Shown: in pieces, positions 1 to 64,000 of the stretch
Layout: each line of letters begins with the position of its first letter
Numbering within the stretch: the first letter of the stretch is position 1
Assembly (NCBI GenBank): GCA_016929695.1
Contig: JAFGII010000001.1
Location: 10,629 to 74,628, forward strand
Reading direction: 5' to 3'
Length of the DNA stretch: 64,000 nucleotides
Origin: Ignavibacteria bacterium
Lineage (GTDB): Bacteria > Bacteroidota > Ignavibacteria > Tepidaquicellales > Tepidaquicellaceae
Translations under genes and position numbers: made by a program
The notes under the pieces: model-generated
Seen by the model: the letters and a program-made list of their open reading frames with translations, nothing else
Databases searched by the model: none
What the model was told of the DNA's origin: nothing

Positions 1-50
1 AAAACAATCATCGAGGGAAATGTAGTGTTTAATTCAACGCAAGTAAATTA

Positions 51-941
51 ATGTCAGAAACGAAGTTAACGAACTTACTTGATATACTGAAATATTCGGC
101 AAAAATTCTGAGTGAAAAAGGAATTGAAGATGCAAGACTGAATGCGGAACTGCTGATGGCAAACATTCTTGGTTGCAGCAGAATGGAATTATATTTAAAT
201 TTTGATAAACCGCTTAATGAAGATGAAAGAAATAGATATAAAGTCTTTTTAAAACGCAGAATGAAACGCGAACCGCTTCAGTATATTCTCGGCGAAACGG
301 AATTTTGCAGCTATAAATTTATTGTAAATAATAAAGTACTTATACCGCGTCCTGAAACGGAACTTCTTACCGAACGAACTATTAAGTATATTTTAAATGA
401 GAAATTAAAAGTTGTCAGAATTCTCGATATCGGCACGGGTTCAGGATGCATAACTGTTGCGTTATCCGGAGAACTGACAAAAAACAAAGTTAAACATCAT
501 ATTACTGCCGTTGATATTTCTGAAGATGCTTTAAAAACGGCGCAAAATAATGCAATAATTAATAACACTGATACCGGGGCAGTTTTTTATGAATTAAATG
601 ATATATTTTCTGACTGTTTTAATTTATCAGGATTTGATATAATCGTTAGCAATCCACCTTATATATCAAAACAGGAATATGAAAAACTTGAACCTGAACT
701 CAGATATTACGAACCCGGGATATCCCTTACAGACTCAAGTGACGGTCTCAGTTTTTTTAAAAGGATATTTAAACTTATAGAAACATCTAATCAGACTTTA
801 AAATGTTTTCTTGAAATCGGTTATTGTCAGAAGGAGACACTTGAAAAAATGGCTTTGAATTACAATATAACCGATTTTATATTTCATAAAGATTATAACG
901 GTATTTTCAGAATTATGGAAATTACAAAATGTTGGCAGTAG
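51..941 (+). CDS. prmC: Peptide chain release factor N5-glutamine methyltransferase (HemK/PrmC)
   Basis: 296-aa ORF. SAM motif ILDIGTGSGC and catalytic NPPY (VSNPPYI). 13-nt overlap with the following dtd. Confidence 0.9.
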   Translation: MSETKLTNLLDILKYSAKILSEKGIEDARLNAELLMANILGCSRMELYLNFDKPLNEDERNRYKVFLKRRMKREPLQYILGETEFCSYKFIVNNKVLIPRPETELLTERTIKYILNEKLKVVRILDIGTGSGCITVALSGELTKNKVKHHITAVDISEDALKTAQNNAIINNTDTGAVFYELNDIFSDCFNLSGFDIIVSNPPYISKQEYEKLEPELRYYEPGISLTDSSDGLSFFKRIFKLIETSNQTLKCFLEIGYCQKETLEKMALNYNITDFIFHKDYNGIFRIMEITKCWQ

Positions 942-1387
942 TTCAGAGAGTGAATGAAGCATCGGTTAAGATTGAAAATAAACCGTATTCTTCCATAAAA
1001 AGAGGACTTCTTGTATTTCTCGGTATTCAGAAAGGCGATACCAATAAAGAATCGGAGTATCTTTCAAAAAAAATTGTGGATTTAAGAATATTTCCTGATG
1101 AAGAAGACAAAATGAATTTATCGGTCAGGGACGTCAAGGGCGAAATAATGCTAATTTCGCAATTTACGTTATGTACCGACAAAAACAAGAGCGGCAACAG
1201 ACCAAGTTTTTTCTATGCTGAAGTACCGGAAAAAGCATCAAAAATCTTTGATGATTTTATTACAATGACAAAGGATTATTATATTCCGGAAAGAATAAAA
1301 AGCGGTGTGTTTGCTGCAATGATGAAAATTAAATTATTAAATGACGGACCTGTGACAATAATACTTGAAAGGGAAAATGGAAACTAA
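929..1387 (+). CDS. dtd: D-aminoacyl-tRNA deacylase
   Basis: 152-aa ORF. N-terminal MLAVVQRV, SQFTL and C-terminal NDGPVTI motifs typical of the Dtd family. Confidence 0.9.
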   Translation: MLAVVQRVNEASVKIENKPYSSIKRGLLVFLGIQKGDTNKESEYLSKKIVDLRIFPDEEDKMNLSVRDVKGEIMLISQFTLCTDKNKSGNRPSFFYAEVPEKASKIFDDFITMTKDYYIPERIKSGVFAAMMKIKLLNDGPVTIILERENGN

Positions 1388-2270
1388 ATTTAGAAAAAAC
1401 GTGATTACTGTCATTGGAGCAGGCAGGGTAGGTATATCTCTGGGATTGAGATTAAAAGAGAATAAATTCAATCTCAGGTATATTGTAGAAAAGTCCACTT
1501 CAAGGATTAAAATTCTGAAAAAAATATTAAGAGGTGAAATATTTTCACGGGAGTTGTCCGAAGATATATTAAGAAACAGCGGTGTCGTTATAATATGCGT
1601 AAAAGACGACGATATCCCCGGAATTATTCTTTCACTTAATAAATTTAAAGTTGATTTAAGAAGAAAAATATTATTTCATACCAGCGGTTCGGAATCATCG
1701 CTGATTTTCAAATCACTGAATGTTCCAATTAAAAATACGGGCTCTTTCCATCCTGTTCAGACATTTAATGAAATCAGCCCGGATTCGGGTAATTATTTTA
1801 AAAATATATATGTTGCAGCAGAAGGTGGAAAGGGATTTCTTGATTTTGCAGAAAATATATGCAATGAGACTGATACAAGACTAATCAGAATTACACCCTC
1901 AGGGAAAGAAATGTATCACCTGATTTGTGTATATTTATCGAATTATCTGCTCAGTTATTTAAAATCAATTTCTGAAATTGGAAGGGAAATAGGATTTTCA
2001 GAAAAAAAATTTCTGGATGTTTTTTCACCCCTTATCGAAACTTCTCTGAAAAATATTATAAATAAGGGGTTTATGAAATCACTCACCGGTCCGGTTGAAA
2101 GGGGAGATATTACAACAATTATGAAGCACAAAAAATGTTTATCGGGACTGGACAAACAATATTCCGAATTGTATAAGTTATTGGGGCTGGAAGCATTAAA
2201 AATTGCCGTAAATAAAAAATCAATAAGTGAAAAAAAATCGAAAATTTTAAAAGACATTTTAAATAAATGA
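1365..2270 (+). CDS. Rossmann-fold NAD(P)-binding protein with DUF2520-like C-terminus
   Basis: 301-aa ORF. GxGxxG (VIGAGRVG) near the N-terminus and LTGPVERGD near the C-terminus, as in ProC-like/DUF2520 proteins. Alternative start METKF at 1377. Confidence 0.6.
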   Translation: MKGKMETKFRKNVITVIGAGRVGISLGLRLKENKFNLRYIVEKSTSRIKILKKILRGEIFSRELSEDILRNSGVVIICVKDDDIPGIILSLNKFKVDLRRKILFHTSGSESSLIFKSLNVPIKNTGSFHPVQTFNEISPDSGNYFKNIYVAAEGGKGFLDFAENICNETDTRLIRITPSGKEMYHLICVYLSNYLLSYLKSISEIGREIGFSEKKFLDVFSPLIETSLKNIINKGFMKSLTGPVERGDITTIMKHKKCLSGLDKQYSELYKLLGLEALKIAVNKKSISEKKSKILKDILNK

Positions 2271-2896
2271 AATTACTCAGATTAATTATTATATTTCTGT
2301 TCCTATTATTCTTTCCGGTTATATTATGCTCGCAGGACGAAGGCACGGTTAAAATAGATTCTTTAAGAAAACTGAAGTCAGATAAACTTGAACCTTCAGG
2401 GCTTTTTTTTTCTGCAGGACTTGGAATTGACATTCCTTTCCTTAATTTTTCCGATAATTCCTCTACTTCCCTATGTCTGGGAGCACGTGTCGAATATTCG
2501 AGTTTGAAAATATATCCTTTTGTGATAGGACTTTCTTATCAGTATCAGGGCAATGAAGGCAGTGATGATTTTAAAACAATTAATCTTCTTAACGGATTAA
2601 AAACAACAATTCATTCAGTAGGGCTCGGATTTGATATAAATCTTAATAAATATCTCAAGTCAAGTTTTACTATACCGTTTTTGACTCTTGAAGTAAAATA
2701 TTTAATGGCTCAGAGAGAAATAAATCCGGAAACCGCTCTCCAGGATTTCTTAAGAAAAGAATCCTTGATAGGATTTTCAGGCGGATTGGGTTTTACACTT
2801 TATGTTTTTGACATATACGGAACATATACACATGCAAAAAATTATTCTTCATTTGCTGTCAGGACACGCTTCAGAATTCCCATCATTAAATTTTAA
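2267..2896 (+). CDS. Hypothetical outer-membrane beta-barrel-like protein
   Basis: 209-aa ORF with an N-terminal hydrophobic signal-like segment, alternating beta-strand pattern and C-terminal aromatic residue (IIKF). ATGA overlap with the upstream gene. No family recognised. Confidence 0.4.
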   Translation: MKLLRLIIIFLFLLFFPVILCSQDEGTVKIDSLRKLKSDKLEPSGLFFSAGLGIDIPFLNFSDNSSTSLCLGARVEYSSLKIYPFVIGLSYQYQGNEGSDDFKTINLLNGLKTTIHSVGLGFDINLNKYLKSSFTIPFLTLEVKYLMAQREINPETALQDFLRKESLIGFSGGLGFTLYVFDIYGTYTHAKNYSSFAVRTRFRIPIIKF

Positions 2897-2975
2897 GAAT
2901 TATTCTATCGTCTAATACATCCCACGGCTTATTTATGCCTTTTCGGTTTTAAATAATTGTTAATGTATTTTCCAG

Positions 2976-4073
2976 TTACACTTTCCTGTTTTTCCATTTG
3001 ACTTTGTAACCGGTAAGAAATGTAAACGGCAGGAGTATGCCGTAAATCATAAAATATATTTCGAAAATAAAAAAATATTTATACAATCCGCGGTAATGTA
3101 ATTTTTTATAAGCGGGTAAAATAATTAAAATATCACATATAAATTTTGAAAGAAAAAAACCGATATATAAATTCAAAGGCAGATAAACAAATCCTGTCAT
3201 CATAATAGCATTGACAGTATACATTAAGACACCGACAAAATATCCGAAAAATCCGATGTCCGTTCCTCCCCTGAACCATCTTTTCTTCTGGGAATATAAT
3301 TCAAAAAAAGTTTTACATTTATCGGTTACCACAACCGAAAGGGGATTAACGGGATATCTGATTTTATAACCTGAGTTTCTAATTGCTATCATAAGCGCAA
3401 GGTCTTCTGTTACTGAGTATTTTATTTTACCATAACCTCCTATTTCATCATATACTTTCTTCCTGAAAGAAAGATTATTACCGATGCAGGAGAGTGTTCT
3501 GTTAAATCCCGAACTGCCGATTGCTATGGACAACAGATACAACCAGTCAAAAGCCTGAACCTTTGCTGAAAATCCGTTATCTTCACTAATTCTGGTGAAC
3601 CCGCAAACCATCCCTATTTTTTCGTCATAATATTTTACCGTCTCCTGAATCCAGTTTTCGGGAATCCTGCAGTCGGCATCGGTCGTCATAATTATCTCAC
3701 CCCGAGATATTTTGATTCCGCAGTCAACTGCATTTGCTTTGCCGGGAAAAATTTTACTGATGTTTTCCGAGGAGTCCGTTAATGTGAAATTTTTGTGCTC
3801 CCTGATATTTTCTAAAACAAATTCCTTTGTTTTATCTGAGGAGCTGTCGTTTACTATTATTACTTCTAAAAGTTCTGTCGGATAGGATAAATTTTTAAGG
3901 GATTCTAAGCATCCAGCGATATTTTCTTCTTCGTTTCTTGCTGCAACAATTACGGATACAGTTGGAAGATAGTCGTTGTTGTGTTTTAATTTTTCCGATA
4001 CCTTGAATCCTGCATATAATGTAACGTAAAGGACAAGATATGTACCTGCTGCAATTATGCTGAATGTAAGCAT
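2976..4073 (-). CDS. Membrane-embedded processive family-2 glycosyltransferase
   Basis: 365-aa ORF. N-terminal TM helix, VSVIVAARNEEENI, TDADC and QKKRW (QxxRW) motifs, and C-terminal TM helices. 24 nt downstream of the 1019-aa cargo gene. Confidence 0.75.
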   Translation of the reverse strand: MLTFSIIAAGTYLVLYVTLYAGFKVSEKLKHNNDYLPTVSVIVAARNEEENIAGCLESLKNLSYPTELLEVIIVNDSSSDKTKEFVLENIREHKNFTLTDSSENISKIFPGKANAVDCGIKISRGEIIMTTDADCRIPENWIQETVKYYDEKIGMVCGFTRISEDNGFSAKVQAFDWLYLLSIAIGSSGFNRTLSCIGNNLSFRKKVYDEIGGYGKIKYSVTEDLALMIAIRNSGYKIRYPVNPLSVVVTDKCKTFFELYSQKKRWFRGGTDIGFFGYFVGVLMYTVNAIMMTGFVYLPLNLYIGFFLSKFICDILIILPAYKKLHYRGLYKYFFIFEIYFMIYGILLPFTFLTGYKVKWKNRKV

Positions 4074-4097
4074 CGGTTATGTTTATCAGATATGATT

Positions 4098-7000
4098 TTA
4101 CTTTACAACTGCAATTTTTATTATCTTTGTTTCTGTTGTGCCGTCTATTTCTGCTTCAATTACTCCGTAATATATTCCGCTTTGTACGTTTGATACATCC
4201 CATATTACTTCATTGTCGGAGTTGGAATAGTTGGAACCTGCAAGTTTTGTTATGAGTTCTCCCGATAAATCGAGTATTTTTATTTTTACAGTGCCGGCAT
4301 TTCCGTTTAAATAATATCGTATATATGTTTTTGTGTCATAAACGGGATTAGGCCAGTTGTAAACTCTGTCTGAAGGAAGTTTATCGGAATAAACAACAGG
4401 AGAAAATAAAGACTTGAAATTATTATTTGAGAAATATTTGTCTCCGTTAACGTTTTTCCAGAGTATGTTGTTTTCGAAATAATGATATCCGGTTCTGTAT
4501 GCATATAAATATCCGTCTGAGCCGTAAACTGCTATGCAAAGTGTGTCAGATGAATTAAATAACGCCGGTGTGCTGCCACCTGATATCCCTGTTTTTATCG
4601 GGAAACCGTTTAAAATCCTACCCTCCGTATTTACCGCATACATATCGCCTTCTGATGTAATTGTTAGTATGTCAATTAGTCCGTCGTTGTCAATGTCCGC
4701 GGAGACTATACCTGAGGATATATTGCCTTTTATTTTAGTAGAAGGAAAATAATCCATAAGTACTTCGTTTCCGTTAAATGCATATAGTTTCCCTTTATCT
4801 GCAATCAGTATTTCTTGTTTTTCATCTTTGTTAATGTCGGCTAAGGTAAAGGGAATTTTTATGCCCTCAATCCCGTAACGGGATAATATCTGTTTGTTAT
4901 TCAAGATTACCGAATTTGGGGAAGTCTTTATGTTGTCAACAGCGTTTATTCCTGTAATATTTCCCGTGGATATATACTGTGAATCAACTGAATAAACAAA
5001 TGATGTTGGTGATGTTTTTGATAACTGATATACCTGACCGCTGTTCGTATCTGTAAATCCCGTTTGGAGTGTAACAAGATTTTTATAATATATCATCCCG
5101 TCTGTACCAATTACTATCTTATTGGAATCGAAAACGAGAGGAGATGAAGTGAAATAATTTCCTGTTATTGTTTCGATAAGGGAATCTGTAATGTTAAAAT
5201 TATTGTCAAATTTAAATAATCCGAGGCTCGACGAATTTGGTGCGGTTTTTGATACGGCAATTAATCTGAGTGAATTCAGAGCAGGGGAATAACATAATGC
5301 AGGAGTAGTGATACCATATAAAGGTAATATATTTCCCGTCGAATCGGATGAGATTGGCATTCCGTTATTTTTAAATCCGTAAATCCCGTTAGATGTATTG
5401 ACGAATAGTTCCTCGATGTTATCCCCGTTTACGTCAAATGCGATAGGATTCGATGTTCCTGCAGAAGGCATACCTGTGTATTTAGGAAAGCCTTCTATAG
5501 GTTTAATAATATCCGAACCAATTTTCACTCTGAAAGTCATTGAGGTACCGATTGTATCAAAATGTGTAATGTAAATATTATTATTAGAAAGGGAATAACT
5601 GTAAGAATTTGGTATGGAATATGGAGAGAATTCATTTTTGTATATGTTTGCGGGAACATAGTGGTTACCGTTGTACCAGAAATCTACAAAAAAACCGTCG
5701 CCTGTAACTTCTCCGAAGATTGTATTATAAGTAACACCTATATTCTGAGAGCCCTTTGCCTCCTCTAAATCAACTCCTTTATGCTCTATTTCATTATTGA
5801 TTGTATTCGACTGAAATTTTGCATTAATAACGTTCTCATCAATGTGCCAGATAAGAATTCCGCCTCTGAAATTAGAAGTATCATCTATTGAACCCGGCAG
5901 ACTCCAGTCTAAATATGAGACATCAGTAACATTCCCGTCAATTTTTGTAATGTCATAACTAATGAAACCTTCCTGGTCTTTTGTATATAAAGTGGAATCT
6001 CTATGAGCCCTGTTCCTCGTATAAATCCGCTGACCTAAATTAAACGGATTTCTATTCCTGTTTTCAAGCAAGAAATATTCGGATGTATTTATCAGTACTT
6101 TATACATAGTTGATTCCTGTGCATAAGGAACGGAAGAAGCATTTATATTGAACTCTGCATTACCGGACGATAGTACAACAGGATTAATCCATCCGAGATA
6201 GTATTTCTCCCATGCTGAAGGTTCAGGAGGAAAAATCCCATTAAAACTGAATATAGATTGTCCGTCCATCAATCCGAATCTTCCGATTGCGGTTTTACCG
6301 TTAAATGTATTGAAAAGGTCAGGTAAACCGAGATAACTTCCAAAACTTCCAACTAAAATTCCGTTTATTCCTAATTCTATCAGATATTTCCCGGATATTA
6401 AATCAAGTTCCCTAAGTTCGGTTGAAGGAATAATTAAGGAATTTTGAATGAATATCCCTTCTGCAGTCTGATAACCGTTATATGAATTTCCGTAAAATTC
6501 TTTCAGATTCTTAAGTCCTAAATAAACAGAGGGAATGTCGTATGGAGTTGGGTCGTAACCGTAGATTGAAGATAAATCCACATCTCTGCCTGTACCTGCA
6601 TGAAATATTACAAAAGCGGTATTTTGCTGGTCATAACCCGAGAAATTAATTACGCTGTCGGCGGCAGCCCAGCTTTCCTTGAAGAATTCACCTAATTTAA
6701 TAAATGTCTCGTTTTTCTGCGGAGAATACATTTGCATCTTTTTTGACAGGGTAATCGTATTTCCATGGATTTCGTAATTAATGACTAGTTTACCTTTAGA
6801 AGACTTACGATAATAATTTTTCAGAAAGAGAAGATGGTCTGCAAAATATGCACTGTCATGAGGAGGTGAATCAATTACAGTATCCCTTTGAGTATTAGGA
6901 TTGTAATATTTATTCGATAAATCAAATTTTCCGTTGCCTGTGGATAAAGGGTCATTATCTTCTTGAAACTGAACCATAATGGCAACAACGGTAATTGTGT

Positions 7001-7157
7001 CTGCCGATGTTGCGTAAGGTTTATATTTATATTTTCGTTCAAATTGTGAAATATTGAGCGGATGTGATAACTGCAGTTGTTTCCTTTCATTCCATTGAGA
7101 AGCGGCAATTTGTGATATCAGAAGTAACGAAAAAATAAAATATTTAATATTCTTCAT
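4098..7157 (-). CDS. T9SS cargo: M6/InhA-like domain lacking HExxH + FG-GAP/VCBS-like repeats + Por_Secre_tail C-terminal domain
   Basis: 1019-aa ORF with a signal peptide. GSFGSYLGLPDLF sits where M6 domains carry HExxHxLGLPD, followed by ILIWHIDEN. Ca-binding-like DxNxDxxxE/D repeats (DVNGDNIEE, DINKDEKQE, DIDNDGLID). C-terminal NWPNPV...GIYYGVIE...IKIAVVK tail. Confidence 0.6.
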   Translation of the reverse strand: MKNIKYFIFSLLLISQIAASQWNERKQLQLSHPLNISQFERKYKYKPYATSADTITVVAIMVQFQEDNDPLSTGNGKFDLSNKYYNPNTQRDTVIDSPPHDSAYFADHLLFLKNYYRKSSKGKLVINYEIHGNTITLSKKMQMYSPQKNETFIKLGEFFKESWAAADSVINFSGYDQQNTAFVIFHAGTGRDVDLSSIYGYDPTPYDIPSVYLGLKNLKEFYGNSYNGYQTAEGIFIQNSLIIPSTELRELDLISGKYLIELGINGILVGSFGSYLGLPDLFNTFNGKTAIGRFGLMDGQSIFSFNGIFPPEPSAWEKYYLGWINPVVLSSGNAEFNINASSVPYAQESTMYKVLINTSEYFLLENRNRNPFNLGQRIYTRNRAHRDSTLYTKDQEGFISYDITKIDGNVTDVSYLDWSLPGSIDDTSNFRGGILIWHIDENVINAKFQSNTINNEIEHKGVDLEEAKGSQNIGVTYNTIFGEVTGDGFFVDFWYNGNHYVPANIYKNEFSPYSIPNSYSYSLSNNNIYITHFDTIGTSMTFRVKIGSDIIKPIEGFPKYTGMPSAGTSNPIAFDVNGDNIEELFVNTSNGIYGFKNNGMPISSDSTGNILPLYGITTPALCYSPALNSLRLIAVSKTAPNSSSLGLFKFDNNFNITDSLIETITGNYFTSSPLVFDSNKIVIGTDGMIYYKNLVTLQTGFTDTNSGQVYQLSKTSPTSFVYSVDSQYISTGNITGINAVDNIKTSPNSVILNNKQILSRYGIEGIKIPFTLADINKDEKQEILIADKGKLYAFNGNEVLMDYFPSTKIKGNISSGIVSADIDNDGLIDILTITSEGDMYAVNTEGRILNGFPIKTGISGGSTPALFNSSDTLCIAVYGSDGYLYAYRTGYHYFENNILWKNVNGDKYFSNNNFKSLFSPVVYSDKLPSDRVYNWPNPVYDTKTYIRYYLNGNAGTVKIKILDLSGELITKLAGSNYSNSDNEVIWDVSNVQSGIYYGVIEAEIDGTTETKIIKIAVVK

Positions 7158-7187
7158 AGAAATGTTTTCTGTTCGGTTATTAATTAT

Positions 7188-7222
7188 ACAAAAAAGAGCC
7201 CCGATAAAATTTACCGTGGCTC
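7188..7222 (-). terminator. Rho-independent terminator-like hairpin after porV
   Basis: Minus strand reads gagccacggtaaattttatcggggctc followed by tttttt. The 8-bp stem has one mismatch. Confidence 0.5.
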
Positions 7223-7248
7223 ATAAAAATTGTATTTTAAATATTTAA

Positions 7249-8346
7249 TTAAAAGTTAATTACAAATCCAAATCTCAGTGTATTTGCCAGCGGATGGGTG
7301 TCTTCAATTGTGCTGATATAACTGAAGTCAAATCCGTATAAACTATATCTGATACCTGCTCCAAGTGTGATGTATTTCCTGTTTCCGTAATCGGGGTCTT
7401 CATAGAAATAACCTGCTCTGAGAGCTATTAATTTCGGATTTCCGTACCAGTATTCGGCACCTACTGAAGACTGAATAGATTTGCCTATTTCCGATGGTCC
7501 ACCTTTCCAGGATGTAAATAATGCTTCATAAAATGCATCTGGTCTGTTTACCAATAATTTTGAAAAATCAGCCGCAAACGTAAGTTCATTCCCTTCGTTC
7601 TTGAATATTTTATATGCGATTCCGAGTCTCAGATTGGTTGGAATTGGATCTGCCTGGTCAGCGTCGACGTAGGAAATTTTAGGACCTAAATTTGACAAAT
7701 TTAGACCAAGAGATAATTTGTCTTTAATAATGCCCGGTCCTTTTGAAAATCTGTATAAGGCAGCTAAATCAAAACTCGTTGAAAAAGCAGTGCCGCTTCC
7801 TTTTTCATTACCGACTGAAACTGAGGAAAGATTGCTGAAAATGAATCTTGCATTGACTCCAAGTCCCAGGTCGGTTGTTACTTTTGTCGCATAACCCACT
7901 GCGAGAGCAAATTCGTATGCCTTATATTCTCCGAGTCTGTTCCCGAATTCATCAGTATGTATAATTGTACCTATGTTGAGATAGGTTAAACTGAGACCGA
8001 GTGTACCGTTAATAGATTCAATGTGCCTTTTTGCAGCGAGGTAATCATAAAACAGGTCTGAAATATTTAAACCGGCAAGCCACGGTGAATGTGTAAAGTT
8101 AATCTCGGTATGTTCTGTCTGAAAAGCCAGTCCAGCAGGATTCCAGTGCATTGCAGTTGCGTCATCTGCTATTGCAGTTCCTGTTTCACCCATAGCGCTG
8201 AATCTTGAATTCGGTCCGATTAATAAAAATGGTACGCCTGTTGATATCGTCTTCTGAGCAAATACTTCTGCTGAAGTAAATATTAAAAAACTCAATATTA
8301 GCACCGTAAAAAGTTTAAAGCCATTAGAACATCTTGAATTACTCAT
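7249..8346 (-). CDS. porV: T9SS outer-membrane shuttle protein PorV (LptO family)
   Basis: 365-aa ORF with a signal peptide. N-terminal GVPFLLIGPNSRFSAMGETGTAIADDATAMHWNPAGLAF signature, beta-barrel pattern and C-terminal F. Immediately downstream of porU. Confidence 0.8.
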   Translation of the reverse strand: MSNSRCSNGFKLFTVLILSFLIFTSAEVFAQKTISTGVPFLLIGPNSRFSAMGETGTAIADDATAMHWNPAGLAFQTEHTEINFTHSPWLAGLNISDLFYDYLAAKRHIESINGTLGLSLTYLNIGTIIHTDEFGNRLGEYKAYEFALAVGYATKVTTDLGLGVNARFIFSNLSSVSVGNEKGSGTAFSTSFDLAALYRFSKGPGIIKDKLSLGLNLSNLGPKISYVDADQADPIPTNLRLGIAYKIFKNEGNELTFAADFSKLLVNRPDAFYEALFTSWKGGPSEIGKSIQSSVGAEYWYGNPKLIALRAGYFYEDPDYGNRKYITLGAGIRYSLYGFDFSYISTIEDTHPLANTLRFGFVINF

Positions 8347-8376
8347 TTAGGGATTTCCTCCTGATAATTTATTTAA

Positions 8377-11300
8377 TTATTTTAATTTTACTATTTTTTG
8401 TATGGAACTGTTTGTGAACCCGCCGTCAGCGGTCTTGATTATTATTTTATATAAATACACTCCGTTTGCAATTGCATCGCCGTCCGCATCTCTGCCATCC
8501 CATTCTATTATAACATTCTTATCGAGTAAATTGTTTCGGGAAATTTCTTTTATTAATTTTCCGCCGACTGTGTAAATTTTGATCTCTGCGGATAGAGGAG
8601 AATCAAAATTATGCTGAAAAATGAAACTTGTATTTTCTTTGAAAGGATTAGGATAATTAGTGACATTATTAACGAATAAAGCAGTATTGTTTTTCACTTG
8701 AAATATAATTTCAGTTTCGCTGGGGTTGTTGTATGTGTCCCACGCTTTAACTTTTAGAGTATATTTGCCGTCTATAAGGTTTTGTAAGGGATATTCAAGC
8801 GTTCCGTATTGATATCCTGAAGTCGTATTGTAATATTGAGTAAGGTCTAATTTATTATTTTCTTCATCATTGATTATCCCGTCAATTTTATGACCTGTAG
8901 TGCCTGTCAAGTTGATTCCGCTTTCATCATAGAAATCTGCAATTATCTTTGTGTCCTGATTAACTAAATCGCCGGAACGGAAGTTGCGGGTATCCATAAA
9001 TAATGTTATTTCCGGACCCGTGGTATCAATGGCGGCATTGCTGTCTATACCGTTGATTACAAATCTTTTATTATATCCCGAACCCTGATTAATCTGGTCT
9101 TTGAAATATGCAAGAATTTTTCCGCTGCCGCTTCCGTATGATATATCCTTCGGTACAATAAATTCAATGTGCCATTTTCCGTTGCTTATATTGGTTTTCC
9201 CGCTGAATATCTTACCTCCGTCAAGGGTGAATATGAAATGTACGGAAAAATCAATAATATCAATTTTCTTATCTACATCGAATACTTTAAGGTCCATCTC
9301 ACCGTTGAAATCACTCCAGAATGTGGAGTCTGGTCTTAGTATGCTTCCTGATATTTTTATTTTTTGTAATGCTTTTATATAAGCAGTATCAGTATATGGA
9401 GTATTATTTATCGAATCAATCCGTGTAAAAAATTGGGGTATGCTTATGCGCAATGCCGGTTCACCGATTAAACAGAATTTAGCGTCATTATGGGAAAAAT
9501 TAGGAATCAGGTTTTTTGTTAAGTACATTGCGTTGCCGAAACGAATGGGCAGATTTAATGTGTCTTTCCTAAACATAAAAATCTCCCAGAGTTTATTATT
9601 AAAGATTGCATTTGGAGCGCTGTAAACGGGTCTGACGGATGAAACTACCGATATAGCGCCCTTATCTTTAATTGATACAAGTTCTTCACCTGCACTTATT
9701 AGGAAAGGGTCATCCCATCTTGAAAGGTCACAACTTGCTATGGTAAGCAGTGGATATTTATTTTTGTTCGTTAATTGCGGAATACTCTCATCCCGTACAA
9801 ATACGTGCTCATGTGCCCATAAATCAGTACTTCCGTGTCCTACGTAGTTGATAACTAATCTGCCGTCATTCCAGCCCTTTATAATATCAACATTTGCACC
9901 CGGTTTTCTCCTGCCCTGGGGAGTAATAACGGTCGGGTATGTAACTATGTATATTTTTTCCTTTTCGAAATCTTTTGGAGTAAATATTTCTGCGATTACT
10001 TCACACTGGTCTGTATGCATGCTCCCTTCTTCACCGTTAGGAGAAGATGTTGTCCATCCGTCATCGGCTACATACATAAGTTTTTTCTTCCATGAAGCGT
10101 TTGTTATAGAATTTTCGTAATCAATTATTTTATCAACGGCAATATTGGCTTCATTTATACTGTTTATGCAAAGTCTGCCTGTAGCAAAATCGGGAACTGC
10201 GGGTTCAGGTTCATTATTGTTTTCATTAATATCAGCAAGGAAATCATCGCTCGGATAACTGTAGATTTCATTAATATCCTCAGTTGACCTTTGTACAGTC
10301 GGCAAATAATTCTTCACGGAGAAATTGTATATGTTTTTGAAATCATAACTTCCGTCACCGAAGAACAGAATGTAAACAGGGGGTTCCTGCCAGTTAATAT
10401 ATGCATGCTTAATAAAATTTCTGATTGCGACCGGGTCAAGTACACCACAGGAAAATTCATTGTAAATCTGATTTACATCCACGACCAGCGTATTCAGTTT
10501 GTTTATACCGGGAGTTTCACGATACGCCTTCAATCTGTTTGCGGCTGATATAAATTCGGTAGGGGTAATTATTATATAACTTGCACCCTGAGTTATTCCT
10601 CTTAAATTCTGATTTGGTATTTTTCCGGGAGTTAAATTTGGTGTTTTATAGTTTTCTCCGGAAACTGAAATATATCTTTGTGGATTATTATATTCAATAT
10701 TGTCCTGAAACCTCAGAACTCCTCCGGAAAAAGATATTGGATTGATTATACTTACGTTGTAATTGTCCGTAACATTAAAAACTTTTATCCCCGATGCGGT
10801 ATAGGGAGATACTACATATTCAACTGTTGTATTTGTATCCGGTGATGTGAACATCAGATAGTTGTTCTGTACGCTGTTAAAACTTCTCCTGTAATGGATT
10901 TCATAAAAGTCATAATTACCTTTTACATTCGGCTGATTATACTGTGCCGGGAGTGATAATTTTAAATTTATTGAAGAAAATCCAGAATTAAGTGCATAAT
11001 ATTCTTCCACTAAATAGGATCTGAAATGAGAAAAATCACCTGACACAGGATATACGGAATAAAACTTTAAAAATGAAGAATTGTCATCTTTCAACTGGGA
11101 ATATGCGGATACGCTTGATGAATTGCCGAATCTCAACAGTAATCTAATATCGGAACCTTGTATATATCCCGGTAATTGTTTGGTGAAAGTGAATCCTTCG
11201 TTATAACTTATGTTCTGACTCAGCCATAAAGTGCCAGTAGAACCCAGATTTAATATTTCGGGTTTTTCGAAAAACTTATCATAAAAATAGTATAAAGGTT

Positions 11301-12396
11301 GAATACCTGCAACATTGGGGGAATTTATCACCTGCATTCTTTTTCCGCTGCTTATATTGAAATTAAGCCAGTATATATTTGAATTTGTATAATGGTTGTA
11401 GTAATTTTTGAATTTCTTGGTAACAGAATCATAATCCCATTCCTTGATAGATAAACCGTAAAATAAAAGATAATCGAATTTTCCGACCTGATTTGTCTGA
11501 ACAAAAATCCTGTTTTCGATTAAATCTTCAGGCGGCGGGATAGAATTGTTGTATGGCAGTTCCCTGCCTCCGTTATTAAATATTTTTATTGTAGAAGGCT
11601 CAATATTATCAACGTTAATTCCGGCGTTTTGAAGCAATGTACGGTCAATTTTATAAATACCTGTCTCTTTGATATCAAACTGATAGAAATCTCCGGTAGC
11701 AAGCACACTGCTTTGAAGTGTGGATTTAGGATAATCAATGAAGTCATCTGTTGACCAGTTTAACGCATTCTGATAATTTATTGCAGAACCATGGAAAATG
11801 GATAATTCTTCTTTGGTATTTTTTCTGGAACTGAAAACAGGAGGACTTCCAAATGTTAATCTTACTGTTATTTTAGTAATTTTTCTTGCAACTTTCGTTA
11901 CAGGATTATATGTAACGGGATATATTTTTATATAACCCAGATTCTTGTTTCTGAAAATCCCTCTGTATTCGAAAGAAGCAAATTCTACGGGATAAAATGA
12001 ATTTGTGTTATATATTTTTTCGTTCTTTTCAAATTTGTAGTCGGGTATATTGTCCTTAGGTCTGGTCAAACCGGGTATCGGCTGTATTTCAATATTTCTT
12101 ATTTCTGTATATCTGATGTCGAGAATTTCGACCCTGTTGTTCAAGGAAGAAGGTAAATAAACGGGTATAGCTCTTACTGTAACCTGAGGATATCCGGTTT
12201 TTGATAGTTCAACGACAGAATATTTTGCTATGATATTATTAATATATTCCGGTTCATAAGAAATTTCTACAAATGCATTTGTATTGTTAACAATATTAAT
12301 GTCCGAAAATATGTCAAAATATTCCTGGGCAGAAGAGAGTTTTGTTAATGATAAAATCATTATCAATATCAGGAATCTTATTTTTATTACTCTCAT
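8377..12396 (-). CDS. porU: T9SS C-terminal signal peptidase/sortase PorU (gingipain C25-like)
   Basis: 1339-aa ORF with a signal peptide. C25-like catalytic region (FFGDGSYDF, YVGHGS, TIASCD). C-terminal NYPNPF...GVYLYKIII tail. Adjacent to porV. Confidence 0.8.
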   Translation of the reverse strand: MRVIKIRFLILIMILSLTKLSSAQEYFDIFSDINIVNNTNAFVEISYEPEYINNIIAKYSVVELSKTGYPQVTVRAIPVYLPSSLNNRVEILDIRYTEIRNIEIQPIPGLTRPKDNIPDYKFEKNEKIYNTNSFYPVEFASFEYRGIFRNKNLGYIKIYPVTYNPVTKVARKITKITVRLTFGSPPVFSSRKNTKEELSIFHGSAINYQNALNWSTDDFIDYPKSTLQSSVLATGDFYQFDIKETGIYKIDRTLLQNAGINVDNIEPSTIKIFNNGGRELPYNNSIPPPEDLIENRIFVQTNQVGKFDYLLFYGLSIKEWDYDSVTKKFKNYYNHYTNSNIYWLNFNISSGKRMQVINSPNVAGIQPLYYFYDKFFEKPEILNLGSTGTLWLSQNISYNEGFTFTKQLPGYIQGSDIRLLLRFGNSSSVSAYSQLKDDNSSFLKFYSVYPVSGDFSHFRSYLVEEYYALNSGFSSINLKLSLPAQYNQPNVKGNYDFYEIHYRRSFNSVQNNYLMFTSPDTNTTVEYVVSPYTASGIKVFNVTDNYNVSIINPISFSGGVLRFQDNIEYNNPQRYISVSGENYKTPNLTPGKIPNQNLRGITQGASYIIITPTEFISAANRLKAYRETPGINKLNTLVVDVNQIYNEFSCGVLDPVAIRNFIKHAYINWQEPPVYILFFGDGSYDFKNIYNFSVKNYLPTVQRSTEDINEIYSYPSDDFLADINENNNEPEPAVPDFATGRLCINSINEANIAVDKIIDYENSITNASWKKKLMYVADDGWTTSSPNGEEGSMHTDQCEVIAEIFTPKDFEKEKIYIVTYPTVITPQGRRKPGANVDIIKGWNDGRLVINYVGHGSTDLWAHEHVFVRDESIPQLTNKNKYPLLTIASCDLSRWDDPFLISAGEELVSIKDKGAISVVSSVRPVYSAPNAIFNNKLWEIFMFRKDTLNLPIRFGNAMYLTKNLIPNFSHNDAKFCLIGEPALRISIPQFFTRIDSINNTPYTDTAYIKALQKIKISGSILRPDSTFWSDFNGEMDLKVFDVDKKIDIIDFSVHFIFTLDGGKIFSGKTNISNGKWHIEFIVPKDISYGSGSGKILAYFKDQINQGSGYNKRFVINGIDSNAAIDTTGPEITLFMDTRNFRSGDLVNQDTKIIADFYDESGINLTGTTGHKIDGIINDEENNKLDLTQYYNTTSGYQYGTLEYPLQNLIDGKYTLKVKAWDTYNNPSETEIIFQVKNNTALFVNNVTNYPNPFKENTSFIFQHNFDSPLSAEIKIYTVGGKLIKEISRNNLLDKNVIIEWDGRDADGDAIANGVYLYKIIIKTADGGFTNSSIQKIVKLK

Positions 12397-12420
12397 AGTA
12401 TATATTTTATATAAATAATA

Positions 12421-12476
12421 TAAAAAAAACCATTCATTAAAGTTAATTATATTTCTCTTACAACTTTAATAAATGG
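12421..12476 (-). terminator. Rho-independent terminator after the rnc operon
   Basis: 15-bp stem (ccattcattaaagtt / aactttaataaatgg, one mismatch) followed on the minus strand by a run of 8 T. Confidence 0.55.
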
Positions 12477-12603
12477 TATACTTTACTTCTATAAAATTAA
12501 TATTTAATTTATGTTTACTTTAATTTAATACAAATATAAATCTACTCAGTTATTTTGTCAATGATTAAATATATTAATTAAAAAATATATATTTATTTAC
12601 TTT

Positions 12604-13422
12604 TCACTTCTTTTTCTTCAGAAGATTAAGTTTTTCTATAACATCAAGATTTTGAAGAGCATTTTTGGCTGCTTCCTGTTCTGCCTGTTTTTTTGATTTA
12701 CCTTTTCCTATACCGAGGCAGTTTTCGGCAAGATGTACTTCTACAGTGAATAATTTATGATGTTCCGGACCTTCTTCTTGTATTACCTTGTATTCAGGTA
12801 TATAATCTGTATGCGCCTGAGAATATTCAAGAAATTTACTTTTATGATTTTCGTCGAACTGATTAAGCCATTTTATATCGAGTTTTACGAATATTTCTTT
12901 GTTAATAAATTTCTTTGCAGATTCATATCCCGAATCCAAAAAAATAGCACCAATCAGAGCTTCATAACCGTCTGCTAATATTGTGTCATAGCCTTCATTA
13001 ATCGATTTCAGTGCTGTATTCGATGCAAGAAGAAAATTTTGAAGTTTTATGTTTTTTGCACGCTCGGCAAGAAACCTTTTGTTGACCAGAATTGACCTGA
13101 ATTTAGTGAGGTCGCCTTCTTCATTGAGCGGAAAATTTTTGAATAAAAATTCGGCTACTATTAAATCAAGAACTGCATCACCGAGAAATTCAAGTCTTTC
13201 ATTGGATATCATATTCTGTTTGAACGGGTCTTTTCTGATTTTAAGAAATGACCTGTGTGTCAGGGCTTTTACAAAATATTTTTTATCAATTATTTTATAA
13301 CCGATATTCTCCTGAAAAAGGTCAAAATCTATTTTTCTTACTGCTTTTGAAAACGATATATCAGCCTTTCCTTCAGTTTTTTTAATTTTGAAAAGCCTGA
13401 TTTTTTTAAAAAATTTAAACAT
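12604..13422 (-). CDS. rnc: Ribonuclease III
   Basis: 272-aa ORF. RNase III signature ERLEFLGDAVLDL and a C-terminal dsRBD (GKGKSKKQAEQEAAKNAL). Confidence 0.9.
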   Translation of the reverse strand: MFKFFKKIRLFKIKKTEGKADISFSKAVRKIDFDLFQENIGYKIIDKKYFVKALTHRSFLKIRKDPFKQNMISNERLEFLGDAVLDLIVAEFLFKNFPLNEEGDLTKFRSILVNKRFLAERAKNIKLQNFLLASNTALKSINEGYDTILADGYEALIGAIFLDSGYESAKKFINKEIFVKLDIKWLNQFDENHKSKFLEYSQAHTDYIPEYKVIQEEGPEHHKLFTVEVHLAENCLGIGKGKSKKQAEQEAAKNALQNLDVIEKLNLLKKKK

Positions 13423-13447
13423 AGAATAATATAACCCGCTTCTTCAA

Positions 13448-14692
13448 TTAATCCAGTTTACTGAAAAGTATAGCAGTATTATGTCCGCCGAAACCTGAAT
13501 TATCCGAAATTATGTGATTAACGTTCATCTTGACCGCATTATTCGGAGCGTAGAACAGGTCGCATTCTTCATCTTTAACTTCGTAATTGATTGTAGGAGG
13601 GATTATGCTGTCTCTGATGCTTAAAATGGCGGAAATCGCCTCAACAGCACCGGCAGCACCAAGTAAATGTCCGACCATTGATTTTATTGAATGTACCGGA
13701 ATTTTATATGCCCTTTCACCAAAAACTGATTTAATTGCTGCTGTTTCGTTCTTGTCGTTATAAGGTGTGGATGTACCGTGTGCATTAATTGCATCTATAT
13801 CATCAGGAGATAAACCCGCATCTTGAATTGCAAGTTTAATTGCTGATGCAACACCTTCACCGTTAGGTGCCGGCTCGGTTATATGAAATGCGTCTGCTGT
13901 CAGTCCAAAACCTGCTAACTCACAGTAAATTTTTGCACCTCGCTTGACTGCGTGTTCATATTCTTCCAGTACTATGGTACCAGCACCTTCACCCATAACG
14001 AATCCGTCTCTTAATTTGTCAAATGGCCTTGATGCTTTTTGTGGTTCATCGTTCCTTGTGGATATGGCGCGCATGGCGTTAAATCCGCCGACGCCCATTG
14101 GACAAATAACGGACTCTGCTCCGCCTGTTATCATTATATCGGCATAGTTATGTCTTATATACATAAGTGAATCAATTATAGCATTCGCCGATGTCGCACA
14201 GGCGGATGTAGTAGCATAGTTCGGTCCTTTGAAACCGTAAATCATTGATATTCTGCCTGCTGCAATATCTGATATCAGCATTGGTATAAAAAATGGACTT
14301 ATTCTGTCGGGAACGCCGTTTCTTGCAATTAGATTGTTTTGCTGTTTGTCGTAAGTCCACATACCGCCAATACCGGAACCAATAATTACACCTGCACGTT
14401 CAAGATTTATTTTTTCAAGGTTTATTGCAGAATCTTTAATTGCTTCTTCTGTCGCTATGATTGAATACTGACAGAACAGGTCAGTTCTCTGGGATAACTT
14501 CCTGTCCATATAATCGGCTGCATTATATCCTTTTATTTCCGCGGCTATTTTCGTGTCAAAATTCGTTGCGTCGAATGATTTTATGTGGTCAACTCCGCTT
14601 TTTCCGTCAACTAAAGATTTCCAGGTTTCATGAACATTTAATCCAACTGGAGTAAATGTTCCTAAACCGGTAACTGCTACTCTTCTTCTCAT
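13448..14692 (-). CDS. fabF: Beta-ketoacyl-ACP synthase II
   Basis: 414-aa ORF. RRVAVTGLG start, active-site ACATS, HGTSTP and GHLLGAAG motifs. Downstream of acpP. Confidence 0.92.
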   Translation of the reverse strand: MRRRVAVTGLGTFTPVGLNVHETWKSLVDGKSGVDHIKSFDATNFDTKIAAEIKGYNAADYMDRKLSQRTDLFCQYSIIATEEAIKDSAINLEKINLERAGVIIGSGIGGMWTYDKQQNNLIARNGVPDRISPFFIPMLISDIAAGRISMIYGFKGPNYATTSACATSANAIIDSLMYIRHNYADIMITGGAESVICPMGVGGFNAMRAISTRNDEPQKASRPFDKLRDGFVMGEGAGTIVLEEYEHAVKRGAKIYCELAGFGLTADAFHITEPAPNGEGVASAIKLAIQDAGLSPDDIDAINAHGTSTPYNDKNETAAIKSVFGERAYKIPVHSIKSMVGHLLGAAGAVEAISAILSIRDSIIPPTINYEVKDEECDLFYAPNNAVKMNVNHIISDNSGFGGHNTAILFSKLD

Positions 14693-14708
14693 TTAGTTTT
14701 AGATTTTA

Positions 14709-14951
14709 TTATCCTAATTTCTCTTCGATGTATTTAATTGCTTCTCCGACTTTTGAAATTTTTTCCGCGTCTTCGTCAGGGATTTTAATTCCGAATTCCT
14801 CTTCAAATTTCATAACAAGTTCAACAGTATCAAGCGAGTCTGCGCCTAAGTCATTTATGAATGATGCCTCGGGTGTTATTTTACTTTCTTCCACACCCAA
14901 CTTTTCTTTTACAGCATTAATTACTTTTGCTTGAATTTCCTCGTGAGTCAT
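14709..14951 (-). CDS. acpP: Acyl carrier protein
   Basis: 80-aa ORF with the phosphopantetheine site [18 protein letters not shown] lies 9 nt upstream of the ATG. Confidence 0.95.
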
Positions 14952-15152
14952 TTTATTTAGCTCCTTTAATTAATTTTATAATTTTTTTAAACAAAATAAT
15001 TTGAAATATATGGAATTTAACAAATAATTTAAAGTGAAATTATTTTGCGTGTGTTCCGTAACTCTTCAAATATTGTTATACGTTTCACTGCACTCATAAC
15101 TGTTTATTTTATTATACAGTCAGAATTTATACATGCTCAATTTAAAAAATTG

Positions 15153-16232
15153 TTATTGTTCCGAATTCGGCTGATTCCTGTTTTTTTGCTCAATTTCACT
15201 CTCTATGTTTTTTATTTCTTTATTCATATCCCTCAGTTTATGTTCCAAAATTTTCAATTCTGCATCCTTCTGCTTTAGCAGATTCTGTTTCTCTTCAAGT
15301 GTTTTCTCTACATCTGCTTTATCCCAGTAGCCCATATCTTCGAAATAACCTTTAAATAGGAAATTATGTTTTAGTGCTTCCATATTCTGATAAAAACCGA
15401 AGGCGCCTCTTTCAAGATTCTGAGTGGTTTTATTCGCATATTCAATGACTTCCTTAAGATTGTTTGCGAATAAAGTGTCTGTTAATAAAGTACCAACAAG
15501 GCTTTGACTTGAATTAATTTTTTCCGATACTTCTGTAAAATTATTTGTTATTTCAAGCAGATTGGATGATAACTGGTCGAAGTCGGAAGTAATTCTTTCT
15601 ATGGTTTCGCTGAGTTTATTTATAACAGTATTGATTTTCCCGGAATGCGAGGAAAAACTTCTGAAAGTAGAATCGAGAGTATAATAAAGTGTTTCATTAT
15701 TAATCAACTGACCTAATGTGCCTTTGCCTTCATTAACTTTCTGAACAATACCTGATAAGTCACCCGCGAGATTCGAAGCACTTTCGCCTGCTTTGTTCAG
15801 ATTAATGAGAATATCCTCTGTCGTAACGGGTTTAACAGATGCGATAACATCACCGCTTTCAACACTTGAGGAGTTAACTGAACCGGGTGAAATTTCAATT
15901 ATCTTATTTCCGACAAGTCCTTCTGTAACTATGGATACTTTTGAATCTTTCTTTATAAACTCTTTTACTTTTTTATCGATTATCATTACCACTTCAATTT
16001 GATTTCCGCTAATAATATTGATTTCATCTACTGAACCGACCGTTATTCCCGAATAATTTACAAAACTGCCTTCCCTTAAGCCTGCTACGTTTTCAAAGTT
16101 TGATTTTAATTTAAATGTGTCGGAAAATAATTGCTGGCGGCTTCCGATTAAAAATAATACTCCTATAAACAATGCGAATGCTCCGATAACAAACACTCCC
16201 AGTAGAACTGAATTAATTTTTGGTTTTTTCAT
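15153..16232 (-). CDS. MlaD/MCE-domain substrate-binding protein with long C-terminal coiled coil
   Basis: 359-aa ORF. N-terminal TM anchor, MCE-like beta-barrel region (GLREGSFVNYSGITVGSV) and a heptad-rich C-terminus. Last gene of the Mla-like ABC operon. Confidence 0.75.
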   Translation of the reverse strand: MKKPKINSVLLGVFVIGAFALFIGVLFLIGSRQQLFSDTFKLKSNFENVAGLREGSFVNYSGITVGSVDEINIISGNQIEVVMIIDKKVKEFIKKDSKVSIVTEGLVGNKIIEISPGSVNSSSVESGDVIASVKPVTTEDILINLNKAGESASNLAGDLSGIVQKVNEGKGTLGQLINNETLYYTLDSTFRSFSSHSGKINTVINKLSETIERITSDFDQLSSNLLEITNNFTEVSEKINSSQSLVGTLLTDTLFANNLKEVIEYANKTTQNLERGAFGFYQNMEALKHNFLFKGYFEDMGYWDKADVEKTLEEKQNLLKQKDAELKILEHKLRDMNKEIKNIESEIEQKNRNQPNSEQ

Positions 16233-16236
16233 AACA

Positions 16237-16962
16237 TTAAAAAAAAGACTTTATAAAATTGTCATTTGATTTTTCCAGTTCATCGTATGTTCCGTTACAA
16301 ATATATTCACCGTCTTTTAAAATGTAAATCCTATCTGATGTTATTTTTACGCACTCCATATCGTGCGTTACTATCATTGATGTTATATTATGAAGTTTTT
16401 GAATGTCCCTTATGAGTTCGCTTATCTCTCTCGAGGTTGCGGGGTCAAGTCCCGTCGTTGGTTCATCGTATAATACTATCTCAGGATTTAATATCAGTGT
16501 CCTCGCAAGAGCAACGCGTTTTCTCATTCCGCCCGATAATTCGGAAGGCATCTTGTCAATAGCATCTTCCAGACCCACTTCCTTCAGTCTGTTGAATGCC
16601 GCTTCGTCCATTTCATCCTGTTTCAGTTTAAATACTCTTTTCAGAGGAAATTGAAGGTTCTCTCTTACAGACATTGAATCATATAATGCACCGCTTTGAA
16701 AAAGAAATCCCATTCGTTTTCTTAGTTCTGTCATTTCATTACCGGATAAATAAGAAATATCCTGTCCGAAAATTTCTATTTTACCGCTGTCAGCCGGCAA
16801 TAATCCGATTATGCACTGAAGCGTGACGGATTTTCCCGTTCCGGATTTTCCGAGTGTAACTGCATTTTCACCTTTCATCACTTTGATGTTAATGTCTTTC
16901 AGAACGGTTTTATCCCCGAATGATTTCTTAAGATGTTCAATATTTATGACGGTTTCGTTCAT
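16237..16962 (-). CDS. ABC transporter ATP-binding protein (MlaF-like)
   Basis: 241-aa ORF. Walker A GKSGTGKS, signature [13 protein letters not shown] and Walker B VLYDEPT. Confidence 0.85.
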
Positions 16963-16964
16963 TA

Positions 16965-17738
16965 TCAGATTATCAGGTTTGTAATTTGAACCGCAATTAA
17001 ATCAAAAATGATTATTAACAGTGAAGACAAGACTACGGCAGAATTAGCCGCTAGACCAACACTTTCCGTACCGCGTGAACAGTTGTAACCTTTGAAGCAA
17101 CCCACTATTCCTATCGAAAATCCAAATACAAATGTTTTTAAAGTTGCCGGAATTACATCTGCAAATCCCAGACTTTCAACTGCTGAATTGAAATAAACTT
17201 TTAAGCTCATACTGCCTTCTATGGACATTGCAATATAACCTCCTGCAATTGCGAGGAAATCGGCATATATCACGAGAAGGGGTAGGGCAATGGTGACTGC
17301 AGTAACTCGCGTGAGAACTAAATATCGGAATGGATTTGTGCCGGATACTTCCATTGCATCTATTTGTTCTGTCACTTTCATTGAACCGAGTTCTGCTCCG
17401 ATTGCGGAGCCAAGTTTGCCCGCACAAATTAATGCTATTATAACGGGACCTATTTCCCTTACAATAGAAATTGAAACCATTGAGGGTATCAGAGTTTCTG
17501 CTCCGAATTTTCCAAGTATGGGACCCATCTGCAAGGACAATGTCAGACCGATTATAAAACCTGTAATACTCACAAGCGGCAGTGATTTATATCCGAGTAC
17601 AAAAAATTGTTTCAGAGTTTCATTTATTTCATAGGGTGGTAAAATGATATTCCTGAAATATTTTATACTGAAATAAAAAAGATTCCAAGCATTTGAAAAA
17701 AATATATTTATCCTGTTATATGCCGGATACATTGTCAT
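16965..17738 (-). CDS. ABC transporter permease (MlaE family)
   Basis: 257-aa polytopic ORF with the EIGPVI and [10 protein letters not shown] motifs typical of MlaE/YrbE permeases. Confidence 0.8.
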
Positions 17739-17741
17739 TTA

Positions 17742-18470
17742 TCAGTTCCTCCTGATTTTCAAGTCTATGAAAGGATTTGCTATTCCTACTACTATACCGA
17801 AAGAAAAATCAAGAATATTCGATTTATATTCATCAAATAAATAAGTATATCTTAATTTTATGTGAGGATAGATTAATATTTTATGGTTCCTTATTGAATA
17901 ACCATAACTCATTTCGGGCGATAATCCGTGATTTGATAAATCAGTAAAATAAGACATTCCGTATGAAAAAACTCCGGAAGTCTGAAGTATATTTGAAGGT
18001 TGAATATTTTTTGTAAGATTGTCGTATTTGAATCCAATTCTGAAATGATTCATTCTTAATTCCCTGAACAGAAAAGAATATTCAAATGCAATTCTGTACT
18101 CACCGAAATAACCAAATCCTAAAGATATTTCTTTTGTGATTCCAGAGTTGATTTTGTTGTTTTCATATAAAAATGTGGGATTAAAAATGTACAGGAAAGC
18201 TGCAAGGCTGTATGTAAGAATTTTTGTCGGATTGCCTCCTCTTTCGTATGTTTCTTGTTCTGTATCATTCGTATCTTTAAAGTTGTTATTTAATAGTGAT
18301 GAACCGGAGAATCTGTCTGAAAATTCTTTCCTCTGATTACAACGCTCCGGTGTCATAACCTCTCTCGTTCTCAATACGGGAAACACCTGAGAGTAAGCAT
18401 TATTGCAAACAATTAATATACCGCCTGTAACAAAAAGCAATAATATTATATTCAGCCATTTACTATTCAT
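17742..18470 (-). CDS. Hypothetical outer-membrane protein at the head of the Mla-like operon
   Basis: 242-aa ORF with a signal peptide and an aromatic-rich beta-strand pattern. 8-nt overlap with the end of purL. Confidence 0.4.
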
Positions 18471-20715
18471 TCATATAATTCTCAATCGTTTCGTAATATA
18501 ACGACTTCAGGTTACTGACAGGCACACTTATTTCATCGTTAATGATACAGCATTTTCCTCCGACGAAACCGATTACTTCGGCGTTAATATTTTTCTTTAC
18601 TGCCATTTCCGTTATAACCGTGACCTTATCCTCTTTAGCGGATATAAGAATTCTCGATTGCGATTCACCGAATAATTCGAAATCTTTTCTGTATTTATAT
18701 TCAAAACCGATTTTACATCCTCTGATGTGATTCGAATTCATTACACAGCATTCGGCGAGCGCCGCGGCAAGTCCACCGTCAGAAATATCGTGAGCGGATT
18801 TTATCAGTCCCTTATCAATCAGTTCGAGTGTTAAATCCTGTAATCTCTGCTCTTCATCTATATTTATATCAGGTGCATCGCCCGCAACTTTATTGTTAAT
18901 AATTTTCAGATATTCGCTTCCGCCGATGTTATTGCACCTTTTTCCTAGGAGAATAATAATGTCGTCATCATTCTTGAAATAGGAAGTCATTATTTTTTTG
19001 TAATCTTCGATTAATCCGAGCATTCCGATTACCGGAGTAGGGTAAACTGCGTATTCTTTTGACTGATTGTAAAAACTTACATTCCCGCCTGTAACGGGTG
19101 TGCCGAGTTTTCTGCAGGCATCGCCTATTCCTCTCACTGCTTCTGCGAACTGGTAATACACTTCGGGGTTATAGGGATTTCCGAAGTTCAGGCAGTTTGT
19201 GATGGCAAGTGGTTTTCCCCCCGTGCAGACCACGTTCCTTGCACTTTCGCATACTGCAATCATTCCGCCTTTATAGGGATTCAGATAAACGTATCTGCCG
19301 TTGCAGTCCGTCTTCATTGACAAACACTTATCTGTATGCTTAATTCTCAATACCGATGCATCTCCTCCCGGCATAATCAGAGTATTTGTTCTCACTTCAG
19401 TGTCATACTGCTCATAGACCCATTTCTTATTTGCTATATTAGGAGAAGTGAATATTTTTTTAAATGCTTCCGTATATCTGACCGGTTCTTTAACAGAATA
19501 CGGGTCAAAGTTCATTGTATCATTAAGGTATTCAGGTTTTTTTGTCTCTCTTTTATAAACAGGAGCACCTCCGCCGAGAACAAGCACGTCAGCGGGAACA
19601 TCCGCTTCGAGTTTTCCTTTGTAATGAATTATTAGTCTGTCTTCGGGAATTACTTCGCCGACCTGCACGCAGTTCAGGTCCCATTTGGCAAAAATATCCT
19701 TGACAATCTGTTCTTTTCCTTTTTCCGCAACGAGCAGCATTCTTTCCTGAGATTCCGAAAGCATTATTTCATAAGCGGACATATTTTTATCGCGCAGAGG
19801 AACCAAATCAAGATTGATTTTCATACCGCATTTCCCCTTGGCACTCATTTCGCTTGAAGAGCATGTGATTCCCGCCGCACCCATATCCTGTATTCCGACT
19901 ATCGCACCGCTTCTTATAACTTCAAGAGACGCTTCGAGTAAAAGTTTTTCCGTAAACGGGTCGCCGACCTGCACGGAAGGTCTCTTGGATTCGGATGCTT
20001 CGGAGATTTCTTCCGATGCGAAAGTGGCGCCGTGGATACCGTCTTTTCCTGTTGACGAGCCGACTATGAAAACCGGATTTCCTTCACCCTTTGCTGTGGC
20101 TGATGCCGTCTGATTATGTTTGACTATTCCAACTGCCATAGCATTAACAAGAGGATTATCGTGATAGCAGTCTTCGAAATATATTTCTCCGCTGATTGTA
20201 GGAACACCGAAACAGTTTCCGTAATCTCCGATTCCTTTTACGACATTTTTAAATAAATATTTCGAGCGTGTTAATTTTTCTTTGTCATTTTCGCCGTTAC
20301 CTGAGGTAATTCTTCCGAATCGCAGTGAATTAAGCGATGCGACAGGTCTTGCACCCATCGTGAAAATATCCCTTAATATTCCGCCTACGCCCGTAGCCGC
20401 ACCCTGATAGGGTTCAACAGCCGAAGGGTGATTATGCGATTCAATTTTGAAAGCAACCGCAAGTCCGTCTCCGATATCCACAAGACCCGCATTTTCATCT
20501 CCTGCGGAAACCAGAAGTTTTCCGCCGCTTCTCGGGAGAGTCTTGATTTGCAGGATGGAGTTTTTATAAGAACAATGCTCGCTCCACATAACCGAAAAAA
20601 TTCCGAGTTCAGTATAAGTCGGCACTCTTCCTAAAATTTCGAGTATCCTGTTATATTCCTCTTCATTGAGTCCGAGTTCCTGTGCTAAAGAAAAATCAAC
20701 AATTGGTTCAGCCAT
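18463..20715 (-). CDS. purL: Phosphoribosylformylglycinamidine synthase subunit PurL
   Basis: 750-aa [26 protein letters not shown] and GNVSFYN motifs. Length typical of the small-type PurL. Confidence 0.93.
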
Positions 20716-20849
20716 ATTTATTTTTATGTTTTACTACAATCTAAAAAAGATTAACATTAAATTGAATGATAAAAAAGGGGAGTTGATTATTTTTTTTTAT
20801 TTCTCCGCGATATTCCGCTTATCCGTTTGTTCCGCGTTCGACTGAAAAA

Positions 20850-22007
20850 TTACTTTCTTATCAAAAAATACAAAGCTACCAAAAAAGCACCTGCCGCGGA
20901 AAAAATAAACATCACCTGCGGACTGAAATTATACCAGAGCAAACCGCCTGCAAAACTTGCCAGCATCAGAGAAATACTGTTGAATGCCGTGTATGTCCCA
21001 ATTGCAGTTGCGGTTTCGCTTTTCGGGACGATGTTCGAAATCCACGCTTTCGAAATTCCCTCCGTTCCCGCCGCATATAATCCGTAAACTGCGAATACTA
21101 TTAAAATCAGAACAATGTTATCGGCAAATGCGATCAGCAGATAAGCAGCGGCAAAAAATAATAAACCGATAATAAAAGTTTTTTTCAGTCCGATTTTATC
21201 CGCAATAATTCCGAATGGAAATGAACTCAACGCATATATCAGATTATAAAAAATATAAATAACGATTAAATACAAATCCGAGTAGCCTTTATACTTCAGC
21301 ATAAGAAGAAGGAATACATCCGAACTGTTGAAAAAAGCAAATGCAAGAAATCCAGCGACGGATTTTTTATATTCAGTTCCGCTTCTTTTGAAATAATAGA
21401 GAAACTCCTTGAATGAATTTCCGCTGAATGTATTGTCCTGCAGAATCTTTTTTTCTTTGATCAAAAAAGTAAATGCAATGCTGATAATTCCCGGAATAAA
21501 GGCGAGATAAAATAAGGTCACGTAATTTTCAGGATAAAAATACAAATAAATCAGTGCAAGTCCCGGACCAAGTACAGCACCGAAAGTATCCAGACTTCTG
21601 TGGAAACCAAATACTTTTCCTTTATTTTCGGAAGTCGTTTCATCGGATAGGATTGCATCTCTCGCACCCGTACGTATTCCTTTCCCGAACCTGTCAAGCG
21701 TTCTGAATGTGAACACCCAGTAAATATTCGTAAAGAGTGCAATCAGCGGTTTTGAAACCGCACTCAGTGCATATCCAGCCCTTACGAAAGGCAGGCGCAT
21801 ACCTTTTTTATCGGAAAGATTTCCGAAATATCCCTTGCTCAATCCCGAAACCGCTTCCGCAATTCCCTCCAGAATTCCGATTGCAACAATTGAAAATCCG
21901 ATACTCTGCAAATAGAGAGGCATCACAGGATACAGCATTTCGCTTGCTATGTCAGTGAAGAAACTTACGAAGGAAAGCAGTATAATTGTTTTAGTAAGAT
22001 ATTTCAA
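20850..22007 (-). CDS. MFS transporter
   Basis: 385-aa ORF with about 12 hydrophobic segments and an MFS loop motif (LSDKKGMR, DRFGKGIR). Confidence 0.75.
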   Translation of the reverse strand: MKYLTKTIILLSFVSFFTDIASEMLYPVMPLYLQSIGFSIVAIGILEGIAEAVSGLSKGYFGNLSDKKGMRLPFVRAGYALSAVSKPLIALFTNIYWVFTFRTLDRFGKGIRTGARDAILSDETTSENKGKVFGFHRSLDTFGAVLGPGLALIYLYFYPENYVTLFYLAFIPGIISIAFTFLIKEKKILQDNTFSGNSFKEFLYYFKRSGTEYKKSVAGFLAFAFFNSSDVFLLLMLKYKGYSDLYLIVIYIFYNLIYALSSFPFGIIADKIGLKKTFIIGLLFFAAAYLLIAFADNIVLILIVFAVYGLYAAGTEGISKAWISNIVPKSETATAIGTYTAFNSISLMLASFAGGLLWYNFSPQVMFIFSAAGAFLVALYFLIRK

Positions 22008-22433
22008 TTACTTTCTCACAATTAATACACTGCAATGAGCATTCTCACTTACTTTATCGCTGACGTGTCCGAGGAAATTACCCCATAATCCGGAAATGCC
22101 TTTGCTTCCCATTGCTATTAAATTAAAACTATTTTTTTCTGCATATTCAATAATAGTTTTTGCAGGATTTCCGGGTTTGGATATTATTTTTATTTCCTTT
22201 CCGAATTCATTTCCGATTGTATGAACTTCTTTTGTAAGTTTTTTAAAATATGAATTTGCCAAAGAATTTTCTTCTTCTATTTCGTCAATCGTTTCAGGAA
22301 AGTGTGGCAATGAGCTTTTTACCCAAATTGCCGTTATTTCCGAATTAAGTTGTTTGGCAAGTTTTGCCGCTTCCTTTAAAGCAAGTTTTGCCCCTTCTGA
22401 ACCGTCGAACCCTACGAGGATTTTTTTATACAT
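22008..22433 (-). CDS. Universal stress protein (UspA family)
   Basis: MYKKILVGFDGS start and C-terminal GSKGISGLWGNFLGHVSDKV...SVLIV. I moved the start to 22433 because AGGAG lies 7 nt upstream and the longer ORF overlaps the antiporter gene. Confidence 0.8.
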   Translation of the reverse strand: MYKKILVGFDGSEGAKLALKEAAKLAKQLNSEITAIWVKSSLPHFPETIDEIEEENSLANSYFKKLTKEVHTIGNEFGKEIKIISKPGNPAKTIIEYAEKNSFNLIAMGSKGISGLWGNFLGHVSDKVSENAHCSVLIVRK

Positions 22434-22443
22434 TTTTATTCTC

Positions 22444-23634
22444 CTATTTGAAAGATTTATTATTTTTCTTCTCAGATTTTTTGAGTAACCTTCCCCACGC
22501 AATCATTGTGGATTCGGAAGGCTGAAAAAATCTTTGTGCAATCATTGTTGGAATTATAGCACTCAGGATAACAACCGTTACAAGAATAGTGTATTGTGTT
22601 CCATCAATTATACCGTTGTTAAGTCCGAATAATGCCGATATAGTACCGAATGTCAGTCCTGTTGCCATAAGCAGGGAAGTATAATTTGCTTCACTGTTTC
22701 GCATCTTAAAATACCGAGCTAAAGGATACACTCCGATAATTTTAGTTCCGATTTTGATAAAAAGCAATATTAAAATTACTCCAACTGAAATCCATAATGC
22801 AGAGAGCGAAACATACAGCCCTGCTTTGATAAAATAAAACGGAGTGAACATTGCAAATGCAATCGTTCGCATTCTGTTGACCAGAGTTTTGTCTTTTACA
22901 AACACACCTGCAACGACAAGTCCAATCAGATATGCCGGAAGAACCGCCTCGCTTTTTGCCATAGTTGCAAGTCCGCCTAACATAAATAATACAAATAAAA
23001 TGAATTTAACTTCCGGCTCGCTTACTCTTTTAGAACCCATTCTGGCAATAATGAATTTTGTCATTCTTGGCATAAAAATCATCATTATTGTTAATGCAGA
23101 AATAAAAATGAGCATCCAGAAGTTGAATTCTGCAAACAAAATCCCGAGTGCGAGAACGGTTCCTAAATCGGTTATGAAACAAGCGGCGAGAATCATCTTT
23201 CCCATATCCGTGCTGTTGAGTCCTTTTTCTATCATAACAGCATATACAACCGCAACTGAAGTCGTGGATAAAGCGATTCCCGCTATCTGTGCCTGCTGAA
23301 GAGACCATCCGAAAATGTATTGAGTTATCATCCAGATTACGATGAAAGGAAGTATGAAAGATAAAATTCCAATACTGAAACTTGCTTTGAAATTTGCTTT
23401 CAGAGATGCAGGGTCAATTTCTGCTCCGGCAAGGAATGTAAGAACTCCGCTGCCCAGCATTGCAAGAAAATTAATCCATTCTGTGGTCTGATGCAGTCCG
23501 AGAAAATTTCCTGCTATTACACCGATTAGTATTTCAATTAAGGCAACGGAAATTCCAACGCGAATAGATATAAGGCTTGCAATAAAAGCAAGCCCCATCC
23601 ATATTGCCGCTATAATCCAGACATTATCTAACAT
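22444..23634 (-). CDS. Cation:proton antiporter (CPA family, Na+/H+ exchanger type)
   Basis: 396-aa ORF with about 11-12 TM segments and sequence style typical of the Na_H_Exchanger family (IASLISIRVGISVALIEILIGVIAG). Confidence 0.8.
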   Translation of the reverse strand: MLDNVWIIAAIWMGLAFIASLISIRVGISVALIEILIGVIAGNFLGLHQTTEWINFLAMLGSGVLTFLAGAEIDPASLKANFKASFSIGILSFILPFIVIWMITQYIFGWSLQQAQIAGIALSTTSVAVVYAVMIEKGLNSTDMGKMILAACFITDLGTVLALGILFAEFNFWMLIFISALTIMMIFMPRMTKFIIARMGSKRVSEPEVKFILFVLFMLGGLATMAKSEAVLPAYLIGLVVAGVFVKDKTLVNRMRTIAFAMFTPFYFIKAGLYVSLSALWISVGVILILLFIKIGTKIIGVYPLARYFKMRNSEANYTSLLMATGLTFGTISALFGLNNGIIDGTQYTILVTVVILSAIIPTMIAQRFFQPSESTMIAWGRLLKKSEKKNNKSFK

Positions 23635-23646
23635 TACTTTTAATGT

Positions 23647-24927
23647 TCATACATTTTTAAAAGCATTTTTGCCTGCAAAAACAGCCTGTTTGCCGAGCAT
23701 TTTTTCTATTTTTATTAAACGATTGAATTTTGATATCCTTTCGCTTCTACAGCCAGAACCTGTTTTTAAATGACCTGCGTTAACGGCAACGGTTAAATCT
23801 GCAATGGTTGTATCCTCGGTTTCGCCTGAACGGTGCGAAACGAAGCAGTTATAATTATTTTTGTATGCAAGTCTTATTGTTTCAAGTGTTTCCGTTACTG
23901 TTCCTATTTGATTTAATTTAATTAAAATCGAATTTGCAATTCCTTTTTTAATTCCTTCCGACAGTATAACGGGATTTGTGCAGAATATATCATCACCTAC
24001 AATTTCTATTTTATCTCCGAGTTCATCGGTCAGAAGTTTCCATCCGTTCCAGTCATTTTCGGCCATTCCGTCTTCAAGCAAAACAATAGGGTATTTATGT
24101 ACCCAGTCACACCAGTGTTTGACCATCGCCACGGAAGTTCTCTTTGATTTATCGGATTTGAAATTCACATACTGTCCGTCTTCCCACATTTCACTTGCCG
24201 CGGGGTCGAGACAAATGGATATATCATCACCGGGTTTATATCCCGCTTGAACTATTGCTTCCATAATCACTTCCATTGCTTCTTCGTTGGATTTCAGATT
24301 CGGAGCGAATCCGCCTTCATCTCCAACTCCCGTGTTGTATCCTTTTTTTATCAGTATTTTTTTCAGAGTATGAAATGTTTCTATTCCCATTCTTATTGCT
24401 TCCTGAAAATTCGGAGCATTGTGAGGTGCAATCATAAATTCCTGAAAATCAACATTATTATCCGAGTGTTTCCCGCCGTTTATTATATTCATGCACGGAA
24501 CCGGGAGTATATTGGCGGAAGGACCTCCTAAATATTTAAAAAGAGGCAAATTGCAGTATTGCGCCGCTGCTTTTGCCGCAGCGATTGATACACCAAGAAT
24601 CGCATTTGCACCAAGTCTGGATTTATTCTCCGTACCGTCTAATTCAATCATTTTCAAATCAAGATGCTTCTGTTCGGTTATTTCAAGACCTTGTATTGCG
24701 GGTGCTATTATTCTGTTTACATTTTCAATTGCTTTTAACACACCTTTTCCTCCGTACCTTTTTATATCCCCGTCTCTTAATTCCATTGCTTCTTTCTCGC
24801 CCGTGGACGCACCGGACGGTACAAGCGCGTTTGCCGTAATCCCGTTTTCAAGAGTTAATTCGACTTCAACCGTTGGATTTCCTCTCGAATCCAGAACTTC
24901 CATTGCTTCTGTTTTTGAAATTTTCAT
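23647..24927 (-). CDS. eno: Enolase (phosphopyruvate hydratase)
   Basis: 426-aa [27 protein letters not shown] and SHRSGETED motifs. Confidence 0.95.
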
Positions 24928-25211
24928 TTTGATTTTGTTTTTATTGTTTTTAAATATTTTTGTTTTAATTCGTCTTTTACATCTTCGGAATAGAACAGAT
25001 TTACAGCCACATTATCATACAACTTCGGGATTTTATTTTTTTTCGTCTTACCTTCCCGGTTTAAATCAATTTCGAAATGTCTGAATATTTCCTTTTCACT
25101 GTAGAAAATATTACCGCAGTGATGACATCTGTATTGTCTCCCACATAAATTTTCTATTGCATATTTGATGCCGTTTCTGGTTCTGAATTTTGCTTTGATT
25201 TGCGGAATCAT
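24924..25211 (-). CDS. Small basic protein with a C2H2-like zinc finger
   Basis: 95-aa ORF containing [20 protein letters not shown]. Its TGA overlaps the eno ATG (ATGA). It starts 6 nt after the preceding ORF. Confidence 0.5.
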
Positions 25212-25217
25212 ATAATT

Positions 25218-25613
25218 TCAGATTGATTTAATTGCATTTATGAGTTTGTTTATGTCATTTCTGTATGTATTATTGTCAATTTCCATTTTCCCGTATCTCT
25301 GTTCCAAAAAACCGGGGAGCAATTCTTCTGCATAAAGTTCTAAAGTTGTCTTCTTTGACTTTATTAATTGCGATTGAGTCAATGTTAATCTGGTCAGCGA
25401 ATATTTATTGACTATTTCCTTTAATGCTTTCTTTATCCTGAAAATTTTTGAAATAAGTTCTGCATCTTTTTGAATTCCGGAATCCGCTATTATTCCGTAA
25501 GTAGAACTTTCAACTCTGTTCATAAGCAGGCATAATAATTCGTCAATACTTTTTTCGATTACATAAAGCCCTGATGATACGGTTCGCTTATGTTGTTTCT
25601 TTAATTTAATCAT
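25218..25613 (-). CDS. Hypothetical helical protein coupled to the dynamin-like GTPase
   Basis: 131-aa ORF. Its start overlaps the dynamin-like stop by 8 nt (ATGATTAA). Charged, helical composition with no recognisable motif. Confidence 0.45.
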   Translation of the reverse strand: MIKLKKQHKRTVSSGLYVIEKSIDELLCLLMNRVESSTYGIIADSGIQKDAELISKIFRIKKALKEIVNKYSLTRLTLTQSQLIKSKKTTLELYAEELLPGFLEQRYGKMEIDNNTYRNDINKLINAIKSI

Positions 25614-27366
25614 ATTTTATAAGTTGATTTTTTATATCCTTAAGTAAATCAAAATTATTCTGAATGAGTTTTGAATTACTTTCATACAGGGATTCTTCGG
25701 CGATTTTCATATTCCGGACTTTGCTTATAATATCTTTTATTTTTAAAATCGTTCCTTTAATGGAGTCAGAAAACTTAATATTGAAATTTCTGAAATATTT
25801 ATCGAGTCTTCTTGCCATGCTGTCATATATATACGATAAATTGTTGTCGAGTACAATATCGGTTTTTTTGATTTGTTTTTTTGTCATAAGTTTGTTGTGA
25901 TACCTCCTGCCCAGTATTCTCGCTAAATGCGTAGTATCTATTTCCAGCATCAGTTTATAATCGTATGTTATGTATTCAAAGAATTTTGGAAAATTAAAAT
26001 CATAATCAATTTCAACCTCATTCAAACTGATATTAAACGATTCCGATACTGCCTGATATATAGAATTTATTGTTCTGTTGTATTCCTTAAGATATTTATC
26101 GGTTAATTCTTTTGTTAACTCAATTACCTCAAATTCAGTTGATTTTCTGATTTCTTCAAGTCCTGATTTCAAAAGGAGTGAAAATTTACTCTCTATGTTT
26201 TTTCTGAAATCAGTTTTTCGTGATTTTATGTTATTTAAGGAATATTCTTTTATTTTCTTTTTGATTTTACGGTTTAAATCATTTCCGTTGTCAATGATTT
26301 TGCGCTGAATTTTAAGATAGATATTGTTTAAGTCTTTCTTAATCCTCTCGTATATTTCATCTTCGCCGGTTAGTATTTGATTCAGTAACTCATTCAGTCT
26401 GTTATTTCTTTTCTCGAGTTCTTCTAAGGGAATTGCATAGGATTTCTTTTCGAGTTCGAATTCCGTTTCGAGTCTGCGAATCAGATTTCCGAATTGCCTC
26501 GTGACAGATTTGTAAAGTAAAATTTTGCTTCTTGTTTCAAAATATTCAGCAAGGAAACGCTCGAAAACAGGGACTCTGCTTTTTTCTGTTTCTTTTTTAT
26601 TACCTTTGATTTTTGATGCAAGTGCCTGACTGGATGAAACGGGAAATAATTTGAATTCATATCCGGGATATCTTCTGGAAATAATATTCTTTGTAAACTC
26701 AATAATTTCCGCCAGTTCCTTTTCTTTCAGATAGTCTATTTTATTAAGCACGATAAATACATTGTCCGAAACTTTGAAGATTTCATTAAGGAATTCGACT
26801 TCGATTTCGGATAATACGGGGTCGGGAGATGTTACCAAAATCGCTGCATCAATTTTCGGAATGTATTCGTAAGTCAGGAGTGTGTTGCTCGTAAATGAGG
26901 ACCCTATCCCCGGAGTATCAATAAAAGTAATTCCTTTTTTCAGCAAATCATTCGGATAACCGACTTCGGCGTATTTTACATTCTTTGTGTTTTCCGGATT
27001 ATGCATTTCCGAAATGTATAATGTTAATTTATCGGAACTAACGTTTTTGATACTTCCGTCGTGGAAAAATATTTGTGCGGAAAACTTTTTTTTGTATTTT
27101 ACTACTGTGATTACAGAGGTGAGGGGAAGTACTGCGGAGGGCAATATGTCTTCACCTAATATACTGTTAATAAATGACGATTTACCTCTTTTAAACTGTC
27201 CTAAGACAGCAAAATTAACAGAATTTATTTCTAATTTATTTAATAAAAAATTTATGTTCTCTATATCATTTTCGCGCAAATAAGAATAAAATTCTTTATT
27301 AAATCTAATAAGATTTGCTTTTAGTTTTTCAGAATCACTTGTGGTATGTGTGTTAATTTGATTCAT
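25606..27366 (-). CDS. Bacterial dynamin-like GTPase
   Basis: 586-aa ORF. G1 GQFKRGKS, G3 DTPGIGS and G4 LNKID, followed by a long charged helical stalk-like region. No obvious hydrophobic paddle. Confidence 0.8.
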   Translation of the reverse strand: MNQINTHTTSDSEKLKANLIRFNKEFYSYLRENDIENINFLLNKLEINSVNFAVLGQFKRGKSSFINSILGEDILPSAVLPLTSVITVVKYKKKFSAQIFFHDGSIKNVSSDKLTLYISEMHNPENTKNVKYAEVGYPNDLLKKGITFIDTPGIGSSFTSNTLLTYEYIPKIDAAILVTSPDPVLSEIEVEFLNEIFKVSDNVFIVLNKIDYLKEKELAEIIEFTKNIISRRYPGYEFKLFPVSSSQALASKIKGNKKETEKSRVPVFERFLAEYFETRSKILLYKSVTRQFGNLIRRLETEFELEKKSYAIPLEELEKRNNRLNELLNQILTGEDEIYERIKKDLNNIYLKIQRKIIDNGNDLNRKIKKKIKEYSLNNIKSRKTDFRKNIESKFSLLLKSGLEEIRKSTEFEVIELTKELTDKYLKEYNRTINSIYQAVSESFNISLNEVEIDYDFNFPKFFEYITYDYKLMLEIDTTHLARILGRRYHNKLMTKKQIKKTDIVLDNNLSYIYDSMARRLDKYFRNFNIKFSDSIKGTILKIKDIISKVRNMKIAEESLYESNSKLIQNNFDLLKDIKNQLIKYD

Positions 27367-27373
27367 ATAAAAA

Positions 27374-27409
27374 ATAACTCCTGCCTAATAGTTTTTAAGC
27401 AGGAGTTAT
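27374..27409 (-). promoter_or_regulatory. Perfect 11-bp hairpin sequestering the SD of the dynamin-like gene (also terminator-like)
   Basis: Minus strand reads ataactcctgc-(14 nt)-gcaggagttat-tttttat-ATG. AGGAG lies inside the 3' arm. The hairpin plus U-tract also fits an intrinsic terminator. Confidence 0.45.
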
Positions 27410-27493
27410 CAGGTTTTTAACACCGGTTTTGGTGAACTCCATCACCTTTAAATTAATTTAATATAAAAATTGCGATATTGCAATTCACTTAAT

Positions 27494-28339
27494 CTAAAAC
27501 TTCGACGACAAATAAACAGTATCTATTGTGTTATTATTTCTAATTGTAATTATATCGTCGCAATATCCTGTATTGGGAAAATAATCAACAATCATATCCT
27601 GATAAGAAGAAGTAAGTTTTATTAAACCTGAAAGAGGATATTTACAATTATCTTGAATTTTAATAGGATTTCCGGAATCAAAAATATTATAACCGAATAA
27701 AGAATTCCCGTTTAATATTGAACCACTGCCAGTTAATAAAAAAACATCATCACCCCAGGTACCAAGGTCTCCAATATCAACTATTCCATTAATAAGAATA
27801 TCAGTACTTTCGTAACTATAATAGCTTCTATTAAAGTTATTTTTCAAATAAAAATAAAGCCTGTAAGTAGATGAATCAATCATCTTGCAGATAATATCAT
27901 CAAAGCCGGAGAACAAAACATTAAATGAATCATTTGTATCAATGCTTCTGTAAATATGAAAATCAGTAAAAGTGATTTTTGCAGTTAATGAGTCATTCTG
28001 AAAGATATGCTCATAATTTATTTCATATTTTCCTTTTCTTCGTGTCAAATTTGATCCGGAAAGGCAGGGAACATTTCCGTAGTCAACGATTATTTTCTTT
28101 GCTGATTGATTGTGAGTAATCACCGGACATATTACTGATGTAATTGGTAAATTTCTGTGAACTTTAATTAACAATAAAACCGCATCAGTGCACATTTTTT
28201 CAAGTTCGCATTCGACTCTGACTGTACTTGCTTCTGTTTCGACATTGGGTGTGACGGGTGTATTCGTCGTGCTGTCGTCACCGCACGTAAATAGAATTAT
28301 TGAGAAAGCCAGTAGAACAAATAGGATTAATTTTTTCAT
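27494..28339 (-). CDS. Hypothetical lipoprotein
   Basis: 281-aa ORF with a lipobox-like signal (LLAFSIILFTC) and a Cys-rich mature part. No family recognised. Confidence 0.55.
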   Translation of the reverse strand: MKKLILFVLLAFSIILFTCGDDSTTNTPVTPNVETEASTVRVECELEKMCTDAVLLLIKVHRNLPITSVICPVITHNQSAKKIIVDYGNVPCLSGSNLTRRKGKYEINYEHIFQNDSLTAKITFTDFHIYRSIDTNDSFNVLFSGFDDIICKMIDSSTYRLYFYLKNNFNRSYYSYESTDILINGIVDIGDLGTWGDDVFLLTGSGSILNGNSLFGYNIFDSGNPIKIQDNCKYPLSGLIKLTSSYQDMIVDYFPNTGYCDDIITIRNNNTIDTVYLSSKF

Positions 28340-28465
28340 TTTCCTTTCCTCGTTTTAGTTAATATAAATTTTAATAAAATAAATTTCAATTATCACAGAC
28401 AAATTATTATATTACGATACTCCTTAAGGCTATAGTAGTCTCTTTCTAATTTTTCGTTAATTTTT

Positions 28466-28499
28466 GTGGATTAAGTGTAAATTTTAGTGGATTAAGTGT
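28466..28499. repeat. Two 13-bp direct repeats (gtggattaagtgt) spaced 21 bp start-to-start
   Basis: Exact copies at 28466-28478 and 28487-28499, in the spacer upstream of the lipoprotein gene. Confidence 0.5.
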
Positions 28500-28610
28500 T
28501 AGAAATTAATACTGCCGATTTGTTTAAGAAAAGAAACATTATCTTACTATTCCACACAATTTCAAGAGTATTAAATTTATTCTTAATTCTCAATTCTTAA
28601 TTTTTAATTG

Positions 28611-29204
28611 TCAGTATTCCTTCCCGTATCCCGCGAAAATTCCTAGTCCTCCGAACGATTCTCCGCTAGACAAAACTATTTTACCCAGCAGTCCAAAATA
28701 ATTCCCGTAAAGTTTCACTTTTAAATCCAGACCGCCTTTAAAAAACATTTTCCCGTCTTTTGTCTTAACTTCGCTTGTTTTATTTTCCGGTTTGATTACG
28801 CTATGATATGTGCCGCCCGCATACAGGTCCAGCCTGATGCGTTTAAAGTCCGCCGTAAACCTCGGGCAGATGTTCACATCAAAAAATTCTACAGTTGCAG
28901 AAAGCAGAGCAGTATTCCCCGGTTCACCCACCACCACATCGCCGAGTATTCCGTAATAGTCCGCTCCCGTTCTGACTCCGAATGATAAAGAGGGAGTTCT
29001 TTTGTTTTTAATAAAATCAAAGTCCGCCGCAACGCATAGCGAATTCACAAAAATCAGCGTTGACGCATCAATCTGAAATCCTTTAAAATCCGCTTCCGCA
29101 TAAAAATTTGTTTCCGAATTATCCTGCTGAGCAAAACCGCTTAACTGAAAAATACAGCAGGAAATAACTGCCAGATAAATTGTTTTAACGTATGTATTGA
29201 CCAT
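28611..29204 (-). CDS. Small OM beta-barrel-like protein, paralogue A
   Basis: Start moved to MVNTYVK (29204), ahead of a signal peptide. Shares FKGFQ(I/V)DA, NYFGLLGK and GESFG.(L/I)GIFAGYGK(E/K)Y with the upstream paralogue. Confidence 0.55.
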   Translation of the reverse strand: MVNTYVKTIYLAVISCCIFQLSGFAQQDNSETNFYAEADFKGFQIDASTLIFVNSLCVAADFDFIKNKRTPSLSFGVRTGADYYGILGDVVVGEPGNTALLSATVEFFDVNICPRFTADFKRIRLDLYAGGTYHSVIKPENKTSEVKTKDGKMFFKGGLDLKVKLYGNYFGLLGKIVLSSGESFGGLGIFAGYGKEY

Positions 29205-29230
29205 TTTACATTTATAATTTATAATTGATT

Positions 29231-29791
29231 TCAGTACTTTTTCCCGTATCCCGCGAAAATCCCGATACACCCGAAAGATTCTCCCGTTGACAGGTCAACC
29301 TTCCCGAGCAAGCCGAAATAATTTTTATACAATTTCACTTTCAAATCAAATCCGCCTTTGATGAAAAATGTATTGTTTTTTAATAACTCTTCGCCCGACG
29401 GAGTTCTAGTTTCCGATACATGATGATATGTTCCACCGACGTTTGCATCTATTCTCATAGTATCGTTATCGGTAGTTAACCTCGGATAAAAATTGAAATC
29501 AAAGAATCTAACCCAGTTTGAATTTCCTCCCACGTCGAATTTTGTATATTTATCGCAGTATTCCGCTCCGAGTCTCACCCCGGATGATATTGCAGGGTCA
29601 TTGAAATTTTTGATTAAATCAAAATCAAATGCTGTCCCGAAAGAATTAATTAGAATCAGAGATGCCGCATCCACCTGAAATCCCTTGAAGTCGGGCTCTG
29701 CGTACAATGTTTTTGATAGTGTATCTTTTTGGGCGAAAGAAGAAGATTTCATAATAAGAATTGCAAAAAACAAAAAGATGATTTTCTTCAT
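29231..29791 (-). CDS. Small OM beta-barrel-like protein, paralogue B
   Basis: 186-aa ORF with a signal peptide. Collinear similarity to paralogue A, including a near-identical C-terminus. Confidence 0.55.
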   Translation of the reverse strand: MKKIIFLFFAILIMKSSSFAQKDTLSKTLYAEPDFKGFQVDAASLILINSFGTAFDFDLIKNFNDPAISSGVRLGAEYCDKYTKFDVGGNSNWVRFFDFNFYPRLTTDNDTMRIDANVGGTYHHVSETRTPSGEELLKNNTFFIKGGFDLKVKLYKNYFGLLGKVDLSTGESFGCIGIFAGYGKKY

Positions 29792-29842
29792 ACTAATTTA
29801 AAGAAACTTAAATTTTATGTATATGAATAAGTAATTACGTAT

Positions 29843-30154
29843 TTATTTATTTAATGTATTAAAACGCTCAAATTCTTTTTCAATATCAGACTCACATTCC
29901 GCACATATAAAATCTCCTTTGAAGAAAGGTTTGCCCATTTCTTTGCGATAATTATCATCGCTTAAGTCAAAAATTCTGTTGACAAATAATTCTGTTCCGG
30001 GGCTGACATCCCTTCCGCATTCATTACAAATTTCTGTTTTCTGATTTTTTTCTTTTATGTTTACTCTTAAAATAAAAATATAAAATATTATAACATACAT
30101 AATAATAAATTCATAAAGAAAATAATAATCATTTCTATTATAATTGTAATTCAT
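29843..30154 (-). CDS. Hypothetical membrane-anchored zinc-ribbon protein
   Basis: 103-aa ORF. One hydrophobic helix, then CNECG...(34 aa)...CAECE. The real start may be the internal MYVIIFY. Divergent from the R-M pair. Confidence 0.35.
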   Translation of the reverse strand: MNYNYNRNDYYFLYEFIIMYVIIFYIFILRVNIKEKNQKTEICNECGRDVSPGTELFVNRIFDLSDDNYRKEMGKPFFKGDFICAECESDIEKEFERFNTLNK

Positions 30155-30188
30155 TAATTTTATTCTAAAATTAAATTAATTACATTTA

Positions 30189-30821
30189 GTGGAAAAATCA
30201 ATAGTCGATTTATTTAACGATGGAAAAATAGTAAACAAAATTAAAAAGCGTTTACCTTATTTGTTTCAAATGGCAGAATTAGAAAGTTCCAGATATGGTA
30301 AAATCGGAATGGAAGTAGGCTCATTAAGAGAGAAGGTAATAATTGCTTTATTGATTTACAAATTCGGTGAAAATAATGTAAATATAAATATTCCGATTAC
30401 AAAAGCAGAAATCGATGTAATTGTTTTCGGTAATCCAATATCAATTAAAACTATATCAGGTAAAAATCCCGGTGGAATTAAATTGATTTGGACGGTTGAT
30501 GCAAATTCTGCTTTGGATTTTATGAATAATTATATTCCGATTTGCGATATGATATTGGTAAATATCATCTGGAATGATGAAGGCTCGTTTTATTATATTC
30601 CGATAGAAGTCCAAAGGGAAACATTTAATAAATTATGTAAAGAGAAATATATTAAACTTCCAAAACCCGGTACAAATCCCAGAGGAGTTGAAATGTCTAA
30701 AGATGCTATTATAGCATTAACAAATCATAAATTAATTAAACGAATACCTATCGAGTGGATAAAATCGGAAATAGAATATCGCCCTTATGAAAGATGGGTA
30801 GAATTATGGAGTGAAGAATAA
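30189..30821 (+). CDS. Putative type II restriction endonuclease
   Basis: 210-aa ORF (GTG start), translationally coupled (TAATG) to the DNA methyltransferase. Candidate PD-(D/E)xK element EIDV-x10-SIK. No other family assignment possible by eye. Confidence 0.5.
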   Translation: MEKSIVDLFNDGKIVNKIKKRLPYLFQMAELESSRYGKIGMEVGSLREKVIIALLIYKFGENNVNINIPITKAEIDVIVFGNPISIKTISGKNPGGIKLIWTVDANSALDFMNNYIPICDMILVNIIWNDEGSFYYIPIEVQRETFNKLCKEKYIKLPKPGTNPRGVEMSKDAIIALTNHKLIKRIPIEWIKSEIEYRPYERWVELWSEE

Positions 30822-31813
30822 TGAACAACAAAAGAAAAAATGGAACAACAACCAGTTCGTTTGGGACAAGTGGCAGAATTAATCATGATTCCAGCAAATT
30901 TTATAATTCAAGATTGTATTCATCCGTAAATCTTAAATATTTAGAAGAAACAAAAGAAAATGAACTACCAAAAGAATATGTAAATAAGATAATTTGCGGT
31001 TCATCCGAGAATATGAAAGAGATTCCTGATAATTCTATTCATCTGATGATAACATCACCACCATATAATGTTACGAAAGAATATGACAAGGATTTAACTT
31101 TGGAAGAATATTTGGAACTGTTGAAAAATGTGTTTATAGAGACATACAGAGTATTAGTTAATGGTGGGCGTGCTTGTATTAATTTGGCAAATTTGGGTAG
31201 AAAGCCATACATACCTTTATCTGATTATATTTCACTACTGATGATTGATATTGGATTTAATATGCGAGGAGAAATATTATGGAATAAAGCAGCGAGTGCA
31301 AGCCCATCAACTGCTTGGGGAAGCTGGTTATCAGCCGCTAATCCAATTTTGAGGGATATTCACGAATACATTCTAATATTCTCAAAAGGGGATATGAGCA
31401 GAAATGCAAAGGGAAGGGAAAACACTATCACTAAAGAGCAATTTATGCTGTGGACGAAATCAATATGGACAATGAATGCAGAATCAGCACGCAAAATCGG
31501 ACATCCTGCTCCATTCCCTGAAGAATTACCTTTAAGGTTAATTCATTTATATTCTTTTAAAAACGATATTATCCTTGACCCATTCATTGGCAGCGGTACA
31601 ACGGCGGTTGCAGCTATCAACGCAGATAGAAAATTCATCGGTTATGATATTAGTAAGGAATATGTTACGCTTGCAAATAAAAGATTAAGTAAATATCTGA
31701 CACAGCATAAAATCTCATTTGAGAATCGGAAAGAAGAAAAAGTTGTTTATGCATCTTCTGATAAAGCAAAATTTGAAGTGGCGGATAAGAAGAAAACGAA
31801 AAAGAAAAAGTAA
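30821..31813 (+). CDS. Beta-class DNA amino-methyltransferase (N4-cytosine or N6-adenine)
   Basis: 330-aa ORF. Motif IV ITSPPYNV precedes motif I LDPFIGSGTTAVAA (beta-class order). Lys-rich C-terminal tail. Confidence 0.88.
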   Translation: MNNKRKNGTTTSSFGTSGRINHDSSKFYNSRLYSSVNLKYLEETKENELPKEYVNKIICGSSENMKEIPDNSIHLMITSPPYNVTKEYDKDLTLEEYLELLKNVFIETYRVLVNGGRACINLANLGRKPYIPLSDYISLLMIDIGFNMRGEILWNKAASASPSTAWGSWLSAANPILRDIHEYILIFSKGDMSRNAKGRENTITKEQFMLWTKSIWTMNAESARKIGHPAPFPEELPLRLIHLYSFKNDIILDPFIGSGTTAVAAINADRKFIGYDISKEYVTLANKRLSKYLTQHKISFENRKEEKVVYASSDKAKFEVADKKKTKKKK

Positions 31814-32767
31814 CTATTTATTTATGATAACAATATCAGGCATAGAATCAATTAATTCTTTTATATAGATAGATGGGATGACCTCTACAATTATCATATG
31901 TATAACTTCAGTATATTTTATACTATGACCTTCGTAGTCATATTCTTTTATATATTCCTTTGAAAGCAATCTAAGGACTTTAAAATATATTCTCTCCATA
32001 TAATTTTTATGACCAATAATTCGTCCGTGCTGGTAAATATATATAGGACCACCACTATTACCCCTGAATGTATTTATATCAACTAGAATTTTTTTAAATT
32101 TTTTTTAAGGATAAATTGGATAAGATGCAATAACTCCATTTGATAAAATCGGGAAATAATATCCATTCGAAGAATAACCAAAAGGATAACCAAGACAAAA
32201 AACATTATCAACAGGATGAATTCTTATTTCATCTAAATATGCGTCATCTGCTAAAAGTGATAAATCTATTGCTTTTATATCTAAAAAACTTGGGATATAA
32301 GAATACATAGCAGCTAAATCAATAGAAGTATCTTTATGGCAATAAAATAATTCTGAATTATTTTTCATTATCCGGGTAGTATAATTATAAACTTCATAAA
32401 GTGTATCAGAAAGTTTATATCTAACTTTTATTTCTGCGGTTTCAGAATCCATATCCCTTAAGACATGTTTTGCAGTTACTAATACACCAACTGGTTTTGA
32501 TGGATCGATTTTATTAGGTTTAGCAACCAAAAAGCAAGAACCTTCTACTTTATCCCCATTCAAATTAGTACCAAGTATTTTAAAGGTGGTTGTCATCATT
32601 AGTTCATTGAAATCTTGTGATAAGATTTTTCCGACTTGCATATTATATGCAAATATAAATAATATTAATAAGAACTTTGTTTCCATTGGTATAAAATTTT
32701 TTAATTTCTGAAAATATTTCTCGAATTTAAATATTTTACAAAGAACATAAAACAAAAAAGCAACCAA
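31814..32767 (-). pseudogene. Trypsin-like serine protease interrupted by a single in-frame TAA
   Basis: His (VLVTAKHVL) and Asp (IDLAAM) lie in the 220-aa ORF. TAA is at 32105-32107. The same frame continues KKFKKILVDINTFRGNSGGPIYIY... (Ser motif at 32045-32062) into the 61-aa ORF 31814-31999. Probable start METKF at 32686. Confidence 0.65.
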
Positions 32768-32897
32768 CTATCAAAAGAGGTGGCAAAAGACTGATTATTT
32801 TGATTATTACAGATCTACATTTACAGAAGAGTAATTTAGGCTCCCAATTTTTGTTTTCAAGCATTCTGTGATATTTTGAATTTTTTTCGTAGTAATG

Positions 32898-32932
32898 AAA
32901 AACCGCACTTCGATTTTTGAAATGCGGTTTTT
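32898..32932. terminator. Bidirectional terminator-like hairpin
   Basis: aaaaaccgcacttcga-tttt-tgaaatgcggttttt. The stem has one mismatch and is flanked by an A-run and a T-run. Lies just downstream of the minus-strand TonB receptor gene. Confidence 0.5.
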
Positions 32933-32956
32933 CAATTGCGATTTTTTAAATTAAAA

Positions 32957-35440
32957 TCAGTTCTCCTCGTGTTCTTCGAGCAGGGGCTTCTTTCCGTTTT
33001 TCGTTTTGCCGTCGCTTCCGAAGCGGTAGGTAAGCGTCAGGAATGCGGCGCGCGATGCACGCTTGCGGTAGTATTCGGAATAAAAGTCAGTGTCGAAAAT
33101 TACTGATTCGTATTTCGATGTGTTGAATACGTCAATCAGTTTGAAAATCAGCGAAAGTTTTTTGTCGAAGAAATCTTTTTTGAATGCAATGTCCAGATAA
33201 TAATTCGGCTCGTTTAATCCCTGAACCAGAGCGGAAGCAGTATGTCCGGATATTTGAGGCGTTTCATTTATGCCCATTGCACCGGAGGTTTTGCCCTGAT
33301 AACTGAATAGCAACTGAATTTCAAAATCCGGCGTCAGCGGAAAACTGCTGTACAATTTTCCTACCCACGTTTCGTAGTTGTTGTTGTTTCCTTGGTTGCC
33401 CGAATATACGATTTTCAGATATGAAAGATTTGAATTGAAATACCACCATTTAGAAATATTTCCGTTTAAAATTAATTCAGCGCCGTATGTATCCGATGCA
33501 TCCAAATTTCTATATGTAAAGTATGAACGCCCGGTAGTGTCAGCATAAATGTATCTCGTCATTACGTCATTTACATTTCTGAAAAATACCGCAGGCGATA
33601 CCGTGAGAGCGGGGAAGTAATGATTGTAGCCGAGTTCGAATGAATTAATGTATTCAGGCATTAAATCCGGATTTCCGAACCTCAATACAAGCGGGTCTGC
33701 ATTGTTTACAAATGGATTCAGCATATAGTTTGCCGGTCGGTTGATTCTCCTTGAATAACTCAATGCAATATCGGAATTGTCCGAAACCATTTGCTTTAAA
33801 AATACGCTCGGGAATATGTCGAGATAATTTTTCTTGTTTTCGAAATTTATGTTTAACTGTTTTGCAGTTGTGTTTGTCTGCTCGAGGCGTATTCCCGCCT
33901 GATAAGAAAACTGCTTGTATTTATTGCTGTAAATTCCGTAGAGAGCGTTTATGTATTCGTCGTAAATGAAATCATTTGTCATCGAAAGGTTTTGCGTCCA
34001 GTTGTTTATGCTGTAATCATAGTAATCAACGTTGAAGTACGAATCGGTTTTTCTGTAAAGGGATTTTACTCCCGTTTCAATCTTCCCGAAGTTCTCTATC
34101 GCATTGACGTAGTCCGCCTGAAAATTTGCAATCTGAAATTTATTTTCCGTGTAATCGTTTTCCAGATAGGGGAGCGAATCGGCGGGCGTGCCATCAAGAT
34201 TGTATAATGTCTGGTTGATTCCGAGAACGAGGTCTTCCTTCGAATTCGAATACTGAGAAGAAATGTTTAAAAAATTGTCTTTGGAAAAAACTTTTTTGTA
34301 TGATGCCGAAATATCTAAACCGTATCCGCTTATGTCGAATACGTTGTCACGGTTGTAATATTTTACGGGAACATAGTTTATGTCAAAATTTCTGTAGAGC
34401 GTGTTCTCGCTTCTGATTCTTCCTCTGTTACTGTATGAAGCGGACAAATTCAGTATGTCGTTATCGCTAAGATAATAGTCGAGCCCGATGTTTCCCGTGT
34501 GGCTTGTTAATCTGTTCCTTAAATGGTTCTCCTGATTCTGATAATAAAGTAAATCATTCAGATAATTCTGCGTGTATGTGTGCCCGTCCGCCTTCATATT
34601 CATCCGTCTGAAACTGTATGACGCCAGAAGAGAATATTTCTCGCGCCTGATGTTTGCGTTTACCGATAAACTGTATTTGTCAAGCGTTCCCGCATTCAGC
34701 GATATTATGAAATTTTCAGATGTGCCGCTGTTTTTGGGGGCGCTTTTCTTTAATACGATGTTAACGATTCCCGTTATTCCTTCCGCTTCGTATTTTGCCG
34801 AAGGATTGCTGATGATTTCGATGGACTCTATTATATTTGACGGAATCAGGTCTAAGGATGATGCTGGGTCTGTGCTTAATATTCCCGATTGATTTCCGTT
34901 GACAAGAAATACTATGTTGCTGTTTCCGCGAATGCTTACTTTTCCTTCGCTGTCAACCGTTACCGAAGGAATGCTTTTCAGTACATCGCTCGCGGTTCCG
35001 CTTTCGGAGATAATGTTCTTTTCTATGTTGTAAACTTTCATATTTTCCCTGTTCTCAACGTATAACCGCTCTGCATTAACTTCTATCGTTGCTGTGGAAT
35101 CCTGCGATGATTGCAGAATGATTCTTCCTAAATCCTGACTCGGCGAATTCTTGTCTAATTTAATTTCGTTCGTGTAGTCTGCATAACCGATGAAACTGAT
35201 AGATAATTTATACATAGAATTCGGAATGTTGCTGAATTCAAATTCGCCTTTGGAATCCGTAAGCATACCGAATTTGATTTCCGTGTCTTTTGCCGATACG
35301 ATTCTTACTACGGCATTCTCAAGAGGTATGTTGTCATTACCGTCTATTACCGTACCTTTGACCGATGCATTTTGTCCGTAGGAATTAAAATACTCTAAAA
35401 CTAATAATAAAAATGTAAAAATCAAAATTTTTCTAATCAT
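32957..35440 (-). CDS. TonB-dependent receptor-like OM protein with N-terminal carboxypeptidase-regulatory-like domain
   Basis: 827-aa ORF with a signal peptide. VKGTVIDGNDNIPLENAVVRI (CarbopepD_reg-like), a plug-like segment and a long beta-barrel region ending in TLTYRF. Confidence 0.8.
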   Translation of the reverse strand: MIRKILIFTFLLLVLEYFNSYGQNASVKGTVIDGNDNIPLENAVVRIVSAKDTEIKFGMLTDSKGEFEFSNIPNSMYKLSISFIGYADYTNEIKLDKNSPSQDLGRIILQSSQDSTATIEVNAERLYVENRENMKVYNIEKNIISESGTASDVLKSIPSVTVDSEGKVSIRGNSNIVFLVNGNQSGILSTDPASSLDLIPSNIIESIEIISNPSAKYEAEGITGIVNIVLKKSAPKNSGTSENFIISLNAGTLDKYSLSVNANIRREKYSLLASYSFRRMNMKADGHTYTQNYLNDLLYYQNQENHLRNRLTSHTGNIGLDYYLSDNDILNLSASYSNRGRIRSENTLYRNFDINYVPVKYYNRDNVFDISGYGLDISASYKKVFSKDNFLNISSQYSNSKEDLVLGINQTLYNLDGTPADSLPYLENDYTENKFQIANFQADYVNAIENFGKIETGVKSLYRKTDSYFNVDYYDYSINNWTQNLSMTNDFIYDEYINALYGIYSNKYKQFSYQAGIRLEQTNTTAKQLNINFENKKNYLDIFPSVFLKQMVSDNSDIALSYSRRINRPANYMLNPFVNNADPLVLRFGNPDLMPEYINSFELGYNHYFPALTVSPAVFFRNVNDVMTRYIYADTTGRSYFTYRNLDASDTYGAELILNGNISKWWYFNSNLSYLKIVYSGNQGNNNNYETWVGKLYSSFPLTPDFEIQLLFSYQGKTSGAMGINETPQISGHTASALVQGLNEPNYYLDIAFKKDFFDKKLSLIFKLIDVFNTSKYESVIFDTDFYSEYYRKRASRAAFLTLTYRFGSDGKTKNGKKPLLEEHEEN

Positions 35441-35780
35441 AATATTCAGTTTAATTTATATTCCTATATAACGCAAATACTGTGCCAATAATTCATTTTC
35501 TTATTAAAGATTATATTAAGGATGAATTTATAAATTTCCGACAATTATGACGCTTCATCCGACAATAAATACTTAATTTTTATTGAATAAATTATCTGAA
35601 TTTGCCTGTGAAGAAGTTATAATATTGTTTTGGTATTTAATTATCCCCTCCTGATTTTCAGACCCGTTTTATAATATTTAATTAAATTTAAATTTATTCA
35701 TTATAGTCTCATTATTGATTCAGAATATCCTGATTGCGGCGGATTGAGGCGGAGATAACAATTTTATATTTAAAATGTTA

Positions 35781-38069
35781 CTATAGTACTTCTATTTTTA
35801 AACCTGCAAAAATGCTTCTCGGCAGAGCAGGTCCGTAGATATAACCCGCATCCCTGAATTCTCCTTTGTCGAAGTCTTTCTGATAATTGTTAAACAGATT
35901 TTCCATTCCTGAAAAAATATGAATTGAATAGTTATTGGATATTTTAAGTTTATATGTGAATTTCAGATTAAGTGTAAAAAAGTTGTCTGTATTTTCCAGT
36001 CTGTCTGAGTCAGTATATCCTGCGAAGTGAGGAACAATCATAGTACCGGTATAGATTCCTGAAATCGCAATTGAAAAATATTTCAGAGGGATTACAGAGA
36101 GGTTCAGATATCCGTATTTGTCAGGCGAACGCAGGAGTCTGTCTACAAATAAGGAAGTTGTATCTTTGCTCCATTGGTATGGAATTGTATATTTGCTTTT
36201 CTGAATTGTGAAGCCTGCCTGAAAATTCAGCCGTGAAAATGGAACAATTCTTAATTCCAGATTGACTCCTTTGACATTAGCCCCATCTCCGTTTTGTCTT
36301 TCCAGGATAATATTACCTCCGGTATCTCTTCCAACTTCCTTTAGAATGAAGACACCGTCAAGTGATGTGTAAAAGCCTTCTATAAGAAAATTTAAGTTTA
36401 TTCCATTTATTGTTTTAAATATATCCAGCGAACCACTGATACCTTTGGAATATTCGGGTTTGAGATTATCTGCAAGCCCCATCAGTATTACGTTTCCCCC
36501 TACTGCTGTTATATGAAGGTCTTCATCGAATGTCTGCGGTGCTCTGTAGCCGGTTGAGTAACTCAATCTGATTATGTAATCTTTCATCAATGTATATCTG
36601 AAGTTTGCTCTGGGGCTGAGAATAAAATCGTTTATCAGATTGTGTTTATCTGCCCGGAGTCCGAGCAGGAATGAAATTTTATCCGTTTTCCATTCATTCT
36701 GGAGAAAGATGCCGCCGATATTAACTTTCTGTTTCAGCAGTCTGTTATATCCAGTCATAACGTCTTCAAGATCTCCGTATGTATATTCCGTTCCTACTGT
36801 GAATTCAGAGGGGTATAAAAGAAACTTCTCGAAATAGTTCACGTACTGCGCTCCGGAAACGGAGGTTATATCATCTGTCTTTCCGTAAGCATTGGGGTCT
36901 CTTCCTGCACCGTAATAACTGTTTCTGATAATGGTCTGAAGCGATGAGTACAGATTCAGTTTTCTGCTGAGGTCTCTGGAAAAGATTTTGAATTCCAGAC
37001 TTCCTCCGTTGATTCTGTGTTCGGTTTGTTCCGTGATGTCGGATTCGTGAGGCTGTTTATCAAAAAGGTTTCCGCCTCTTCTGAATTCATTGATGTGATG
37101 ATATTCGAGTTCGAGTTTACTTGTTTCTGAAGTATTGTAAAAAGTTCTTAAACCGAAAGTAGTCTGATTTATTTTTCCGAGTTCGGAGAAGTCATCATCA
37201 TTTGCAAAATAGGGTTTTCTGTTTCTGAGCATCCCGAAAAATGAAACGCCCGCTCTGCGATCTTCTGTAACAAGCGCTCCGTTTAGATTGAAAGTATTAT
37301 CGGGCGTTTTTCCGCCTATTGAACTGTAATTATTGCTGATTGTGAAAGTATTATAAAGCGGCTCTTTAGTTATTATGTTGATGGTTCCTGCTATTGCATT
37401 GGAGCCGAAGAGCGCCGAGCCTCCGCCGCGCATAATTTCAACCCTGTCAATCATATTAACGGGAATCTGTTCGATTCCGTAAACACCCGCCAGTGTACTG
37501 AAAACAGAACGGCTGTCAATCAGGATTTGAGAATACGGTCCTTCGAGTCCGTTAATTCTGACCTGCTGAAAACCGCAATTCTGACAGTTGTTTTCGATTC
37601 TGAGTCCGGGCTGAAAGTTGAAAGTCTGTGCCAGGCAGACGGCGTTTGTTTTTTCAATCAGTTCGGGAGTGATTAAACTGATTATTACGGGAGTTTCTTT
37701 TCTGTTGGTTTCGTTACGGTTTGAGGTAATAACAATTTCTTCCGTCATCAGGACATCTTCATCGAGTTCGAAATTAACTTCGATTGATTTATTTTTTGTA
37801 ACCTTGATTTGTTTCTCGGATGACTTGTAGCCGAGTCCGTAAGCCCTTATCGTGTAATTTCCTTCCGGAATATTACTGAAAAAATAGTGTCCGCTTTTAT
37901 CCGTAGCAGTTTCGTATGTAGTTCCTTTTAAACTGATGCTAATATACGGAATATGCAAGTTTGATTTTGAATTCAGCGTGTGTCCGAAGATATTGGCATC
38001 ACTTCTTGATTGTGAATATAAATTAAGGGATATTATTATATTAATAATAATAATGAAAATTGTTTTCAT
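35781..38069 (-). CDS. TonB-dependent receptor
   Basis: 762-aa ORF. Signal peptide, CarbopepD_reg-like domain, plug with IENNCQNCGFQQVRINGLEG and IEIMRGGGSALFGSNAIAGTINIIT, then a barrel. Confidence 0.85.
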   Translation of the reverse strand: MKTIFIIIINIIISLNLYSQSRSDANIFGHTLNSKSNLHIPYISISLKGTTYETATDKSGHYFFSNIPEGNYTIRAYGLGYKSSEKQIKVTKNKSIEVNFELDEDVLMTEEIVITSNRNETNRKETPVIISLITPELIEKTNAVCLAQTFNFQPGLRIENNCQNCGFQQVRINGLEGPYSQILIDSRSVFSTLAGVYGIEQIPVNMIDRVEIMRGGGSALFGSNAIAGTINIITKEPLYNTFTISNNYSSIGGKTPDNTFNLNGALVTEDRRAGVSFFGMLRNRKPYFANDDDFSELGKINQTTFGLRTFYNTSETSKLELEYHHINEFRRGGNLFDKQPHESDITEQTEHRINGGSLEFKIFSRDLSRKLNLYSSLQTIIRNSYYGAGRDPNAYGKTDDITSVSGAQYVNYFEKFLLYPSEFTVGTEYTYGDLEDVMTGYNRLLKQKVNIGGIFLQNEWKTDKISFLLGLRADKHNLINDFILSPRANFRYTLMKDYIIRLSYSTGYRAPQTFDEDLHITAVGGNVILMGLADNLKPEYSKGISGSLDIFKTINGINLNFLIEGFYTSLDGVFILKEVGRDTGGNIILERQNGDGANVKGVNLELRIVPFSRLNFQAGFTIQKSKYTIPYQWSKDTTSLFVDRLLRSPDKYGYLNLSVIPLKYFSIAISGIYTGTMIVPHFAGYTDSDRLENTDNFFTLNLKFTYKLKISNNYSIHIFSGMENLFNNYQKDFDKGEFRDAGYIYGPALPRSIFAGLKIEVL

Positions 38070-38111
38070 AATTGAAATTAATTTTAAAATATTTTTATTT
38101 TAAGGTGGAAT

Positions 38112-38462
38112 TTAAAAAGAAGTGGATAAAGAGGGGGCTCTGATTGTGTTTGAAGTAAATAAAACTTCACGTGTATGGGGTATGTTTTTAAAATAGAAAA
38201 AAATCTCTTTTGAGCAGGTGCAAAGGAATAGAAGGAGTAAAGTAAAGGCAAGGAAAAGTTTTAATGTTTTTTCCCGTTCGAGTATTAATAAAAATTCCTT
38301 TTCAGAGTGTGTGTGTTCTTTACCTTTTGAGTACGGATGGGAATGGTGAACTGTTTTTCCGTTTACTTCGTGGCTGTGGTAGAAAAACGTGTCAGATAAA
38401 TTATACCATCCTATCGAAATAAAAAGTGAAAAAATCATTAATATTTTAAGCCGCTTAATCAC
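38112..38462 (-). CDS. Small His-rich membrane protein
   Basis: 116-aa ORF. TM1, then YHSHEVNGKTVHHSHPYSKGKEHTHSE, then TM2. Lies between the Crp/Fnr regulator and the TonB receptor. Confidence 0.45.
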   Translation of the reverse strand: MIKRLKILMIFSLFISIGWYNLSDTFFYHSHEVNGKTVHHSHPYSKGKEHTHSEKEFLLILEREKTLKLFLAFTLLLLFLCTCSKEIFFYFKNIPHTREVLFTSNTIRAPSLSTSF

Positions 38463-38534
38463 GTTATGGCTAAACTATTGATGAAATCCGGACATTTCAA
38501 TACAATAATTTTACCATTTAATTTCAGTTTAAAA

Positions 38535-39323
38535 TCAGATTTTATGAAGATAGTTCAGCAGTTCTTTTTTATTAAGAATATGGATTTTTTTACCCCTGAT
38601 TTTCATTAGATTAATATCGCTGAATTTCCTGAATATCCTCGAAAGTGAAGCCTGTGCCGTGCCTATGTATGCCGCTAAATCGCTCTTTGATATCTTCAGC
38701 AGGATTTCATCAGTATCACCCATATTGCAGTAATTGAACAAATCTTCTTTCGTTTCGAAATTTGTCAAAAGAAAACTCAGCAGCCGCCTGTCAGCATCCT
38801 GAAATTTCAGACTGAAATTCCGGGTTTGCATTATCTTCAGTTTCTTTGATAATCCTGAAAGCAGTTTGAAAGATATTGAACTGTTTGCTTTTATTACTTC
38901 AATGAAATCCTTTGCAGGAATGTATATAATTTTTGAAGCGTTTTTTAAGCAGGACGCATTCGCAGGAAATTTGATTACGCCTTTAAAAATTTCAGAGGGC
39001 TTTTCAAATACGGGTACTTCAGCAAAAGTATCGCCTTTATGAAATATGTGTATAACCTTCTCTTCTCCGTTCCTGCTTTTATCGAAAATCTTTACAATTC
39101 CTTCTGAAATGTAAAAAAAACCCGAATAGCTTTGCTCTACGGTAAATATAACATCATTGCGTTTAAATTTTTTAATTTCGCAAATTGAAGATATTAGTCC
39201 AAGTTCTGCAGAGGACAGACCGGAAAATAAATCCGCTTTTTTTAATACTTCCGCAATTACTTTTTTCCTGATTAATTCTTTATCGGCATGAATTTTCATT
39301 TTTCTATTTGTATTCTTTTTCAA
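38535..39323 (-). CDS. Crp/Fnr family transcriptional regulator
   Basis: 262-aa ORF. A cNMP-binding-like beta-roll (GFFYISEGIVKIF...) and a C-terminal HTH (SDLAAYIGTAQASLSRIFRKF). Confidence 0.8.
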   Translation of the reverse strand: MKKNTNRKMKIHADKELIRKKVIAEVLKKADLFSGLSSAELGLISSICEIKKFKRNDVIFTVEQSYSGFFYISEGIVKIFDKSRNGEEKVIHIFHKGDTFAEVPVFEKPSEIFKGVIKFPANASCLKNASKIIYIPAKDFIEVIKANSSISFKLLSGLSKKLKIMQTRNFSLKFQDADRRLLSFLLTNFETKEDLFNYCNMGDTDEILLKISKSDLAAYIGTAQASLSRIFRKFSDINLMKIRGKKIHILNKKELLNYLHKI

Positions 39324-40041
39324 AATAAATTGTCGTTCCTGAAACCACGAGCAGAGGCTTCAGAAATACGTTCAAAAAGGGGAGCAGCATTAATAAAAAG
39401 CCTGTTAGTCCGAAACCCGCCGATACGGATTTATTTGATAAAACTGATTTTATTTTCTGTCTCAATGTATAATTTTTCCTTTGCATCGGATAATCGAAAA
39501 AATCGAGGGCAGTGTAAAATACCGAAAATATAAAAATCATTATTCCAGAAAATATACTGCCGATTACGGGTATGAATCCGATTAGAAAAAAAGGAACGAT
39601 GAAAAATACATAAAACATAAGTTTTTTTATTTCAGCCGTTATGCTTCTGTATGCGTCTTTGAAAAATCCGATTTCGTAAATTATCTTTTCGTTAAGGATT
39701 TTTTCCTCTGTAAACTGCGAAATGTTTTCGTTGAATGGTCCCGTAACAATGCTGCCGAGGATTGTAAATGCAAAGTAACATATAAAAAGTATCAGCACTA
39801 TGCTTAGAAGCAATAACAAAATGTAAAATGCGTAATTATACCAGAGCGCTTCCGCATATTCAATTCCCGTAAGAGATTTCGCAATTCCGCTGAATTTGTA
39901 TAACGTGAATGCAAAGACGGATGAGTATATAATGAAGTTTATTATTACCGGAATAATTGAATGCAATATCAGTTTCGGATATTTTATGAATATCGAAACC
40001 GACCTGAACGGATGAACAAGACCGTAAATAAAGTTTTTCAC
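39304..40041 (-). CDS. EI24/CysZ-like membrane protein
   Basis: 245-aa ORF (GTG start). N-terminal GLVHPFRSVSIFIKYPKL and four long hydrophobic segments, as in the EI24/CysZ family. Confidence 0.6.
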   Translation of the reverse strand: MKNFIYGLVHPFRSVSIFIKYPKLILHSIIPVIINFIIYSSVFAFTLYKFSGIAKSLTGIEYAEALWYNYAFYILLLLLSIVLILFICYFAFTILGSIVTGPFNENISQFTEEKILNEKIIYEIGFFKDAYRSITAEIKKLMFYVFFIVPFFLIGFIPVIGSIFSGIMIFIFSVFYTALDFFDYPMQRKNYTLRQKIKSVLSNKSVSAGFGLTGFLLMLLPFLNVFLKPLLVVSGTTIYFEKEYK

Positions 40042-40193
40042 AATTCTTTTTTAGTTTGTCGTTCCCGCTTATGCAGGAATCAAGTCTTAATGCTTCAGTA
40101 ACCGGTTCCGATGCTCCCGCGTCGGAACCTATTAGTCATTCAGTGTGAATTCCGTGTTCCTGATGCATTCTGTATGTTGCCTCATTGTAAACA

Positions 40194-41336
40194 TTACACA
40201 TACTTCTTCAGTACGGGAATCAAATCGAGTATTTCCCATGTGAAGTCGAAATCAATTCTGCCGAAATGTCCGAATGCCGCCGTTTTTCTGTAAATCGGTC
40301 TCAGCAGGTTAAGCCTTTTAATAATCCCTTTTGGTGTCAGGTCAATATTATCTTTAATTATTTTTGAAAGTTCTTTATCGGGAATAACACTGGTGCCGTT
40401 TGTATTTATAAAAATCGAGACCGGTTCGGCAACTCCGATTGCATAGGAAAGTTGAATTGTACATTCCTTTGCGAGTTTTGCTCCGACTATGTTTTTTGCA
40501 AGATGCCTTGCCGCATAAGCAGCACTGCGGTCAACCTTGGACGGGTCTTTCCCTGAAAATGCACCACCTCCGTGCGGTGCCTTGCCGCCGTAAGTGTCAA
40601 CTATAATTTTCCTGCCCGTCAGTCCTGTATCGCCGTGCGGTCCACCGATTTCAAATCGACCTGTTGGGTTAACGAAGAATTTTGTTTTCCTGTCGAGTAA
40701 ACGAGATGGAATTGATTTGCGTATGACTTTTTCCATTACATCATCGCGAATCGTCTTCTGCGAAACGTCACCGTCGTGTTGTGTAGATACTACTACTGTA
40801 TCAATACGTTTTATTCTGTTGTTGTCATCATATTCAACCGTAACCTGTGACTTAGAATCAGGTCTTAAATACGGCATTAATCCGTTATGATTGTTTCTTA
40901 TGTCAGATAAACGCTTTACGAGTCTGTGTGCCACCATTATAGCCAGCGGCATAAGTTCGGGCGTTTCGTTGACTGCATATCCGAACATCATTCCCTGGTC
41001 ACCTGCACCACCTTTGTCAACGCCCATCGCTATATCGCCAGATTGCTTGTTAATTGCAGATAATACGTTAATAGAATTCGAATCAAATCTGTATTCGCCT
41101 TTCGTGTAACCGATTTCGCTTACCACTCTGCGGACGAGTTTCGGTACGTCAACGTAGTGTTTCGTGGTGATTTCTCCGCCTACGAGTACGAGACCCGTTG
41201 CGCAGAATGTTTCACATGCTACGCGTGCGTTCTTATCTTTTGTCAGAATGTCATCCAGCACTGCATCTGAAATCTGGTCGCATACTTTGTCAGGATGTCC
41301 CTCGCTTACAGATTCTGATGTGAAAAAATATGACAT
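40194..41336 (-). CDS. metK: S-adenosylmethionine synthase
   Basis: 380-aa [31 protein letters not shown] and DRSAAY motifs. Confidence 0.95.
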
Positions 41337-41351
41337 TGTATCTCCTTTAAA

Positions 41352-43367
41352 TTATTTATTAATATTTTCAATTAAAATCTCTGATATGTCTTTGACTTTT
41401 ATTTCTTCTGTTTTTTCCAATGCCTTGATTCCGTCGCTTAACATCGTCATGCAGAACGGACACGCAGATGCAACGACAGTTGCACCTGTTCTGATTACCT
41501 CTTCCGTTCTCTCGATGTTAACACGCTTGCCTTCAGTTTCTTCCATAAACATCCTCCCTCCGCCCGCTCCGCAGCAGAAACCACTGTCCTTCGAGCGTCT
41601 CATTTCTGTCGGTTTGTTTCCTGAAACTTTCTTCAGTATGTTTCTCGGTTCTTCGTAAATCCCGTTGTATCTGCCGAGATAGCAGGAATCGTGATATGTG
41701 ATTTTTTCTTTGGTTCTGCCGCTTGTTTTTATTCTGCCGTCTACGATGAGTTTATTTATGAATTCTGTGTGATGAACCACTTCGAGTGCGATTCCAAATT
41801 TCACATATTCGTTTTTCAGGGAATGAAAGCAGTGCGGACACATTGTTACAAGTTTCTTGATATTATACTTTTTGAATGTTTCGATGTTCTGTGTGATGAA
41901 CTGCTGTGCAAGGAATTCGTTCCCGAGCCGTCTTGCAGTATCGCCGTTGCATTTTTCTTCGCTTCCGAGCACTCCGAATTTCATTTTTGCCTTGTTCATT
42001 AATTTCGCAAATGATTTAGTTACGTTTTTGTATCGTGCGTCAAATGCACCCGCACAACCTACCCAGAAAACTATGTCAACTTCGTCCGCAGTGCCGAAGT
42101 TTGATAATTTCTTCAGGAAAATCTCTTCATTTGTTTTTGACATTTCATCAGTGAATTCCTCTATCCATTCGTTTCTCTGCTCGGGACTGAATGCCCATGG
42201 AGATTCGTTGTTCTCGAGATTCCTGAATACCGTGTTGAGTTCCTGCGGAAAAGCCGACTCCATCATTGCAAGATTTCTTCTTAAATCTATTATTGATGTA
42301 AGGTGGTCAATCATCACCGGACATTCTTCAACACACGCTCCGCAGGTCGTGCAAGCCCAGAGTTCTTCCTGTGTGATGTAATCGTGAACGAGAGTTTTTT
42401 CGAGCAGGGGATTCGCTTCTGTTTTTTTCACTACGAGCGGACCTTTTTCTTCCGTCCTTTTTCTGATTTTTGTAATAATCTTTTTCGGATTTAAAACTTT
42501 TCCCGTCGAATTTGCCGGACATACCTCGGTACACCTTCCGCATTCCGTGCAGGTGAATCCGTCGAGAAGTTGCTTCCACGATAAATCTTCTATGTCCTTT
42601 GCACCGTACTGCTCAATTGTTTCGTCTTCAAAGTTAATCGCTTGAAGCGTATTCTTCGTTCCAATTTTGTGGTTTGAAAGGAATGTGTTCGGAACAGATG
42701 ATAATACGTGGAAATGTTTTGAATACGGTAAATAATTTAGAAATCCGAGAACGACGATATTATGTGCCCACCAGAAAACTCCGTATAATGTTTCTGAACC
42801 GTTATCAAAAAAAGAAGCGAGGAATTGCGATACAGGTCTGTATCCTTCCGATTTTTCGAATAATATTTTTTCTGTGCTTGCTCCGAACATTGTTATCATC
42901 ACGAACATAATCATCAATAATATTACGGTTGCATCCGTTCTCGAAGATTTTTCAACCTGCAATCGCTTGGGAGTTCCGATATACCTTCTGAATAATGAAA
43001 ACACGACCGCAAAGAACACCATTGCCCCGAATATATCCTGCGTGAAAGTAATTACCGAATAAAACCCGCCGAGAAATGAAAATGAAAAATCAGTGAAGAA
43101 TCCTTCAACAAATCCTTCGATAACGACGATTAAAAGGAAAAGAAATCCGCCGAATATTACAACGTGCAGAAATCCCGCAAACCTTTGCCTCATAATCTTA
43201 GACTGAAATATCGCGATCGAAAGAGTGTTCCTGATTCTTTGAGGAATGTTATATAAACGATTTTCAGGTTTACCAAGTTTAATGTATTTTATAAATTTCT
43301 CTGCAGAGTAAATAAACAGCCCAATAGCTCCGAAAAATATAAACGCAAATATAATTGTATTAATCAT
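41352..43367 (-). CDS. Membrane-anchored Fe-S oxidoreductase (HdrD/GlcF-like; EtfD-like architecture)
   Basis: 671-aa ORF. About 5-6 N-terminal TM segments, two CxxCxxCxxxCP motifs (CTECGRCTEVCP, CTTCGACVEECP) and Cys-rich CCG-type segments (MCPHCFHS, GFCCGAGGG, ACPFCMTM). Confidence 0.8.
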   Translation of the reverse strand: MINTIIFAFIFFGAIGLFIYSAEKFIKYIKLGKPENRLYNIPQRIRNTLSIAIFQSKIMRQRFAGFLHVVIFGGFLFLLIVVIEGFVEGFFTDFSFSFLGGFYSVITFTQDIFGAMVFFAVVFSLFRRYIGTPKRLQVEKSSRTDATVILLMIMFVMITMFGASTEKILFEKSEGYRPVSQFLASFFDNGSETLYGVFWWAHNIVVLGFLNYLPYSKHFHVLSSVPNTFLSNHKIGTKNTLQAINFEDETIEQYGAKDIEDLSWKQLLDGFTCTECGRCTEVCPANSTGKVLNPKKIITKIRKRTEEKGPLVVKKTEANPLLEKTLVHDYITQEELWACTTCGACVEECPVMIDHLTSIIDLRRNLAMMESAFPQELNTVFRNLENNESPWAFSPEQRNEWIEEFTDEMSKTNEEIFLKKLSNFGTADEVDIVFWVGCAGAFDARYKNVTKSFAKLMNKAKMKFGVLGSEEKCNGDTARRLGNEFLAQQFITQNIETFKKYNIKKLVTMCPHCFHSLKNEYVKFGIALEVVHHTEFINKLIVDGRIKTSGRTKEKITYHDSCYLGRYNGIYEEPRNILKKVSGNKPTEMRRSKDSGFCCGAGGGRMFMEETEGKRVNIERTEEVIRTGATVVASACPFCMTMLSDGIKALEKTEEIKVKDISEILIENINK

Positions 43368-43431
43368 TAAAATTTTAATGCCAAAATTAAATATTTATCA
43401 CCTGAAATAAAAGGAAAAGAAAATCACAGGT

Positions 43432-44907
43432 CTAATCTTTTATGAATACTTTTACCTTTAAATCTTCCCAGGTGTTCTGCTCGCTTATAAAATACTTTAT
43501 TGCTTTATTGAGTCTTTCGCATTTCCCGTATAGTATATTATACATCGGATAATCTGTATCATGGTCTATTAAAACATTAACAGAATCGATGAGTTTAATA
43601 TTAGGTAAAGACTCAATGAATCTCAGCGGAATCATTTCTTCGGTAAAAGGAGACGATTCCAGATATTTCTCCCATACAATTATTGCTTTCTCATTTTCCA
43701 GAATATTTGACTTTTTCATAGTTTGGAAATAAGTCTTTCCCGTGGCAGGTTCATTCATCGCTGTTGCTACCTGATGCATTGCACTTATAACAATATAATC
43801 GGGATATTGTTCTTCATGTAACTTTGCTATCTTCTCTGCAAATTTTTCAATTTCATATTTTTTATGATATGGTGTGGTAAAAGGTCCTGTTATGAACATT
43901 AAAAAGAAAATAAGAATAGTAACTGCTGTCAGCAGTTTTTTTTTATTCTCAATTTTTTTAAATAAAAATTCAGAACCGAGCACTGATATTAGCCCTAACG
44001 CAGGACCTGCAGGTACAACGTAACGGAGCTGTCCAATGCTGCAGCTTAAGTTCAGTTCGTCAAGAGCGAAAAGTGTGTTGATTATTATTCCGCCGAATAC
44101 AAATATTAAAGGAATATAATAATCTTTGATCTGTCTTCTCCTTGTTATCAGCCATAAAGCAAGAATAAATCCCAACGTCTGTAATATTCCGAAAATCTTT
44201 GGACTCTTTTCAAAGTAATGATACCATTGAACACCTTCTGAAATTCTTGGCAGTCTGCTGTGCAATCCCATATTATAAAAAAACATATTCAAATCACCTG
44301 TAAATATAAATGACATAATAAACCAGAATAAAGGTGCAATTATTATCCACGGTAATACAAAGTATTTTTTTCTGAAAAAATAAATTATGAAATATATCCC
44401 GGCAATAAAATATAACTCCGTTCTGAAAAGAAATATGGAAGAAGCGGTGATTATTGTTGCGTAAGGTTTGTCCTTTAAAAAGAAATAGTAACTTAGTATA
44501 AATAAAAATCCTGCCGGAAGTTCTGCGAGTACTGTATAAGATACATTGAATAATAAAGGCTGAAATGCAATTGAGGGAATAACCCATTCTGCATATTTCA
44601 CTCCTTTGATTTTCAGAATTTTGTATGATATTAAATATGTAAGTGTAAATATCGCGGAGGAAGTAATTTGAGCACCCTTTAAACCTAATTGTGAAGGAAG
44701 GAAAAACAGCAGAACTCTCCCCAACCTGTGCCAGAAACTTACGCTGTATTCAAGCGTAGATAAAAAATGAACATTGTAATTGTAATGACAACTGTCATCT
44801 ATAAAGTAAAATCCGTCGGAATTAATTATCCATATTGCCTGAACCAGGAGGGTTGTAAATAGAAATGCATAAAATCTTATCTGTGAATTGGATTTGGGAG
44901 TTGTCAT
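43432..44907 (-). CDS. Polytopic membrane protein, possibly a GT-C-fold glycosyltransferase
   Basis: 491-aa ORF with more than 10 TM segments, an acidic first-loop motif (FYFIDDS) and a soluble C-terminal domain. The assignment is tentative. Confidence 0.4.
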   Translation of the reverse strand: MTTPKSNSQIRFYAFLFTTLLVQAIWIINSDGFYFIDDSCHYNYNVHFLSTLEYSVSFWHRLGRVLLFFLPSQLGLKGAQITSSAIFTLTYLISYKILKIKGVKYAEWVIPSIAFQPLLFNVSYTVLAELPAGFLFILSYYFFLKDKPYATIITASSIFLFRTELYFIAGIYFIIYFFRKKYFVLPWIIIAPLFWFIMSFIFTGDLNMFFYNMGLHSRLPRISEGVQWYHYFEKSPKIFGILQTLGFILALWLITRRRQIKDYYIPLIFVFGGIIINTLFALDELNLSCSIGQLRYVVPAGPALGLISVLGSEFLFKKIENKKKLLTAVTILIFFLMFITGPFTTPYHKKYEIEKFAEKIAKLHEEQYPDYIVISAMHQVATAMNEPATGKTYFQTMKKSNILENEKAIIVWEKYLESSPFTEEMIPLRFIESLPNIKLIDSVNVLIDHDTDYPMYNILYGKCERLNKAIKYFISEQNTWEDLKVKVFIKD

Positions 44908-45323
44908 TTACCCATTATTTGAATTACTATTCTTCTGTTTCGAGGTCTGTTGTCGAAGTCTATGAATACAACCTGCTGCCACGTGCCGAGAGTCAATTCG
45001 GAATTAATTACCGGGATGGAAAAAGATGTTTTAATCAATGCCGAACGCAGATGAGAATGGCCGTTTCCGTCTCCCCACGTAGCATCGTGATGATATTTTT
45101 TTCCCTGCGGAATAATCTGATTTAAAAATTCCGGCAGGTCTTTAATTAATCCTCTTTCATATTCAAGTGTCGTGATTCCGCCCGTTGAACCGATGCAGAA
45201 AACTGTGCATAATCCGTTTTCAATGCCCGATTTTTTAAGTATTTCCTGAATGTCATCGGTAATATTTATAATCTCCGTATTACCGTGTGTCTTTTTGTTA
45301 ATTATTTCGGATACAATCTTCAT
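44904..45323 (-). CDS. YjbQ/UPF0047 family protein (secondary thiamine-phosphate synthase-like)
   Basis: 139-aa ORF. HSHLRSALI and LTLGTWQQVVFIDFD motifs typical of the YjbQ family. Confidence 0.8.
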   Translation of the reverse strand: MKIVSEIINKKTHGNTEIINITDDIQEILKKSGIENGLCTVFCIGSTGGITTLEYERGLIKDLPEFLNQIIPQGKKYHHDATWGDGNGHSHLRSALIKTSFSIPVINSELTLGTWQQVVFIDFDNRPRNRRIVIQIMGK

Positions 45324-45326
45324 TGA

Positions 45327-46178
45327 TTATAATTTTATGTTTATTAATTCATTCTTTTCTTTTATGTAATAAAGATATTCGTCTTTGGTGAAAAAATTAT
45401 CGGGAACCTTGTAAGATGTACTTTCATTTAGGATATCTTTATATAAAATTAGTCCGCTCTTGTCATAAATACAGATAATGTTTGAAAAATTTTTTTTGTT
45501 AATATTATTTAAATCATGACTTTTATCCCTGTAATAATTAAAAATAACTTTATCATCACGCTCAATAAATTCCGGATTACTGGCGGATGTGTTTTTTATT
45601 TCTATATTTAAAACATCTTTAACGGAATTACTCGAATTATTGCTGAAAGATACAGGATAGTCGTTTATTTCATTGTATTTCTCCGAAATTATTTTTTCAC
45701 GCAATTTGTAAAAATGTCCGTACATATTTTCAGTGTGCTTTTTTATTACTTCGCCTGTTACTGCATTAAGTTCGTATATTTCAGCCGATTCAAAGTTTTG
45801 TTTATATGCAATCACCATATCTTCCGTGTTGTAAAAAAATTCCAGTTCTGTGTTTTCCCATATTTTATTTCCGCTTTTAAGGTCAACCGCTATGATGCTA
45901 CTGTGATTCGGCATGCCCGGCTGCTCGAATCTACTTAGAAAAAAATATTTCGAAGAAGCATCCTCAAGCGTTATCCAGAAATTATCCTTCTCGGGGACAT
46001 AATTTTTCAATAGACTTTTACCGGTTTTAACGTCAACAGAAAAAAAATAAGATTCCTTTTTGACGGTATTTCTCGTTTCACCGCAGATTATTTCATTTCC
46101 GGCAAAAATAATCTTCCAGAGATTTCCTTTCTGAGAGAACTTCCAGTTTATTTTATATTTTTTTTTATTTTTGTGCAA
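45327..46178 (-). CDS. Hypothetical protein (possibly a DUF4905-like beta-propeller)
   Basis: 283-aa ORF whose annotated start overlaps the coaX end by 31 nt. WKF...GNLWKIIF and repeated TGK/SGN..W turns. No firm family. Confidence 0.45.
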   Translation of the reverse strand: MHKNKKKYKINWKFSQKGNLWKIIFAGNEIICGETRNTVKKESYFFSVDVKTGKSLLKNYVPEKDNFWITLEDASSKYFFLSRFEQPGMPNHSSIIAVDLKSGNKIWENTELEFFYNTEDMVIAYKQNFESAEIYELNAVTGEVIKKHTENMYGHFYKLREKIISEKYNEINDYPVSFSNNSSNSVKDVLNIEIKNTSASNPEFIERDDKVIFNYYRDKSHDLNNINKKNFSNIICIYDKSGLILYKDILNESTSYKVPDNFFTKDEYLYYIKEKNELINIKL

Positions 46179-46927
46179 TTTTTATTGTGTTCTAAAATCA
46201 TAACAATACCTTCAAGAACAAGATGTTTCTCAAAATAATTAATTCCTTTAATCAGATTTTTTATACTGTCGCTAATTCCTCCGGTTGCAATTACGGTTAA
46301 ATTATTATATTTGTTCTTCAGCGTTTTTATAATTCCTTCTGTGGTATATTTAACTCCCAGAAAAACTCCGGAAGAAATCGCCGAACTTGTATCCCGCGAA
46401 ATCAATTTATAAATTCCGGTTTTTTCAGGGTAGGGAAGTGCAGTGTTAGTTATTAATGAATTTAATGCGGTTTTAATGCCCGGTGATATTATGCCGCCTT
46501 TGTAAGTACTTTTCGATATAATGTTGTATGTTGTCGCTGTACCGAAATCTATTACCAGTATGTTTTTTCCGGTGAATCTGCTGTCTGCTGCAACGGCTGA
46601 ACAAATCCTGTCGCTGCCGAGTGTTCTGCTGTATTTAATTTTTATTGGAAGATTTATTTCAGGGGAAATAAATAAAGGTTCGGTAACTGAATAATTCTTG
46701 ATTATCCTTCGGCAATCCTTTCTCAGTTTGAAATCTACTAATGAAACTCCCGCAGATTCGAATTCCCTGACTTTGTTTTTTACTGTAAAAGATTTAAGAA
46801 ATATTTCTAAATCCTTACTGAATTTTTCTTTACCGTAAAAATTTACTTTAACGGAATTTTTTATCAGTCTGGTCTTCGCAATTCCTGCCTTTATTGTTGA
46901 ATTTCCTATGTCAATTACAAGATTCAT
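46148..46927 (-). CDS. coaX: Type III pantothenate kinase
   Basis: 259-aa ORF. N-terminal LVIDIGNSTIK, DFGTATT and ATGG motifs of the CoaX/ASKHA fold. Confidence 0.85.
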   Translation of the reverse strand: MNLVIDIGNSTIKAGIAKTRLIKNSVKVNFYGKEKFSKDLEIFLKSFTVKNKVREFESAGVSLVDFKLRKDCRRIIKNYSVTEPLFISPEINLPIKIKYSRTLGSDRICSAVAADSRFTGKNILVIDFGTATTYNIISKSTYKGGIISPGIKTALNSLITNTALPYPEKTGIYKLISRDTSSAISSGVFLGVKYTTEGIIKTLKNKYNNLTVIATGGISDSIKNLIKGINYFEKHLVLEGIVMILEHNKNCTKIKKNIK

Positions 46928-46945
46928 TTTATTCGTAAAAATAGT

Positions 46946-46981
46946 AATAAAAAAAAAAGCGTAAAAGTCATACTTTTACGC
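46946..46981 (-). terminator. Rho-independent terminator
   Basis: Minus strand reads agcgtaaaagt-atga-cttttacgct followed by about 10 T. Lies downstream of the OM protein gene that ends at 47005. Confidence 0.65.
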
Positions 46982-47004
46982 TTTCATTTTCCTTAAAAAA
47001 TATT

Positions 47005-47574
47005 TTATAAAATAAATTTAATACCGCCCGTCAAAGTATAACTCTCGATATTTCCTTCTTTCTTGCTGTTGCTTATGATAACTTTATATTTCCCGTCAAC
47101 GAATACGACTGCATTTTCAATTAATCCGGGGAAATCCATTCCCGCACCTATATCAAGCCCTATTTTTGTAAAACTTTCATTAATACTCGGTTCTTTATTG
47201 TCATAGAAATTGAACCCGATACCTCCGTCAATGTATGGATTAACATTGGACATGGTAAAAGTATATCTTGCGAGTGCTGCCATCTGGAAATTTGACCTGT
47301 TATCTACTTTCCAGTAATTTGCGATAGGGACAAATGAAAATTTGTCGAATTTTAATTCAGAAAACATTGAAACGGCAATTCCTGAATTGCTACTGACAAA
47401 TGCAAATCCTAAACCTGTGCCTAGAAAAAATTTTGCATCAGAGGATTTTGATGTTGAATTTAATGTTAAATCCTGTTTTAAATTTATTCTGTCGTTTCTT
47501 AAATACTGTGAATAAGAATCTGAAAATAATAAAAATACTGCAGCTAAGATTAATAAGATTGCTTTTGATTTCAT
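47005..47574 (-). CDS. Small outer-membrane beta-barrel protein
   Basis: 189-aa ORF with a signal peptide, alternating hydrophobic strands and C-terminal GGIKFIL. Confidence 0.5.
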   Translation of the reverse strand: MKSKAILLILAAVFLLFSDSYSQYLRNDRINLKQDLTLNSTSKSSDAKFFLGTGLGFAFVSSNSGIAVSMFSELKFDKFSFVPIANYWKVDNRSNFQMAALARYTFTMSNVNPYIDGGIGFNFYDNKEPSINESFTKIGLDIGAGMDFPGLIENAVVFVDGKYKVIISNSKKEGNIESYTLTGGIKFIL

Positions 47575-47590
47575 TTGGATTTGTTTATTT

Positions 47591-48220
47591 TCAATTGAAA
47601 TTGTAATTTTCTAATTTTTTTATTTCATCTCTGAGTGAAGCGGCTGTTTCGTAATCCTCTTTGGAAACTGCATCATCGAGGTCTTTCTTCAGTCTTAAAA
47701 GTTTTTTCTCTCTCTTTTGCTTGGGATCTTCACCGACAGGTTCTTTTTCTTCTGATTGCTGCTTATCAGGTTGTGAATTTTGTTCCGATGCTTCTTCTTT
47801 TTCCGGAATAAACCCTATTTCGTCAAGAATATAAGAAGCAACATATATGGGTGATGATGATTTAAGTGCAAGTGCAATTGCATCCGACGGTCGCGCATCT
47901 ATTTCATCAACCGAATCGGAATCAAGTTTTATTTTAGCGAAAAATGTTGAATCTCGAAGTTCATTTATGACAATGTAATCCACACTGTATCCGAATATTT
48001 CAATTACATTTTTGAGTAAATCATGCGTTAGGGGTCGTGGAGGAACGATACCTTCAAGTTGCAGTGCAATTGCCTGGGCTTCAAACTGTCCGATGATTAT
48101 AGGTAACCTTCTGTCGCCGTCAATCTCTTTGAGAATAATGGCATATCCGCCCCCGCTCAAAGAAGAAGATAATGATAAACCGAAAATTTCTACCTGTATA
48201 TTATCTTTAAATTCATTCAT
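47591..48220 (-). CDS. Bifunctional nuclease (DUF151/BFN) with C-terminal UVR motif
   Basis: 209-aa ORF. LPIIIGQFEAQAI and ARPSDAIALAL motifs, then an acidic linker and UVR-like EDYETAASLRDEIKKLE. Confidence 0.7.
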   Translation of the reverse strand: MNEFKDNIQVEIFGLSLSSSLSGGGYAIILKEIDGDRRLPIIIGQFEAQAIALQLEGIVPPRPLTHDLLKNVIEIFGYSVDYIVINELRDSTFFAKIKLDSDSVDEIDARPSDAIALALKSSSPIYVASYILDEIGFIPEKEEASEQNSQPDKQQSEEKEPVGEDPKQKREKKLLRLKKDLDDAVSKEDYETAASLRDEIKKLENYNFN

Positions 48221-48325
48221 TTATATTCATCCTTTATTACTTATACACTTTATGGATATTTAAAGTTTCACTTCAAATTTATTGATAAATTACACGAAAT
48301 TAAGAAAATTTAAAAGGTAAATAAT

Positions 48326-49327
48326 TTATGTTATTTTCTTAAATTCTTCAGTTAAAACCGGTAATATTTCAAATACATCGCCTACTATTCCGTAATCGGC
48401 AATATTAAATATGGGGGCGTCTTTATCTTTGTTTATTGCTACTATGCATTTTGAAGAAGACATTCCTGCTAAATGTTGAATCGCCCCGCTTATGCCGCAG
48501 GCAATATATAATTCCGGTGATACTGTTTTGCCGGTCTGTCCTACCTGCTCTGAATGAGGTCGCCATCCTGCATCTACTACTGCTCTCGAGGCACCTGTCG
48601 CTGCTCCGATTGTATTTGCAAGTTCCTCTATTAAATTAAAATTCTCGGGTCCTCTTAGTCCTCTTCCGCCTGATACGATTCTGTCAGCTTCTGCAACGTC
48701 AAGTTTGCCGGATGCAATGCTGATTTCTTTGATAACAGTCGTGAAATCTGCCTTGGATATGCCGAGTTCCCCGATGTTGACTTTGTTTATTAATGCATTA
48801 TTGAATTCGGACTTTTCAGGTTTAAATACATTCGGTCTTAGTGTAAGAATGAATTTATCGCCCGGTATTCTGACATAAACATTGCTCTTTCCTGCATAAA
48901 CAGGTCTTTTTAATATTATATTTTCAGAATCCTGCTCTATTCCGGTACAGTCTGTAACCAGAGCGGAATTTGTTTTGATAGCAAGTTTAGGAGCAATTTC
49001 TTTCCCGAATGAAGTACCGGATAAGAGAATTATATTGTATCCCTTTCTGTTGGCAAAATTTGAAATTGCGGAGGAGATTGCGGAATATGAATATGCAATC
49101 GGTTCACCGTAAATGTCATTTAGTTCATCAAGTTTAATCTGAAATATATTTTCGGCTCCGTAACTGCCTAAATGCTTCAGTTCGTCTTCAGCGGTATTGC
49201 TGATAACGAGATATGATATTTCTGCTTTTAATATTTCCGCAAGTTTCCTGCCTTCTGATGTAACTTCAAAAGCGGAATTTTTAAACTTGTTATCTTTTGA
49301 TTCTGTATATACTAATATTTTGTTCAT
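48326..49327 (-). CDS. etfA: Electron transfer flavoprotein alpha subunit
   Basis: 333-aa ORF. FAD-binding C-terminal region (IVSGGRGL, QVGQTGKTVSPELYIACGISGAIQHLAGM). Confidence 0.9.
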   Translation of the reverse strand: MNKILVYTESKDNKFKNSAFEVTSEGRKLAEILKAEISYLVISNTAEDELKHLGSYGAENIFQIKLDELNDIYGEPIAYSYSAISSAISNFANRKGYNIILLSGTSFGKEIAPKLAIKTNSALVTDCTGIEQDSENIILKRPVYAGKSNVYVRIPGDKFILTLRPNVFKPEKSEFNNALINKVNIGELGISKADFTTVIKEISIASGKLDVAEADRIVSGGRGLRGPENFNLIEELANTIGAATGASRAVVDAGWRPHSEQVGQTGKTVSPELYIACGISGAIQHLAGMSSSKCIVAINKDKDAPIFNIADYGIVGDVFEILPVLTEEFKKIT

Positions 49328-49350
49328 ATTCGTTTGTTTATAGTTTTAAA

Positions 49351-50100
49351 TTAAATTACTTTTGCTTCGTTTCTTAATAGATTAACCAATTCTGGAACGC
49401 TTTTAACTCCCTCGGTCAATATTTTCCCTTTTCCTTTGGATTCGGGAAGTTTCATTTCCGTTACATTTGTAGCATTTCCTGAATATGTTGCTTTTTTCTC
49501 ATCTATCGGCTTGGATTTTGATGCCATAATACTTTTTAAATTCGGATATCTCGGAGTATTCAGACCTTTCTGTGTTCCTATGACAGCCGGTATTGAAGTT
49601 GTAATTACCTCTTTCCCGCCTTCGATTTCGCGTTCGAGTGTAAGCAAGTTGTCTCCATACTCAATTTTTGTTACTACGTTTACGGACGGAATGCCGAGTA
49701 ATTCGCCGACCATTCCTGGGACGGTCAGACCGTCAAAATCAATTGACTGCTTGCCGAAAAATATTATATCGGGATTTATTTCTTTTATCGCTTCTGCAAG
49801 ATTTTTTGCCACAGTATAGGAATCGTAATTATCTGATTCCGTCTGAATTAAAATTCCTTTGTCAATTCCCATCTGGAATGCCTTTTTTATTGCTTCTTTG
49901 TGCTTTTGTGTGCCGAATGATATTGCGTAGGTTTCAGCACCTTTCTTTTCCTTGAGTTGAACTGATTCCTCAACTGCATATTCGTCATATGGATTGATGA
50001 TAAATGTAACTCCGCTTTCGTCAATGGATTTGCCGTCATCTGAAATTTTTATCTTTGTTGTACTGTCGGGAACTAAAGAAACACATACGACTATTTTCAT
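49351..50100 (-). CDS. etfB: Electron transfer flavoprotein beta subunit
   Basis: 249-aa ORF. MKIVVCVSLVPD start, INPYDEYAVEE and IIFFGKQSID motifs. Immediately upstream of etfA. Confidence 0.9.
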   Translation of the reverse strand: MKIVVCVSLVPDSTTKIKISDDGKSIDESGVTFIINPYDEYAVEESVQLKEKKGAETYAISFGTQKHKEAIKKAFQMGIDKGILIQTESDNYDSYTVAKNLAEAIKEINPDIIFFGKQSIDFDGLTVPGMVGELLGIPSVNVVTKIEYGDNLLTLEREIEGGKEVITTSIPAVIGTQKGLNTPRYPNLKSIMASKSKPIDEKKATYSGNATNVTEMKLPESKGKGKILTEGVKSVPELVNLLRNEAKVI

Positions 50101-50225
50101 AATTCTGTGATTTAATTTTGAATAAAATATCTTATAAAAATTATAATTACAATGTTTTCAGACAATTAAATGTCATTTATTTGAACATTGAATTAGTTTT
50201 AAAAATTTCATATTTTAATACATAT

Positions 50226-50298
<73 letters not shown>

Positions 50299-50309
50299 CG
50301 AGGTTTATA

Positions 50310-50357
50310 AGCCTGAAACACTGTTAAATTAAGAGTTTCGGGCTTTTTTGTTTTTTT
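50310..50357 (+). terminator. Rho-independent terminator after the tRNA
   Basis: agcctgaaac-(15 nt)-gtttcgggct followed by ttttttgttttttt. Confidence 0.7.
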
Positions 50358-50419
50358 AGGAGGAGTTTAATTCTGTTGTTACTGCGACCGTGTTTCTTTT
50401 GATGTTTTATTTTCTTCAA

Positions 50420-50600
50420 ATATGTCATCTATTAGAGGTTAAATCCCTTTGCATTCAAATTCTGGAATATCTCACCTCTGCAAGATAAAATTCCGTTTAT
50501 ATTCTAAAAATATATCATTTCTGCAAGGTTAAATCCCGTTGCATTCATTTCCAAAAAAATATCTAACCTCTCCGCGGTTAAGTCCCGAATAGATGATTTT
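50420..50600. repeat. Four degenerate tandem repeats of about 46 bp
   Basis: Units start at 50420, 50467, 50512 and 50559, each opening ATAT(G/C). Units 1 and 3 share the core GGTTAAATCCC(T/G)TTGCATTCA. Units 2 and 4 are degenerate (GATAAAATTCCGTTTATATTC, GGTTAAGTCCCGAATAGATGA). Confidence 0.6.
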
Positions 50601-50802
50601 ATATAGAATAAATTGTCCGGAAAATAAGTAAATGAATATTTGTTTGTACAGTATTTAGGCAATCGCTGAAATTAAATTTTAAATATTTTTATAAAACGGG
50701 AACTATTTTAATTTAGATAAGGTTTTAACGTTCAAAACATTTAAAACGTTTAAAACAATTAAATCATTTATAAATTAAATAAATATAAGAAAGGATACAA
50801 AA

Positions 50803-51537
50803 ATGACAAACAAAATCAAATTATCTGCACTGGCAATTTTTATTTTAGGATTATTTTCATTCGGAGTCTTTACAGGATGCAGTGATGACAATAATCCGAT
50901 AAATCCTGCAATACTGAAAGATTCATATCTCAGGGTGATACATTCATCCGCAAATGCTCCTAACGTAGATGTTTATGCTAACGGCACAAAAGTTCTGAGC
51001 AATGTTCCGTACCAGACAGGTTCTTCCTATCTCAAAGTAACGGAAGGGAGTTACAACATAAAGGTCACTCCTGCAAATGACACGACTGGCGTGATTGTTG
51101 CGACATTAAACTTAGCCGGAGATAATAAATATACTGTCATTGCTCCCGGAAGTGTTGCGAACTTGCAAAATAATGTGATAGTAGCGCTTGATACAAACTC
51201 AAACACTCCAACCTCCGGAAATTTCAAATTGAGAGCGATACACGGTTTCGAGACTGCGGCAGTTGATGTTCACGTCAGCCAGACGAATAACTTCACACCT
51301 GATGCAAGCACAAGAGTAGTTCCATCATTTCCGTTCAGGGGCATTACTCCTTATCTTGAATTGCCTGCGGGAACATACTATGTAAATATTACTCTTCCGG
51401 AAGAATTCACTAAACTAATTCCCACAGATTTTATGCTGACAGGAGCAAACGGAAATATATTTACTGCTGTAGCAAGCGGTTACAATGTAATAACCCCGGG
51501 TTCAGGACCGGTACTAAACGGCTATCAGGATAATTAA
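50803..51537 (+). CDS. DUF4397-like lipoprotein
   Basis: 244-aa ORF. Lipobox (GVFTGC) and two DUF4397-type repeats (LRVIHSSANAPNVDVYANG, LRAIHGFETAAVDVHV). Confidence 0.7.
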   Translation: MTNKIKLSALAIFILGLFSFGVFTGCSDDNNPINPAILKDSYLRVIHSSANAPNVDVYANGTKVLSNVPYQTGSSYLKVTEGSYNIKVTPANDTTGVIVATLNLAGDNKYTVIAPGSVANLQNNVIVALDTNSNTPTSGNFKLRAIHGFETAAVDVHVSQTNNFTPDASTRVVPSFPFRGITPYLELPAGTYYVNITLPEEFTKLIPTDFMLTGANGNIFTAVASGYNVITPGSGPVLNGYQDN

Positions 51538-51551
51538 TATTCTAAACCGTA

Positions 51552-51590
51552 ACAGGCAGGGCTGCTTAAACGGCTCTGCCTGTATATTTT
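51552..51590 (+). terminator. Terminator-like hairpin
   Basis: acaggcag-(16 nt)-ctgcctgt followed by atatttt (weak T-tract). Confidence 0.45.
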
Positions 51591-51653
51591 GCATTATAAA
51601 GAGTTATCTTGAAACAAATTTTATTTTATTATAAATTATGAATGTGATTAATT

Positions 51654-52556
51654 ATGAAACAAAAATTACTAACATCTTCACAAGTTGCAGAACTAATTAA
51701 TGTAAATGTTTCTACCGTTAAAAGGTGGACTGATAGCGGAGAAATCAAATGCACGCACACTCTCGGAAAACACAGAAAATACAGAATTCAGGATATAATA
51801 GAATTTGCAACTAAAAATCACATTCAAATAAATCCCTCACTATACTATCCCGAAGGAGAAAATAACGAAGAGATAAGACAAATTAATTTCGCAGTCTATT
51901 CAAATGATTATCAGTTTTTATCCAATGCTTTTTATAATTACATTTTAAGCGGAAATAAGTCTAAGGCGGAAAACCTTTTGAAACTGATTTACGGACATAA
52001 AGTCCCTCTTGGAACGATATGCGACTCGGTTATTGCATCTTCTTTGAAACACATCGGGAAAGACTGGTATGAAAACAGAATCGGAATAGAGACGGAACAT
52101 CTTGCTTCGAACATAGCTCTTCATTCCATCATAAAACTGCAGGATGTAATCATTAAAAAGAAGCCGAAAGGTTTTGTCTCCTTATGCGGATGTCTCACAG
52201 ATGAGTTTCACAACATCGGAATTACCTGTGTCAACAATTTACTGGAATCCGAAGGATGGGAAAGTTATCTGCTAGGAAGCAATACTCCTGCATCTTCTTT
52301 CATAAAAATGATTGAACTATATAAACCTCATCTCGTATGCATTTCCACTTCAGTAATAAACGACGTTAAAACATTTACTGAGGAGGTAAATGCAGTTTAC
52401 AAGTTTACAAAAAAACATAAAGGAAGACTTGCTGTATCGGGTCAGTCTCTCACTCCGGAAATGAGAAATCAAATTAGAACGGACTATACTCCGGATTCAA
52501 CAAACCGGATTTTAGAAATACTCGGTGAAATCGAATTCAAAACAAAACTGAAGTGA
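51654..52556 (+). CDS. CarH/LitR-like B12-binding transcriptional regulator (MerR/excisionase-type HTH + helical bundle + cobalamin-binding Rossmann domain)
   Basis: 300-aa ORF. N-terminal HTH LTSSQVAELINVNVSTVKRWTDSGEI. W138-x9-E148-H149 (DWYENRIGIETEH, 52065-52100). E-x-H-x-x-G at EFH186NIG (52209-52211), 37 aa after the EH pair. Confidence 0.75.
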   Translation: MKQKLLTSSQVAELINVNVSTVKRWTDSGEIKCTHTLGKHRKYRIQDIIEFATKNHIQINPSLYYPEGENNEEIRQINFAVYSNDYQFLSNAFYNYILSGNKSKAENLLKLIYGHKVPLGTICDSVIASSLKHIGKDWYENRIGIETEHLASNIALHSIIKLQDVIIKKKPKGFVSLCGCLTDEFHNIGITCVNNLLESEGWESYLLGSNTPASSFIKMIELYKPHLVCISTSVINDVKTFTEEVNAVYKFTKKHKGRLAVSGQSLTPEMRNQIRTDYTPDSTNRILEILGEIEFKTKLK

Positions 52557-52974
52557 TTCAGTCTCTGCTTTTTTCTGTTTTCAATATTTCTCTCCTTTTA
52601 GTTTATTCAGATTAATTAATAATTTGTTAAGAAGTAATTTTTGGAGTTAATTATTTTTGGTTGAAGATAATTCATTCAAATACTGATTTAAAATTTAATT
52701 GTATAATCCGGAATAGTCAGAAACAAAATGATTTTCCTTCAAATATTTATGTTTATTTTATAACCTGTATAGGTATAAGGGGGTGGTTTGTCTTAAGCTT
52801 TTATCGTATAATTTTCATTGTGTTTTCAAAGAATCTGAAAAATAAAGATGAATTTGAAGTTCTTCTATATCTGTGCCCGTTTAAATCTTTCTTGACATTA
52901 AAGTATCTTTATCTCATAAGATTTTCATAAAATATCTAAACAGATATTAAGATTTTGCATTAAATTTTAAAATT

Positions 52975-53007
52975 TTAAAAACCCCTGCCACATAAGCAAG
53001 GCAGGGT
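52975..53007 (-). terminator. Rho-independent terminator
   Basis: Minus strand reads ccctgcc-ttgcttatgt-ggcaggg followed by gttttt. Downstream of the 502-aa T9SS cargo gene. Confidence 0.6.
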
Positions 53008-53033
53008 AAAAATCAATCCTTAAAATCTTGATA

Positions 53034-54542
53034 TCATTTCATTAAAATCATCTTCTTCGTCTCAATATAATTATCTGCCTGCAGTCTGTAGAAATATACT
53101 CCGCTGGAGTAATACTCACCGTTGAATTCTACTTCATAAGAACCGGGAGATAAATTTTCATTCACAAGGACCGAGACTTCTTTTCCTAAAATATCAAATA
53201 CGGTTAATTTGATATTTGAGTATTTCGGATTTTTAAATCTTATTGTTGTGAGTGGATTGAACGGATTAGGATAATTTTGTTCAAGTACATAAGATTGCGG
53301 GATTTGATTTTCAATACTCCTTATTCTGGTAACAGCATTGTATCTGTCCCAGTATACTTTTTTGTCCGTACCGTCCAGTCCTACCCATGCAGCACCTACA
53401 TCGCCTGTATTGTATATTTCCACCAGCGCAGGTAAATATAATCGGGCAGACCATCCCGGAATATGCTCACTAAACTGCTCAGGGCTGGAGAAAGTTGTTG
53501 GTGCTGTTGTAACTGCAAAACTGTAAAGCATTTTATCCGAGTTATTAGTTGGTGTACCGCTTTGCAAACTGTCTGAATAGTATATAATGTCAACACCTCC
53601 TGGACCTCCTATAAAATGTCTTGCCTCGAACCAGTATTCATCTGTATTTGGATTTCCGGCGAGTATTACCGGAGAAGCATAATTTAATCCGCTGTTTGTG
53701 CTCAACATGTACTTTATGTCTATCGCTCCTGTTGTTCCCAGTGTATATATCATCCAGACTATACCATTGTAAAAAACAGGTTGAACTTCACTTTTTGGCT
53801 GTGTTTCAGTTACAACATTCTGAAAGCCCATAGATGAAATAGTACCGGGTGCCGATTCTCTGTAGCGACCTACTCTTATTATTGAGGATATAGTATCAGG
53901 AGTTAATGTACTGCCGTAGAAAGTCAGGATAAGTGTATCACCCGAACCGGACATATACATCCTTGGAAAAGCACCGTTTGAAACAGTTCCGGTTTGACTG
54001 GTTGAAATAAATCCGTTTGTTGAAGAATATCTCGGAAGTGAAGTTGATGTAAGAGCATCTGCGACTACATATAATCCACCCGTTGAGGAACCTACTGCAT
54101 CAAAATCGCGATATGTCATTGTAGTTATTGAACCTAATTGTAAAGATTCCACATTCAGGCAATATATGATTGAATTTATCAGGTAGAAATAATAAACCGA
54201 GTCAAGCCCGGTGCGTACCATTTTTGCTCTCAACGGCATTACCGTTCCTGAGTAACTTGCCGGAGTAGTCCATGTGACACCGTTGTTTATTGATTTGAAA
54301 ATTACGATACTTTTTCCTGGTATAATAGCTGTATCGGAAACGGCAAGATATATCGTACCGTTTGCTTTTGCAATTCCTGTTATTTTTCCGAATGGCTCAG
54401 AACTTGAAACCAATATATCACCTGCCCAGTCAGGTTCATATTGAACGGTTTCGGATTTTGTATAATTCGTTGTCCAAGTTTGAGCAAATAAACCTGTTGC
54501 TGAAATTAAAACAACTAAAAGTAAAAATGAAAATGTTTTCAT
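53034..54542 (-). CDS. T9SS cargo protein with BNR/sialidase-like beta-propeller features
   Basis: 502-aa ORF with a signal peptide. BNR-like SINNGVTWTT and STNSGLNY. C-terminal NYPNPFNP...GVYFYRLQ...KKMILMK Por_Secre_tail. Confidence 0.6.
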   Translation of the reverse strand: MKTFSFLLLVVLISATGLFAQTWTTNYTKSETVQYEPDWAGDILVSSSEPFGKITGIAKANGTIYLAVSDTAIIPGKSIVIFKSINNGVTWTTPASYSGTVMPLRAKMVRTGLDSVYYFYLINSIIYCLNVESLQLGSITTMTYRDFDAVGSSTGGLYVVADALTSTSLPRYSSTNGFISTSQTGTVSNGAFPRMYMSGSGDTLILTFYGSTLTPDTISSIIRVGRYRESAPGTISSMGFQNVVTETQPKSEVQPVFYNGIVWMIYTLGTTGAIDIKYMLSTNSGLNYASPVILAGNPNTDEYWFEARHFIGGPGGVDIIYYSDSLQSGTPTNNSDKMLYSFAVTTAPTTFSSPEQFSEHIPGWSARLYLPALVEIYNTGDVGAAWVGLDGTDKKVYWDRYNAVTRIRSIENQIPQSYVLEQNYPNPFNPLTTIRFKNPKYSNIKLTVFDILGKEVSVLVNENLSPGSYEVEFNGEYYSSGVYFYRLQADNYIETKKMILMK

Positions 54543-55042
54543 GATTAGAACCTCTCCTCTTTAATTATTAAATTTTTGTTTATGAAGTATCTTTACTAAA
54601 TAATAAATAATCAAGGTATTTATTTCAGTATATATTTTAGATTGAATTTCAAAACATTTATCAGCAGGTTTACTTGTTTGAATTATATCCAATTTCTATT
54701 ACGTTCGGTAGAAGTATTTTAGAGGGAGGAAGTGTTGTGTTATTTTATGCAGTTAAGTGTAAAAAACCTGCGTTCGCCAATTACTACTTTTAAAAATAAA
54801 TACATACAAGGTGCATATCCGGAACCAAAAAATTTTCATTTAACATTTTACATCTGTAATTTAACATTAAATATGTTCCGTGTTTTTCCGTTTCAATCCG
54901 TGTCCATCCGTGAATCTAATGCGTAATGTAGGTGTTACGTCTCGTGTCCACGGGATAGTTCTGCTTTTGGAGTTTATCGCGATTCATCGGGACATTCTAA
55001 AAAGTTTGACATTTTGCACAAAATTTAAAAAGTAAATGAACA

Positions 55043-56437
55043 CTATCTCAGCAAAATCATTTTTCTTGTTTCACTGAAATTACCGGTTGTTAGTTTGTAA
55101 AAATATACTCCGCTCGAATATTCTGAAGCATCAAAGAATACCTCGTATGTCCCTGCACTTTGATTTTTATTCAACAGTACTTTGATTTCCTTACCTGTGA
55201 TATCATATATAACTATTCTAACAAAATCATCCAAGGGTAACGAATAACTTATTTTTGTTGAAGGATTGAATGGATTCGGAAAGTTCTGTGTTAGTTTAAC
55301 CTCATTGGAGATAAAACCATCACCTTTAATAGTTTTTGATTTTGTTAAATAAATTTTGTCTATTAATTCATTTTCCTCATTATATACTTTCAATGAAAAT
55401 GATTTAGGAGAAACGTCAAAAACACCAAAACAGTATGTCTCCATGGCTTTTATAGTGTACGATGCATAAGTTGGAATTCTCTTGGTACCTCCTGTCGGTG
55501 ATATTATTATATGATGTATGTTATCCACTAAATTATGCTGATAAAAATGATTATGCCCGGAAATTACCATATCAACTTCGTTGGGAACAAATATTCCCTC
55601 ACTCATTACGACCATATCAGGGTCCTCACCGTGACTTCCAGAACTGTATGCGGGTTTATGTGAAACAACAATTTTCCAAATTTTTTCTGTTTGCTCAATA
55701 TCCGATTTAACAAAATTATATTGCTCACTGTTTAGCCCGTCGGGTAATTCATTGTTGATGACTGTAAAATGTACATCACCGTAATCAAATGAGTAGTATG
55801 CCTGTGTCCCTGAATATATCGTCGGATTTTGTTCAAATGCCTTTATGTTTATATTATTAAAATAATTATAACCATCGTGATTCCCTGCAACTCCGAAGAA
55901 AGGAATTCTCGAAATTACGTTTAATTCGTTTTGCGTAAAGAATTCATTCTTCCAGGAACTGTATGTTGTATAATGACATAAATCTCCTCCCCAGATTAGA
56001 AACTTAGGATTATAGGACGGTATGAGTGCTGATATTTTATTATGTATATCAATTCCCACCTGACAATCCGCAAGCCAGACAAAACGAAATTTTTTCCCTG
56101 ATTGAATGCTTGTGTAAAAAGAATAACCGTCATAAATCGTATTTTGTTGGGAAGCTGAGTAAAAATATTTCATACCGGCAGATAAGTTGGTTAATGGAAT
56201 TCTGTGGACGTATGTAACGGGTATCGCTGAAGTAGTTAAATAAAATTCCGTAATTGCAGAGAAACCGTAATTTTTATTAGGACCGTAATTTACTGTAACG
56301 GCATCCGTAGTATTAGTTTCAACCATTATATAAACTGAATTTGTGGAAACAGACTGCAGGTACGGAGGCATAATAATATCCGCATAAAATTTTACGGGAA
56401 TAAACAGAAGTAAAATAATTAAAAAGACTTTTTTCAT
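55043..56437 (-). CDS. Secreted calcineurin-like metallophosphoesterase with T9SS C-terminal domain
   Basis: 464-aa ORF. Purple-acid-phosphatase-like N-terminal domain, GGDLCHY, GVAGNHDG and SGHNHFYQ motifs. C-terminal NFPNPFNP...GVYFYKL...RKMILLR. Confidence 0.8.
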   Translation of the reverse strand: MKKVFLIILLLFIPVKFYADIIMPPYLQSVSTNSVYIMVETNTTDAVTVNYGPNKNYGFSAITEFYLTTSAIPVTYVHRIPLTNLSAGMKYFYSASQQNTIYDGYSFYTSIQSGKKFRFVWLADCQVGIDIHNKISALIPSYNPKFLIWGGDLCHYTTYSSWKNEFFTQNELNVISRIPFFGVAGNHDGYNYFNNINIKAFEQNPTIYSGTQAYYSFDYGDVHFTVINNELPDGLNSEQYNFVKSDIEQTEKIWKIVVSHKPAYSSGSHGEDPDMVVMSEGIFVPNEVDMVISGHNHFYQHNLVDNIHHIIISPTGGTKRIPTYASYTIKAMETYCFGVFDVSPKSFSLKVYNEENELIDKIYLTKSKTIKGDGFISNEVKLTQNFPNPFNPSTKISYSLPLDDFVRIVIYDITGKEIKVLLNKNQSAGTYEVFFDASEYSSGVYFYKLTTGNFSETRKMILLR

Positions 56438-56900
56438 TTTTAAATCTCCTTCCCCCTTAAAGTTTCTATAACTTCAAGGAATATTTATATAGATTACAAA
56501 ATATTTTTTTTCTTGTAAAAAGTATTGAAATTTATTTTTCATTGCAAGTGAATAAAAAACGTTGCTGAACACAGAAATGGATTTGTTTATGGTTTTTTCA
56601 AATATATTTTCTACACACGAAACATAAAATCGTTTATGTCTATTCATAAAAATTTTAACAGATAACACTTGAAAAACGAAGATACTAAAAACATTTATGC
56701 ATATACACTGCAGATATTTTATTCCTTTTCAAATTTATTTAAAGATTTAATTAATAAACACACTTGAAAAGCATTTAATGACGTCTGTAAGTTGCAAAAT
56801 CCGGATAATCTTTCGATAAATTAAGAAATTAATCATATTAACTGGGAATGCTTTTAAAATATGATTTATTCTTTTAAATATTTATATTATAAAAAAATAT

Positions 56901-57266
56901 ATGAGAAAAAAAATATTCATATTACTTTCATTCGGGCTTTTTTTATTATTCTCAAATCTTTATTCTCAGGATGACAGATGGCTTTATCTAAAAAGTATTG
57001 ATGATATTTTTGTTTACTATGATACCGAGACTGTTAAACAAGGTGATAATTCGACGATTGTTTTGCTTAAATTTATTAATGTTGATGATAATGTCAACCA
57101 GTATGTTATATATAAAATGGAATTTTATCCCTGTAAGGATTATTACAAATTAATAACTGTTACTATATATCCTAAGGAGGGCTTTCCTTTTACCTATACG
57201 TACAATGAGATTAAAGAAATAATTTCAGATTCATTCGAAGAATCCGCATACAGACTGTTTTATTGA
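56901..57266 (+). CDS. Hypothetical secreted protein
   Basis: 121-aa ORF with a signal peptide. The W.Y...DIFVYYDTETV pattern is vaguely like surface-adhesin-E-type domains. Tentative. Confidence 0.4.
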   Translation: MRKKIFILLSFGLFLLFSNLYSQDDRWLYLKSIDDIFVYYDTETVKQGDNSTIVLLKFINVDDNVNQYVIYKMEFYPCKDYYKLITVTIYPKEGFPFTYTYNEIKEIISDSFEESAYRLFY

Positions 57267-57424
57267 AAGCCTTTTTGCTGTACAATTTAATAAAATTTAT
57301 TTCAGCAAAGTTTTCATTCCTTAGAGATTTATATAACAAAGATGCTGAAAAATCTTAGCAGAATTAATATTTCTTCTGTTGATATTGTATATTTTTTTGT
57401 CTCGTAAAATATTATTTTTATTTA

Positions 57425-58213
57425 ATGAATAAATTAACTTTTTTCATAACATTTTATTTGATTTTAATTTTAATATGCAGTCCTGCAAATCTGCAGACGG
57501 AAAAAAAGAAATTTACGGTAATTATTGACCCCGGACACGGCGGGAAAGATCCGGGCACGATTGGATTGTCAAAAATTTATGAAAAAGATATTAATTTGTC
57601 TGTCTCGTTAAAACTTCGAAATTATCTTCAGAATAAATACGATGATATTAAGGTCGTTATGACAAGAGAAAAAGATGAATTCATCGAATTAAAAGAAAGG
57701 GGAAATATAGCAAATAAAAATAGTGGAGATCTGTTCGTAAGTATTCATTGCAATTACAAGAAGAAAGAAGAGAATGATAAAAACGGGTTTGAAATTTATA
57801 TTTCTGATTTTTCCAGACTGCCCGAAGCGGAATATTATACTAAGTACCAGAATCCGCTGTTCAGTACGAAAGATTGGGATACTAACTCTCTGGACTGGAT
57901 TGAGTACAGCAGTTTATTGGTTCCGGTTTATCAGAATATATATCAAAGATGGTCTGAAAGGTTCGCAAGTATATTGGAACTTGAGATGACTAAAAATACT
58001 GTCATTCTCAGCAGGGGAATTAATCAGGAAGGATTTTTCGTACTGGTGGGTGCCTCTATGCCGGTTGTTCTGCTCGAATCAGGTTTTTTGTCGAATAAAG
58101 CGGACGAGACCTATCTTAAAACAGAAAAAGGTCAGGAAGACGTCGCTAAAGCACTTTATAAGTCAATTGTCTATTACAAAATGGATTATGAGTTTGATAA
58201 AATGGAGTTCTGA
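57425..58213 (+). CDS. N-acetylmuramoyl-L-alanine amidase (Amidase_3)
   Basis: 262-aa ORF with a signal peptide. VIIDPGHGGKDPG, LFVSIHCN and VLLESGFLSN motifs. Confidence 0.85.
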   Translation: MNKLTFFITFYLILILICSPANLQTEKKKFTVIIDPGHGGKDPGTIGLSKIYEKDINLSVSLKLRNYLQNKYDDIKVVMTREKDEFIELKERGNIANKNSGDLFVSIHCNYKKKEENDKNGFEIYISDFSRLPEAEYYTKYQNPLFSTKDWDTNSLDWIEYSSLLVPVYQNIYQRWSERFASILELEMTKNTVILSRGINQEGFFVLVGASMPVVLLESGFLSNKADETYLKTEKGQEDVAKALYKSIVYYKMDYEFDKMEF

Positions 58214-58214
58214 A

Positions 58215-58246
58215 TAAAAAAAAAGCCGCTTTAGCGGCTTTTTTTA
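58215..58246. terminator. Bidirectional rho-independent terminator between convergent genes
   Basis: aaaaaaaaagccgct-tt-agcggcttttttt, flanked by an A-run and a T-run. Confidence 0.7.
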
Positions 58247-59131
58247 ATGATGGTTTACAAACTTTTCCAACTTTATTGTGTATCCGTTGCTTTCAAGAAC
58301 TTTTTTTACTTCGTTTGCTGTGTCTTTATCGTTAAAGACTCCTACCATCACATAAAATATTGTTGAGTCTTTTTTGGGTATGACCTGTAGGAATATATTC
58401 TCATATCCCAGAGACTCAAGTTCTCCAATTAGTTCTTTCGTATCATAATGTCCGGAAGTTTTCACAATTTTCAGTGTATATCCGGATATGTATTCATCCG
58501 GTAATTCTGAACTGTTAAAAATGTTTTCTTGAAAGTGCTTTCTGTATATATTTGAGTTAGCTTCGTCAATATTTGGTGATAATATTTTTACTTTTACCTT
58601 TTTGAAGGTATAGGATTGCTTGAGTTCATTGTATTGCTTGGATATTACATCTTCAAAAAGATTTTCCGGTCTGAATCCCTCTATCTCACTCTCGCCGAAA
58701 TTCTCAAATCCGGAGAGCTCCTTTTCGGGATTATAGATTTCTATTCTGACTTGTGCTAATCCGCCCATACCAATTTCCTCTTTCGCTGCTTTAGATAGGT
58801 CAATTATTCTGCCTCCTATGTATGGTCCTCTGTCGTTGATTTTCACTATTACTTGCTTGTCGTTTGAAAGGTTTGTTACCTTTACAAATGTGAAGAACGG
58901 TAGTGTTTTGTGTGCAGCAGTTAATTCGTTTGTATTGAATATTTCACCGCTTGCTGTTCTTCTGCCGTGAAATCCCGGTCCGTACCAAGAAGCAGTTCCT
59001 TCCTGGACAAAACCAGCTAAGTCTTCTGGTGAATCCGCTAATAAATTATACGAATCACTAATTGGATTTACTAAAATTAATGCGAATACTGTGGTAATTA
59101 ACAATAGTGCATAAATTTTGAGTTTGTTCAA
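58244..59131 (-). CDS. rlpA: Septal ring lytic transglycosylase RlpA family protein with C-terminal SPOR domain
   Basis: 295-aa ORF. DPBB motif [19 protein letters not shown]...[10 protein letters not shown]-terminal SPOR-like [16 protein letters not shown]. Confidence 0.8.
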
Positions 59132-59384
59132 GTTTTACTTCTCCTCTTTATATTTTCAAATTTATTTTTACGCATTAAAGATTTAGCATTCCCTCATTTT
59201 GCTAATTCTTTATGTCAAAGAACGTTTAATTTTTTAAATTTGTTCCTTATAAAATGATAAATATACTTACTTGTATTTCTAATGTCAATAGAAAAATATT
59301 TTTTGGATATTAACTTTTTTATTTATATAACATTTTAGAAGATATATCTAACTGTCATATAAATATAATAGTTATGATTTCGTA

Positions 59385-60635
59385 TTATACCCACCCCCTT
59401 AATTTACAGGCTTCAGCAACTCTTGCGACGGCTACTACCATTGCAGCTAAACGCGGATGGACTTTTTTCTCACGAATAGACTCGGCGACTGTCTTGTATG
59501 CCTTTGACATCTTATGAGCTAATTTTTCATATACTTCTGATTCTTCCCAGAAAAACGAATAACTGTCCTGAACCATCTCGAAATATGAAACCACAACACC
59601 TCCTGCTGATGCAAGTATGTCGGGTATTACAAAAACATTATTTTTATATAGAATTATGTCGGCTTCGGGTGTTGTCGGACCATTCGAGAGCTCGCATACT
59701 ATCTTTGCCTGTATATTCTTGGCATTTAAATGATTAATTGAATTTTCAAGTGCTGCCGGGTATAAAATGTCTACTTTTTGTTCAAGAACAGATTCCCTTG
59801 GTATGTCTATCGAATTCGGAAATCCTGAAATAGTTTTATTTTTTAATTTATAAGTTACTAATTCTCTTGGATTTAGCCCGTTTTCGTTAAATATGCCGCC
59901 TTTTGAATCGCTTACCGCAATTAGTTTTCCGCCTCCAAGAATCTCATCGTGCAATAAAGCAGCCCTCTGTCCTGCGTTTCCAAAGCCCTGTATGGCATAA
60001 GTTCCGGTCGGGTCTATGTTGTGGTGTTTGCACGCTTCCCTTACGCAATATACTCCGCCTCTCGCTGTTGCGTCTCTTCTGCCTTCTGTTCCTCCGATTT
60101 GCCTAGGCTTGTTCGTCATTACTCCGGGCTGATGCCTTCTTGTTATTGTTTCGTATTCATCCATCATCCATGCCATTGTCTGCGGATTGGTATATACATC
60201 GGGAGCAGGAATATCTTTTGCTGTTCCGATATAATCCGAAACGGCTCTTATGTATCCTCTTGCTATATTTTCGAGTTCTCTCTCGGAGAGTTGCTTCGGG
60301 TCACAAACTACTCCCCCTTTTCCTCCGCCTAAAGGAAGGTCAACTACCGCAGTTTTCCAAGTCATCCAGCATGCTAATGCCCTTATCGTGTCTATGGTTT
60401 CATCTTTATGAAATCTTATCCCTCCTTTGGCAGGACCGCGCGCAAAATTATACTGAATTCTGTATGCGGAAAAAATTTTTGTGTTACCGTTATCCATCTT
60501 TACTGGAATCGTAAATGAAAACTCCCTCTGGGGCAGGGAAAGTAATCCGATTGTTGCATCGTCGAGGTGAAGTAATTTTGCGGCTTCAACTACCTGTTTT
60601 TGTGAAACATGAAATGAATTATATGATTCTATCAT
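59385..60635 (-). CDS. gdh: Glutamate dehydrogenase (Glu/Leu/Phe/Val dehydrogenase family, about 415-aa type)
   Basis: 416-aa ORF. Catalytic LPLGGGKGGV and dinucleotide fold IQGFGNAG. Confidence 0.9.
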   Translation of the reverse strand: MIESYNSFHVSQKQVVEAAKLLHLDDATIGLLSLPQREFSFTIPVKMDNGNTKIFSAYRIQYNFARGPAKGGIRFHKDETIDTIRALACWMTWKTAVVDLPLGGGKGGVVCDPKQLSERELENIARGYIRAVSDYIGTAKDIPAPDVYTNPQTMAWMMDEYETITRRHQPGVMTNKPRQIGGTEGRRDATARGGVYCVREACKHHNIDPTGTYAIQGFGNAGQRAALLHDEILGGGKLIAVSDSKGGIFNENGLNPRELVTYKLKNKTISGFPNSIDIPRESVLEQKVDILYPAALENSINHLNAKNIQAKIVCELSNGPTTPEADIILYKNNVFVIPDILASAGGVVVSYFEMVQDSYSFFWEESEVYEKLAHKMSKAYKTVAESIREKKVHPRLAAMVVAVARVAEACKLRGWV

Positions 60636-60640
60636 TGAAT

Positions 60641-60817
60641 TTAATTATTTTTTTCTTTTTCTTTCTTTATATCGTTTTTGTCGTCATCTATTGAAATTCT
60701 GTACCAGCAGTTCTTGCATACAAGAGCCCTGTCAATATTTAACAGAATTTGCTGCCAGGAAGTCAGGGGATAATTGCAGTGTGGACACCTGTCAAAAATC
60801 TTGTTTTTATCTTCCAT
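60641..60817 (-). CDS. Unlisted 58-aa zinc-ribbon ORF
   Basis: Hand translation: MEDKNKIFDRCPHCNYPLTSWQQILLNIDRALVCKNCWYRISIDDDKNDIKKEKEKNN. GGGAG lies 10 nt upstream. Overlaps the upstream gene end by 11 nt and stops 5 nt before the gdh start. Below the ORF-track length cutoff. Confidence 0.45.
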   Translation of the reverse strand: MEDKNKIFDRCPHCNYPLTSWQQILLNIDRALVCKNCWYRISIDDDKNDIKKEKEKNN

Positions 60818-63809
60818 TGCCCGCTACTCCCGGTTTCGTTATTATTCCGATTTTTTGATGAGCATTCATTTTTATGGTTATAGGTTTATTAAATATAAGA
60901 TGTTTGACGAATTTCTTCTCGTCTGCAGGTTTTCTGTCCAGTATCCAGTTCCAGTCAAGAAACGTATTTTCTGTATTTGTGTTGACCGTAAAATATCCAA
61001 TCATAAATGATGTCAGATTCTGAAAGAAGTGTGAGCCCTGAGACGGTTCTATAATCATATCTTTCATCCCCGCTTCAATTATGGTTTTGGCTCCGGATAT
61101 TTGTGACCAGTTTACGGGTATTCCCAGCCACGGGTCAAGTGTTCCCCATCTTCCGACTCCTATTAACACATAAGGTCTTTTTAAATTCAGTAACTTACTG
61201 TTAAAAGAACTCACTTCGCCTGCTACTTCTCGCGATAAAGCACGCTCGAATTTGTTTACGTCCACGTAAACGATATCATAAATATTGTTAATCGTTCCGT
61301 TACCAAGTACTTCTGTGCTTCTGCATATCAGGTCTTCCTTTTTTATGGCAGAAATATTTAAATCTTCCGTAAACTGACTGATTACAAACGGTCGCATCTG
61401 CAGGACACCAAATTCCTTGGGCTGATCTTTTGGAACGGATAAATTAACCGCAAATTCTATTTCGACAGGTGTTCCCATTCCCCAGGAACCCATATCCAGC
61501 AATAATTCAAGTATATTCGGAAGTGGAAATATTTTGTTCTTTAAAATCGGGGCAAAAGTAACAAGTCTTGAACCCACCCTGGAAATCCCGTCGTATATGG
61601 CATAATTTTCGTGAGAATAAGTAGAACCTACGTAATGTAAAGTACCGTCTTCCTCTGCAGAGTGTATATCGTAGGATTTTGTAAACGCCTCCTGTATTAT
61701 GAATTCAGGGTCGTTATTTTCTCTTTTGGTTTCAAGGTCTAATGCATAAAATGATTTCTGATTATTAATAAGAGTTTCTTTCGTATTATGAAACTGAATT
61801 AATCTTGTTGGATACTTCGGACAGAATCTGACGCAGTTTCCTCCTTCTACAATTGTTTTGCCAAGACCAAGAGCGACTGATATAACTCCGTCTTTCGCTA
61901 CCATCGGCGGAAGCGGATAAAAATTGTATGTTTTCGCTACTCCGGAAAAGTCTGGATAGAAACGGTTCTTGTGCTTTTTACCGACCATTCGCTGTATGAT
62001 TACAGCCATTTTTTCTTCTTCTAACCGGTATGATGTTATTTTAAAGTAATCTTTTGCACTGTTGCTGTATGTTGAAGCATAGATCAGTTTAATTGAATTG
62101 ATGAGGTCATTGAATCTGGTGTAAGGATTCGGGTCGTTATTCGGAATCATATATGTATCATAAACTCCCGCAAAAGGATGATATTGTGAATCTTCGAGCA
62201 GACTTGAAGACCTGACAGATAGGGGAATTTTGACAATGTCGAGAAATGAAACTAAATATGCAATTACTTCGTCAGAAAATTTTTTGGCTTCGAGAAATTT
62301 CATTTTTAATTTATGGTCGTCTTTGCAGTCCAGAGCAAAATTTTTCAGATTGTTGTCTTCCATGAACTGGTCAAATATATCGGTTCCTATTACGACTGCG
62401 GGGGGAACATCTATCTGGATACCGGGTAATTTATTGCTTATTCCGTAGTTATTTATCAGTATATTAAGGAAACTCAGTCCTCTTGCCTTTCCTCCGAGTG
62501 CTCCGCCGCCTATTCTTGCAAAACTGTTGGAAGGGTCAAATGTGTCTTTATTGAAATCGGTTATTATACCCCTTGCTCGTATTTTTTTGTATTCTTTTAA
62601 TGAGATTATAAGATGCTGCCTTAAATCCTCAATTGATTTGAAATCTTCAACACTCTGGGGTCTCAGTTTGTCTGCCAGCCAGAATTCCGTTCTTGCTTTC
62701 AACCAGTTTGAAAATTCGTTTCTCTCACCGTGATATTTAATAGATTCGGCGGGAATGTCATTTAATGTCTGCTCCAGAGATAATAAATCCGAAGCCCTTC
62801 CGACTTCTGTTCCGTCAGGCATTCTGAATATAAAGTCTCCGAATCCAAAATACTGCGTCATGAACTGCCGTAATTCGTTTAGAAAATGAGGGGACTGCTT
62901 CAGTAAAAAAGAAACTCCGAGTCTTTTTGCTTTTTTTTCGTTACTGGGCTCGGAAGACTGCAGTAATATTGGAATGTCGGAATATTTTTTTCTTACTTCT
63001 TTGGCAAACTGGAAACCCGAATCCAGATTTCTTTTTCCGTCTTTGTAATATTCTATATCTGAAATAATTCCTAGTATGTATTCCTTGTATTCATTGAAAT
63101 AATACATTGCCTCTTCGTACGTATTGCAGAGTAGAATTTTCGGTCTGGCACGCATTCTCAGATATTTATGCGATAGATTTATACCTTCTGTGATTATTCT
63201 CTGAGACTGTTTTATTACCTCTGTGTATATTATGGGTAAGAATGACGAGTAACTTCTTATATCATCTTCGACTACAATGATGCTTTGTACACCGACAAGT
63301 CTTGTGTCGTTTTCAAGATTGAGTTTATCTTCAAGTGACTTTATTATTCCCAGAATTAATCTGTAATCACCCTGCCAGATAAATATCTTTTCAAAAACTG
63401 AAGTATCCTGTTTCAGAATTATTTCGGTTAACTCTCTGTTGTCAAATGAAAGTAAAATTACGGGAGTTTTAATGTTATTCTCTTTCATTTTTTTCGCAAA
63501 CTGAACGGGCGGTAAATCCTCAGTGTGTAAGGTGGTTATTACAAGGTCGAATTTTTTTTCTTCTTTGATTAATGAAAGAGCTTCTAATGCACTTGATACT
63601 CTCGTAATTTCGGGAGAATGGCTTAAATGCAGTCCGAGATATTCATTGCGGATTAACTCGTAAAGCCTTCCGTCTTCTTCAAATAGATATAGGTCGTAGA
63701 GACTCGAGACTAAAAGAACATCTCTGACTCTCTTTTTCATTAAATTCTGAAATCCCTGGAATCTTCTTCCGTATCCGTGTTCAACCCAGCTGGAATCAAA
63801 AGTTTTCAT
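60807..63809 (-). CDS. Receiver-domain / PEP-pyruvate-binding (PPDK_N ATP-grasp) fusion protein
   Basis: 1000-aa ORF. A degenerate REC-like module comes first. A second REC has VVEDD, IISDI, LLQSS and LLKQSP. The PPDK_N-like region has GGKARGLSFLN and VRSSSLLEDS. No swivel-His (TSH-type) motif or PEP-utilizer TIM domain noticed. Confidence 0.75.
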   Translation of the reverse strand: MKTFDSSWVEHGYGRRFQGFQNLMKKRVRDVLLVSSLYDLYLFEEDGRLYELIRNEYLGLHLSHSPEITRVSSALEALSLIKEEKKFDLVITTLHTEDLPPVQFAKKMKENNIKTPVILLSFDNRELTEIILKQDTSVFEKIFIWQGDYRLILGIIKSLEDKLNLENDTRLVGVQSIIVVEDDIRSYSSFLPIIYTEVIKQSQRIITEGINLSHKYLRMRARPKILLCNTYEEAMYYFNEYKEYILGIISDIEYYKDGKRNLDSGFQFAKEVRKKYSDIPILLQSSEPSNEKKAKRLGVSFLLKQSPHFLNELRQFMTQYFGFGDFIFRMPDGTEVGRASDLLSLEQTLNDIPAESIKYHGERNEFSNWLKARTEFWLADKLRPQSVEDFKSIEDLRQHLIISLKEYKKIRARGIITDFNKDTFDPSNSFARIGGGALGGKARGLSFLNILINNYGISNKLPGIQIDVPPAVVIGTDIFDQFMEDNNLKNFALDCKDDHKLKMKFLEAKKFSDEVIAYLVSFLDIVKIPLSVRSSSLLEDSQYHPFAGVYDTYMIPNNDPNPYTRFNDLINSIKLIYASTYSNSAKDYFKITSYRLEEEKMAVIIQRMVGKKHKNRFYPDFSGVAKTYNFYPLPPMVAKDGVISVALGLGKTIVEGGNCVRFCPKYPTRLIQFHNTKETLINNQKSFYALDLETKRENNDPEFIIQEAFTKSYDIHSAEEDGTLHYVGSTYSHENYAIYDGISRVGSRLVTFAPILKNKIFPLPNILELLLDMGSWGMGTPVEIEFAVNLSVPKDQPKEFGVLQMRPFVISQFTEDLNISAIKKEDLICRSTEVLGNGTINNIYDIVYVDVNKFERALSREVAGEVSSFNSKLLNLKRPYVLIGVGRWGTLDPWLGIPVNWSQISGAKTIIEAGMKDMIIEPSQGSHFFQNLTSFMIGYFTVNTNTENTFLDWNWILDRKPADEKKFVKHLIFNKPITIKMNAHQKIGIITKPGVAGNGR

Positions 63810-63847
63810 AAACTGAAAATAAATACATTAAGAGAAGAAATCAATAA

Positions 63848-63883
63848 TAAAAAAATAAACGGAGCAGTGATTGCTGCTCCGTT
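63848..63883 (-). terminator. Rho-independent terminator after the partial gdhA
   Basis: Minus strand reads aacggagcagc-aatc-actgctccgtt followed by tatttttttatt. Confidence 0.6.
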
Positions 63884-63905
63884 AAAAAGTATTATCGTAA
63901 TTAAA

Positions 63906-64000
63906 ATCAGACGACGCCGAGGTCTATCATTGCGTTTGCAACTTTAAGGAAGCCCGCAATATTCGCGCCATTGACATAATTTCCTGGTGTGCCGAATTTT
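63906..64000 (-). CDS. gdhA: C-terminal fragment of a second, GdhA-type glutamate dehydrogenase (runs off the window)
   Basis: Hand translation: ...KFGTPGNYVNGANIAGFLKVANAMIDLGVV*. It closely resembles the E. coli GdhA C-terminus as I remember it (NYVQGANIAGFVKVADAMLAQGVI). Confidence 0.7.

Follow-up and report, generated by a model that had tools for sequence, protein, structure and literature searches.

A dynamin-like GTPase (DLP) encoded in a contig of an Ignavibacteria bacterium appears to head a seven-gene operon controlled by a fluoride riboswitch, and we propose, at a probability of roughly 70%, that it is a fluoride-induced GTPase of membrane remodelling or repair that works with accessory proteins. 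The riboswitch, its terminator, the operon layout, the DLP fold, and the conservation and co-occurrence of the genes are supported by sequence analysis. The window, that is, the whole 64-kb stretch of DNA analysed, carries the following features:

27393..27455, minus strand: fluoride riboswitch aptamer, crcB motif, RF01734 (Rfam cmscan)
27367..27410, minus strand: predicted expression platform, an intrinsic terminator with a T-run (terminator scan, folding)
25606..27366, minus strand: DLP, dynamin-like GTPase of the BDLP/IniA type, 586 aa (ORF, Pfam, profile, AF2/Foldseek)
25218..25613, minus strand: p131, all-helical protein of an unannotated family, 131 aa (ORF, conservation)
24924..25211, minus strand: p95, protein with one C2H2-like zinc finger, 95 aa (ORF, 14-homologue alignment, profile)
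23647..24927, minus strand: enolase, eno (ORF; Enolase_N/C domains in syntenic loci)
22444..23634, minus strand: antiporter of the Na+/H+ exchanger family (ORF; Pfam Na_H_Exchanger in syntenic loci)
22008..22433, minus strand: universal stress protein, Usp (ORF; start by comparison)
20850..22007, minus strand: MFS transporter (Pfam MFS_1, 8e-43)

The riboswitch leader and the operon behind it

The aptamer was matched by Rfam cmscan over the full length of the RF01734 model (positions 1–64), with 50.2 bits (gathering score 34; E=6.1e-11), and scored 78.6 bits with a CM built in this analysis. It contains P1, P3 and the pseudoknot GGAGU/ACUCC and lies 26 nt upstream of the DLP start codon on the same strand. 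P1, P3 and the pseudoknot of RF01734 are kept by covariation across DLP loci: in an alignment of 76 riboswitches from such loci, 96.8% of the cells were paired and changes on both sides occurred at 10 of the 13 pairs. The pseudoknot, absent from the CM used for this alignment, was 100% paired, with compensatory changes at four of its five pairs. The observed covariation score was reached by none of 500 shuffles, and slid controls gave at most 60% pairing. The riboswitch at 27393..27455 had gone unnoticed in the preliminary description of this DNA.

The predicted terminator has a 16-bp stem (27410..27373), followed by a T-run that extends to the ATG of DLP. Its 5' arm, as read from the sequence, is the aptamer pseudoknot strand GAUAACUCCU, and its 3' arm contains AGGAG about 11 nt ahead of the AUG. 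The minimum free energy of the leader, -31.7 kcal/mol (z=-5.7), was equalled by none of 200 shuffles. Since the RF01734 match exceeds its gathering score just 5' of DLP and the terminator overlaps the 3' strand of the aptamer, fluoride-riboswitch control of the seven-gene operon is, in our assessment, very nearly certain. Without fluoride, the terminator would form immediately 5' of the DLP start codon and AGGAG would be sequestered; with fluoride, the aptamer pseudoknot would capture the terminator 5' arm and RNA polymerase would read through. The mode of control would be transcription antitermination, an ON switch whose logic is proposed on the model of the B. cereus crcB riboswitch.

The gene order behind the riboswitch is DLP–p131–p95–enolase–Na+/H+ antiporter–Usp–MFS, and there is no space for a promoter or terminator between these genes because neighbours overlap or are separated by at most 12 nt. 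The DLP stop and the p131 start overlap by 8 nt in ATGATTAA, p95 starts 6 nt after p131, the p95 TGA overlaps the eno ATG (ATGA), the antiporter gene follows eno after 12 nt, and the MFS gene directly abuts that of Usp. The ORFs of 586, 131 and 95 aa and their overlaps into eno had been reported in the preliminary description, and all were found as reported when coordinates and junctions were re-read. The likely Usp start is the ATG at 22433, selected against the 141-aa Usp of a homologous locus (L001), while the longest ORF extends to 22502. The operon can be traced with confidence as far as MFS, which a gap of 134 nt separates from purL; a terminator scan of this gap detected none.

Enolase, the Na+/H+ antiporter, Usp and MFS are all classic genes of the fluoride regulon. 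Enolase is one of the genes associated with fluoride riboswitches, and Na+/H+ antiporters form the second most common class of them (PMC11139923). The linkage of eno to the DLP cassette is not incidental, given the canonical place of enolase in the fluoride regulon. In one homologous locus (L095) the unit reads riboswitch–p95–DLP–p131, with eno divergent on the opposite strand, and the trio is therefore separable from eno. The cassette had been assigned to an AT-rich accessory stretch, an assignment we do not retain: its GC content (0.28–0.33) is slightly below the window mean of about 0.35, and relatives whose DLPs share 42–56% identity with this one show synteny across the neighbourhood.

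DLP and its partners p131 and p95

HMM analysis of the 586-aa protein bore out its description as a genuine dynamin-like GTPase, with a Pfam Dynamin_N match at E=2e-27 (96.7 bits; cut-off 27). The G1 (GQFKRGKS), G3 (DTPG) and G4 (NKID) motifs claimed earlier are present in the translation and form invariant columns in a 52-sequence family alignment, in which residues E120, N123, P124 and N126 define a further, clade-specific invariant motif, E-x2-N-P-x-N. The family profile matches the Nostoc BDLP 2j68 at 4e-50 and also Cj-DLP1/2 and IniA, and an NCBIfam scan of DLP gave no family at cut-off. In the AF2 model (pLDDT 84), which has long helices at residues 265–310, 314–378, 384–444 and 487–583, the stalk is a helical neck/trunk bundle, as in BDLPs. 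The best full-length Foldseek matches to this model are BDLP 2j69 (3.7e-20) and IniA 6j72 (4.9e-20).

The protein had been described as lacking a hydrophobic paddle. This stands in so far as it has no TM-like segment, the top 19-residue Kyte-Doolittle window reaching 1.34 and being located in the G domain, but the predicted stalk-tip loop (about residues 445–478) is aromatic-rich, with 10 of the 51 residues at 440–490 aromatic in the modelled tip region. The loop is flanked by F444, which is invariant, and P486, which is nearly so.

The 64-kb window contains no second DLP ORF, and a second intact DLP-like ORF lies nearby in only three of 90 loci (L043, L064 and L065). A paired or fused BDLP arrangement (DynA, IniA/IniC, Cj-DLP1/2, Streptomyces DynA/B) was rejected on the single DLP ORF in 64 kb. 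Because no second DLP lies nearby, the locus is neither Eleos nor a paired-BDLP locus. The accompanying statement that the cassette fits no known layout is correct with respect to paired BDLPs and LeoABC, which it does not match, but overlooked RdcA/RdcB of E. coli (PMC6510439).

The p131 family comprises 166 representative clusters with members of about 130–145 aa, and p131 matched nothing in Pfam, among PDB sequences or by fold, in agreement with its earlier designation as an orphan. Its origin as a split-off DLP stalk was considered and rejected (hhalign probability 8%). At the DLP–p131 junction, all seven Ignavibacteria-type loci show spacing from an 8-nt overlap to a zero gap. Distant p131 relatives occur in DLP/fluoride operons of other phyla.

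Measured against the classical C2H2 ligand set (C-x2-C-x12-H-x3-5-H/C), p95 has ligands C29, C32 and H45 invariant in the 14-homologue alignment, while the fourth (Cys at H+4) occurs in roughly half of them and is missing from the copy in the window. Its profile matches classical C2H2 fingers in the PDB over residues ~25–49, and the Pfam zf-C2H2_4 match is weak (E=0.07). Homologues are confined to Ignavibacteria, Kryptoniota and one Bacteroidetes MAG, and all four loci retrieved in a reciprocal scan with p95 alone carry DLP–p131–p95. The p95 protein appears to be a lineage-specific zinc-finger accessory protein.

The two small ORFs show protein-level conservation in relatives and are tightly coupled in Ignavibacteria-type genomes, as the preliminary description had expected of true partners; because they are conserved as proteins, p131 and p95 are real genes and not chance ORFs. 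Outside the Ignavibacteria group, p131 and p95 are missing within 5 kb of DLP from most loci (p131 lies within this distance in 7 of 79), and the partners are therefore not universally required. In other phyla, a DUF6062 protein or a Zn-ribbon-HEAT protein occupies equivalent positions.

Linkage of the riboswitch and the GTPase across genomes

A CM scan of 90 DLP loci placed a riboswitch within 300 nt upstream of DLP in 62 and at the operon head in 15, so that RF01734 is linked to DLP in 77 of the 90; no riboswitch was detected in 13, at least five of which are 5'-truncated. When homologous loci were searched with Rfam, 13 of 14 gave RF01734; of the 13 weakest CM matches, Rfam upheld 11, including those of four archaeal loci. 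The DLP loci come from numerous phyla of Bacteria and from four archaeal lineages. Unbiased clustering of DLP neighbours at 91 loci recovered Na+/H+ antiporters at 23, MFS at 17, Usp at 15 and eno at 14 (≤5 kb), together with DUF190 at 10 and CrcB at 8, and related loci additionally carry HAD-like genes. This set agrees with the published fluoride regulon (PMC11139923). DLP belongs to a widespread clade of solo BDLP/IniA-type GTPases of ~585 aa, almost always found behind a fluoride riboswitch, and true membership of this clade in the fluoride regulon is, in our view, highly probable.

At loci of the Thermoanaerobacter and Thermodesulfovibrionales types, the riboswitch stands ahead of antiporter and Usp and DLP comes last, an order that would suit a riboswitch serving eno and the antiporter, with the DLP cassette inserted between them and playing no role in the fluoride response. 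The distribution of riboswitch–DLP loci contradicts this explanation and leaves it with a negligible probability: the riboswitch is immediately 5' of DLP in the 62 loci, four of them archaeal, many of these 62 have neither eno nor an antiporter nearby, and two loci (L018 and L035) have separate riboswitches for the antiporter and for DLP.

The same evidence bears on the suggestion that the cassette is a defence module, which we do not uphold, as it is the 5' end of a fluoride-riboswitch operon. An Eleos/LeoABC-like anti-phage variant composed of one DLP and two novel partners could draw on weak PADLOC matches (LeoA 7e-15, LeoBC 3.5e-8) and on an R-M-like pair about 3 kb off. The LeoA and LeoBC matches, however, fall on one single protein and reflect generic dynamin homology; p131 and p95 have no Leo matches in PADLOC, and no LeoB/C is present in 64 kb. 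Furthermore, the cassette is under fluoride-riboswitch control in one operon with eno and transporters, the locus is syntenic in relatives and not island-like, its recurrent neighbours are fluoride-regulon and not defence genes, and the R-M pair, to which attention had been drawn, is unrelated. An anti-phage function is accordingly very improbable.

Proposed function and relation to known systems

We propose that DLP is a fluoride-stress effector that most likely binds the cytoplasmic membrane via its aromatic stalk-tip loop, and whose GTP-driven assembly would preserve or repair the membrane while HF enters, the cell acidifies and the envelope is damaged, with the co-induced transporters of protons and ions acting in parallel. 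As a protein translationally coupled to DLP, p131 may serve as a stoichiometric partner or adaptor. Bacillus subtilis DynA, likewise a DLP, has been linked to the protection of membranes under stress, and the repair role is drawn by analogy with DynA and IniA; membrane maintenance as the mechanism is thus put forward as a tentative suggestion, somewhat below even odds. Bacterial lysis and damage to membranes and walls have been reported as effects of fluoride (PMC12700350). The envelope-stress function mentioned in the preliminary description is still plausible, the specific stress being fluoride. More speculatively, and with a low probability, the DLP clade and its interchangeable partners (p131, p95, DUF6062 and Zn-ribbon-HEAT) might form a dedicated, hitherto unrecognised fluoride membrane-protection machine conserved from Firmicutes to DPANN archaea, in which fluoride, besides inducing transcription, perhaps also locks assembled DLP on the membrane via GDP-Mg/Al-fluoride transition-state trapping of the G-domain dimer.

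DLPs can also act as soluble regulators, as exemplified by E. coli RdcA, which together with the non-GTPase RdcB acts on the membrane domain of DgcE (PMC6510439). By this precedent, soluble DLP and p131 would dock on a co-induced membrane protein (the Na+/H+ antiporter or MFS; CrcB elsewhere) and switch or organise it by GTP state, with no lipid remodelling. The lack of a TM-like paddle, the transporters as the most constant DLP neighbours, and the p131–DLP translational coupling, which parallels the operonic rdcB–rdcA, would fit such a role. Against it, DLP resembles CrfC/RdcA only weakly and locally (NCBIfam 30 bits, residues 39–91), the full-length DLP fold matches the membrane-active BDLP and IniA, no one transporter family occurs in most loci (best 23 of 91), and p131 is missing from most of them. 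We regard docking of this kind as unlikely.

Metal fluorides are transition-state analogues for dynamin-family G domains, and GTPases can be trapped by GDP-metal-fluoride complexes. DLP might itself be fluoride-sensitive and over-produced, like enolase and pyrophosphatase, to restore a housekeeping activity, and the enolase of the same operon obeys such logic (PMC11139923). Nevertheless, DLP lies behind a strong terminator and is expected to be OFF without fluoride, a housekeeping gene would not be riboswitch-gated in ~85% of lineages, and no basal DLP activity to top up is evident, because neither the window nor most loci hold a second DLP of the clade. Such compensation is hence improbable, and a fluoride-induced membrane GTPase remains our preferred reading.

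To our knowledge, what BDLPs do physiologically is still largely unsettled, and few of them have a known, defined inducing signal. For a whole DLP clade there would now be a defined and inexpensive inducer in fluoride, an RNA sensor that is already known and a conserved co-induced gene set, and the function of the clade thus becomes directly testable; cultured carriers include Thermoanaerobacter, Thermoanaerobacterium, Hippea and Desulfacinum. The fluoride response, until now framed as exporters, pH homeostasis and the replacement of inhibited enzymes, would acquire a putative membrane-remodelling arm and the uncharacterised families p131, DUF6062, Zn-ribbon-HEAT and p95, which is of relevance to engineering fluoride tolerance for organofluorine degradation. 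Moreover, inspection of the 5' leader allowed a "defence-like" cassette to be reassigned.

Within the literature searched, no paper tying dynamins to fluoride riboswitches was found, and such gating is undescribed there for BDLP or IniA. The reviews and papers covered on the fluoride regulon list exporters, antiporters, pyrophosphatase, HAD proteins, enolase, formate hydrogen lyase and other genes and no dynamin or GTPase, the words "dynamin" and "GTPase" having 0 occurrences in them (PMC11139923, PMC7266159, PMC2864571).

Among known proteins, Nostoc punctiforme BDLP (2j68/2j69) and Mycobacterium IniA (6j72) share with DLP a G domain, a fold-back helical neck/trunk and a tip loop, at ~15–19% identity in fold alignments. 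IniA (~600 aa) is also close to DLP in size, and both have a tip loop instead of a TM paddle. IniA/IniC and Cj-DLP1/2 are paired, whereas DLP is solo here, and in B. subtilis DynA two DLPs are fused head to tail (~1190 aa), in contrast to the 586 aa of DLP, which scores 62 bits with the NCBIfam DynA model against a cut-off of 1600. The dynamin-like GTPases of LeoABC/Eleos show weak HMM similarity to DLP, but that system needs LeoA and the further DLPs LeoB/C, while the present locus has a single DLP with other regulation and neighbours. The E. coli RdcA/RdcB system (YjdA/YjcZ; also CrfC) likewise combines one dynamin-like GTPase with an operonic non-GTPase binding partner of unknown fold (PMC6510439). 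RdcA (~84 kDa, its C-terminal half being unrelated) and RdcB (33 kDa) nevertheless differ from DLP and p131, and they belong to the flagellar regulon and act on a diguanylate cyclase, with no fluoride response. The crcB motif (RF01734) fluoride riboswitch regulon was reportedly described by Baker et al. in 2012, and PMC11139923 reviews it. The operon shares with that regulon the aptamer, the terminator-overlap ON-switch architecture and the enolase, Na+/H+ antiporter, Usp and MFS genes, and differs from it in having DLP as the first gene behind the riboswitch.

Organisation of the operon and its leader

The 586-aa dynamin-like GTPase (DLP) is encoded on the minus strand, followed by two small partner ORFs (p131 and p95) and the enolase gene eno. 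As the preliminary description had claimed, these are four consecutive ORFs chained by overlaps into eno, and both coordinates and junctions were recovered unchanged: the DLP and p131 genes share 8 nt (ATGATTAA), p131 and p95 are separated by 6 nt, and p95 and eno overlap by 4 nt (ATGA).

Genes of the DLP-eno segment
25606-27366, minus: DLP, 586 aa
25218-25613, minus: p131, 131 aa
24924-25211, minus: p95, 95 aa
23647-24927, minus: eno, 426 aa

Genes for a Na+/H+ exchanger, a Usp protein and an MFS transporter continue 3' of eno, no gap exceeding 12 nt, and sequence analysis supports a contiguous seven-gene layout from DLP through MFS. A terminator was looked for in the 134-nt gap between the MFS gene and purL (window 20716-20849) and none was detected; read-through from the fluoride operon into purL is possible.

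The preliminary description, accurate for the ORFs, had overlooked the downstream antiporter/Usp/MFS genes and a riboswitch at the head of the operon. Rfam identified a full-length fluoride riboswitch (RF01734, crcB motif) at 27393-27455 on the minus strand at 50.2 bits (gathering score 34; E = 6e-11), with 26 nt between the aptamer end and the DLP ATG. This is the sole RF01734 match in the 64-kb window according to both the Rfam scan and our own covariance model (CM). A terminator scan located a 16-bp hairpin (27410-27373) and a T-run directly 3' of the aptamer. The 5' arm of the terminator, GAUAACUCCU..., doubles as a strand of the aptamer pseudoknot, in which it pairs with GGAGU of the P1 loop, and the 3' arm carries AGGAG about 11 nt 5' of the AUG. 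Folding of the leader yields P1, P3 and the terminator (-31.7 kcal/mol, z = -5.7), and the layout matches the terminator-overlap ON-switch design known for crcB RNAs (PMC2864571). Sequence analysis supports an aptamer with a mutually exclusive terminator. Fluoride would steady the pseudoknot, termination would be prevented and the operon induced; the DLP would then be produced alongside the antiporter, Usp, MFS transporter and extra enolase. A sigma-70 promoter scan 5' of the riboswitch gave no convincing match, and TTGCAA-17-TAAATT is a candidate picked by eye.

Conservation of the riboswitch-DLP linkage and its gene neighbourhood

DLP homologues of about 585 aa abound (676 matches). A contig scan with the single DLP protein as query returned no match; the family alignment as query recovered relatives, and when one genome per GTDB species was scanned in this way, at least 535 were confirmed among the 600 matching stretches listed, the best 80 of which were taken as loci (L-numbers below denote loci from other genomes). 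RF01734 exceeded the Rfam curated threshold in 13 of the 14 loci tested first, and a CM built from 17 DLP-locus riboswitches was then run over all 90 loci.

Riboswitch position relative to DLP (own CM)
Up to 300 nt upstream of DLP: 62/90 loci
Operon head, farther upstream (same strand; e.g. antiporter-Usp-DLP): 15/90 loci
Not found: 13/90 loci

At least five of the 13 riboswitch-less loci are cut at their 5' end or start within a longer operon. Rfam confirmed 11 of the 13 weakest CM matches, including loci from Woesearchaeota, Methanosarcinales, Micrarchaeia and Nanobdellati. When 76 of the RNAs were aligned, 96.8% of cells proved to be paired, with compensatory changes at 10 of 13 pairs; the pseudoknot, absent from the model, is 100% paired and shows double changes at four of five pairs. 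These comparisons support a cross-phylum linkage between riboswitch and DLP.

In the four archaeal MAGs (L019, L039, L078 and L090, from Woesearchaeota, Methanosarcinales, Micrarchaeia and Nanobdellati), a DLP of this clade is preceded by RF01734 above the Rfam gathering score, and the riboswitch-DLP pair therefore crosses from one domain to the other. Fluoride riboswitches in tandem, with a spacing of about 60-130 nt, were observed upstream of antiporter(-Usp-DLP) genes in Thermoanaerobacter and a deltaproteobacterial MAG (L005:2111-2181 and 2243-2313; L082:8693-8768 and 8834-8909, minus). A Kuenenia MAG (L043:6699-8272) has a 275-aa DLP-like ORF that consists of the stalk and lacks the G domain; this ORF stands behind a separate fluoride riboswitch and is followed by a p131-like gene.

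For 91 loci, every ORF up to about 5 kb from DLP was clustered without prior assumptions. The most recurrent neighbours are the genes of the fluoride-riboswitch regulon (PMC11139923), and genes for HAD-like proteins and metallophosphatases were found repeatedly as well.

Recurrent neighbours of DLP
Na+/H+ antiporter: 23/91 loci
MFS: 17/91 loci
Usp: 15/91 loci
Enolase: 14/91 loci
DUF190: 10/91 loci
DUF6062: 10/91 loci
CrcB: 8/91 loci

In some Ignavibacteria-type loci (L009:8740-11276; L095:741-3205) the enolase gene is followed by a His_Phos_1 phosphatase gene, an MFS transporter gene and one for a PAP2 lipid-phosphate phosphatase, an arrangement that may bring fluoride-sensitive phosphatases active in envelope lipid metabolism into this cluster.

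The preliminary description placed the cassette in an AT-rich accessory stretch. L001 too has ORFs 5' of DLP (186 and 282 aa, with no Pfam match), so the region is one of conserved synteny and not an accessory island. In the window, two overlapping paralogous ORFs of 219 and 186 aa (28611-29791, minus) have signal-peptide-like N-termini and a common C-terminus, GESFG.(L/I)GIFAGYGK(E/K)Y. Beyond them lie a restriction-modification (R-M)-like pair and a small ORF, which are separate from the fluoride operon; gene tables for the syntenic loci showed no equivalent R-M genes.

R-M-like region
30189-31813, plus: 210-aa ORF and 330-aa ORF (putative methyltransferase according to the preliminary description)
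29843-30154, minus: 103-aa CxxC...CxxC ORF

The partner proteins and their replacements

Both small ORFs are conserved as proteins in relatives, with identities across four loci of 30-56% for p131 and 45-64% for p95, and we therefore regard them as real genes. p131 directly follows DLP, from an 8-nt overlap to no gap, in 7/7 Ignavibacteria-type loci. A word-indexed search found only six relatives, and an exhaustive HMM search 166 representative clusters of about 130-145 aa, matching over their full length and sharing the motif NHxR...IEK...W..L.D..S..L..YG. Members examined are unnamed or 'hypothetical', except for one evidently spurious source label. No match was found in Pfam (window copy, two distant members and 48 family members) or among PDB sequences, and a Foldseek fold search gave nothing significant (best E = 0.59). 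The idea that p131 is a split-off BDLP stalk was rejected (hhalign probability 7.8%). Outside the Ignavibacteria group p131 occurs in only 7 of 79 loci; distant family members sit in these fluoride/DLP operons from Sumerlaeota, Poribacteria, Brocadiaceae/Kuenenia, Cytophagia, Spirochaetia and a deltaproteobacterial MAG.

p95 contains a single C2H2-like finger and is confined to Ignavibacteria, Kryptoniota and one Bacteroidetes MAG. When a reciprocal locus scan was made with the p95 alignment, DLP-p131-p95 was present in 4/4 loci fetched via p95 alone, and eno came next in the three that extend far enough. In L095 the unit reads riboswitch-p95-DLP-p131 and eno is divergent on the other strand; the trio therefore constitutes an independent module.

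The partner positions are taken in other lineages by DUF6062 proteins or by Cys-rich ones resembling them, as in L073, where DLP is followed by a Cys-rich ORF and then p95. Cys-rich proteins of about 220-280 aa, which the clustering found at 10 loci, are recurrent in DLP operons under a fluoride riboswitch and in some cases adjoin p131 or p95; they may represent a further uncharacterised family of the fluoride regulon. Pfam confirmed DUF6062 for two of them (L025:2705-3421 and L089). The Cys-rich ORFs in the gaps beside p95 in L073 and L063 carry the CPxC…GFC…H pattern of DUF6062 proteins; a reading of them as divergent p131 was rejected. Directly 3' of DLP, five loci of Nitrospirota/Thermodesulfovibrionales type encode a 129-aa Zn-ribbon-HEAT protein, often with a HAD-like gene of about 157 aa next; it may be the p131/p95 counterpart in these lineages.

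Coordinates of the Cys-rich and Zn-ribbon-HEAT proteins
Cys-rich: L025:2705-4128, L066:3435-4157, L089:3569-4258
Cys-rich: L027:6643-7314, L073:6780-7445, L063:571-1455
Zn-ribbon-HEAT: L013:6688-7098, L014:4083-4469, L030:6656-7036
Zn-ribbon-HEAT: L033:6650-7033, L064:6723-7133

The dynamin-like protein and its possible role

The dynamin G1 (GQFKRGKS), G3 (DTPG) and G4 (NKID) motifs first noticed in the DLP are all present, and their columns are invariant in a 52-member family alignment. Pfam Dynamin_N scored 96.7 bits against a cut-off of 27, and the exact protein is annotated as 'dynamin family protein [Ignavibacteria bacterium]'. For DLP, p131 and p95 alike, every curated NCBIfam model stayed below its cut-off. 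The family profile matches Nostoc BDLP (4e-50) as well as Campylobacter DLP1/2 and IniA, and the AlphaFold model (pLDDT 84), a G domain with long stalk helices, ranks BDLP and IniA at the top in Foldseek. The initial statement that a hydrophobic paddle is missing holds in that no TM-like paddle was found, but the stalk tip forms a loop, modelled at low confidence and with many aromatic residues, between invariant F444 and nearly invariant P486. We take this tip to be nearer to the lipid-interacting loop of IniA than to the BDLP paddle.

Membership of a paired BDLP locus fails, as the 64-kb window holds no second DLP and one is rare in other loci; LeoABC membership likewise fails, with a single DLP in the window and only weak, generic PADLOC matches to Leo. 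On these matches the defence role initially proposed is rejected, and the gene stands instead behind a fluoride riboswitch among fluoride-regulon neighbours. Compensation and hitch-hiking models also fit poorly.

Fluoride has been reported to damage membrane and wall and to cause lysis (PMC12700350), and HF influx is a stress on pH homeostasis (PMC11139923). Together with the BDLP/IniA-type architecture, these effects make it the most economical reading that the DLP is a GTPase for membrane maintenance or repair and p131 the partner coupled to it. Its main rival is a regulatory GTPase acting on a co-induced transporter, in the manner of RdcA/RdcB, an E. coli dynamin-like GTPase with a non-GTPase partner (PMC6510439).

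In full-text literature searches, no paper was found that ties a dynamin or GTPase to the fluoride riboswitch or crcB, and neither term is mentioned in PMC11139923, PMC7266159 or PMC2864571. Likewise, we found no paper on the p131 family, and none in which a clade of dynamin-like GTPases belongs almost constantly to the fluoride regulon; an earlier mention in a table of Baker et al. 2012 is possible. The riboswitch itself and most of the operon are of already known kinds.

Follow-up and report, generated by a model that had tools for sequence, protein, structure and literature searches.

Photoreceptors built on vitamin B12 serve as optogenetic and biomaterial switches and are the light sensors of many non-phototrophic bacteria. 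Proteins of the CarH and LitR families, represented here by Thermus thermophilus TtCarH (PDB 5C8D/5C8E), Bacillus megaterium CarHBm, and Myxococcus CarH, are two-module AdoCbl (adenosylcobalamin) photoreceptors with a classical MerR-type DNA-binding domain and a cobalamin-binding domain (CBD). The CarH operator has three or four tandem 11-bp direct repeats (nnnnTnnACAn) overlapping the promoter, which the protein occupies as an oligomer in the dark, and the regulon comprises carotenogenesis and photolyase genes. All of the characterized CarH and LitR proteins are dark-state repressors (PMC9304148).

CtMerR of Chloracidobacterium thermophilum (WP_157850694; PDB 8JBS/8JBT; Yu et al. FEBS J 2024, PMC11796333) represents a recently described branch of the CarH superfamily. 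It binds adenosylcobalamin (AdoCbl) and photolyses under green light (530 nm), whereupon the tetramer becomes monomeric; these results were obtained with the CBD alone, and the description gave no DNA target or regulon. The same study notes that a Trp, a Glu, and a His, together with the axial His, set light-responsive CBDs apart from enzyme CBDs. Photocobilins (SasPcob and AbDPcob; 8J2W/8J2X/8J2Y; PMC10979010) join a homologous light-responsive CBD to a biliverdin-binding domain and/or a diguanylate cyclase, and have no helix-turn-helix (HTH).

From the DNA-binding side, the nearest described protein is BldC of Streptomyces (PDB 6AMA/6AMK; Schumacher et al. 2018, PMC5859096), a 68-residue stand-alone winged HTH (wHTH) with no sensor, which oligomerizes only on DNA. 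BldC binds 9-bp direct repeats, AATTnnnn(C), in head-to-tail fashion: Arg30 reads a C-G pair, and His46, in the wing, contacts the AT minor groove (PMC5859096). It acts as both repressor and activator, and distorts DNA (PMC5859096, PMC6428758).

The locus described here lies in a window of 64,000 nucleotides from an Ignavibacteria bacterium (contig JAFGII010000001.1). A gene on the forward strand (51654-52556) encodes a 300-residue regulator with three parts: a BldC/HTH_17-type wHTH, a four-helix bundle, and a Rossmann CBD. Pfam models match accordingly: HTH_17 at residues 5-55 (E 4.9e-11, 43.1 bits); B12-binding_2 at residues 91-155 (2.1e-5); and B12-binding (PF02310) at residues 178-266 (7.6e-9). 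MerR_1 also scores above its cutoff of 21.6 (1.2e-5, 25.7 bits). A first-pass annotation had picked out this reading frame, its N-terminal HTH, the motif W138-x9-E148-H149, and the sequence EFHNIG 37 residues on; all are exact according to the open reading frame list, our own translation, and Pfam.

The closest solved relative is CtMerR (PDB 8jbs), which HMMER aligns with the regulator over residues 3-289 (15-308 in CtMerR), HTH included. This match is far above chance (E 2.1e-36 over the full length). The AF2 model of the regulator (pLDDT 92.8) superimposes on 8jbs/8jbt with TM 0.88-0.91 and rmsd 1.7-1.9 Å over 215-220 columns, and on the TtCarH CBD with TM 0.74-0.83 (Foldseek). The best structural matches all are photoreceptors, and methionine synthase ranks behind them. 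Photocobilin CBDs also match (E 5.6e-10 to 2.8e-9, TMq 0.61); unlike photocobilins, the regulator has no biliverdin-binding or diguanylate cyclase domain.

The residues predicted to hold the cofactor stand at the CarH-equivalent positions. BLASTP aligns the regulator with TtCarH (22% identity; the TtCarH sequence was checked as 100% identical to PDB 5c8d/3whp), pairing W138 with W131, E148-H149 with E141-H142, and H186 with H177. Further pairs are G135 with G128; E184-x-H186-x-x-G189 with E175-x-H177-x-x-G180; and G208xxxP212 with G199xxxP203. W138, E148, and H149 lie in DWYENRIGIETEH, which begins at residue 137; the motif (52065-52100; codons 52065-52067 for W138 and 52095-52100 for E148-H149) would cap the upper, 5'-deoxyadenosyl face of AdoCbl. 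E184-F-H186-N-I-G189 (52203-52220) supplies H186 (codon 52209-52211), 37 residues past H149 and predicted to be the lower axial cobalt ligand. All four residues are conserved in the family: of 163 members, the capping positions are W in 148, E in 151, and H in 138, and the axial position is His in 124 and Tyr in 26.

The details of the CBD resemble CtMerR. Both proteins keep the Trp, the Glu-His pair, the axial His, and the GxxxP element; of the published CtMerR-group signature, GxxW (G135xxW138), EH (E148H149), and GxxxP (G208xxxP212) are present, and the GxxH position reads D183xxH186. (The first Gly of GxxH varies across the family, being G in 64, N in 28, D in 22, and E in 20 of 163.) The Arg176-Asp201 pair of TtCarH is missing from both, replaced by Leu/Asn in CtMerR and by Phe185/Asn210 in the regulator. 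The residue after the Trp is Tyr139 in the regulator, Arg in CtMerR, and His132 in TtCarH, and is E, A, S, Y, or K across the family. As it has no equivalent of His132, the regulator presumably forms no bis-His light adduct. (A His after the Trp is found in many, not all, CarH proteins.) Apart from the DxxH replacement, the regulator differs from CtMerR in its CBD sequence (26-27% identity; Foldseek) and in its host phylum, Ignavibacteriota rather than Acidobacteriota.

The first-pass annotation assigned the protein to the CarH/LitR-type B12 photoreceptors. The photoreceptor part of this assignment is supported by the motif positions, the fold, CtMerR as a validated relative, and the carotenoid and photolyase genes beside relatives. 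The protein is not a CarH/LitR orthologue: the CarH equivalog model (NCBIfam NF052513) requires 400 bits and gives 49.2, the DNA-binding domain is closer to the BldC/HTH_17 type, and a Tyr follows the Trp in place of the bis-His His. The regulator probably belongs instead to the CtMerR-like branch, as an AdoCbl-dependent photoreceptor-repressor. It very probably senses light through B12 and represses its targets in darkness.

The DNA-binding domain (residues 5-55; 51666-51818) is homologous to the BldC wHTH and, like it, has no coiled-coil dimerization helix; unlike BldC, it is fused to a CBD predicted to dissociate in the light. BldC 6ama aligns with E 7.7e-7 (HMMER), placing R24 at Arg30 and H40 at His46. 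Both residues reach at least 90% conservation in A3; BldC Lys26 is replaced by Ser20. The NCBIfam BldC subfamily model matches with 1e-12, but its 47.7 bits fall short of the cutoff of 77. When the isolated domain was compared with PDB entries, only 8jbs (E 1e-7) and BldC were matched, and CarH was absent.

A corresponding operator is predicted 5' of the neighboring gene. Five tandem 9-bp direct repeats occupy 50725-50769 on the forward strand, identified by TRF (period 9), by pattern search, and by comparison of orthologues. The units are, in order, TTAACGTTC, AAAACATTT, AAAACGTTT, AAAACAATT, and AAATCATTT, and fit the pattern WWWW-C-R-n-n-Y. This array is the sole exact four-unit match in the window (0.00 expected); a looser pattern of three units with one mismatch is expected by chance 2.0 times per 64 kb. 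The orthologous loci keep the array, with five to seven units. Like BldC sites, the predicted operator repeats a 9-bp unit a variable number of times, each unit combining an AT-rich tetrad with a C downstream of it; unlike them, it conserves CG/CA at unit positions 5-6. The CarH-type 11-bp operator forms no array in the 64-kb window, where its pattern has one match with one mismatch, at 55015 and unrelated (0.61 expected).

The array falls within one of the two regions (50.4-50.8 kb) that the first-pass annotation had named for EMSA. The other (51.54-51.65 kb) precedes the regulator gene itself, and 51538-51660 contains no two-unit operator match; autoregulation at the regulator's own promoter in the window therefore was dropped. 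That promoter is σ70-like (TTGAAA-N17-TAAATT, 51609-51637, forward strand), lies in a conserved block in A2, and contains no operator units. The regulator gene may also be reached by read-through that starts at the DUF4397 promoter and continues beyond the terminator.

Comparison of related loci suggests that such arrays are a property of the branch. Among 85 loci, 40 have a three-unit array on the regulator strand at positions -23 to -57 from the regulator ATG (0.1 expected), and none has one on the opposite strand before the regulator. The 9-bp pattern was set after the sequences had been viewed; the lag test was not, and there the self-similarity of intergenic regions next to a regulator peaks at lag 9 in 49 of 143 cases (p 2e-13), as against five of 47 controls. 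Moreover, in at least 17 loci the array follows a promoter, TTGAC(A/T)-N17/18-TATATT, at a distance of 0-1 nt. Its first unit begins directly past the near-consensus -10 hexamer, and the repeats span the start site together with the leader, a geometry of occlusion. (A scan of metagenome contigs with AAAACRTTYAAAACRTTYAAAACR was unspecific, because this pattern is too AT-rich at that scale: there were at least 120 matches, and none of those listed came with a regulator or DUF4397 homolog.)

The neighbors across the 85 loci include CrtI-like proteins (22 loci), phytoene synthase (13), GGPP synthase (8), DUF4397 (6), and DNA photolyase (5), and not genes of B12 metabolism. Assignments are firm for phytoene synthase (2.4e-83), polyprenyl synthase, and photolyase. 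The CrtI-like partners missed the CrtI/CrtD equivalog cutoffs (254 bits against 549.7), so they are named here as CrtI superfamily only. GlgB is the commonest neighbor (31 loci); it was rejected as a target and is read as clade synteny, because it is situated 5' of both promoter and array. This gene order confirms that the predicted targets of the CtMerR branch usually are carotenoid and photolyase genes.

The Ignavibacteria locus has a different partner. The array lies upstream of a gene (50803-51537, forward strand) for a 244-residue DUF4397 lipoprotein, presumably of the cell envelope, with a lipobox Cys and two tandem β-sandwich domains (Pfam 2.1e-32, two stretches); genes for proteins with T9SS tails follow the regulator (53034-54542 and 55043-56437). 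These neighbors had been named correctly, as had the want of carotenoid genes nearby. Pfam scans found none (open reading frames of at least 150 residues in 1-44 kb, selected frames to 57 kb, and precomputed matches for 50.8-62.5 kb), and tblastn searches of the whole window with CrtI-like protein, phytoene synthase, GGPP synthase, photolyase, and epimerase likewise found nothing (best E 0.035). The first-pass annotation took the targets to be unknown; the predicted operator, of a type specific to the family, points to the adjoining DUF4397 gene. The DUF4397-regulator pair is present in all five orthologous loci (L001, L002, L006, L007, and L008), whose flanking genes differ. Independently, a distant relative with 29% identity (L037) has the order array, regulator, fasciclin, and four DUF4397 genes. 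The DUF4397 gene is the probable light-controlled target. Its product gives a moderate AF2 model (pLDDT 72), whose only structural matches (Foldseek) are CBM-like sandwiches and the extracellular tandem Ig-like domain of PepT1/2; it has no NCBIfam match, and we found no literature on DUF4397 function.

The array abuts GGGAAC-N17-GGTT (50698-50724, forward strand), a candidate ECF-σ-type promoter for the DUF4397 gene. This motif occurs once in the window (0.13 expected) and ten times in 207 loci, seven of these adjoining arrays; the sequence CGGGAAC is invariant across the five orthologous loci. It resembles the sigE/sigH ECF consensus GGAAC-N17-18-cGTT, established in a phylum other than that of the host (PMC10012870). 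An ECF-like reading is adopted because no σ70 promoter with at least 9 of 12 matches precedes the gene. The DUF4397 gene is probably expressed from an ECF-σ-type promoter. As no recognizable σ70 promoter precedes it, the case for repressor geometry here depends on analogy and on the ECF-like motif. Downstream, an intrinsic terminator (51552-51592, forward strand; 13-bp stem with eight GC pairs, T-run) separates the gene from the regulator; orthologues also have the hairpin, whose sequence differs in L006.

These features suggest a model. In the dark, AdoCbl would be held from below by H186 and capped from above by W138, E148, and H149, driving assembly of the regulator into an oligomer, which by the example of CtMerR is probably a tetramer. 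The BldC-type winged helices of this oligomer would sit head-to-tail on the five repeats at 50725-50769 and block transcription initiation or escape at the DUF4397 gene, as the array begins directly after the promoter-like element. Green or visible light would cleave the Co-C bond; the oligomer would dissociate and vacate the repeats, and DUF4397 would be expressed. For its own synthesis, the regulator presumably uses a separate promoter that is not under this control. We put the probability of this model as a whole at about 0.6.

The regulator might be a genuine B12 photoreceptor whose real targets lie elsewhere, such as unlinked crt or photolyase genes, with the array serving another factor or being a feature of an AT-rich promoter. 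The view here is confined to 64 kb of the genome, CarH genes are unlinked to crt genes in some myxobacteria (PMC9304148), and in so AT-rich a window the loose repeat pattern is expected to occur by chance. Set against this, the exact four-unit pattern is unique to 50725-50769, the same type of array holds a fixed position 5' of 40 of the 85 homologous regulators, and DUF4397 gene, regulator, and array stay together in five orthologous loci with differing flanks. This reading therefore appears unlikely, and additional unlinked targets would be compatible with repression of the DUF4397 gene.

The direction of control could also be otherwise. Given that BldC both represses and activates promoters and distorts DNA, and that the DUF4397 core promoter is only a candidate, the regulator could bind the array as a light-relieved activator or an architectural factor. 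The occlusion geometry in at least 17 family loci makes this rather improbable, as do the dark-state repression common to characterized CarH/LitR proteins and the light induction expected of neighboring photoprotective genes. It is more improbable still that the regulator ignores light and responds to the availability or form of cobalamin. Many B12-binding domains belong to non-photoreceptors, the axial His is a Tyr in some family members, and one Gly of the published signature is replaced here (D183); yet the regulator retains the complete residue set of light-responsive CBDs (PMC11796333), photoreceptors precede methionine synthase among its structural matches, and the family keeps company with carotenoid and photolyase genes. 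Moreover, no cobalamin riboswitch was found in the window, and no gene for cobalamin uptake or synthesis (cob, btu) was found in the frames scanned. The same absence, with that of an adenosyltransferase gene from these frames, counts against the preferred model too, as do the D183 and Ser20 replacements; two TonB-dependent receptors (32957-38069) have no B12 signal.

The preferred model, light-relieved repression of the DUF4397 gene, invites a broader and distinctly tentative proposal. CtMerR-like proteins may form a separate class of B12 photoreceptor, in which a dissociable CBD tetramer pre-arranges BldC-type winged helices on three to five head-to-tail 9-bp repeats abutting the -10 element. 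In this Ignavibacteria subclade, the operator may have moved from an ancestral autoregulated crt/photolyase operon to the ECF-σ-type promoter of a DUF4397 gene. On this proposal, DUF4397 and the fasciclin protein of L037 would be the output of a new cell-surface response, gated by light plus stress, in non-phototrophs.

The regulator is of a known kind, probably a CtMerR-like B12 photoreceptor, and its operator and target are predicted here. The 9-bp BldC-style repeats provide a concrete predicted operator for the whole CtMerR branch. The comparison of loci also identifies a subclade whose sole predicted linked target is a DUF4397 lipoprotein, for which light induction would be the first functional handle. 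If the model is true, the CarH and BldC families, so far studied apart, become linked, and a new DNA-binding module becomes available for light-controlled gene expression.

The reading frame at 51654-52556 (+) encodes a genuine 300-residue protein. Its translation places DWYENRIGIETEH from residue 137 and EFHNIG from residue 184, so the residues behind the first-pass assignment to the CarH/LitR type are present: W138, E148, H149 and, 37 residues beyond H149, H186. Pfam describes the architecture: HTH_17 (residues 5-55, 4.9e-11) and MerR_1 (1.2e-5), followed by B12-binding_2 (residues 91-155, 2.1e-5) and B12-binding (residues 178-266, 7.6e-9). In BLASTP alignment with Thermus thermophilus CarH (TtCarH; the reference sequence matches PDB chains 5c8d and 3whp at 100% identity), the four residues fall opposite W131, E141, H142, and H177, and G135 and G208xxxP212 align with the remaining published signature positions.

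The top solved relative, however, is 8JBS/8JBT (E 2.1e-36, residues 3-289), the CtMerR protein of Chloracidobacterium thermophilum (PMC11796333); CarH reached only 4.4e-5 in the same PDB search, and the NCBIfam CarH equivalog reached 49 bits where the cutoff is 400. These results place the regulator in the CarH superfamily, as a photoreceptor candidate of the CtMerR branch; orthology with CarH is rejected. An AF2 model built from a 40-sequence alignment (pLDDT 92.8) matches 8jbs/8jbt with TM 0.88-0.91 and rmsd 1.7-1.9 Å; the TtCarH cobalamin-binding domain (TM 0.74-0.83) and photocobilins follow, and methionine synthase ranks below all of these. The predicted fold thus matches that of a validated photoreceptor: the CtMerR cobalamin domain binds AdoCbl, is converted by 530-nm photolysis to a hydroxocobalamin-like state, and passes from tetramer to monomer in the light (PMC11796333). 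The residue after the Trp is Y139 in the window regulator, Arg in CtMerR, and H132 in TtCarH; lacking this His, the regulator is not expected to form the bis-His light adduct of TtCarH. Likewise, the TtCarH Arg176/Asp201 pair is F185/N210 here and Leu/Asn in CtMerR. Taken alone, identity as an AdoCbl photoreceptor-regulator is very probable. Light-responsive regulators of the CtMerR type are already known, published in 2024, and the window protein joins them.

When 1.84 billion cluster representatives were searched exhaustively with phmmer, 1335 proteins passed E<=1e-10; of the best 150, nearly all are full-length (280-320 aa). Across 163 aligned members the conserved positions include the Trp (148), the Glu (151), the His of the EH pair (138), both ends of GxxxP (G 159, P 155), and the lower axial His (124). 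Another 26 have Tyr in place of the axial His and retain the W and E-H cap; this subgroup may be base-on/His-off or B12-independent (CarA-like). D183 in the window regulator is unexceptional, since the first position of GxxH is variable: G in 64 members, N in 28, D in 22, and E in 20.

GTDB representative genomes contain 360 relatives, the best 80 mostly from Ignavibacteriota, Bacteroidota (Chitinophagaceae), and Acidobacteriota (Blastocatellia). The two genes on each side of the regulator were clustered at 85 loci, with Pfam run on cluster representatives. A CrtI-like amine-oxidase is a neighbour at 22 loci, often overlapping the regulator's stop codon; phytoene synthase and an epimerase/DUF1731 protein recur at 13 each, polyprenyl synthase at 8, and DNA photolyase at 5. 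These are the classic photoprotective genes induced by light; for the family, they support a photoreceptor role on grounds separate from the motifs. DUF4397 proteins are neighbours at 6 of the 85.

In the window itself, as first noted, carotenoid genes are missing from the neighbourhood, judged by Pfam on the larger ORFs and by tblastn of the family's usual partner proteins against all 64 kb (best E 0.035); the same searches found no photolyase gene, and Pfam on the larger ORFs found none for cobalamin or its supply. The neighbours are, as described, a DUF4397 lipoprotein gene (50803-51537) and two genes with type IX secretion (T9SS) tails. That the organism uses this secretion route, formerly an assumption, is borne out by a cluster at 4098-12396 (-) encoding PorV (7249-8346), a PorU-like C25-peptidase (1339 aa, 8377-12396), and an FG-GAP cargo protein (1019 aa, 4098-7157). 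Several MAGs carry two regulator paralogues on separate contigs (L028/L058, L029/L043, L050/L054), for example with one copy beside a photolyase and the other beside an epimerase/carboxyltransferase; therefore the window organism may have a second copy elsewhere, controlling crt or phr genes.

Other features of the window were noted in passing. Rfam matches comprise only a tRNA-Met (50226-50299) and a fluoride riboswitch (27393-27455 (-), 50.2 bits, E 6e-11). The latter lies 27 nt upstream of a dynamin-family GTPase gene (586 aa, 25606-27366), an unusual first gene behind such a riboswitch; enolase (23647-24927), a Na+/H+ exchanger (22444-23634), a universal stress protein (22008-22502), and an MFS transporter (20850-22007) follow, all (-). 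A type II restriction-modification pair at 30189-31813 (+), consisting of a ThaI-type endonuclease (4.9e-89) and an N6/N4 DNA methylase, is flanked by ORFs without Pfam matches, including 27494-29791 and 32105-32767. Beside the tRNA-Met, four degenerate ~37-nt direct repeats with 43-49 nt spacing (50419-50594; AATATnTCAnCTCTGCAAGGTTAAATCCCGTTGCATT) resemble a tRNA T-arm/3' end. At an orthologous locus (L001), a tyrosine-integrase island has inserted at the same tRNA-Met, and the repeats could be remnants of att sites at an integration hot spot.

How would such a regulator bind DNA? Searched alone, its N-terminal 60 residues match only CtMerR and BldC (6AMA/6AMK, E 7.7e-7) in the PDB. BldC is a MerR-like winged helix-turn-helix protein that forms head-to-tail multimers on 9-bp direct repeats, AATTnnnn(C), which vary in number; its Arg30 reads a C-G pair, and its wing His46 enters the AT-rich minor groove (PMC5859096). 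Arg30 and His46 correspond to R24 and H40 in the window regulator, both at least 90% conserved across the family, whereas Lys26 is replaced by Ser20. In the literature searched, no paper connected CarH-type photoreceptors with BldC, and CtMerR figured only in the study that first described it, where no DNA site is reported. Recognition of a BldC-type DNA-binding domain in the CtMerR branch, a computational result, appears to be new.

Repeats of this period are indeed present. TRF detected period-9 repeats at 50727-50770, and five units stand in register at 50725-50769: TTAACGTTC AAAACATTT AAAACGTTT AAAACAATT AAATCATTT. In an unbiased test of self-similarity at lags 6-14 over all intergenic regions of the 85 loci, lag 9 ranked top in 49 of 143 regions adjoining a regulator (binomial p 2e-13), compared with 5 of 47 controls (p 0.61). 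A degenerate unit, WWWW-C-R-n-n-Y, was set after inspecting the sequences and searched in uninterrupted runs of three, with up to one mismatch allowed. Such arrays lie on the regulator's strand, -23 to -57 from its ATG, at 40 of the 85 loci; the opposite strand has none. The expectation is 0.1, from 10 clusters elsewhere in 1.29 Mb of strand-sequence, and six of these are arrays preceding DUF4397 genes of the subclade to which the window belongs. At 17 or more loci, including L037, only 0-1 nt separate the end of a near-consensus TTGAC(A/T)-N17/18-TATATT from the first unit, and the array thereby spans the start site and leader. This family-wide 9-bp operator abutting the -10 element, again computational, appears to be new. 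CarH operators consist of three or four 11-bp repeats, nnnnTnnACAn (PMC9304148); a search of the window gave no operator of that type. When metagenomes were scanned for the array, the matches listed were all unrelated AT-rich repeats. In Blastocatellia relatives, arrays (L063 6587-6620, L068 6542-6575, L078 6467-6500; e.g. ATCAAAACGGCCAAAACGTGCAAAATT) lie not upstream of the regulator, but between divergent genes for a ~510-aa sigma-70-family protein and an ABC1 atypical kinase, which suggests light control of a sigma factor in these relatives.

In the window, the array occupies the stretch 34-78 bp ahead of the DUF4397 start codon. The order array-DUF4397-regulator is kept in five orthologous loci (L001, L002, L006, L007, L008; regulators 60-82% identical, about 5 to 7 units), while the flanks vary: integrase island, MFS transporter, Amidase_3, alcohol dehydrogenase. 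No sigma-70 promoter was found for the DUF4397 gene. Instead, GGGAAC-N17-GGTT (50698-50724), invariant in the subclade, takes the place of the TTGACA-N17-TATATT of other family members. It occurs once in the window (0.13 expected), and 7 of 10 matches to motifs of this type in 207 loci adjoin arrays, including GGGAAC-N17-CGTT in L065 and L069. The ECF sigE/sigH-type consensus, defined in another phylum, is GGAAC-N17-18-cGTT (PMC10012870). Uniqueness, adjacency, and consensus fit together point, with modest confidence, to an ECF-type promoter under photoreceptor control. Comparable pairings known from other systems are CarH/CarQ and LitR/LitS. Downstream of the DUF4397 gene come a conserved hairpin terminator (51552-51583, plus T-run) and then the regulator's own conserved promoter, TTGAAA-N17-TAAATT (51609-51637). 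This promoter has no operator units, and expression of the regulator therefore appears constitutive.

The DUF4397 product, with a lipoprotein signal (…FTGC) and two Pfam DUF4397 repeats, is probably an envelope lipoprotein, and its expression is predicted to be light-gated. Close orthologues are limited to the subclade. Its AF2 model (pLDDT 72) shows two tandem beta-sandwiches, nearest to the Ig-like extracellular domain of PepT1/PepT2; literature, NCBIfam, and fold comparison gave no functional lead. A second, independent association strengthens the link between regulator family and DUF4397: in L037, a distant Ignavibacteria MAG (regulator 29% identical), promoter, array, and regulator are followed on the same strand by genes for two proteins (5253-7153), one of 174 aa with a fasciclin domain and one of 428 aa with four DUF4397 repeats.

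These observations suggest a model in which the regulator would bind AdoCbl and form an oligomer in the dark; the oligomer would occupy the array through BldC-like head-to-tail contacts and repress the DUF4397 gene, which light would release. The whole model is given a probability of about 0.6. The targets might instead lie elsewhere in the genome; this is unlikely, and the exact four-unit pattern occurs in the 64 kb only at 50725-50769 (0.00 expected from 100 shuffles). Activation rather than repression is less likely still: the geometry at the loci with near-consensus promoters fits a repressor. Least probable is B12 sensing independent of light, against which the family's carotenoid and photolyase neighbours speak.

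On computational grounds, the subclade's operator appears to control, in place of crt or photolyase genes, the gene of a DUF4397 lipoprotein with an ECF-like promoter, and this target appears to be new. Another B12 photoreceptor will not surprise specialists, but the predicted operator and target open the branch's mode of DNA binding, and a first role for DUF4397, to direct test.

Follow-up and report, generated by a model that had tools for sequence, protein, structure and literature searches.

The window analysed, a 64,000-nucleotide stretch of an Ignavibacteria bacterium contig (GenBank JAFGII010000001.1, positions 10,629 to 74,628), carries near its right-hand end a minus-strand gene cluster in which a large, uncharacterized protein of 1000 aa lies between two glutamate dehydrogenase (GDH) genes. 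In the order of transcription, these are gdhA, a terminator-like hairpin, the gene for the 1000-aa protein, a 58-aa zinc-ribbon gene, and a gene for a 416-aa GDH of the short type. The features are as follows (window coordinates).

63907..64000, minus strand: 3′ end of gdhA; the full gene encodes 452 aa and continues past the window end to position 75893 of the contig (C40), an NADP-specific, E. coli-type GDH.
63848..63883, minus strand: intrinsic-terminator-like hairpin (10-bp stem, 6 G-C pairs) followed by a T-run, between gdhA and the 1000-aa gene.
60807..63809, minus strand: gene for the 1000-aa protein, comprising pseudo-receiver, receiver, DUF5752-like linker, PPDK_N ATP-grasp domain and C-terminal "HFF" domain.
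63366..63737, minus strand: pseudo-receiver (REC1, residues about 25-148), with T92/T93 where the acceptor Asp is expected.
62856..63290, minus strand: true receiver (REC2, residues about 174-318), with E181/D182, D251 (codon 63057-63059), S285 and K304.
62499..62852, minus strand: DUF5752-like linker domain (residues 320-437), with invariant G324, H360, S367 and F376.
61341..62498, minus strand: PPDK_N-type ATP-grasp domain (residues 438-823), with GGK441xR443G, R533-S-S...E539-D540, E783/E785 and Q804-x-R806-P807.
60810..61340, minus strand: HFF domain (residues 824-1000), with invariant G884-x-G886-R-W-G889, L895-G896, E912 and P922-S-x-G925-x-H927-F-F (H927 codon 61029-61031).
60641..60817, minus strand: 58-aa zinc-ribbon gene (CPHC-x19-CKNC).
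59385..60635, minus strand: gene for the 416-aa short-type GDH.

This arrangement, including the tight packing of the last three genes, had been given in a preliminary description made from the sequence alone, and every coordinate and feature of that observation was confirmed. The stop codon of the 1000-aa gene (60807-60809) and the zinc-ribbon ATG (60817) give an 11-nt overlap, while the zinc-ribbon stop (60641-60643) and the ATG of the short GDH (60635) leave a 5-nt gap. The upstream gdhA, with the tail ...NYVNGANIAGFLKVANAMIDLGVV, ends at 63907-63909, and its product passes the NCBIfam equivalog for NADP-specific GDH (NF006929, 753 bits against a cut-off of 536). The hairpin with its T-run lies at 63883-63858. 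The 416-aa protein carries the Pfam domains ELFV_dehydrog_N and ELFV_dehydrog, and scores 532 bits against the NCBIfam model GdhA_Arch, below its cut-off of 750.

A Pfam scan of the 1000-aa protein placed PPDK_N (PF01326) at residues 438-823 (E 2.6e-34), with the motifs GGKARGLSF and VRSSSLLEDS present, and returned no PEP-utilizers (PF00391) or PEP-utilizers_C (PF02896) match. The only Response_reg (PF00072) match was a weak one to REC1 at residues 67-125, at 24.5 bits against a gathering cut-off of 30.2, although most homologues do carry a precomputed PF00072 hit. An AlphaFold2 model of the whole protein (pLDDT 83.2) showed two (beta-alpha)5 units, and Foldseek matched these to the receivers of PleD, LuxO, PorX, VicR and PhoP, including the PleD REC-REC pair. 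In an alignment of 21 full-length homologues of 38-86% identity, E181, D251, S285 and K304 of REC2 are invariant and D182 is conserved in at least 90%, whereas REC1 lacks the acceptor Asp, indicating that only the second domain is a true receiver. The linker region on its own passes the gathering cut-off for DUF5752 (PF19027; 25.0 against 23 bits), while within the whole protein it scores 17.2 bits; the homologue P0167 scores 25.5 bits.

In the ATP-grasp domain, GGKxRG, E783/E785 and Q804/R806 are invariant or nearly so in the same alignment. The best structural match is rifampin phosphotransferase (RPH; 5hv3, E 3e-11, an alignment from the full-length model that spans only 428 columns), with further Foldseek matches to PPDK structures 1kbl and 1dik, and a profile alignment to RPH recovered the VRSSxxxED...FAG..TY block. 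All NCBIfam matches cover the ATP-grasp only and fall far below the equivalog cut-offs, the best being NF004881 at 58.6 bits against 883, followed by PigC at 49.5 against 1300 and RPH at 25 against 999. Pairwise BLASTP against the canonical PPDK of the same genome, on contig C13, was too weak to map residues, and profile and fold matches were used instead.

Only 177 residues follow the ATP-grasp, and no TIM barrel was detected in Pfam or NCBIfam. Given the "GIPV" and "GSH" motifs, we tested whether the C-terminal domain could be a cryptic or permuted phosphohistidine swivel domain. The domain is modelled confidently (pLDDT 92.2, pTM 0.90), but the model has no PDB fold match at E <= 1e-3, there is no PDB sequence match and no Pfam match, and hhalign against the swivel domain of the genome's own PPDK gave a probability of 0.2%, so this reading was rejected. 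The invariant GxGRWG, E and SxGxHFF of this domain are retained across three paralogue classes, H927 lies at the start of the predicted helix 926-934, and in 301 genomes of the phylum the domain occurs only behind PPDK_N and never alone. The linker residue H360 was also considered as a carrier histidine, and was rejected because the receiver-less short paralogue lacks the linker domain yet keeps the linkage to GDH.

We next examined whether the adjacency to GDH is confined to this genome. In the 301 genomes of the phylum, at least 47 of 65 full-length copies have a PF00208 match less than 1 kb away, and 3 more have one within 2.5 kb; these counts are a hand tally and a lower bound. In six other lineages, Acidobacteriota, Lysobacterales, Marinimicrobia, Spirochaetaceae, Bacteroidales (including Segatella albensis DSM 11370) and Melioribacteraceae, 12 of about 18 informative loci have a GdhA next door, in four different orientations. 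About a quarter of copies are not next to a GDH. No other gene family recurs beside the gene, and the downstream genes in eight loci belong to unrelated families. An apparent 1507-aa open frame in one genome (G153) is an out-of-frame overlap with gdhA and not a fusion, and the N-terminal extensions of homologues of 1145-1557 aa contain no Pfam domains. A search of protein representatives clustered at 50% identity found 1222 clusters at E <= 1e-30, with members in Ignavibacteria, Bacteroidales, Prevotella, Acidobacteriota, Marinimicrobia, Spirochaetes and Gammaproteobacteria. Occurrence of this layout at BT1970-1973 of B. thetaiotaomicron was not confirmed; BT1971 is a catalase.

A second system was found on another contig of the same genome (C60), where a 428-aa GDH is followed by a receiver-less short form (576 aa) and then by a PPDK_N+HFF protein that carries a minimal Pol-beta-type nucleotidyltransferase domain (NTP_transf_2) with G-S-x9-D-I-D. 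In all 13 informative loci, which were picked without regard to GDH, a GDH directly precedes the short form and/or the nucleotidyltransferase protein. The N-terminal 345 aa of the latter have no Pfam or PDB relative. The 775-aa variants of the module sit beside fumarase C or HDOD proteins instead. A comparison with the PADLOC defence-system models gave no match for the 1000-aa protein, the zinc ribbon or the short form, and only the nucleotidyltransferase tail of the sister protein touched the PDC-S09 models weakly. The zinc ribbon follows every close ("type A") orthologue examined, with 16 invariant residues, and a gene was also called at this place in L023.

To determine whether paralogues pair one to one, the trees of 26 GdhA/REC-PPDK_N pairs were compared, giving a mirror-tree correlation of r = 0.83, with the observed pairing the best of 64 within-genome swap patterns. 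This signal would also arise from simple block duplication. A comparison of 22 partnered GdhAs with 20 GdhAs from genomes lacking the family gave only one discriminating alignment column (S31 against T/A), so that no partner-specific residue, insertion or signature of a modification site is apparent, in contrast to glutamine synthetase and GlnE.

The preliminary interpretation is partly supported, in that the reading of the protein as not a normal PPS/PPDK but a signal-controlled ATP-using enzyme tied to the glutamate node stands. The two findings named beforehand as fatal to it, a swivel His domain or a gdh adjacency limited to this genome, were both looked for and neither was found. Three points require correction. 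First, the protein does have a candidate phospho-carrier, H927, in a conserved C-terminal domain that had been left unassigned. Second, the widely conserved partner is the upstream 450-aa GdhA, which had been set apart behind the terminator, whereas the tightly packed zinc ribbon and 416-aa GDH are restricted to the type-A orthologue group. Third, the proposed function, kinase or nucleotidyl transfer acting on GDH, remains an inference.

Taken together, these results tentatively suggest, at somewhat less than even likelihood, that the 1000-aa protein is a response-regulator-gated, dikinase-type phosphotransferase dedicated to the GDHs encoded beside it. In this view, an unidentified histidine kinase would phosphorylate D251 of the second receiver, the first receiver would serve as a non-phosphorylatable adaptor, and the DUF5752-like domain would couple the receivers to the catalytic core. 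The ATP-grasp domain would bind ATP and, as in PPDK, PEP synthase and RPH, transfer a phosphoryl group to a histidine, here the invariant H927 of the obligately fused HFF domain. The phosphoryl group would then be passed to an acceptor, most likely on the GDH protein itself (GdhA and, in the type-A group, also the 416-aa GDH with the zinc-ribbon protein as adaptor), switching GDH activity in response to a signal. The analysis establishes the domain content, the conserved residues, the absence of a swivel or TIM domain and the genomic linkage to GDH, whereas ATP use, catalysis, histidine phosphorylation, the role of H927 and GDH as the target are inferred from sequence, predicted structure and gene neighbourhood. 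The carrier role of H927 rests on conservation and position alone, since the HFF domain has no structural or sequence relative among known phospho-His domains. The regulatory reading is consistent with the complete receiver of the long form and with the nucleotidyltransferase of the sister protein, as such domains drive GlnE/GlnD control of nitrogen enzymes and MNT-type nucleotidyltransferases AMPylate proteins. There is also a precedent in the PPDK-derived VadK, which autophosphorylates on His and binds methylcitrate-cycle enzymes (PMC13400623). Against it, most characterized relatives with this ATP-grasp (PPS, PPDK, RPH, PigC/HapC, HpeHI, MarK, GWD) phosphorylate small molecules or glucans and not proteins, GdhA lacks a partner-specific site, about a quarter of copies are not beside a GDH, and a terminator separates gdhA from the gene in this window.

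Of the alternatives, the one that survives best, although it is unlikely, is that the ATP-grasp/HFF unit phosphorylates a metabolite tied to the GDH reaction (2-oxoglutarate, glutamate, ammonia or the nicotinamide cofactor), by analogy with pyruvate to PEP, with the receiver merely gating flux. This would agree with the small-molecule or glucan substrates of most characterized relatives, with PEP synthase, PigC/RedH and RPH as the top NCBIfam and PDB matches, and with the absence of a partner-specific site in GdhA. The HFF domain also has a Gly-rich loop after a beta-strand and a helix N-terminus, a layout that we infer to be typical of small phosphate or nucleotide pockets. However, three paralogue classes are each tied to their own GDH paralogue in one-to-one gene pairs, where one metabolite enzyme would suffice for a single reaction, no conserved neighbour could consume a phosphorylated product, and fusion to receivers and to a minimal nucleotidyltransferase is typical of regulators. 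Less likely still, the gene may lie near gdh only because it belongs to nitrogen or carbon regulation in general, with its real target elsewhere (PII, GS, GOGAT or a transporter), or it may be a non-catalytic scaffold or sensor. The copies without an adjacent GDH, the fumarase C and HDOD neighbours of the 775-aa variants and the terminator favour this, but the adjacency holds in four orientations across at least seven lineages and for three paralogue classes, no other family recurs nearby, and the invariant ATP-grasp residues argue against a non-catalytic role. A self-contained relay from H927 to D251 of the same chain, as in a hybrid kinase, with output by binding to GDH or to another protein, is the weakest alternative, since the presence of H927 and a complete receiver pocket in one chain, the naming of some homologues as "histidine kinase" in database records, the description of VadK as a PPDK-derived histidine kinase and the lack of a cognate kinase gene near the locus are offset by the short and nucleotidyltransferase forms, which keep the same His module and GDH linkage so that the core works without an internal Asp acceptor, and by the fact that orphan response regulators are common.

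GDH sits at the junction of carbon and nitrogen metabolism, and in bacteria it is regarded as controlled mainly by transcription and effectors, unlike glutamine synthetase with its dedicated modifying enzymes. The recurrent pairing described here points to an undescribed layer of ATP-dependent, signal-gated control of GDH, and the family would add a new phospho-carrier fold to the dikinase superfamily and a new enzymatic output class to response regulators. Literature searches found no publication on this family, on DUF5752 or on GDH inactivation in Bacteroides. It is unlikely but not excluded that the PPDK_N+HFF unit is a previously unrecognized class of protein-directed dikinase, which uses a new-fold phosphohistidine domain to modify GDH covalently. 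That would give many bacteria, including gut Bacteroidales and Prevotella, a GlnE-like on/off switch for GDH, gated by a two-component signal in the long form and combined with protein AMPylation through the fused nucleotidyltransferase in the sister operon. It could then be the missing agent behind the reversible in vivo inactivation of Bacteroides fragilis GDH that was reportedly observed in the 1980s.

Among known systems, RPH and the PRK06241-type small-molecule dikinases (PigC/RedH/HapC, HpeHI, MarK) resemble the protein in the PPDK_N ATP-grasp, the lack of a PEP/pyruvate TIM barrel and the presence of a His-bearing domain C-terminal to the ATP-grasp, but here that domain is not the PF00391 swivel fold, two receivers and a DUF5752-like linker are added, and the gene is linked to GDH and not to antibiotic or aromatic pathways. 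PEP synthase and PPDK (PpsA, PpdK) share the ATP-grasp family and the presumed ATP to His chemistry, but the 1000-aa protein has no swivel domain and no PEP-utilizers_C barrel. VadK (Rv1127c) of Mycobacterium tuberculosis, a PPDK-derived enzyme without the TIM barrel that interacts with central metabolic enzymes to tune flux, follows the same logic as proposed here, with homology considered only for the ATP-grasp. VadK keeps the canonical swivel His domain and is not known to have a receiver, and its partners are methylcitrate-cycle enzymes instead of GDH. The parallel with GlnE/GlnD control of glutamine synthetase and PII is one of function only, a dedicated covalent-modification enzyme for a central nitrogen-assimilation enzyme, as there is no sequence relationship apart from the generic nucleotidyltransferase fold of the sister protein and modification of GDH is inferred. 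Finally, PleD-type response regulators likewise place a tandem receiver pair, one phosphorylatable and one adaptor, in front of an enzyme domain (Foldseek E 4e-08 to 1.5e-06), although in the 1000-aa protein the order is reversed, with the pseudo-receiver first, and the output is an ATP-grasp/HFF unit instead of GGDEF.

The ORF map of positions 56000-64000 and a re-reading of every start and stop codon confirmed the gene order given in the preliminary description, so that the observation itself holds. The following features lie on the minus strand, in the order of transcription:
63907-63909 (-), stop codon at the tail of a gdhA gene
63883-63858 (-), 10-bp G+C-rich hairpin with a T-run
63809-60807 (-), 1000-aa ORF
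60817-60641 (-), 58-aa CPHC-x19-CKNC ORF, overlapping the preceding ORF by 11 nt
60635-59385 (-), 416-aa glutamate dehydrogenase (GDH), after a 5-nt gap

The window corresponds to positions 10629-74628 of the contig (C40) in a 2.78-Mb assembly, and on this contig the upstream gene encodes a complete 452-aa GdhA that passes the NCBIfam equivalog for NADP-specific GDH (753 bits against a cut-off of 536). The 416-aa enzyme is of the short type, matching GdhA_Arch at 532 bits, which is below the cut-off of that model. The database gene call for the 1000-aa protein (P0001, 977 aa) starts 23 residues later than the ORF used here. However, within the additional stretch (positions 63741-63809, residues 1-23), F20 and L23 are conserved in at least 90% of 21 homologues and a helix is predicted at residues 7-24, both of which favor the longer 1000-aa start. 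The downstream neighbors at 55043-59131 are unrelated cell-envelope genes, an RlpA-like DPBB protein (58244-59131), an Amidase_3 protein (57425-58213), and a Metallophos protein with a T9SS sorting tail (55043-56437). Two of them have the same ORF lengths (295 and 262 aa) and the third nearly so (464 vs 465 aa), at the same places, as the genes annotated in a syntenic locus, L023.

A Pfam scan of the 1000-aa protein identified PPDK_N at residues 438-823 (E 2.6e-34), a sub-threshold Response_reg match at 67-125, and a weak DUF5752 match, with no match to PEP-utilizers or PEP-utilizers_C. All NCBIfam matches cover the ATP-grasp only and lie far below the equivalog cut-offs. An alignment of 21 full-length homologues of 38-86% identity, together with an AF2 model (pLDDT 83.2), resolved five modules:
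residues about 25-148, pseudo-receiver with no acceptor Asp, T92/T93 standing in its place
residues about 174-318, receiver keeping E181, D182, D251, S285, and K304
residues 320-437, linker domain that on its own passes the DUF5752 gathering score (25.0 against 23)
residues 438-823, ATP-grasp with invariant or near-invariant GGK441xR443G, R533-S-S...E539-D540, E599-K-M, E783/E785, and Q804/R806/P807
residues 824-1000, C-terminal domain with invariant G884-x-G886-R-W-G889, L895-G896, E912, and P922-S-x-G925-x-H927-F-F

A Foldseek search with the whole model returned rifampin phosphotransferase (RPH; 5hv3, E 3e-11), PleD (a REC-REC pair), and PPDK, and the profile of the 21-sequence alignment aligned the VRSSxxxED...FAG..TY block to RPH.

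Given the possibility that the C-terminal domain, here called HFF, is a cryptic swivel domain, residues 818-1000 were modeled alone with a 20-sequence alignment. Although the model is confident (pLDDT 92.2, pTM 0.90), Foldseek found no PDB chain with E <= 1e-3 (the best was 1zl0, E 0.02, TM 0.35), the profile found no PDB sequence, and Pfam returned nothing even at E <= 5. A comparison by hhalign with the swivel domain of the PPDK encoded by this same genome (contig C13) gave a probability of 0.2%. The domain is therefore not a PEP-utilizers swivel domain. H927 lies in the model at the start of helix 926-934, after a beta-strand followed by a Gly-rich loop, which is the geometry in which phosphohistidines usually sit, although this reading is an inference. 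A profile search of 301 genomes of the phylum found the domain in 63 genomes. Apart from three copies split by a frameshift or a contig end (open frames of 185-246 aa), it always lies within frames of at least 550 aa, at the places of the PPDK_N-bearing proteins found in the same genomes, and never as a stand-alone protein.

The family is large. A word-indexed search returned 7997 proteins among 8000 candidates, nearly all about 1000 aa long, and an exhaustive search of representatives at 50% identity gave 5016 clusters at E <= 1e-3 and 1222 at E <= 1e-30. Database names are generic ("histidine kinase," "PEP/pyruvate-binding domain-containing protein," "CheY-like"), and literature searches found no study of the family or of DUF5752.

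To test whether the association with GDH extends beyond this genome, 21 loci were taken from one-genome-per-species contigs, and 12 of about 18 informative ones have a 445-453-aa GdhA directly beside the gene, lying upstream co-directional, downstream co-directional, convergent, or divergent. The lineages are Melioribacteraceae, Acidobacteriota/Holophagae, Lysobacterales, Marinimicrobia, Spirochaetaceae, Bacteroidaceae, Prevotella, and Segatella albensis DSM 11370. Within the phylum, in an even sample of 301 genomes, 62 carry the family and 275 carry PF00208. By hand tally, at least 47 of 65 full-length copies have a GDH domain match less than 1 kb away and 3 more within 2.5 kb, a lower bound since only the top 150 PF00208 matches were considered. 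With one to four GDH genes in genomes of 3-4 Mb, chance adjacency would be well under 1%. Gene maps of 20 regions showed two orthologue groups. In type A, the kind found in the window, a gdhA of 453 aa (75-81% identical to that of the window) is followed by REC-PPDK_N, then a zinc ribbon, then a GDH of about 416 aa. In type B, a 446-aa gdhA is followed by a REC-PPDK_N paralogue with no zinc ribbon or second GDH, often in tandem with type A. The close relative P0003 has the same four-gene cassette, whereas P0011, another homologue, has only gdhA followed by REC-PPDK_N. No other family recurs beside the gene. In one Ignavibacteriales genome without gdh adjacency (locus L008, 8960-13956), the gene is followed on the opposite strand by five ORFs, of which two begin with receiver-like N-termini and one is 878 aa long. 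From their appearance alone these resemble a partner-switching/two-component cluster and may be a signaling input, but this arrangement was seen only once.

A second, independent GDH-linked system is present in the same genome. A tblastn search of the assembly and an ORF map revealed an operon on the minus strand of contig C60 (locus L022, C60:9000-23000), with the following genes in locus coordinates:
8736-10022 (-), 428-aa GDH
6944-8674 (-), 576-aa receiver-less PPDK_N+HFF protein (the short form), equal to residues 416-992 of the window protein (42% identity)
3762-6947 (-), 1061-aa protein, overlapping the short form by 4 nt

The 1061-aa protein has PPDK_N at 344-725, the same GxGRWG...SxGxHFF module, and a C-terminal NTP_transf_2 domain with G-S-x9-D-I-D. 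Its N-terminal 345 residues (6947-5913) have no Pfam or PDB relative and begin with an ...ERTKELNCLYLVEE... motif reminiscent of sensor proteins. We then examined 18 loci of such receiver-less paralogues, chosen only from the list of family hits in the 301 genomes. All 13 informative loci, from other genera, of the ~930-1070-aa type that matches the 1061-aa protein into or through its nucleotidyltransferase (NTase) region, a domain identified by Pfam only in the C60 copy, have the 428-aa GDH directly upstream, 7 of them with the short form in between, while one locus is cut by a contig end. In contrast, the four 775-780-aa variants without the NTase (loci L053-L056, genomes G297, G045, G137, and G081) are not GDH-linked. 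In the two same-genus genomes G137 and G081, this variant sits beside a 463-464-aa gene, which in the G137 copy scanned is class II fumarase (fumarase C), and in the two other genomes it sits beside HDOD (HD-related) signaling proteins. The Holophagae locus L020 has the order gdhA, GDH, short form, and then a second, more distant PPDK_N paralogue of the 1061-aa type, as judged without a scan for the NTase domain. In two further genomes all forms lie in one supercluster, with the order gdhA, GDH427, short form, NTase form, REC-PPDK_N in G089 (locus L062, C25:27500-44000) and GDH428-like, gdhA, REC-PPDK_N, short form, NTase form in G105 (locus L043, C7:139000-150000). Three paralogue classes of the same catalytic unit are thus each tied to their own GDH paralogue. 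A fourth GDH of the window's genome (C69:18157-19440; 427 aa, 43% identical to the 416-aa enzyme) has no PPDK_N-type neighbor, so that one GDH is unpartnered.

For 26 adjacent GdhA/REC-PPDK_N pairs, the distance matrices correlate with r = 0.83, a value reached by 0 of 2000 random permutations, and in the six genomes with two pairs the observed pairing is the best of all 64 swap patterns. This fits specific protein-to-protein partnerships, although block duplication with retained linkage would give the same pattern. An orthologous small zinc-ribbon ORF follows every type-A gene examined, that is, 11 sampled genomes plus L023, four of them recovered only by a six-frame motif search. This ORF usually overlaps or abuts both neighbors, and its 31-residue core has 16 invariant residues (CPHC..L..W...LL..D.A..C..CWYRI) between variable charged tails. 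At locus L030 it is present without the downstream GDH. It therefore belongs with the type-A enzyme rather than with the GDH, and its role as an adaptor is a guess.

Taken from the sequence and genomic data, the analysis establishes an ATP-grasp of the dikinase type with its nucleotide and metal-binding motifs conserved, an obligately fused domain with an invariant His, a complete receiver, and strong, replicated genomic linkage to GDH. What we infer is that the enzyme uses ATP to phosphorylate H927 and passes the phosphate on, that receiver phosphorylation gates this reaction, and that the acceptor is the neighboring GDH protein. The interpretation in the preliminary description, of a signal-controlled ATP-using enzyme tied to the glutamate node, is partly supported. 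A protein target is supported by the one-to-one paralogue pairing, the regulatory-type fusions (receivers and a minimal nucleotidyltransferase), the lack of any conserved product-consuming neighbor, and the precedent of VadK (PMC13400623). Against it, most characterized relatives phosphorylate small molecules, and partnered GdhAs carry no distinguishing residue, as a comparison of 22 partnered GdhAs with 20 from genomes lacking the family differed at one column only, S31 against T/A. We consider a functional link to GDH very likely and an active ATP-using enzyme likely, whereas a role for H927 as carrier or catalytic residue is only slightly more probable than not, and GDH protein as the target remains tentative.

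Compared with known systems, the protein is inferred to work like the RPH/PigC branch of the dikinases, but it fails two defining features of every PEP-utilizing family, the swivel domain and the TIM barrel or the equivalog scores, and should therefore not be filed as a PEP synthase, a PPDK, or an RPH. By fold and by pocket residues it is a genuine response regulator. If the protein-dikinase reading is right, the regulatory principle would be new.
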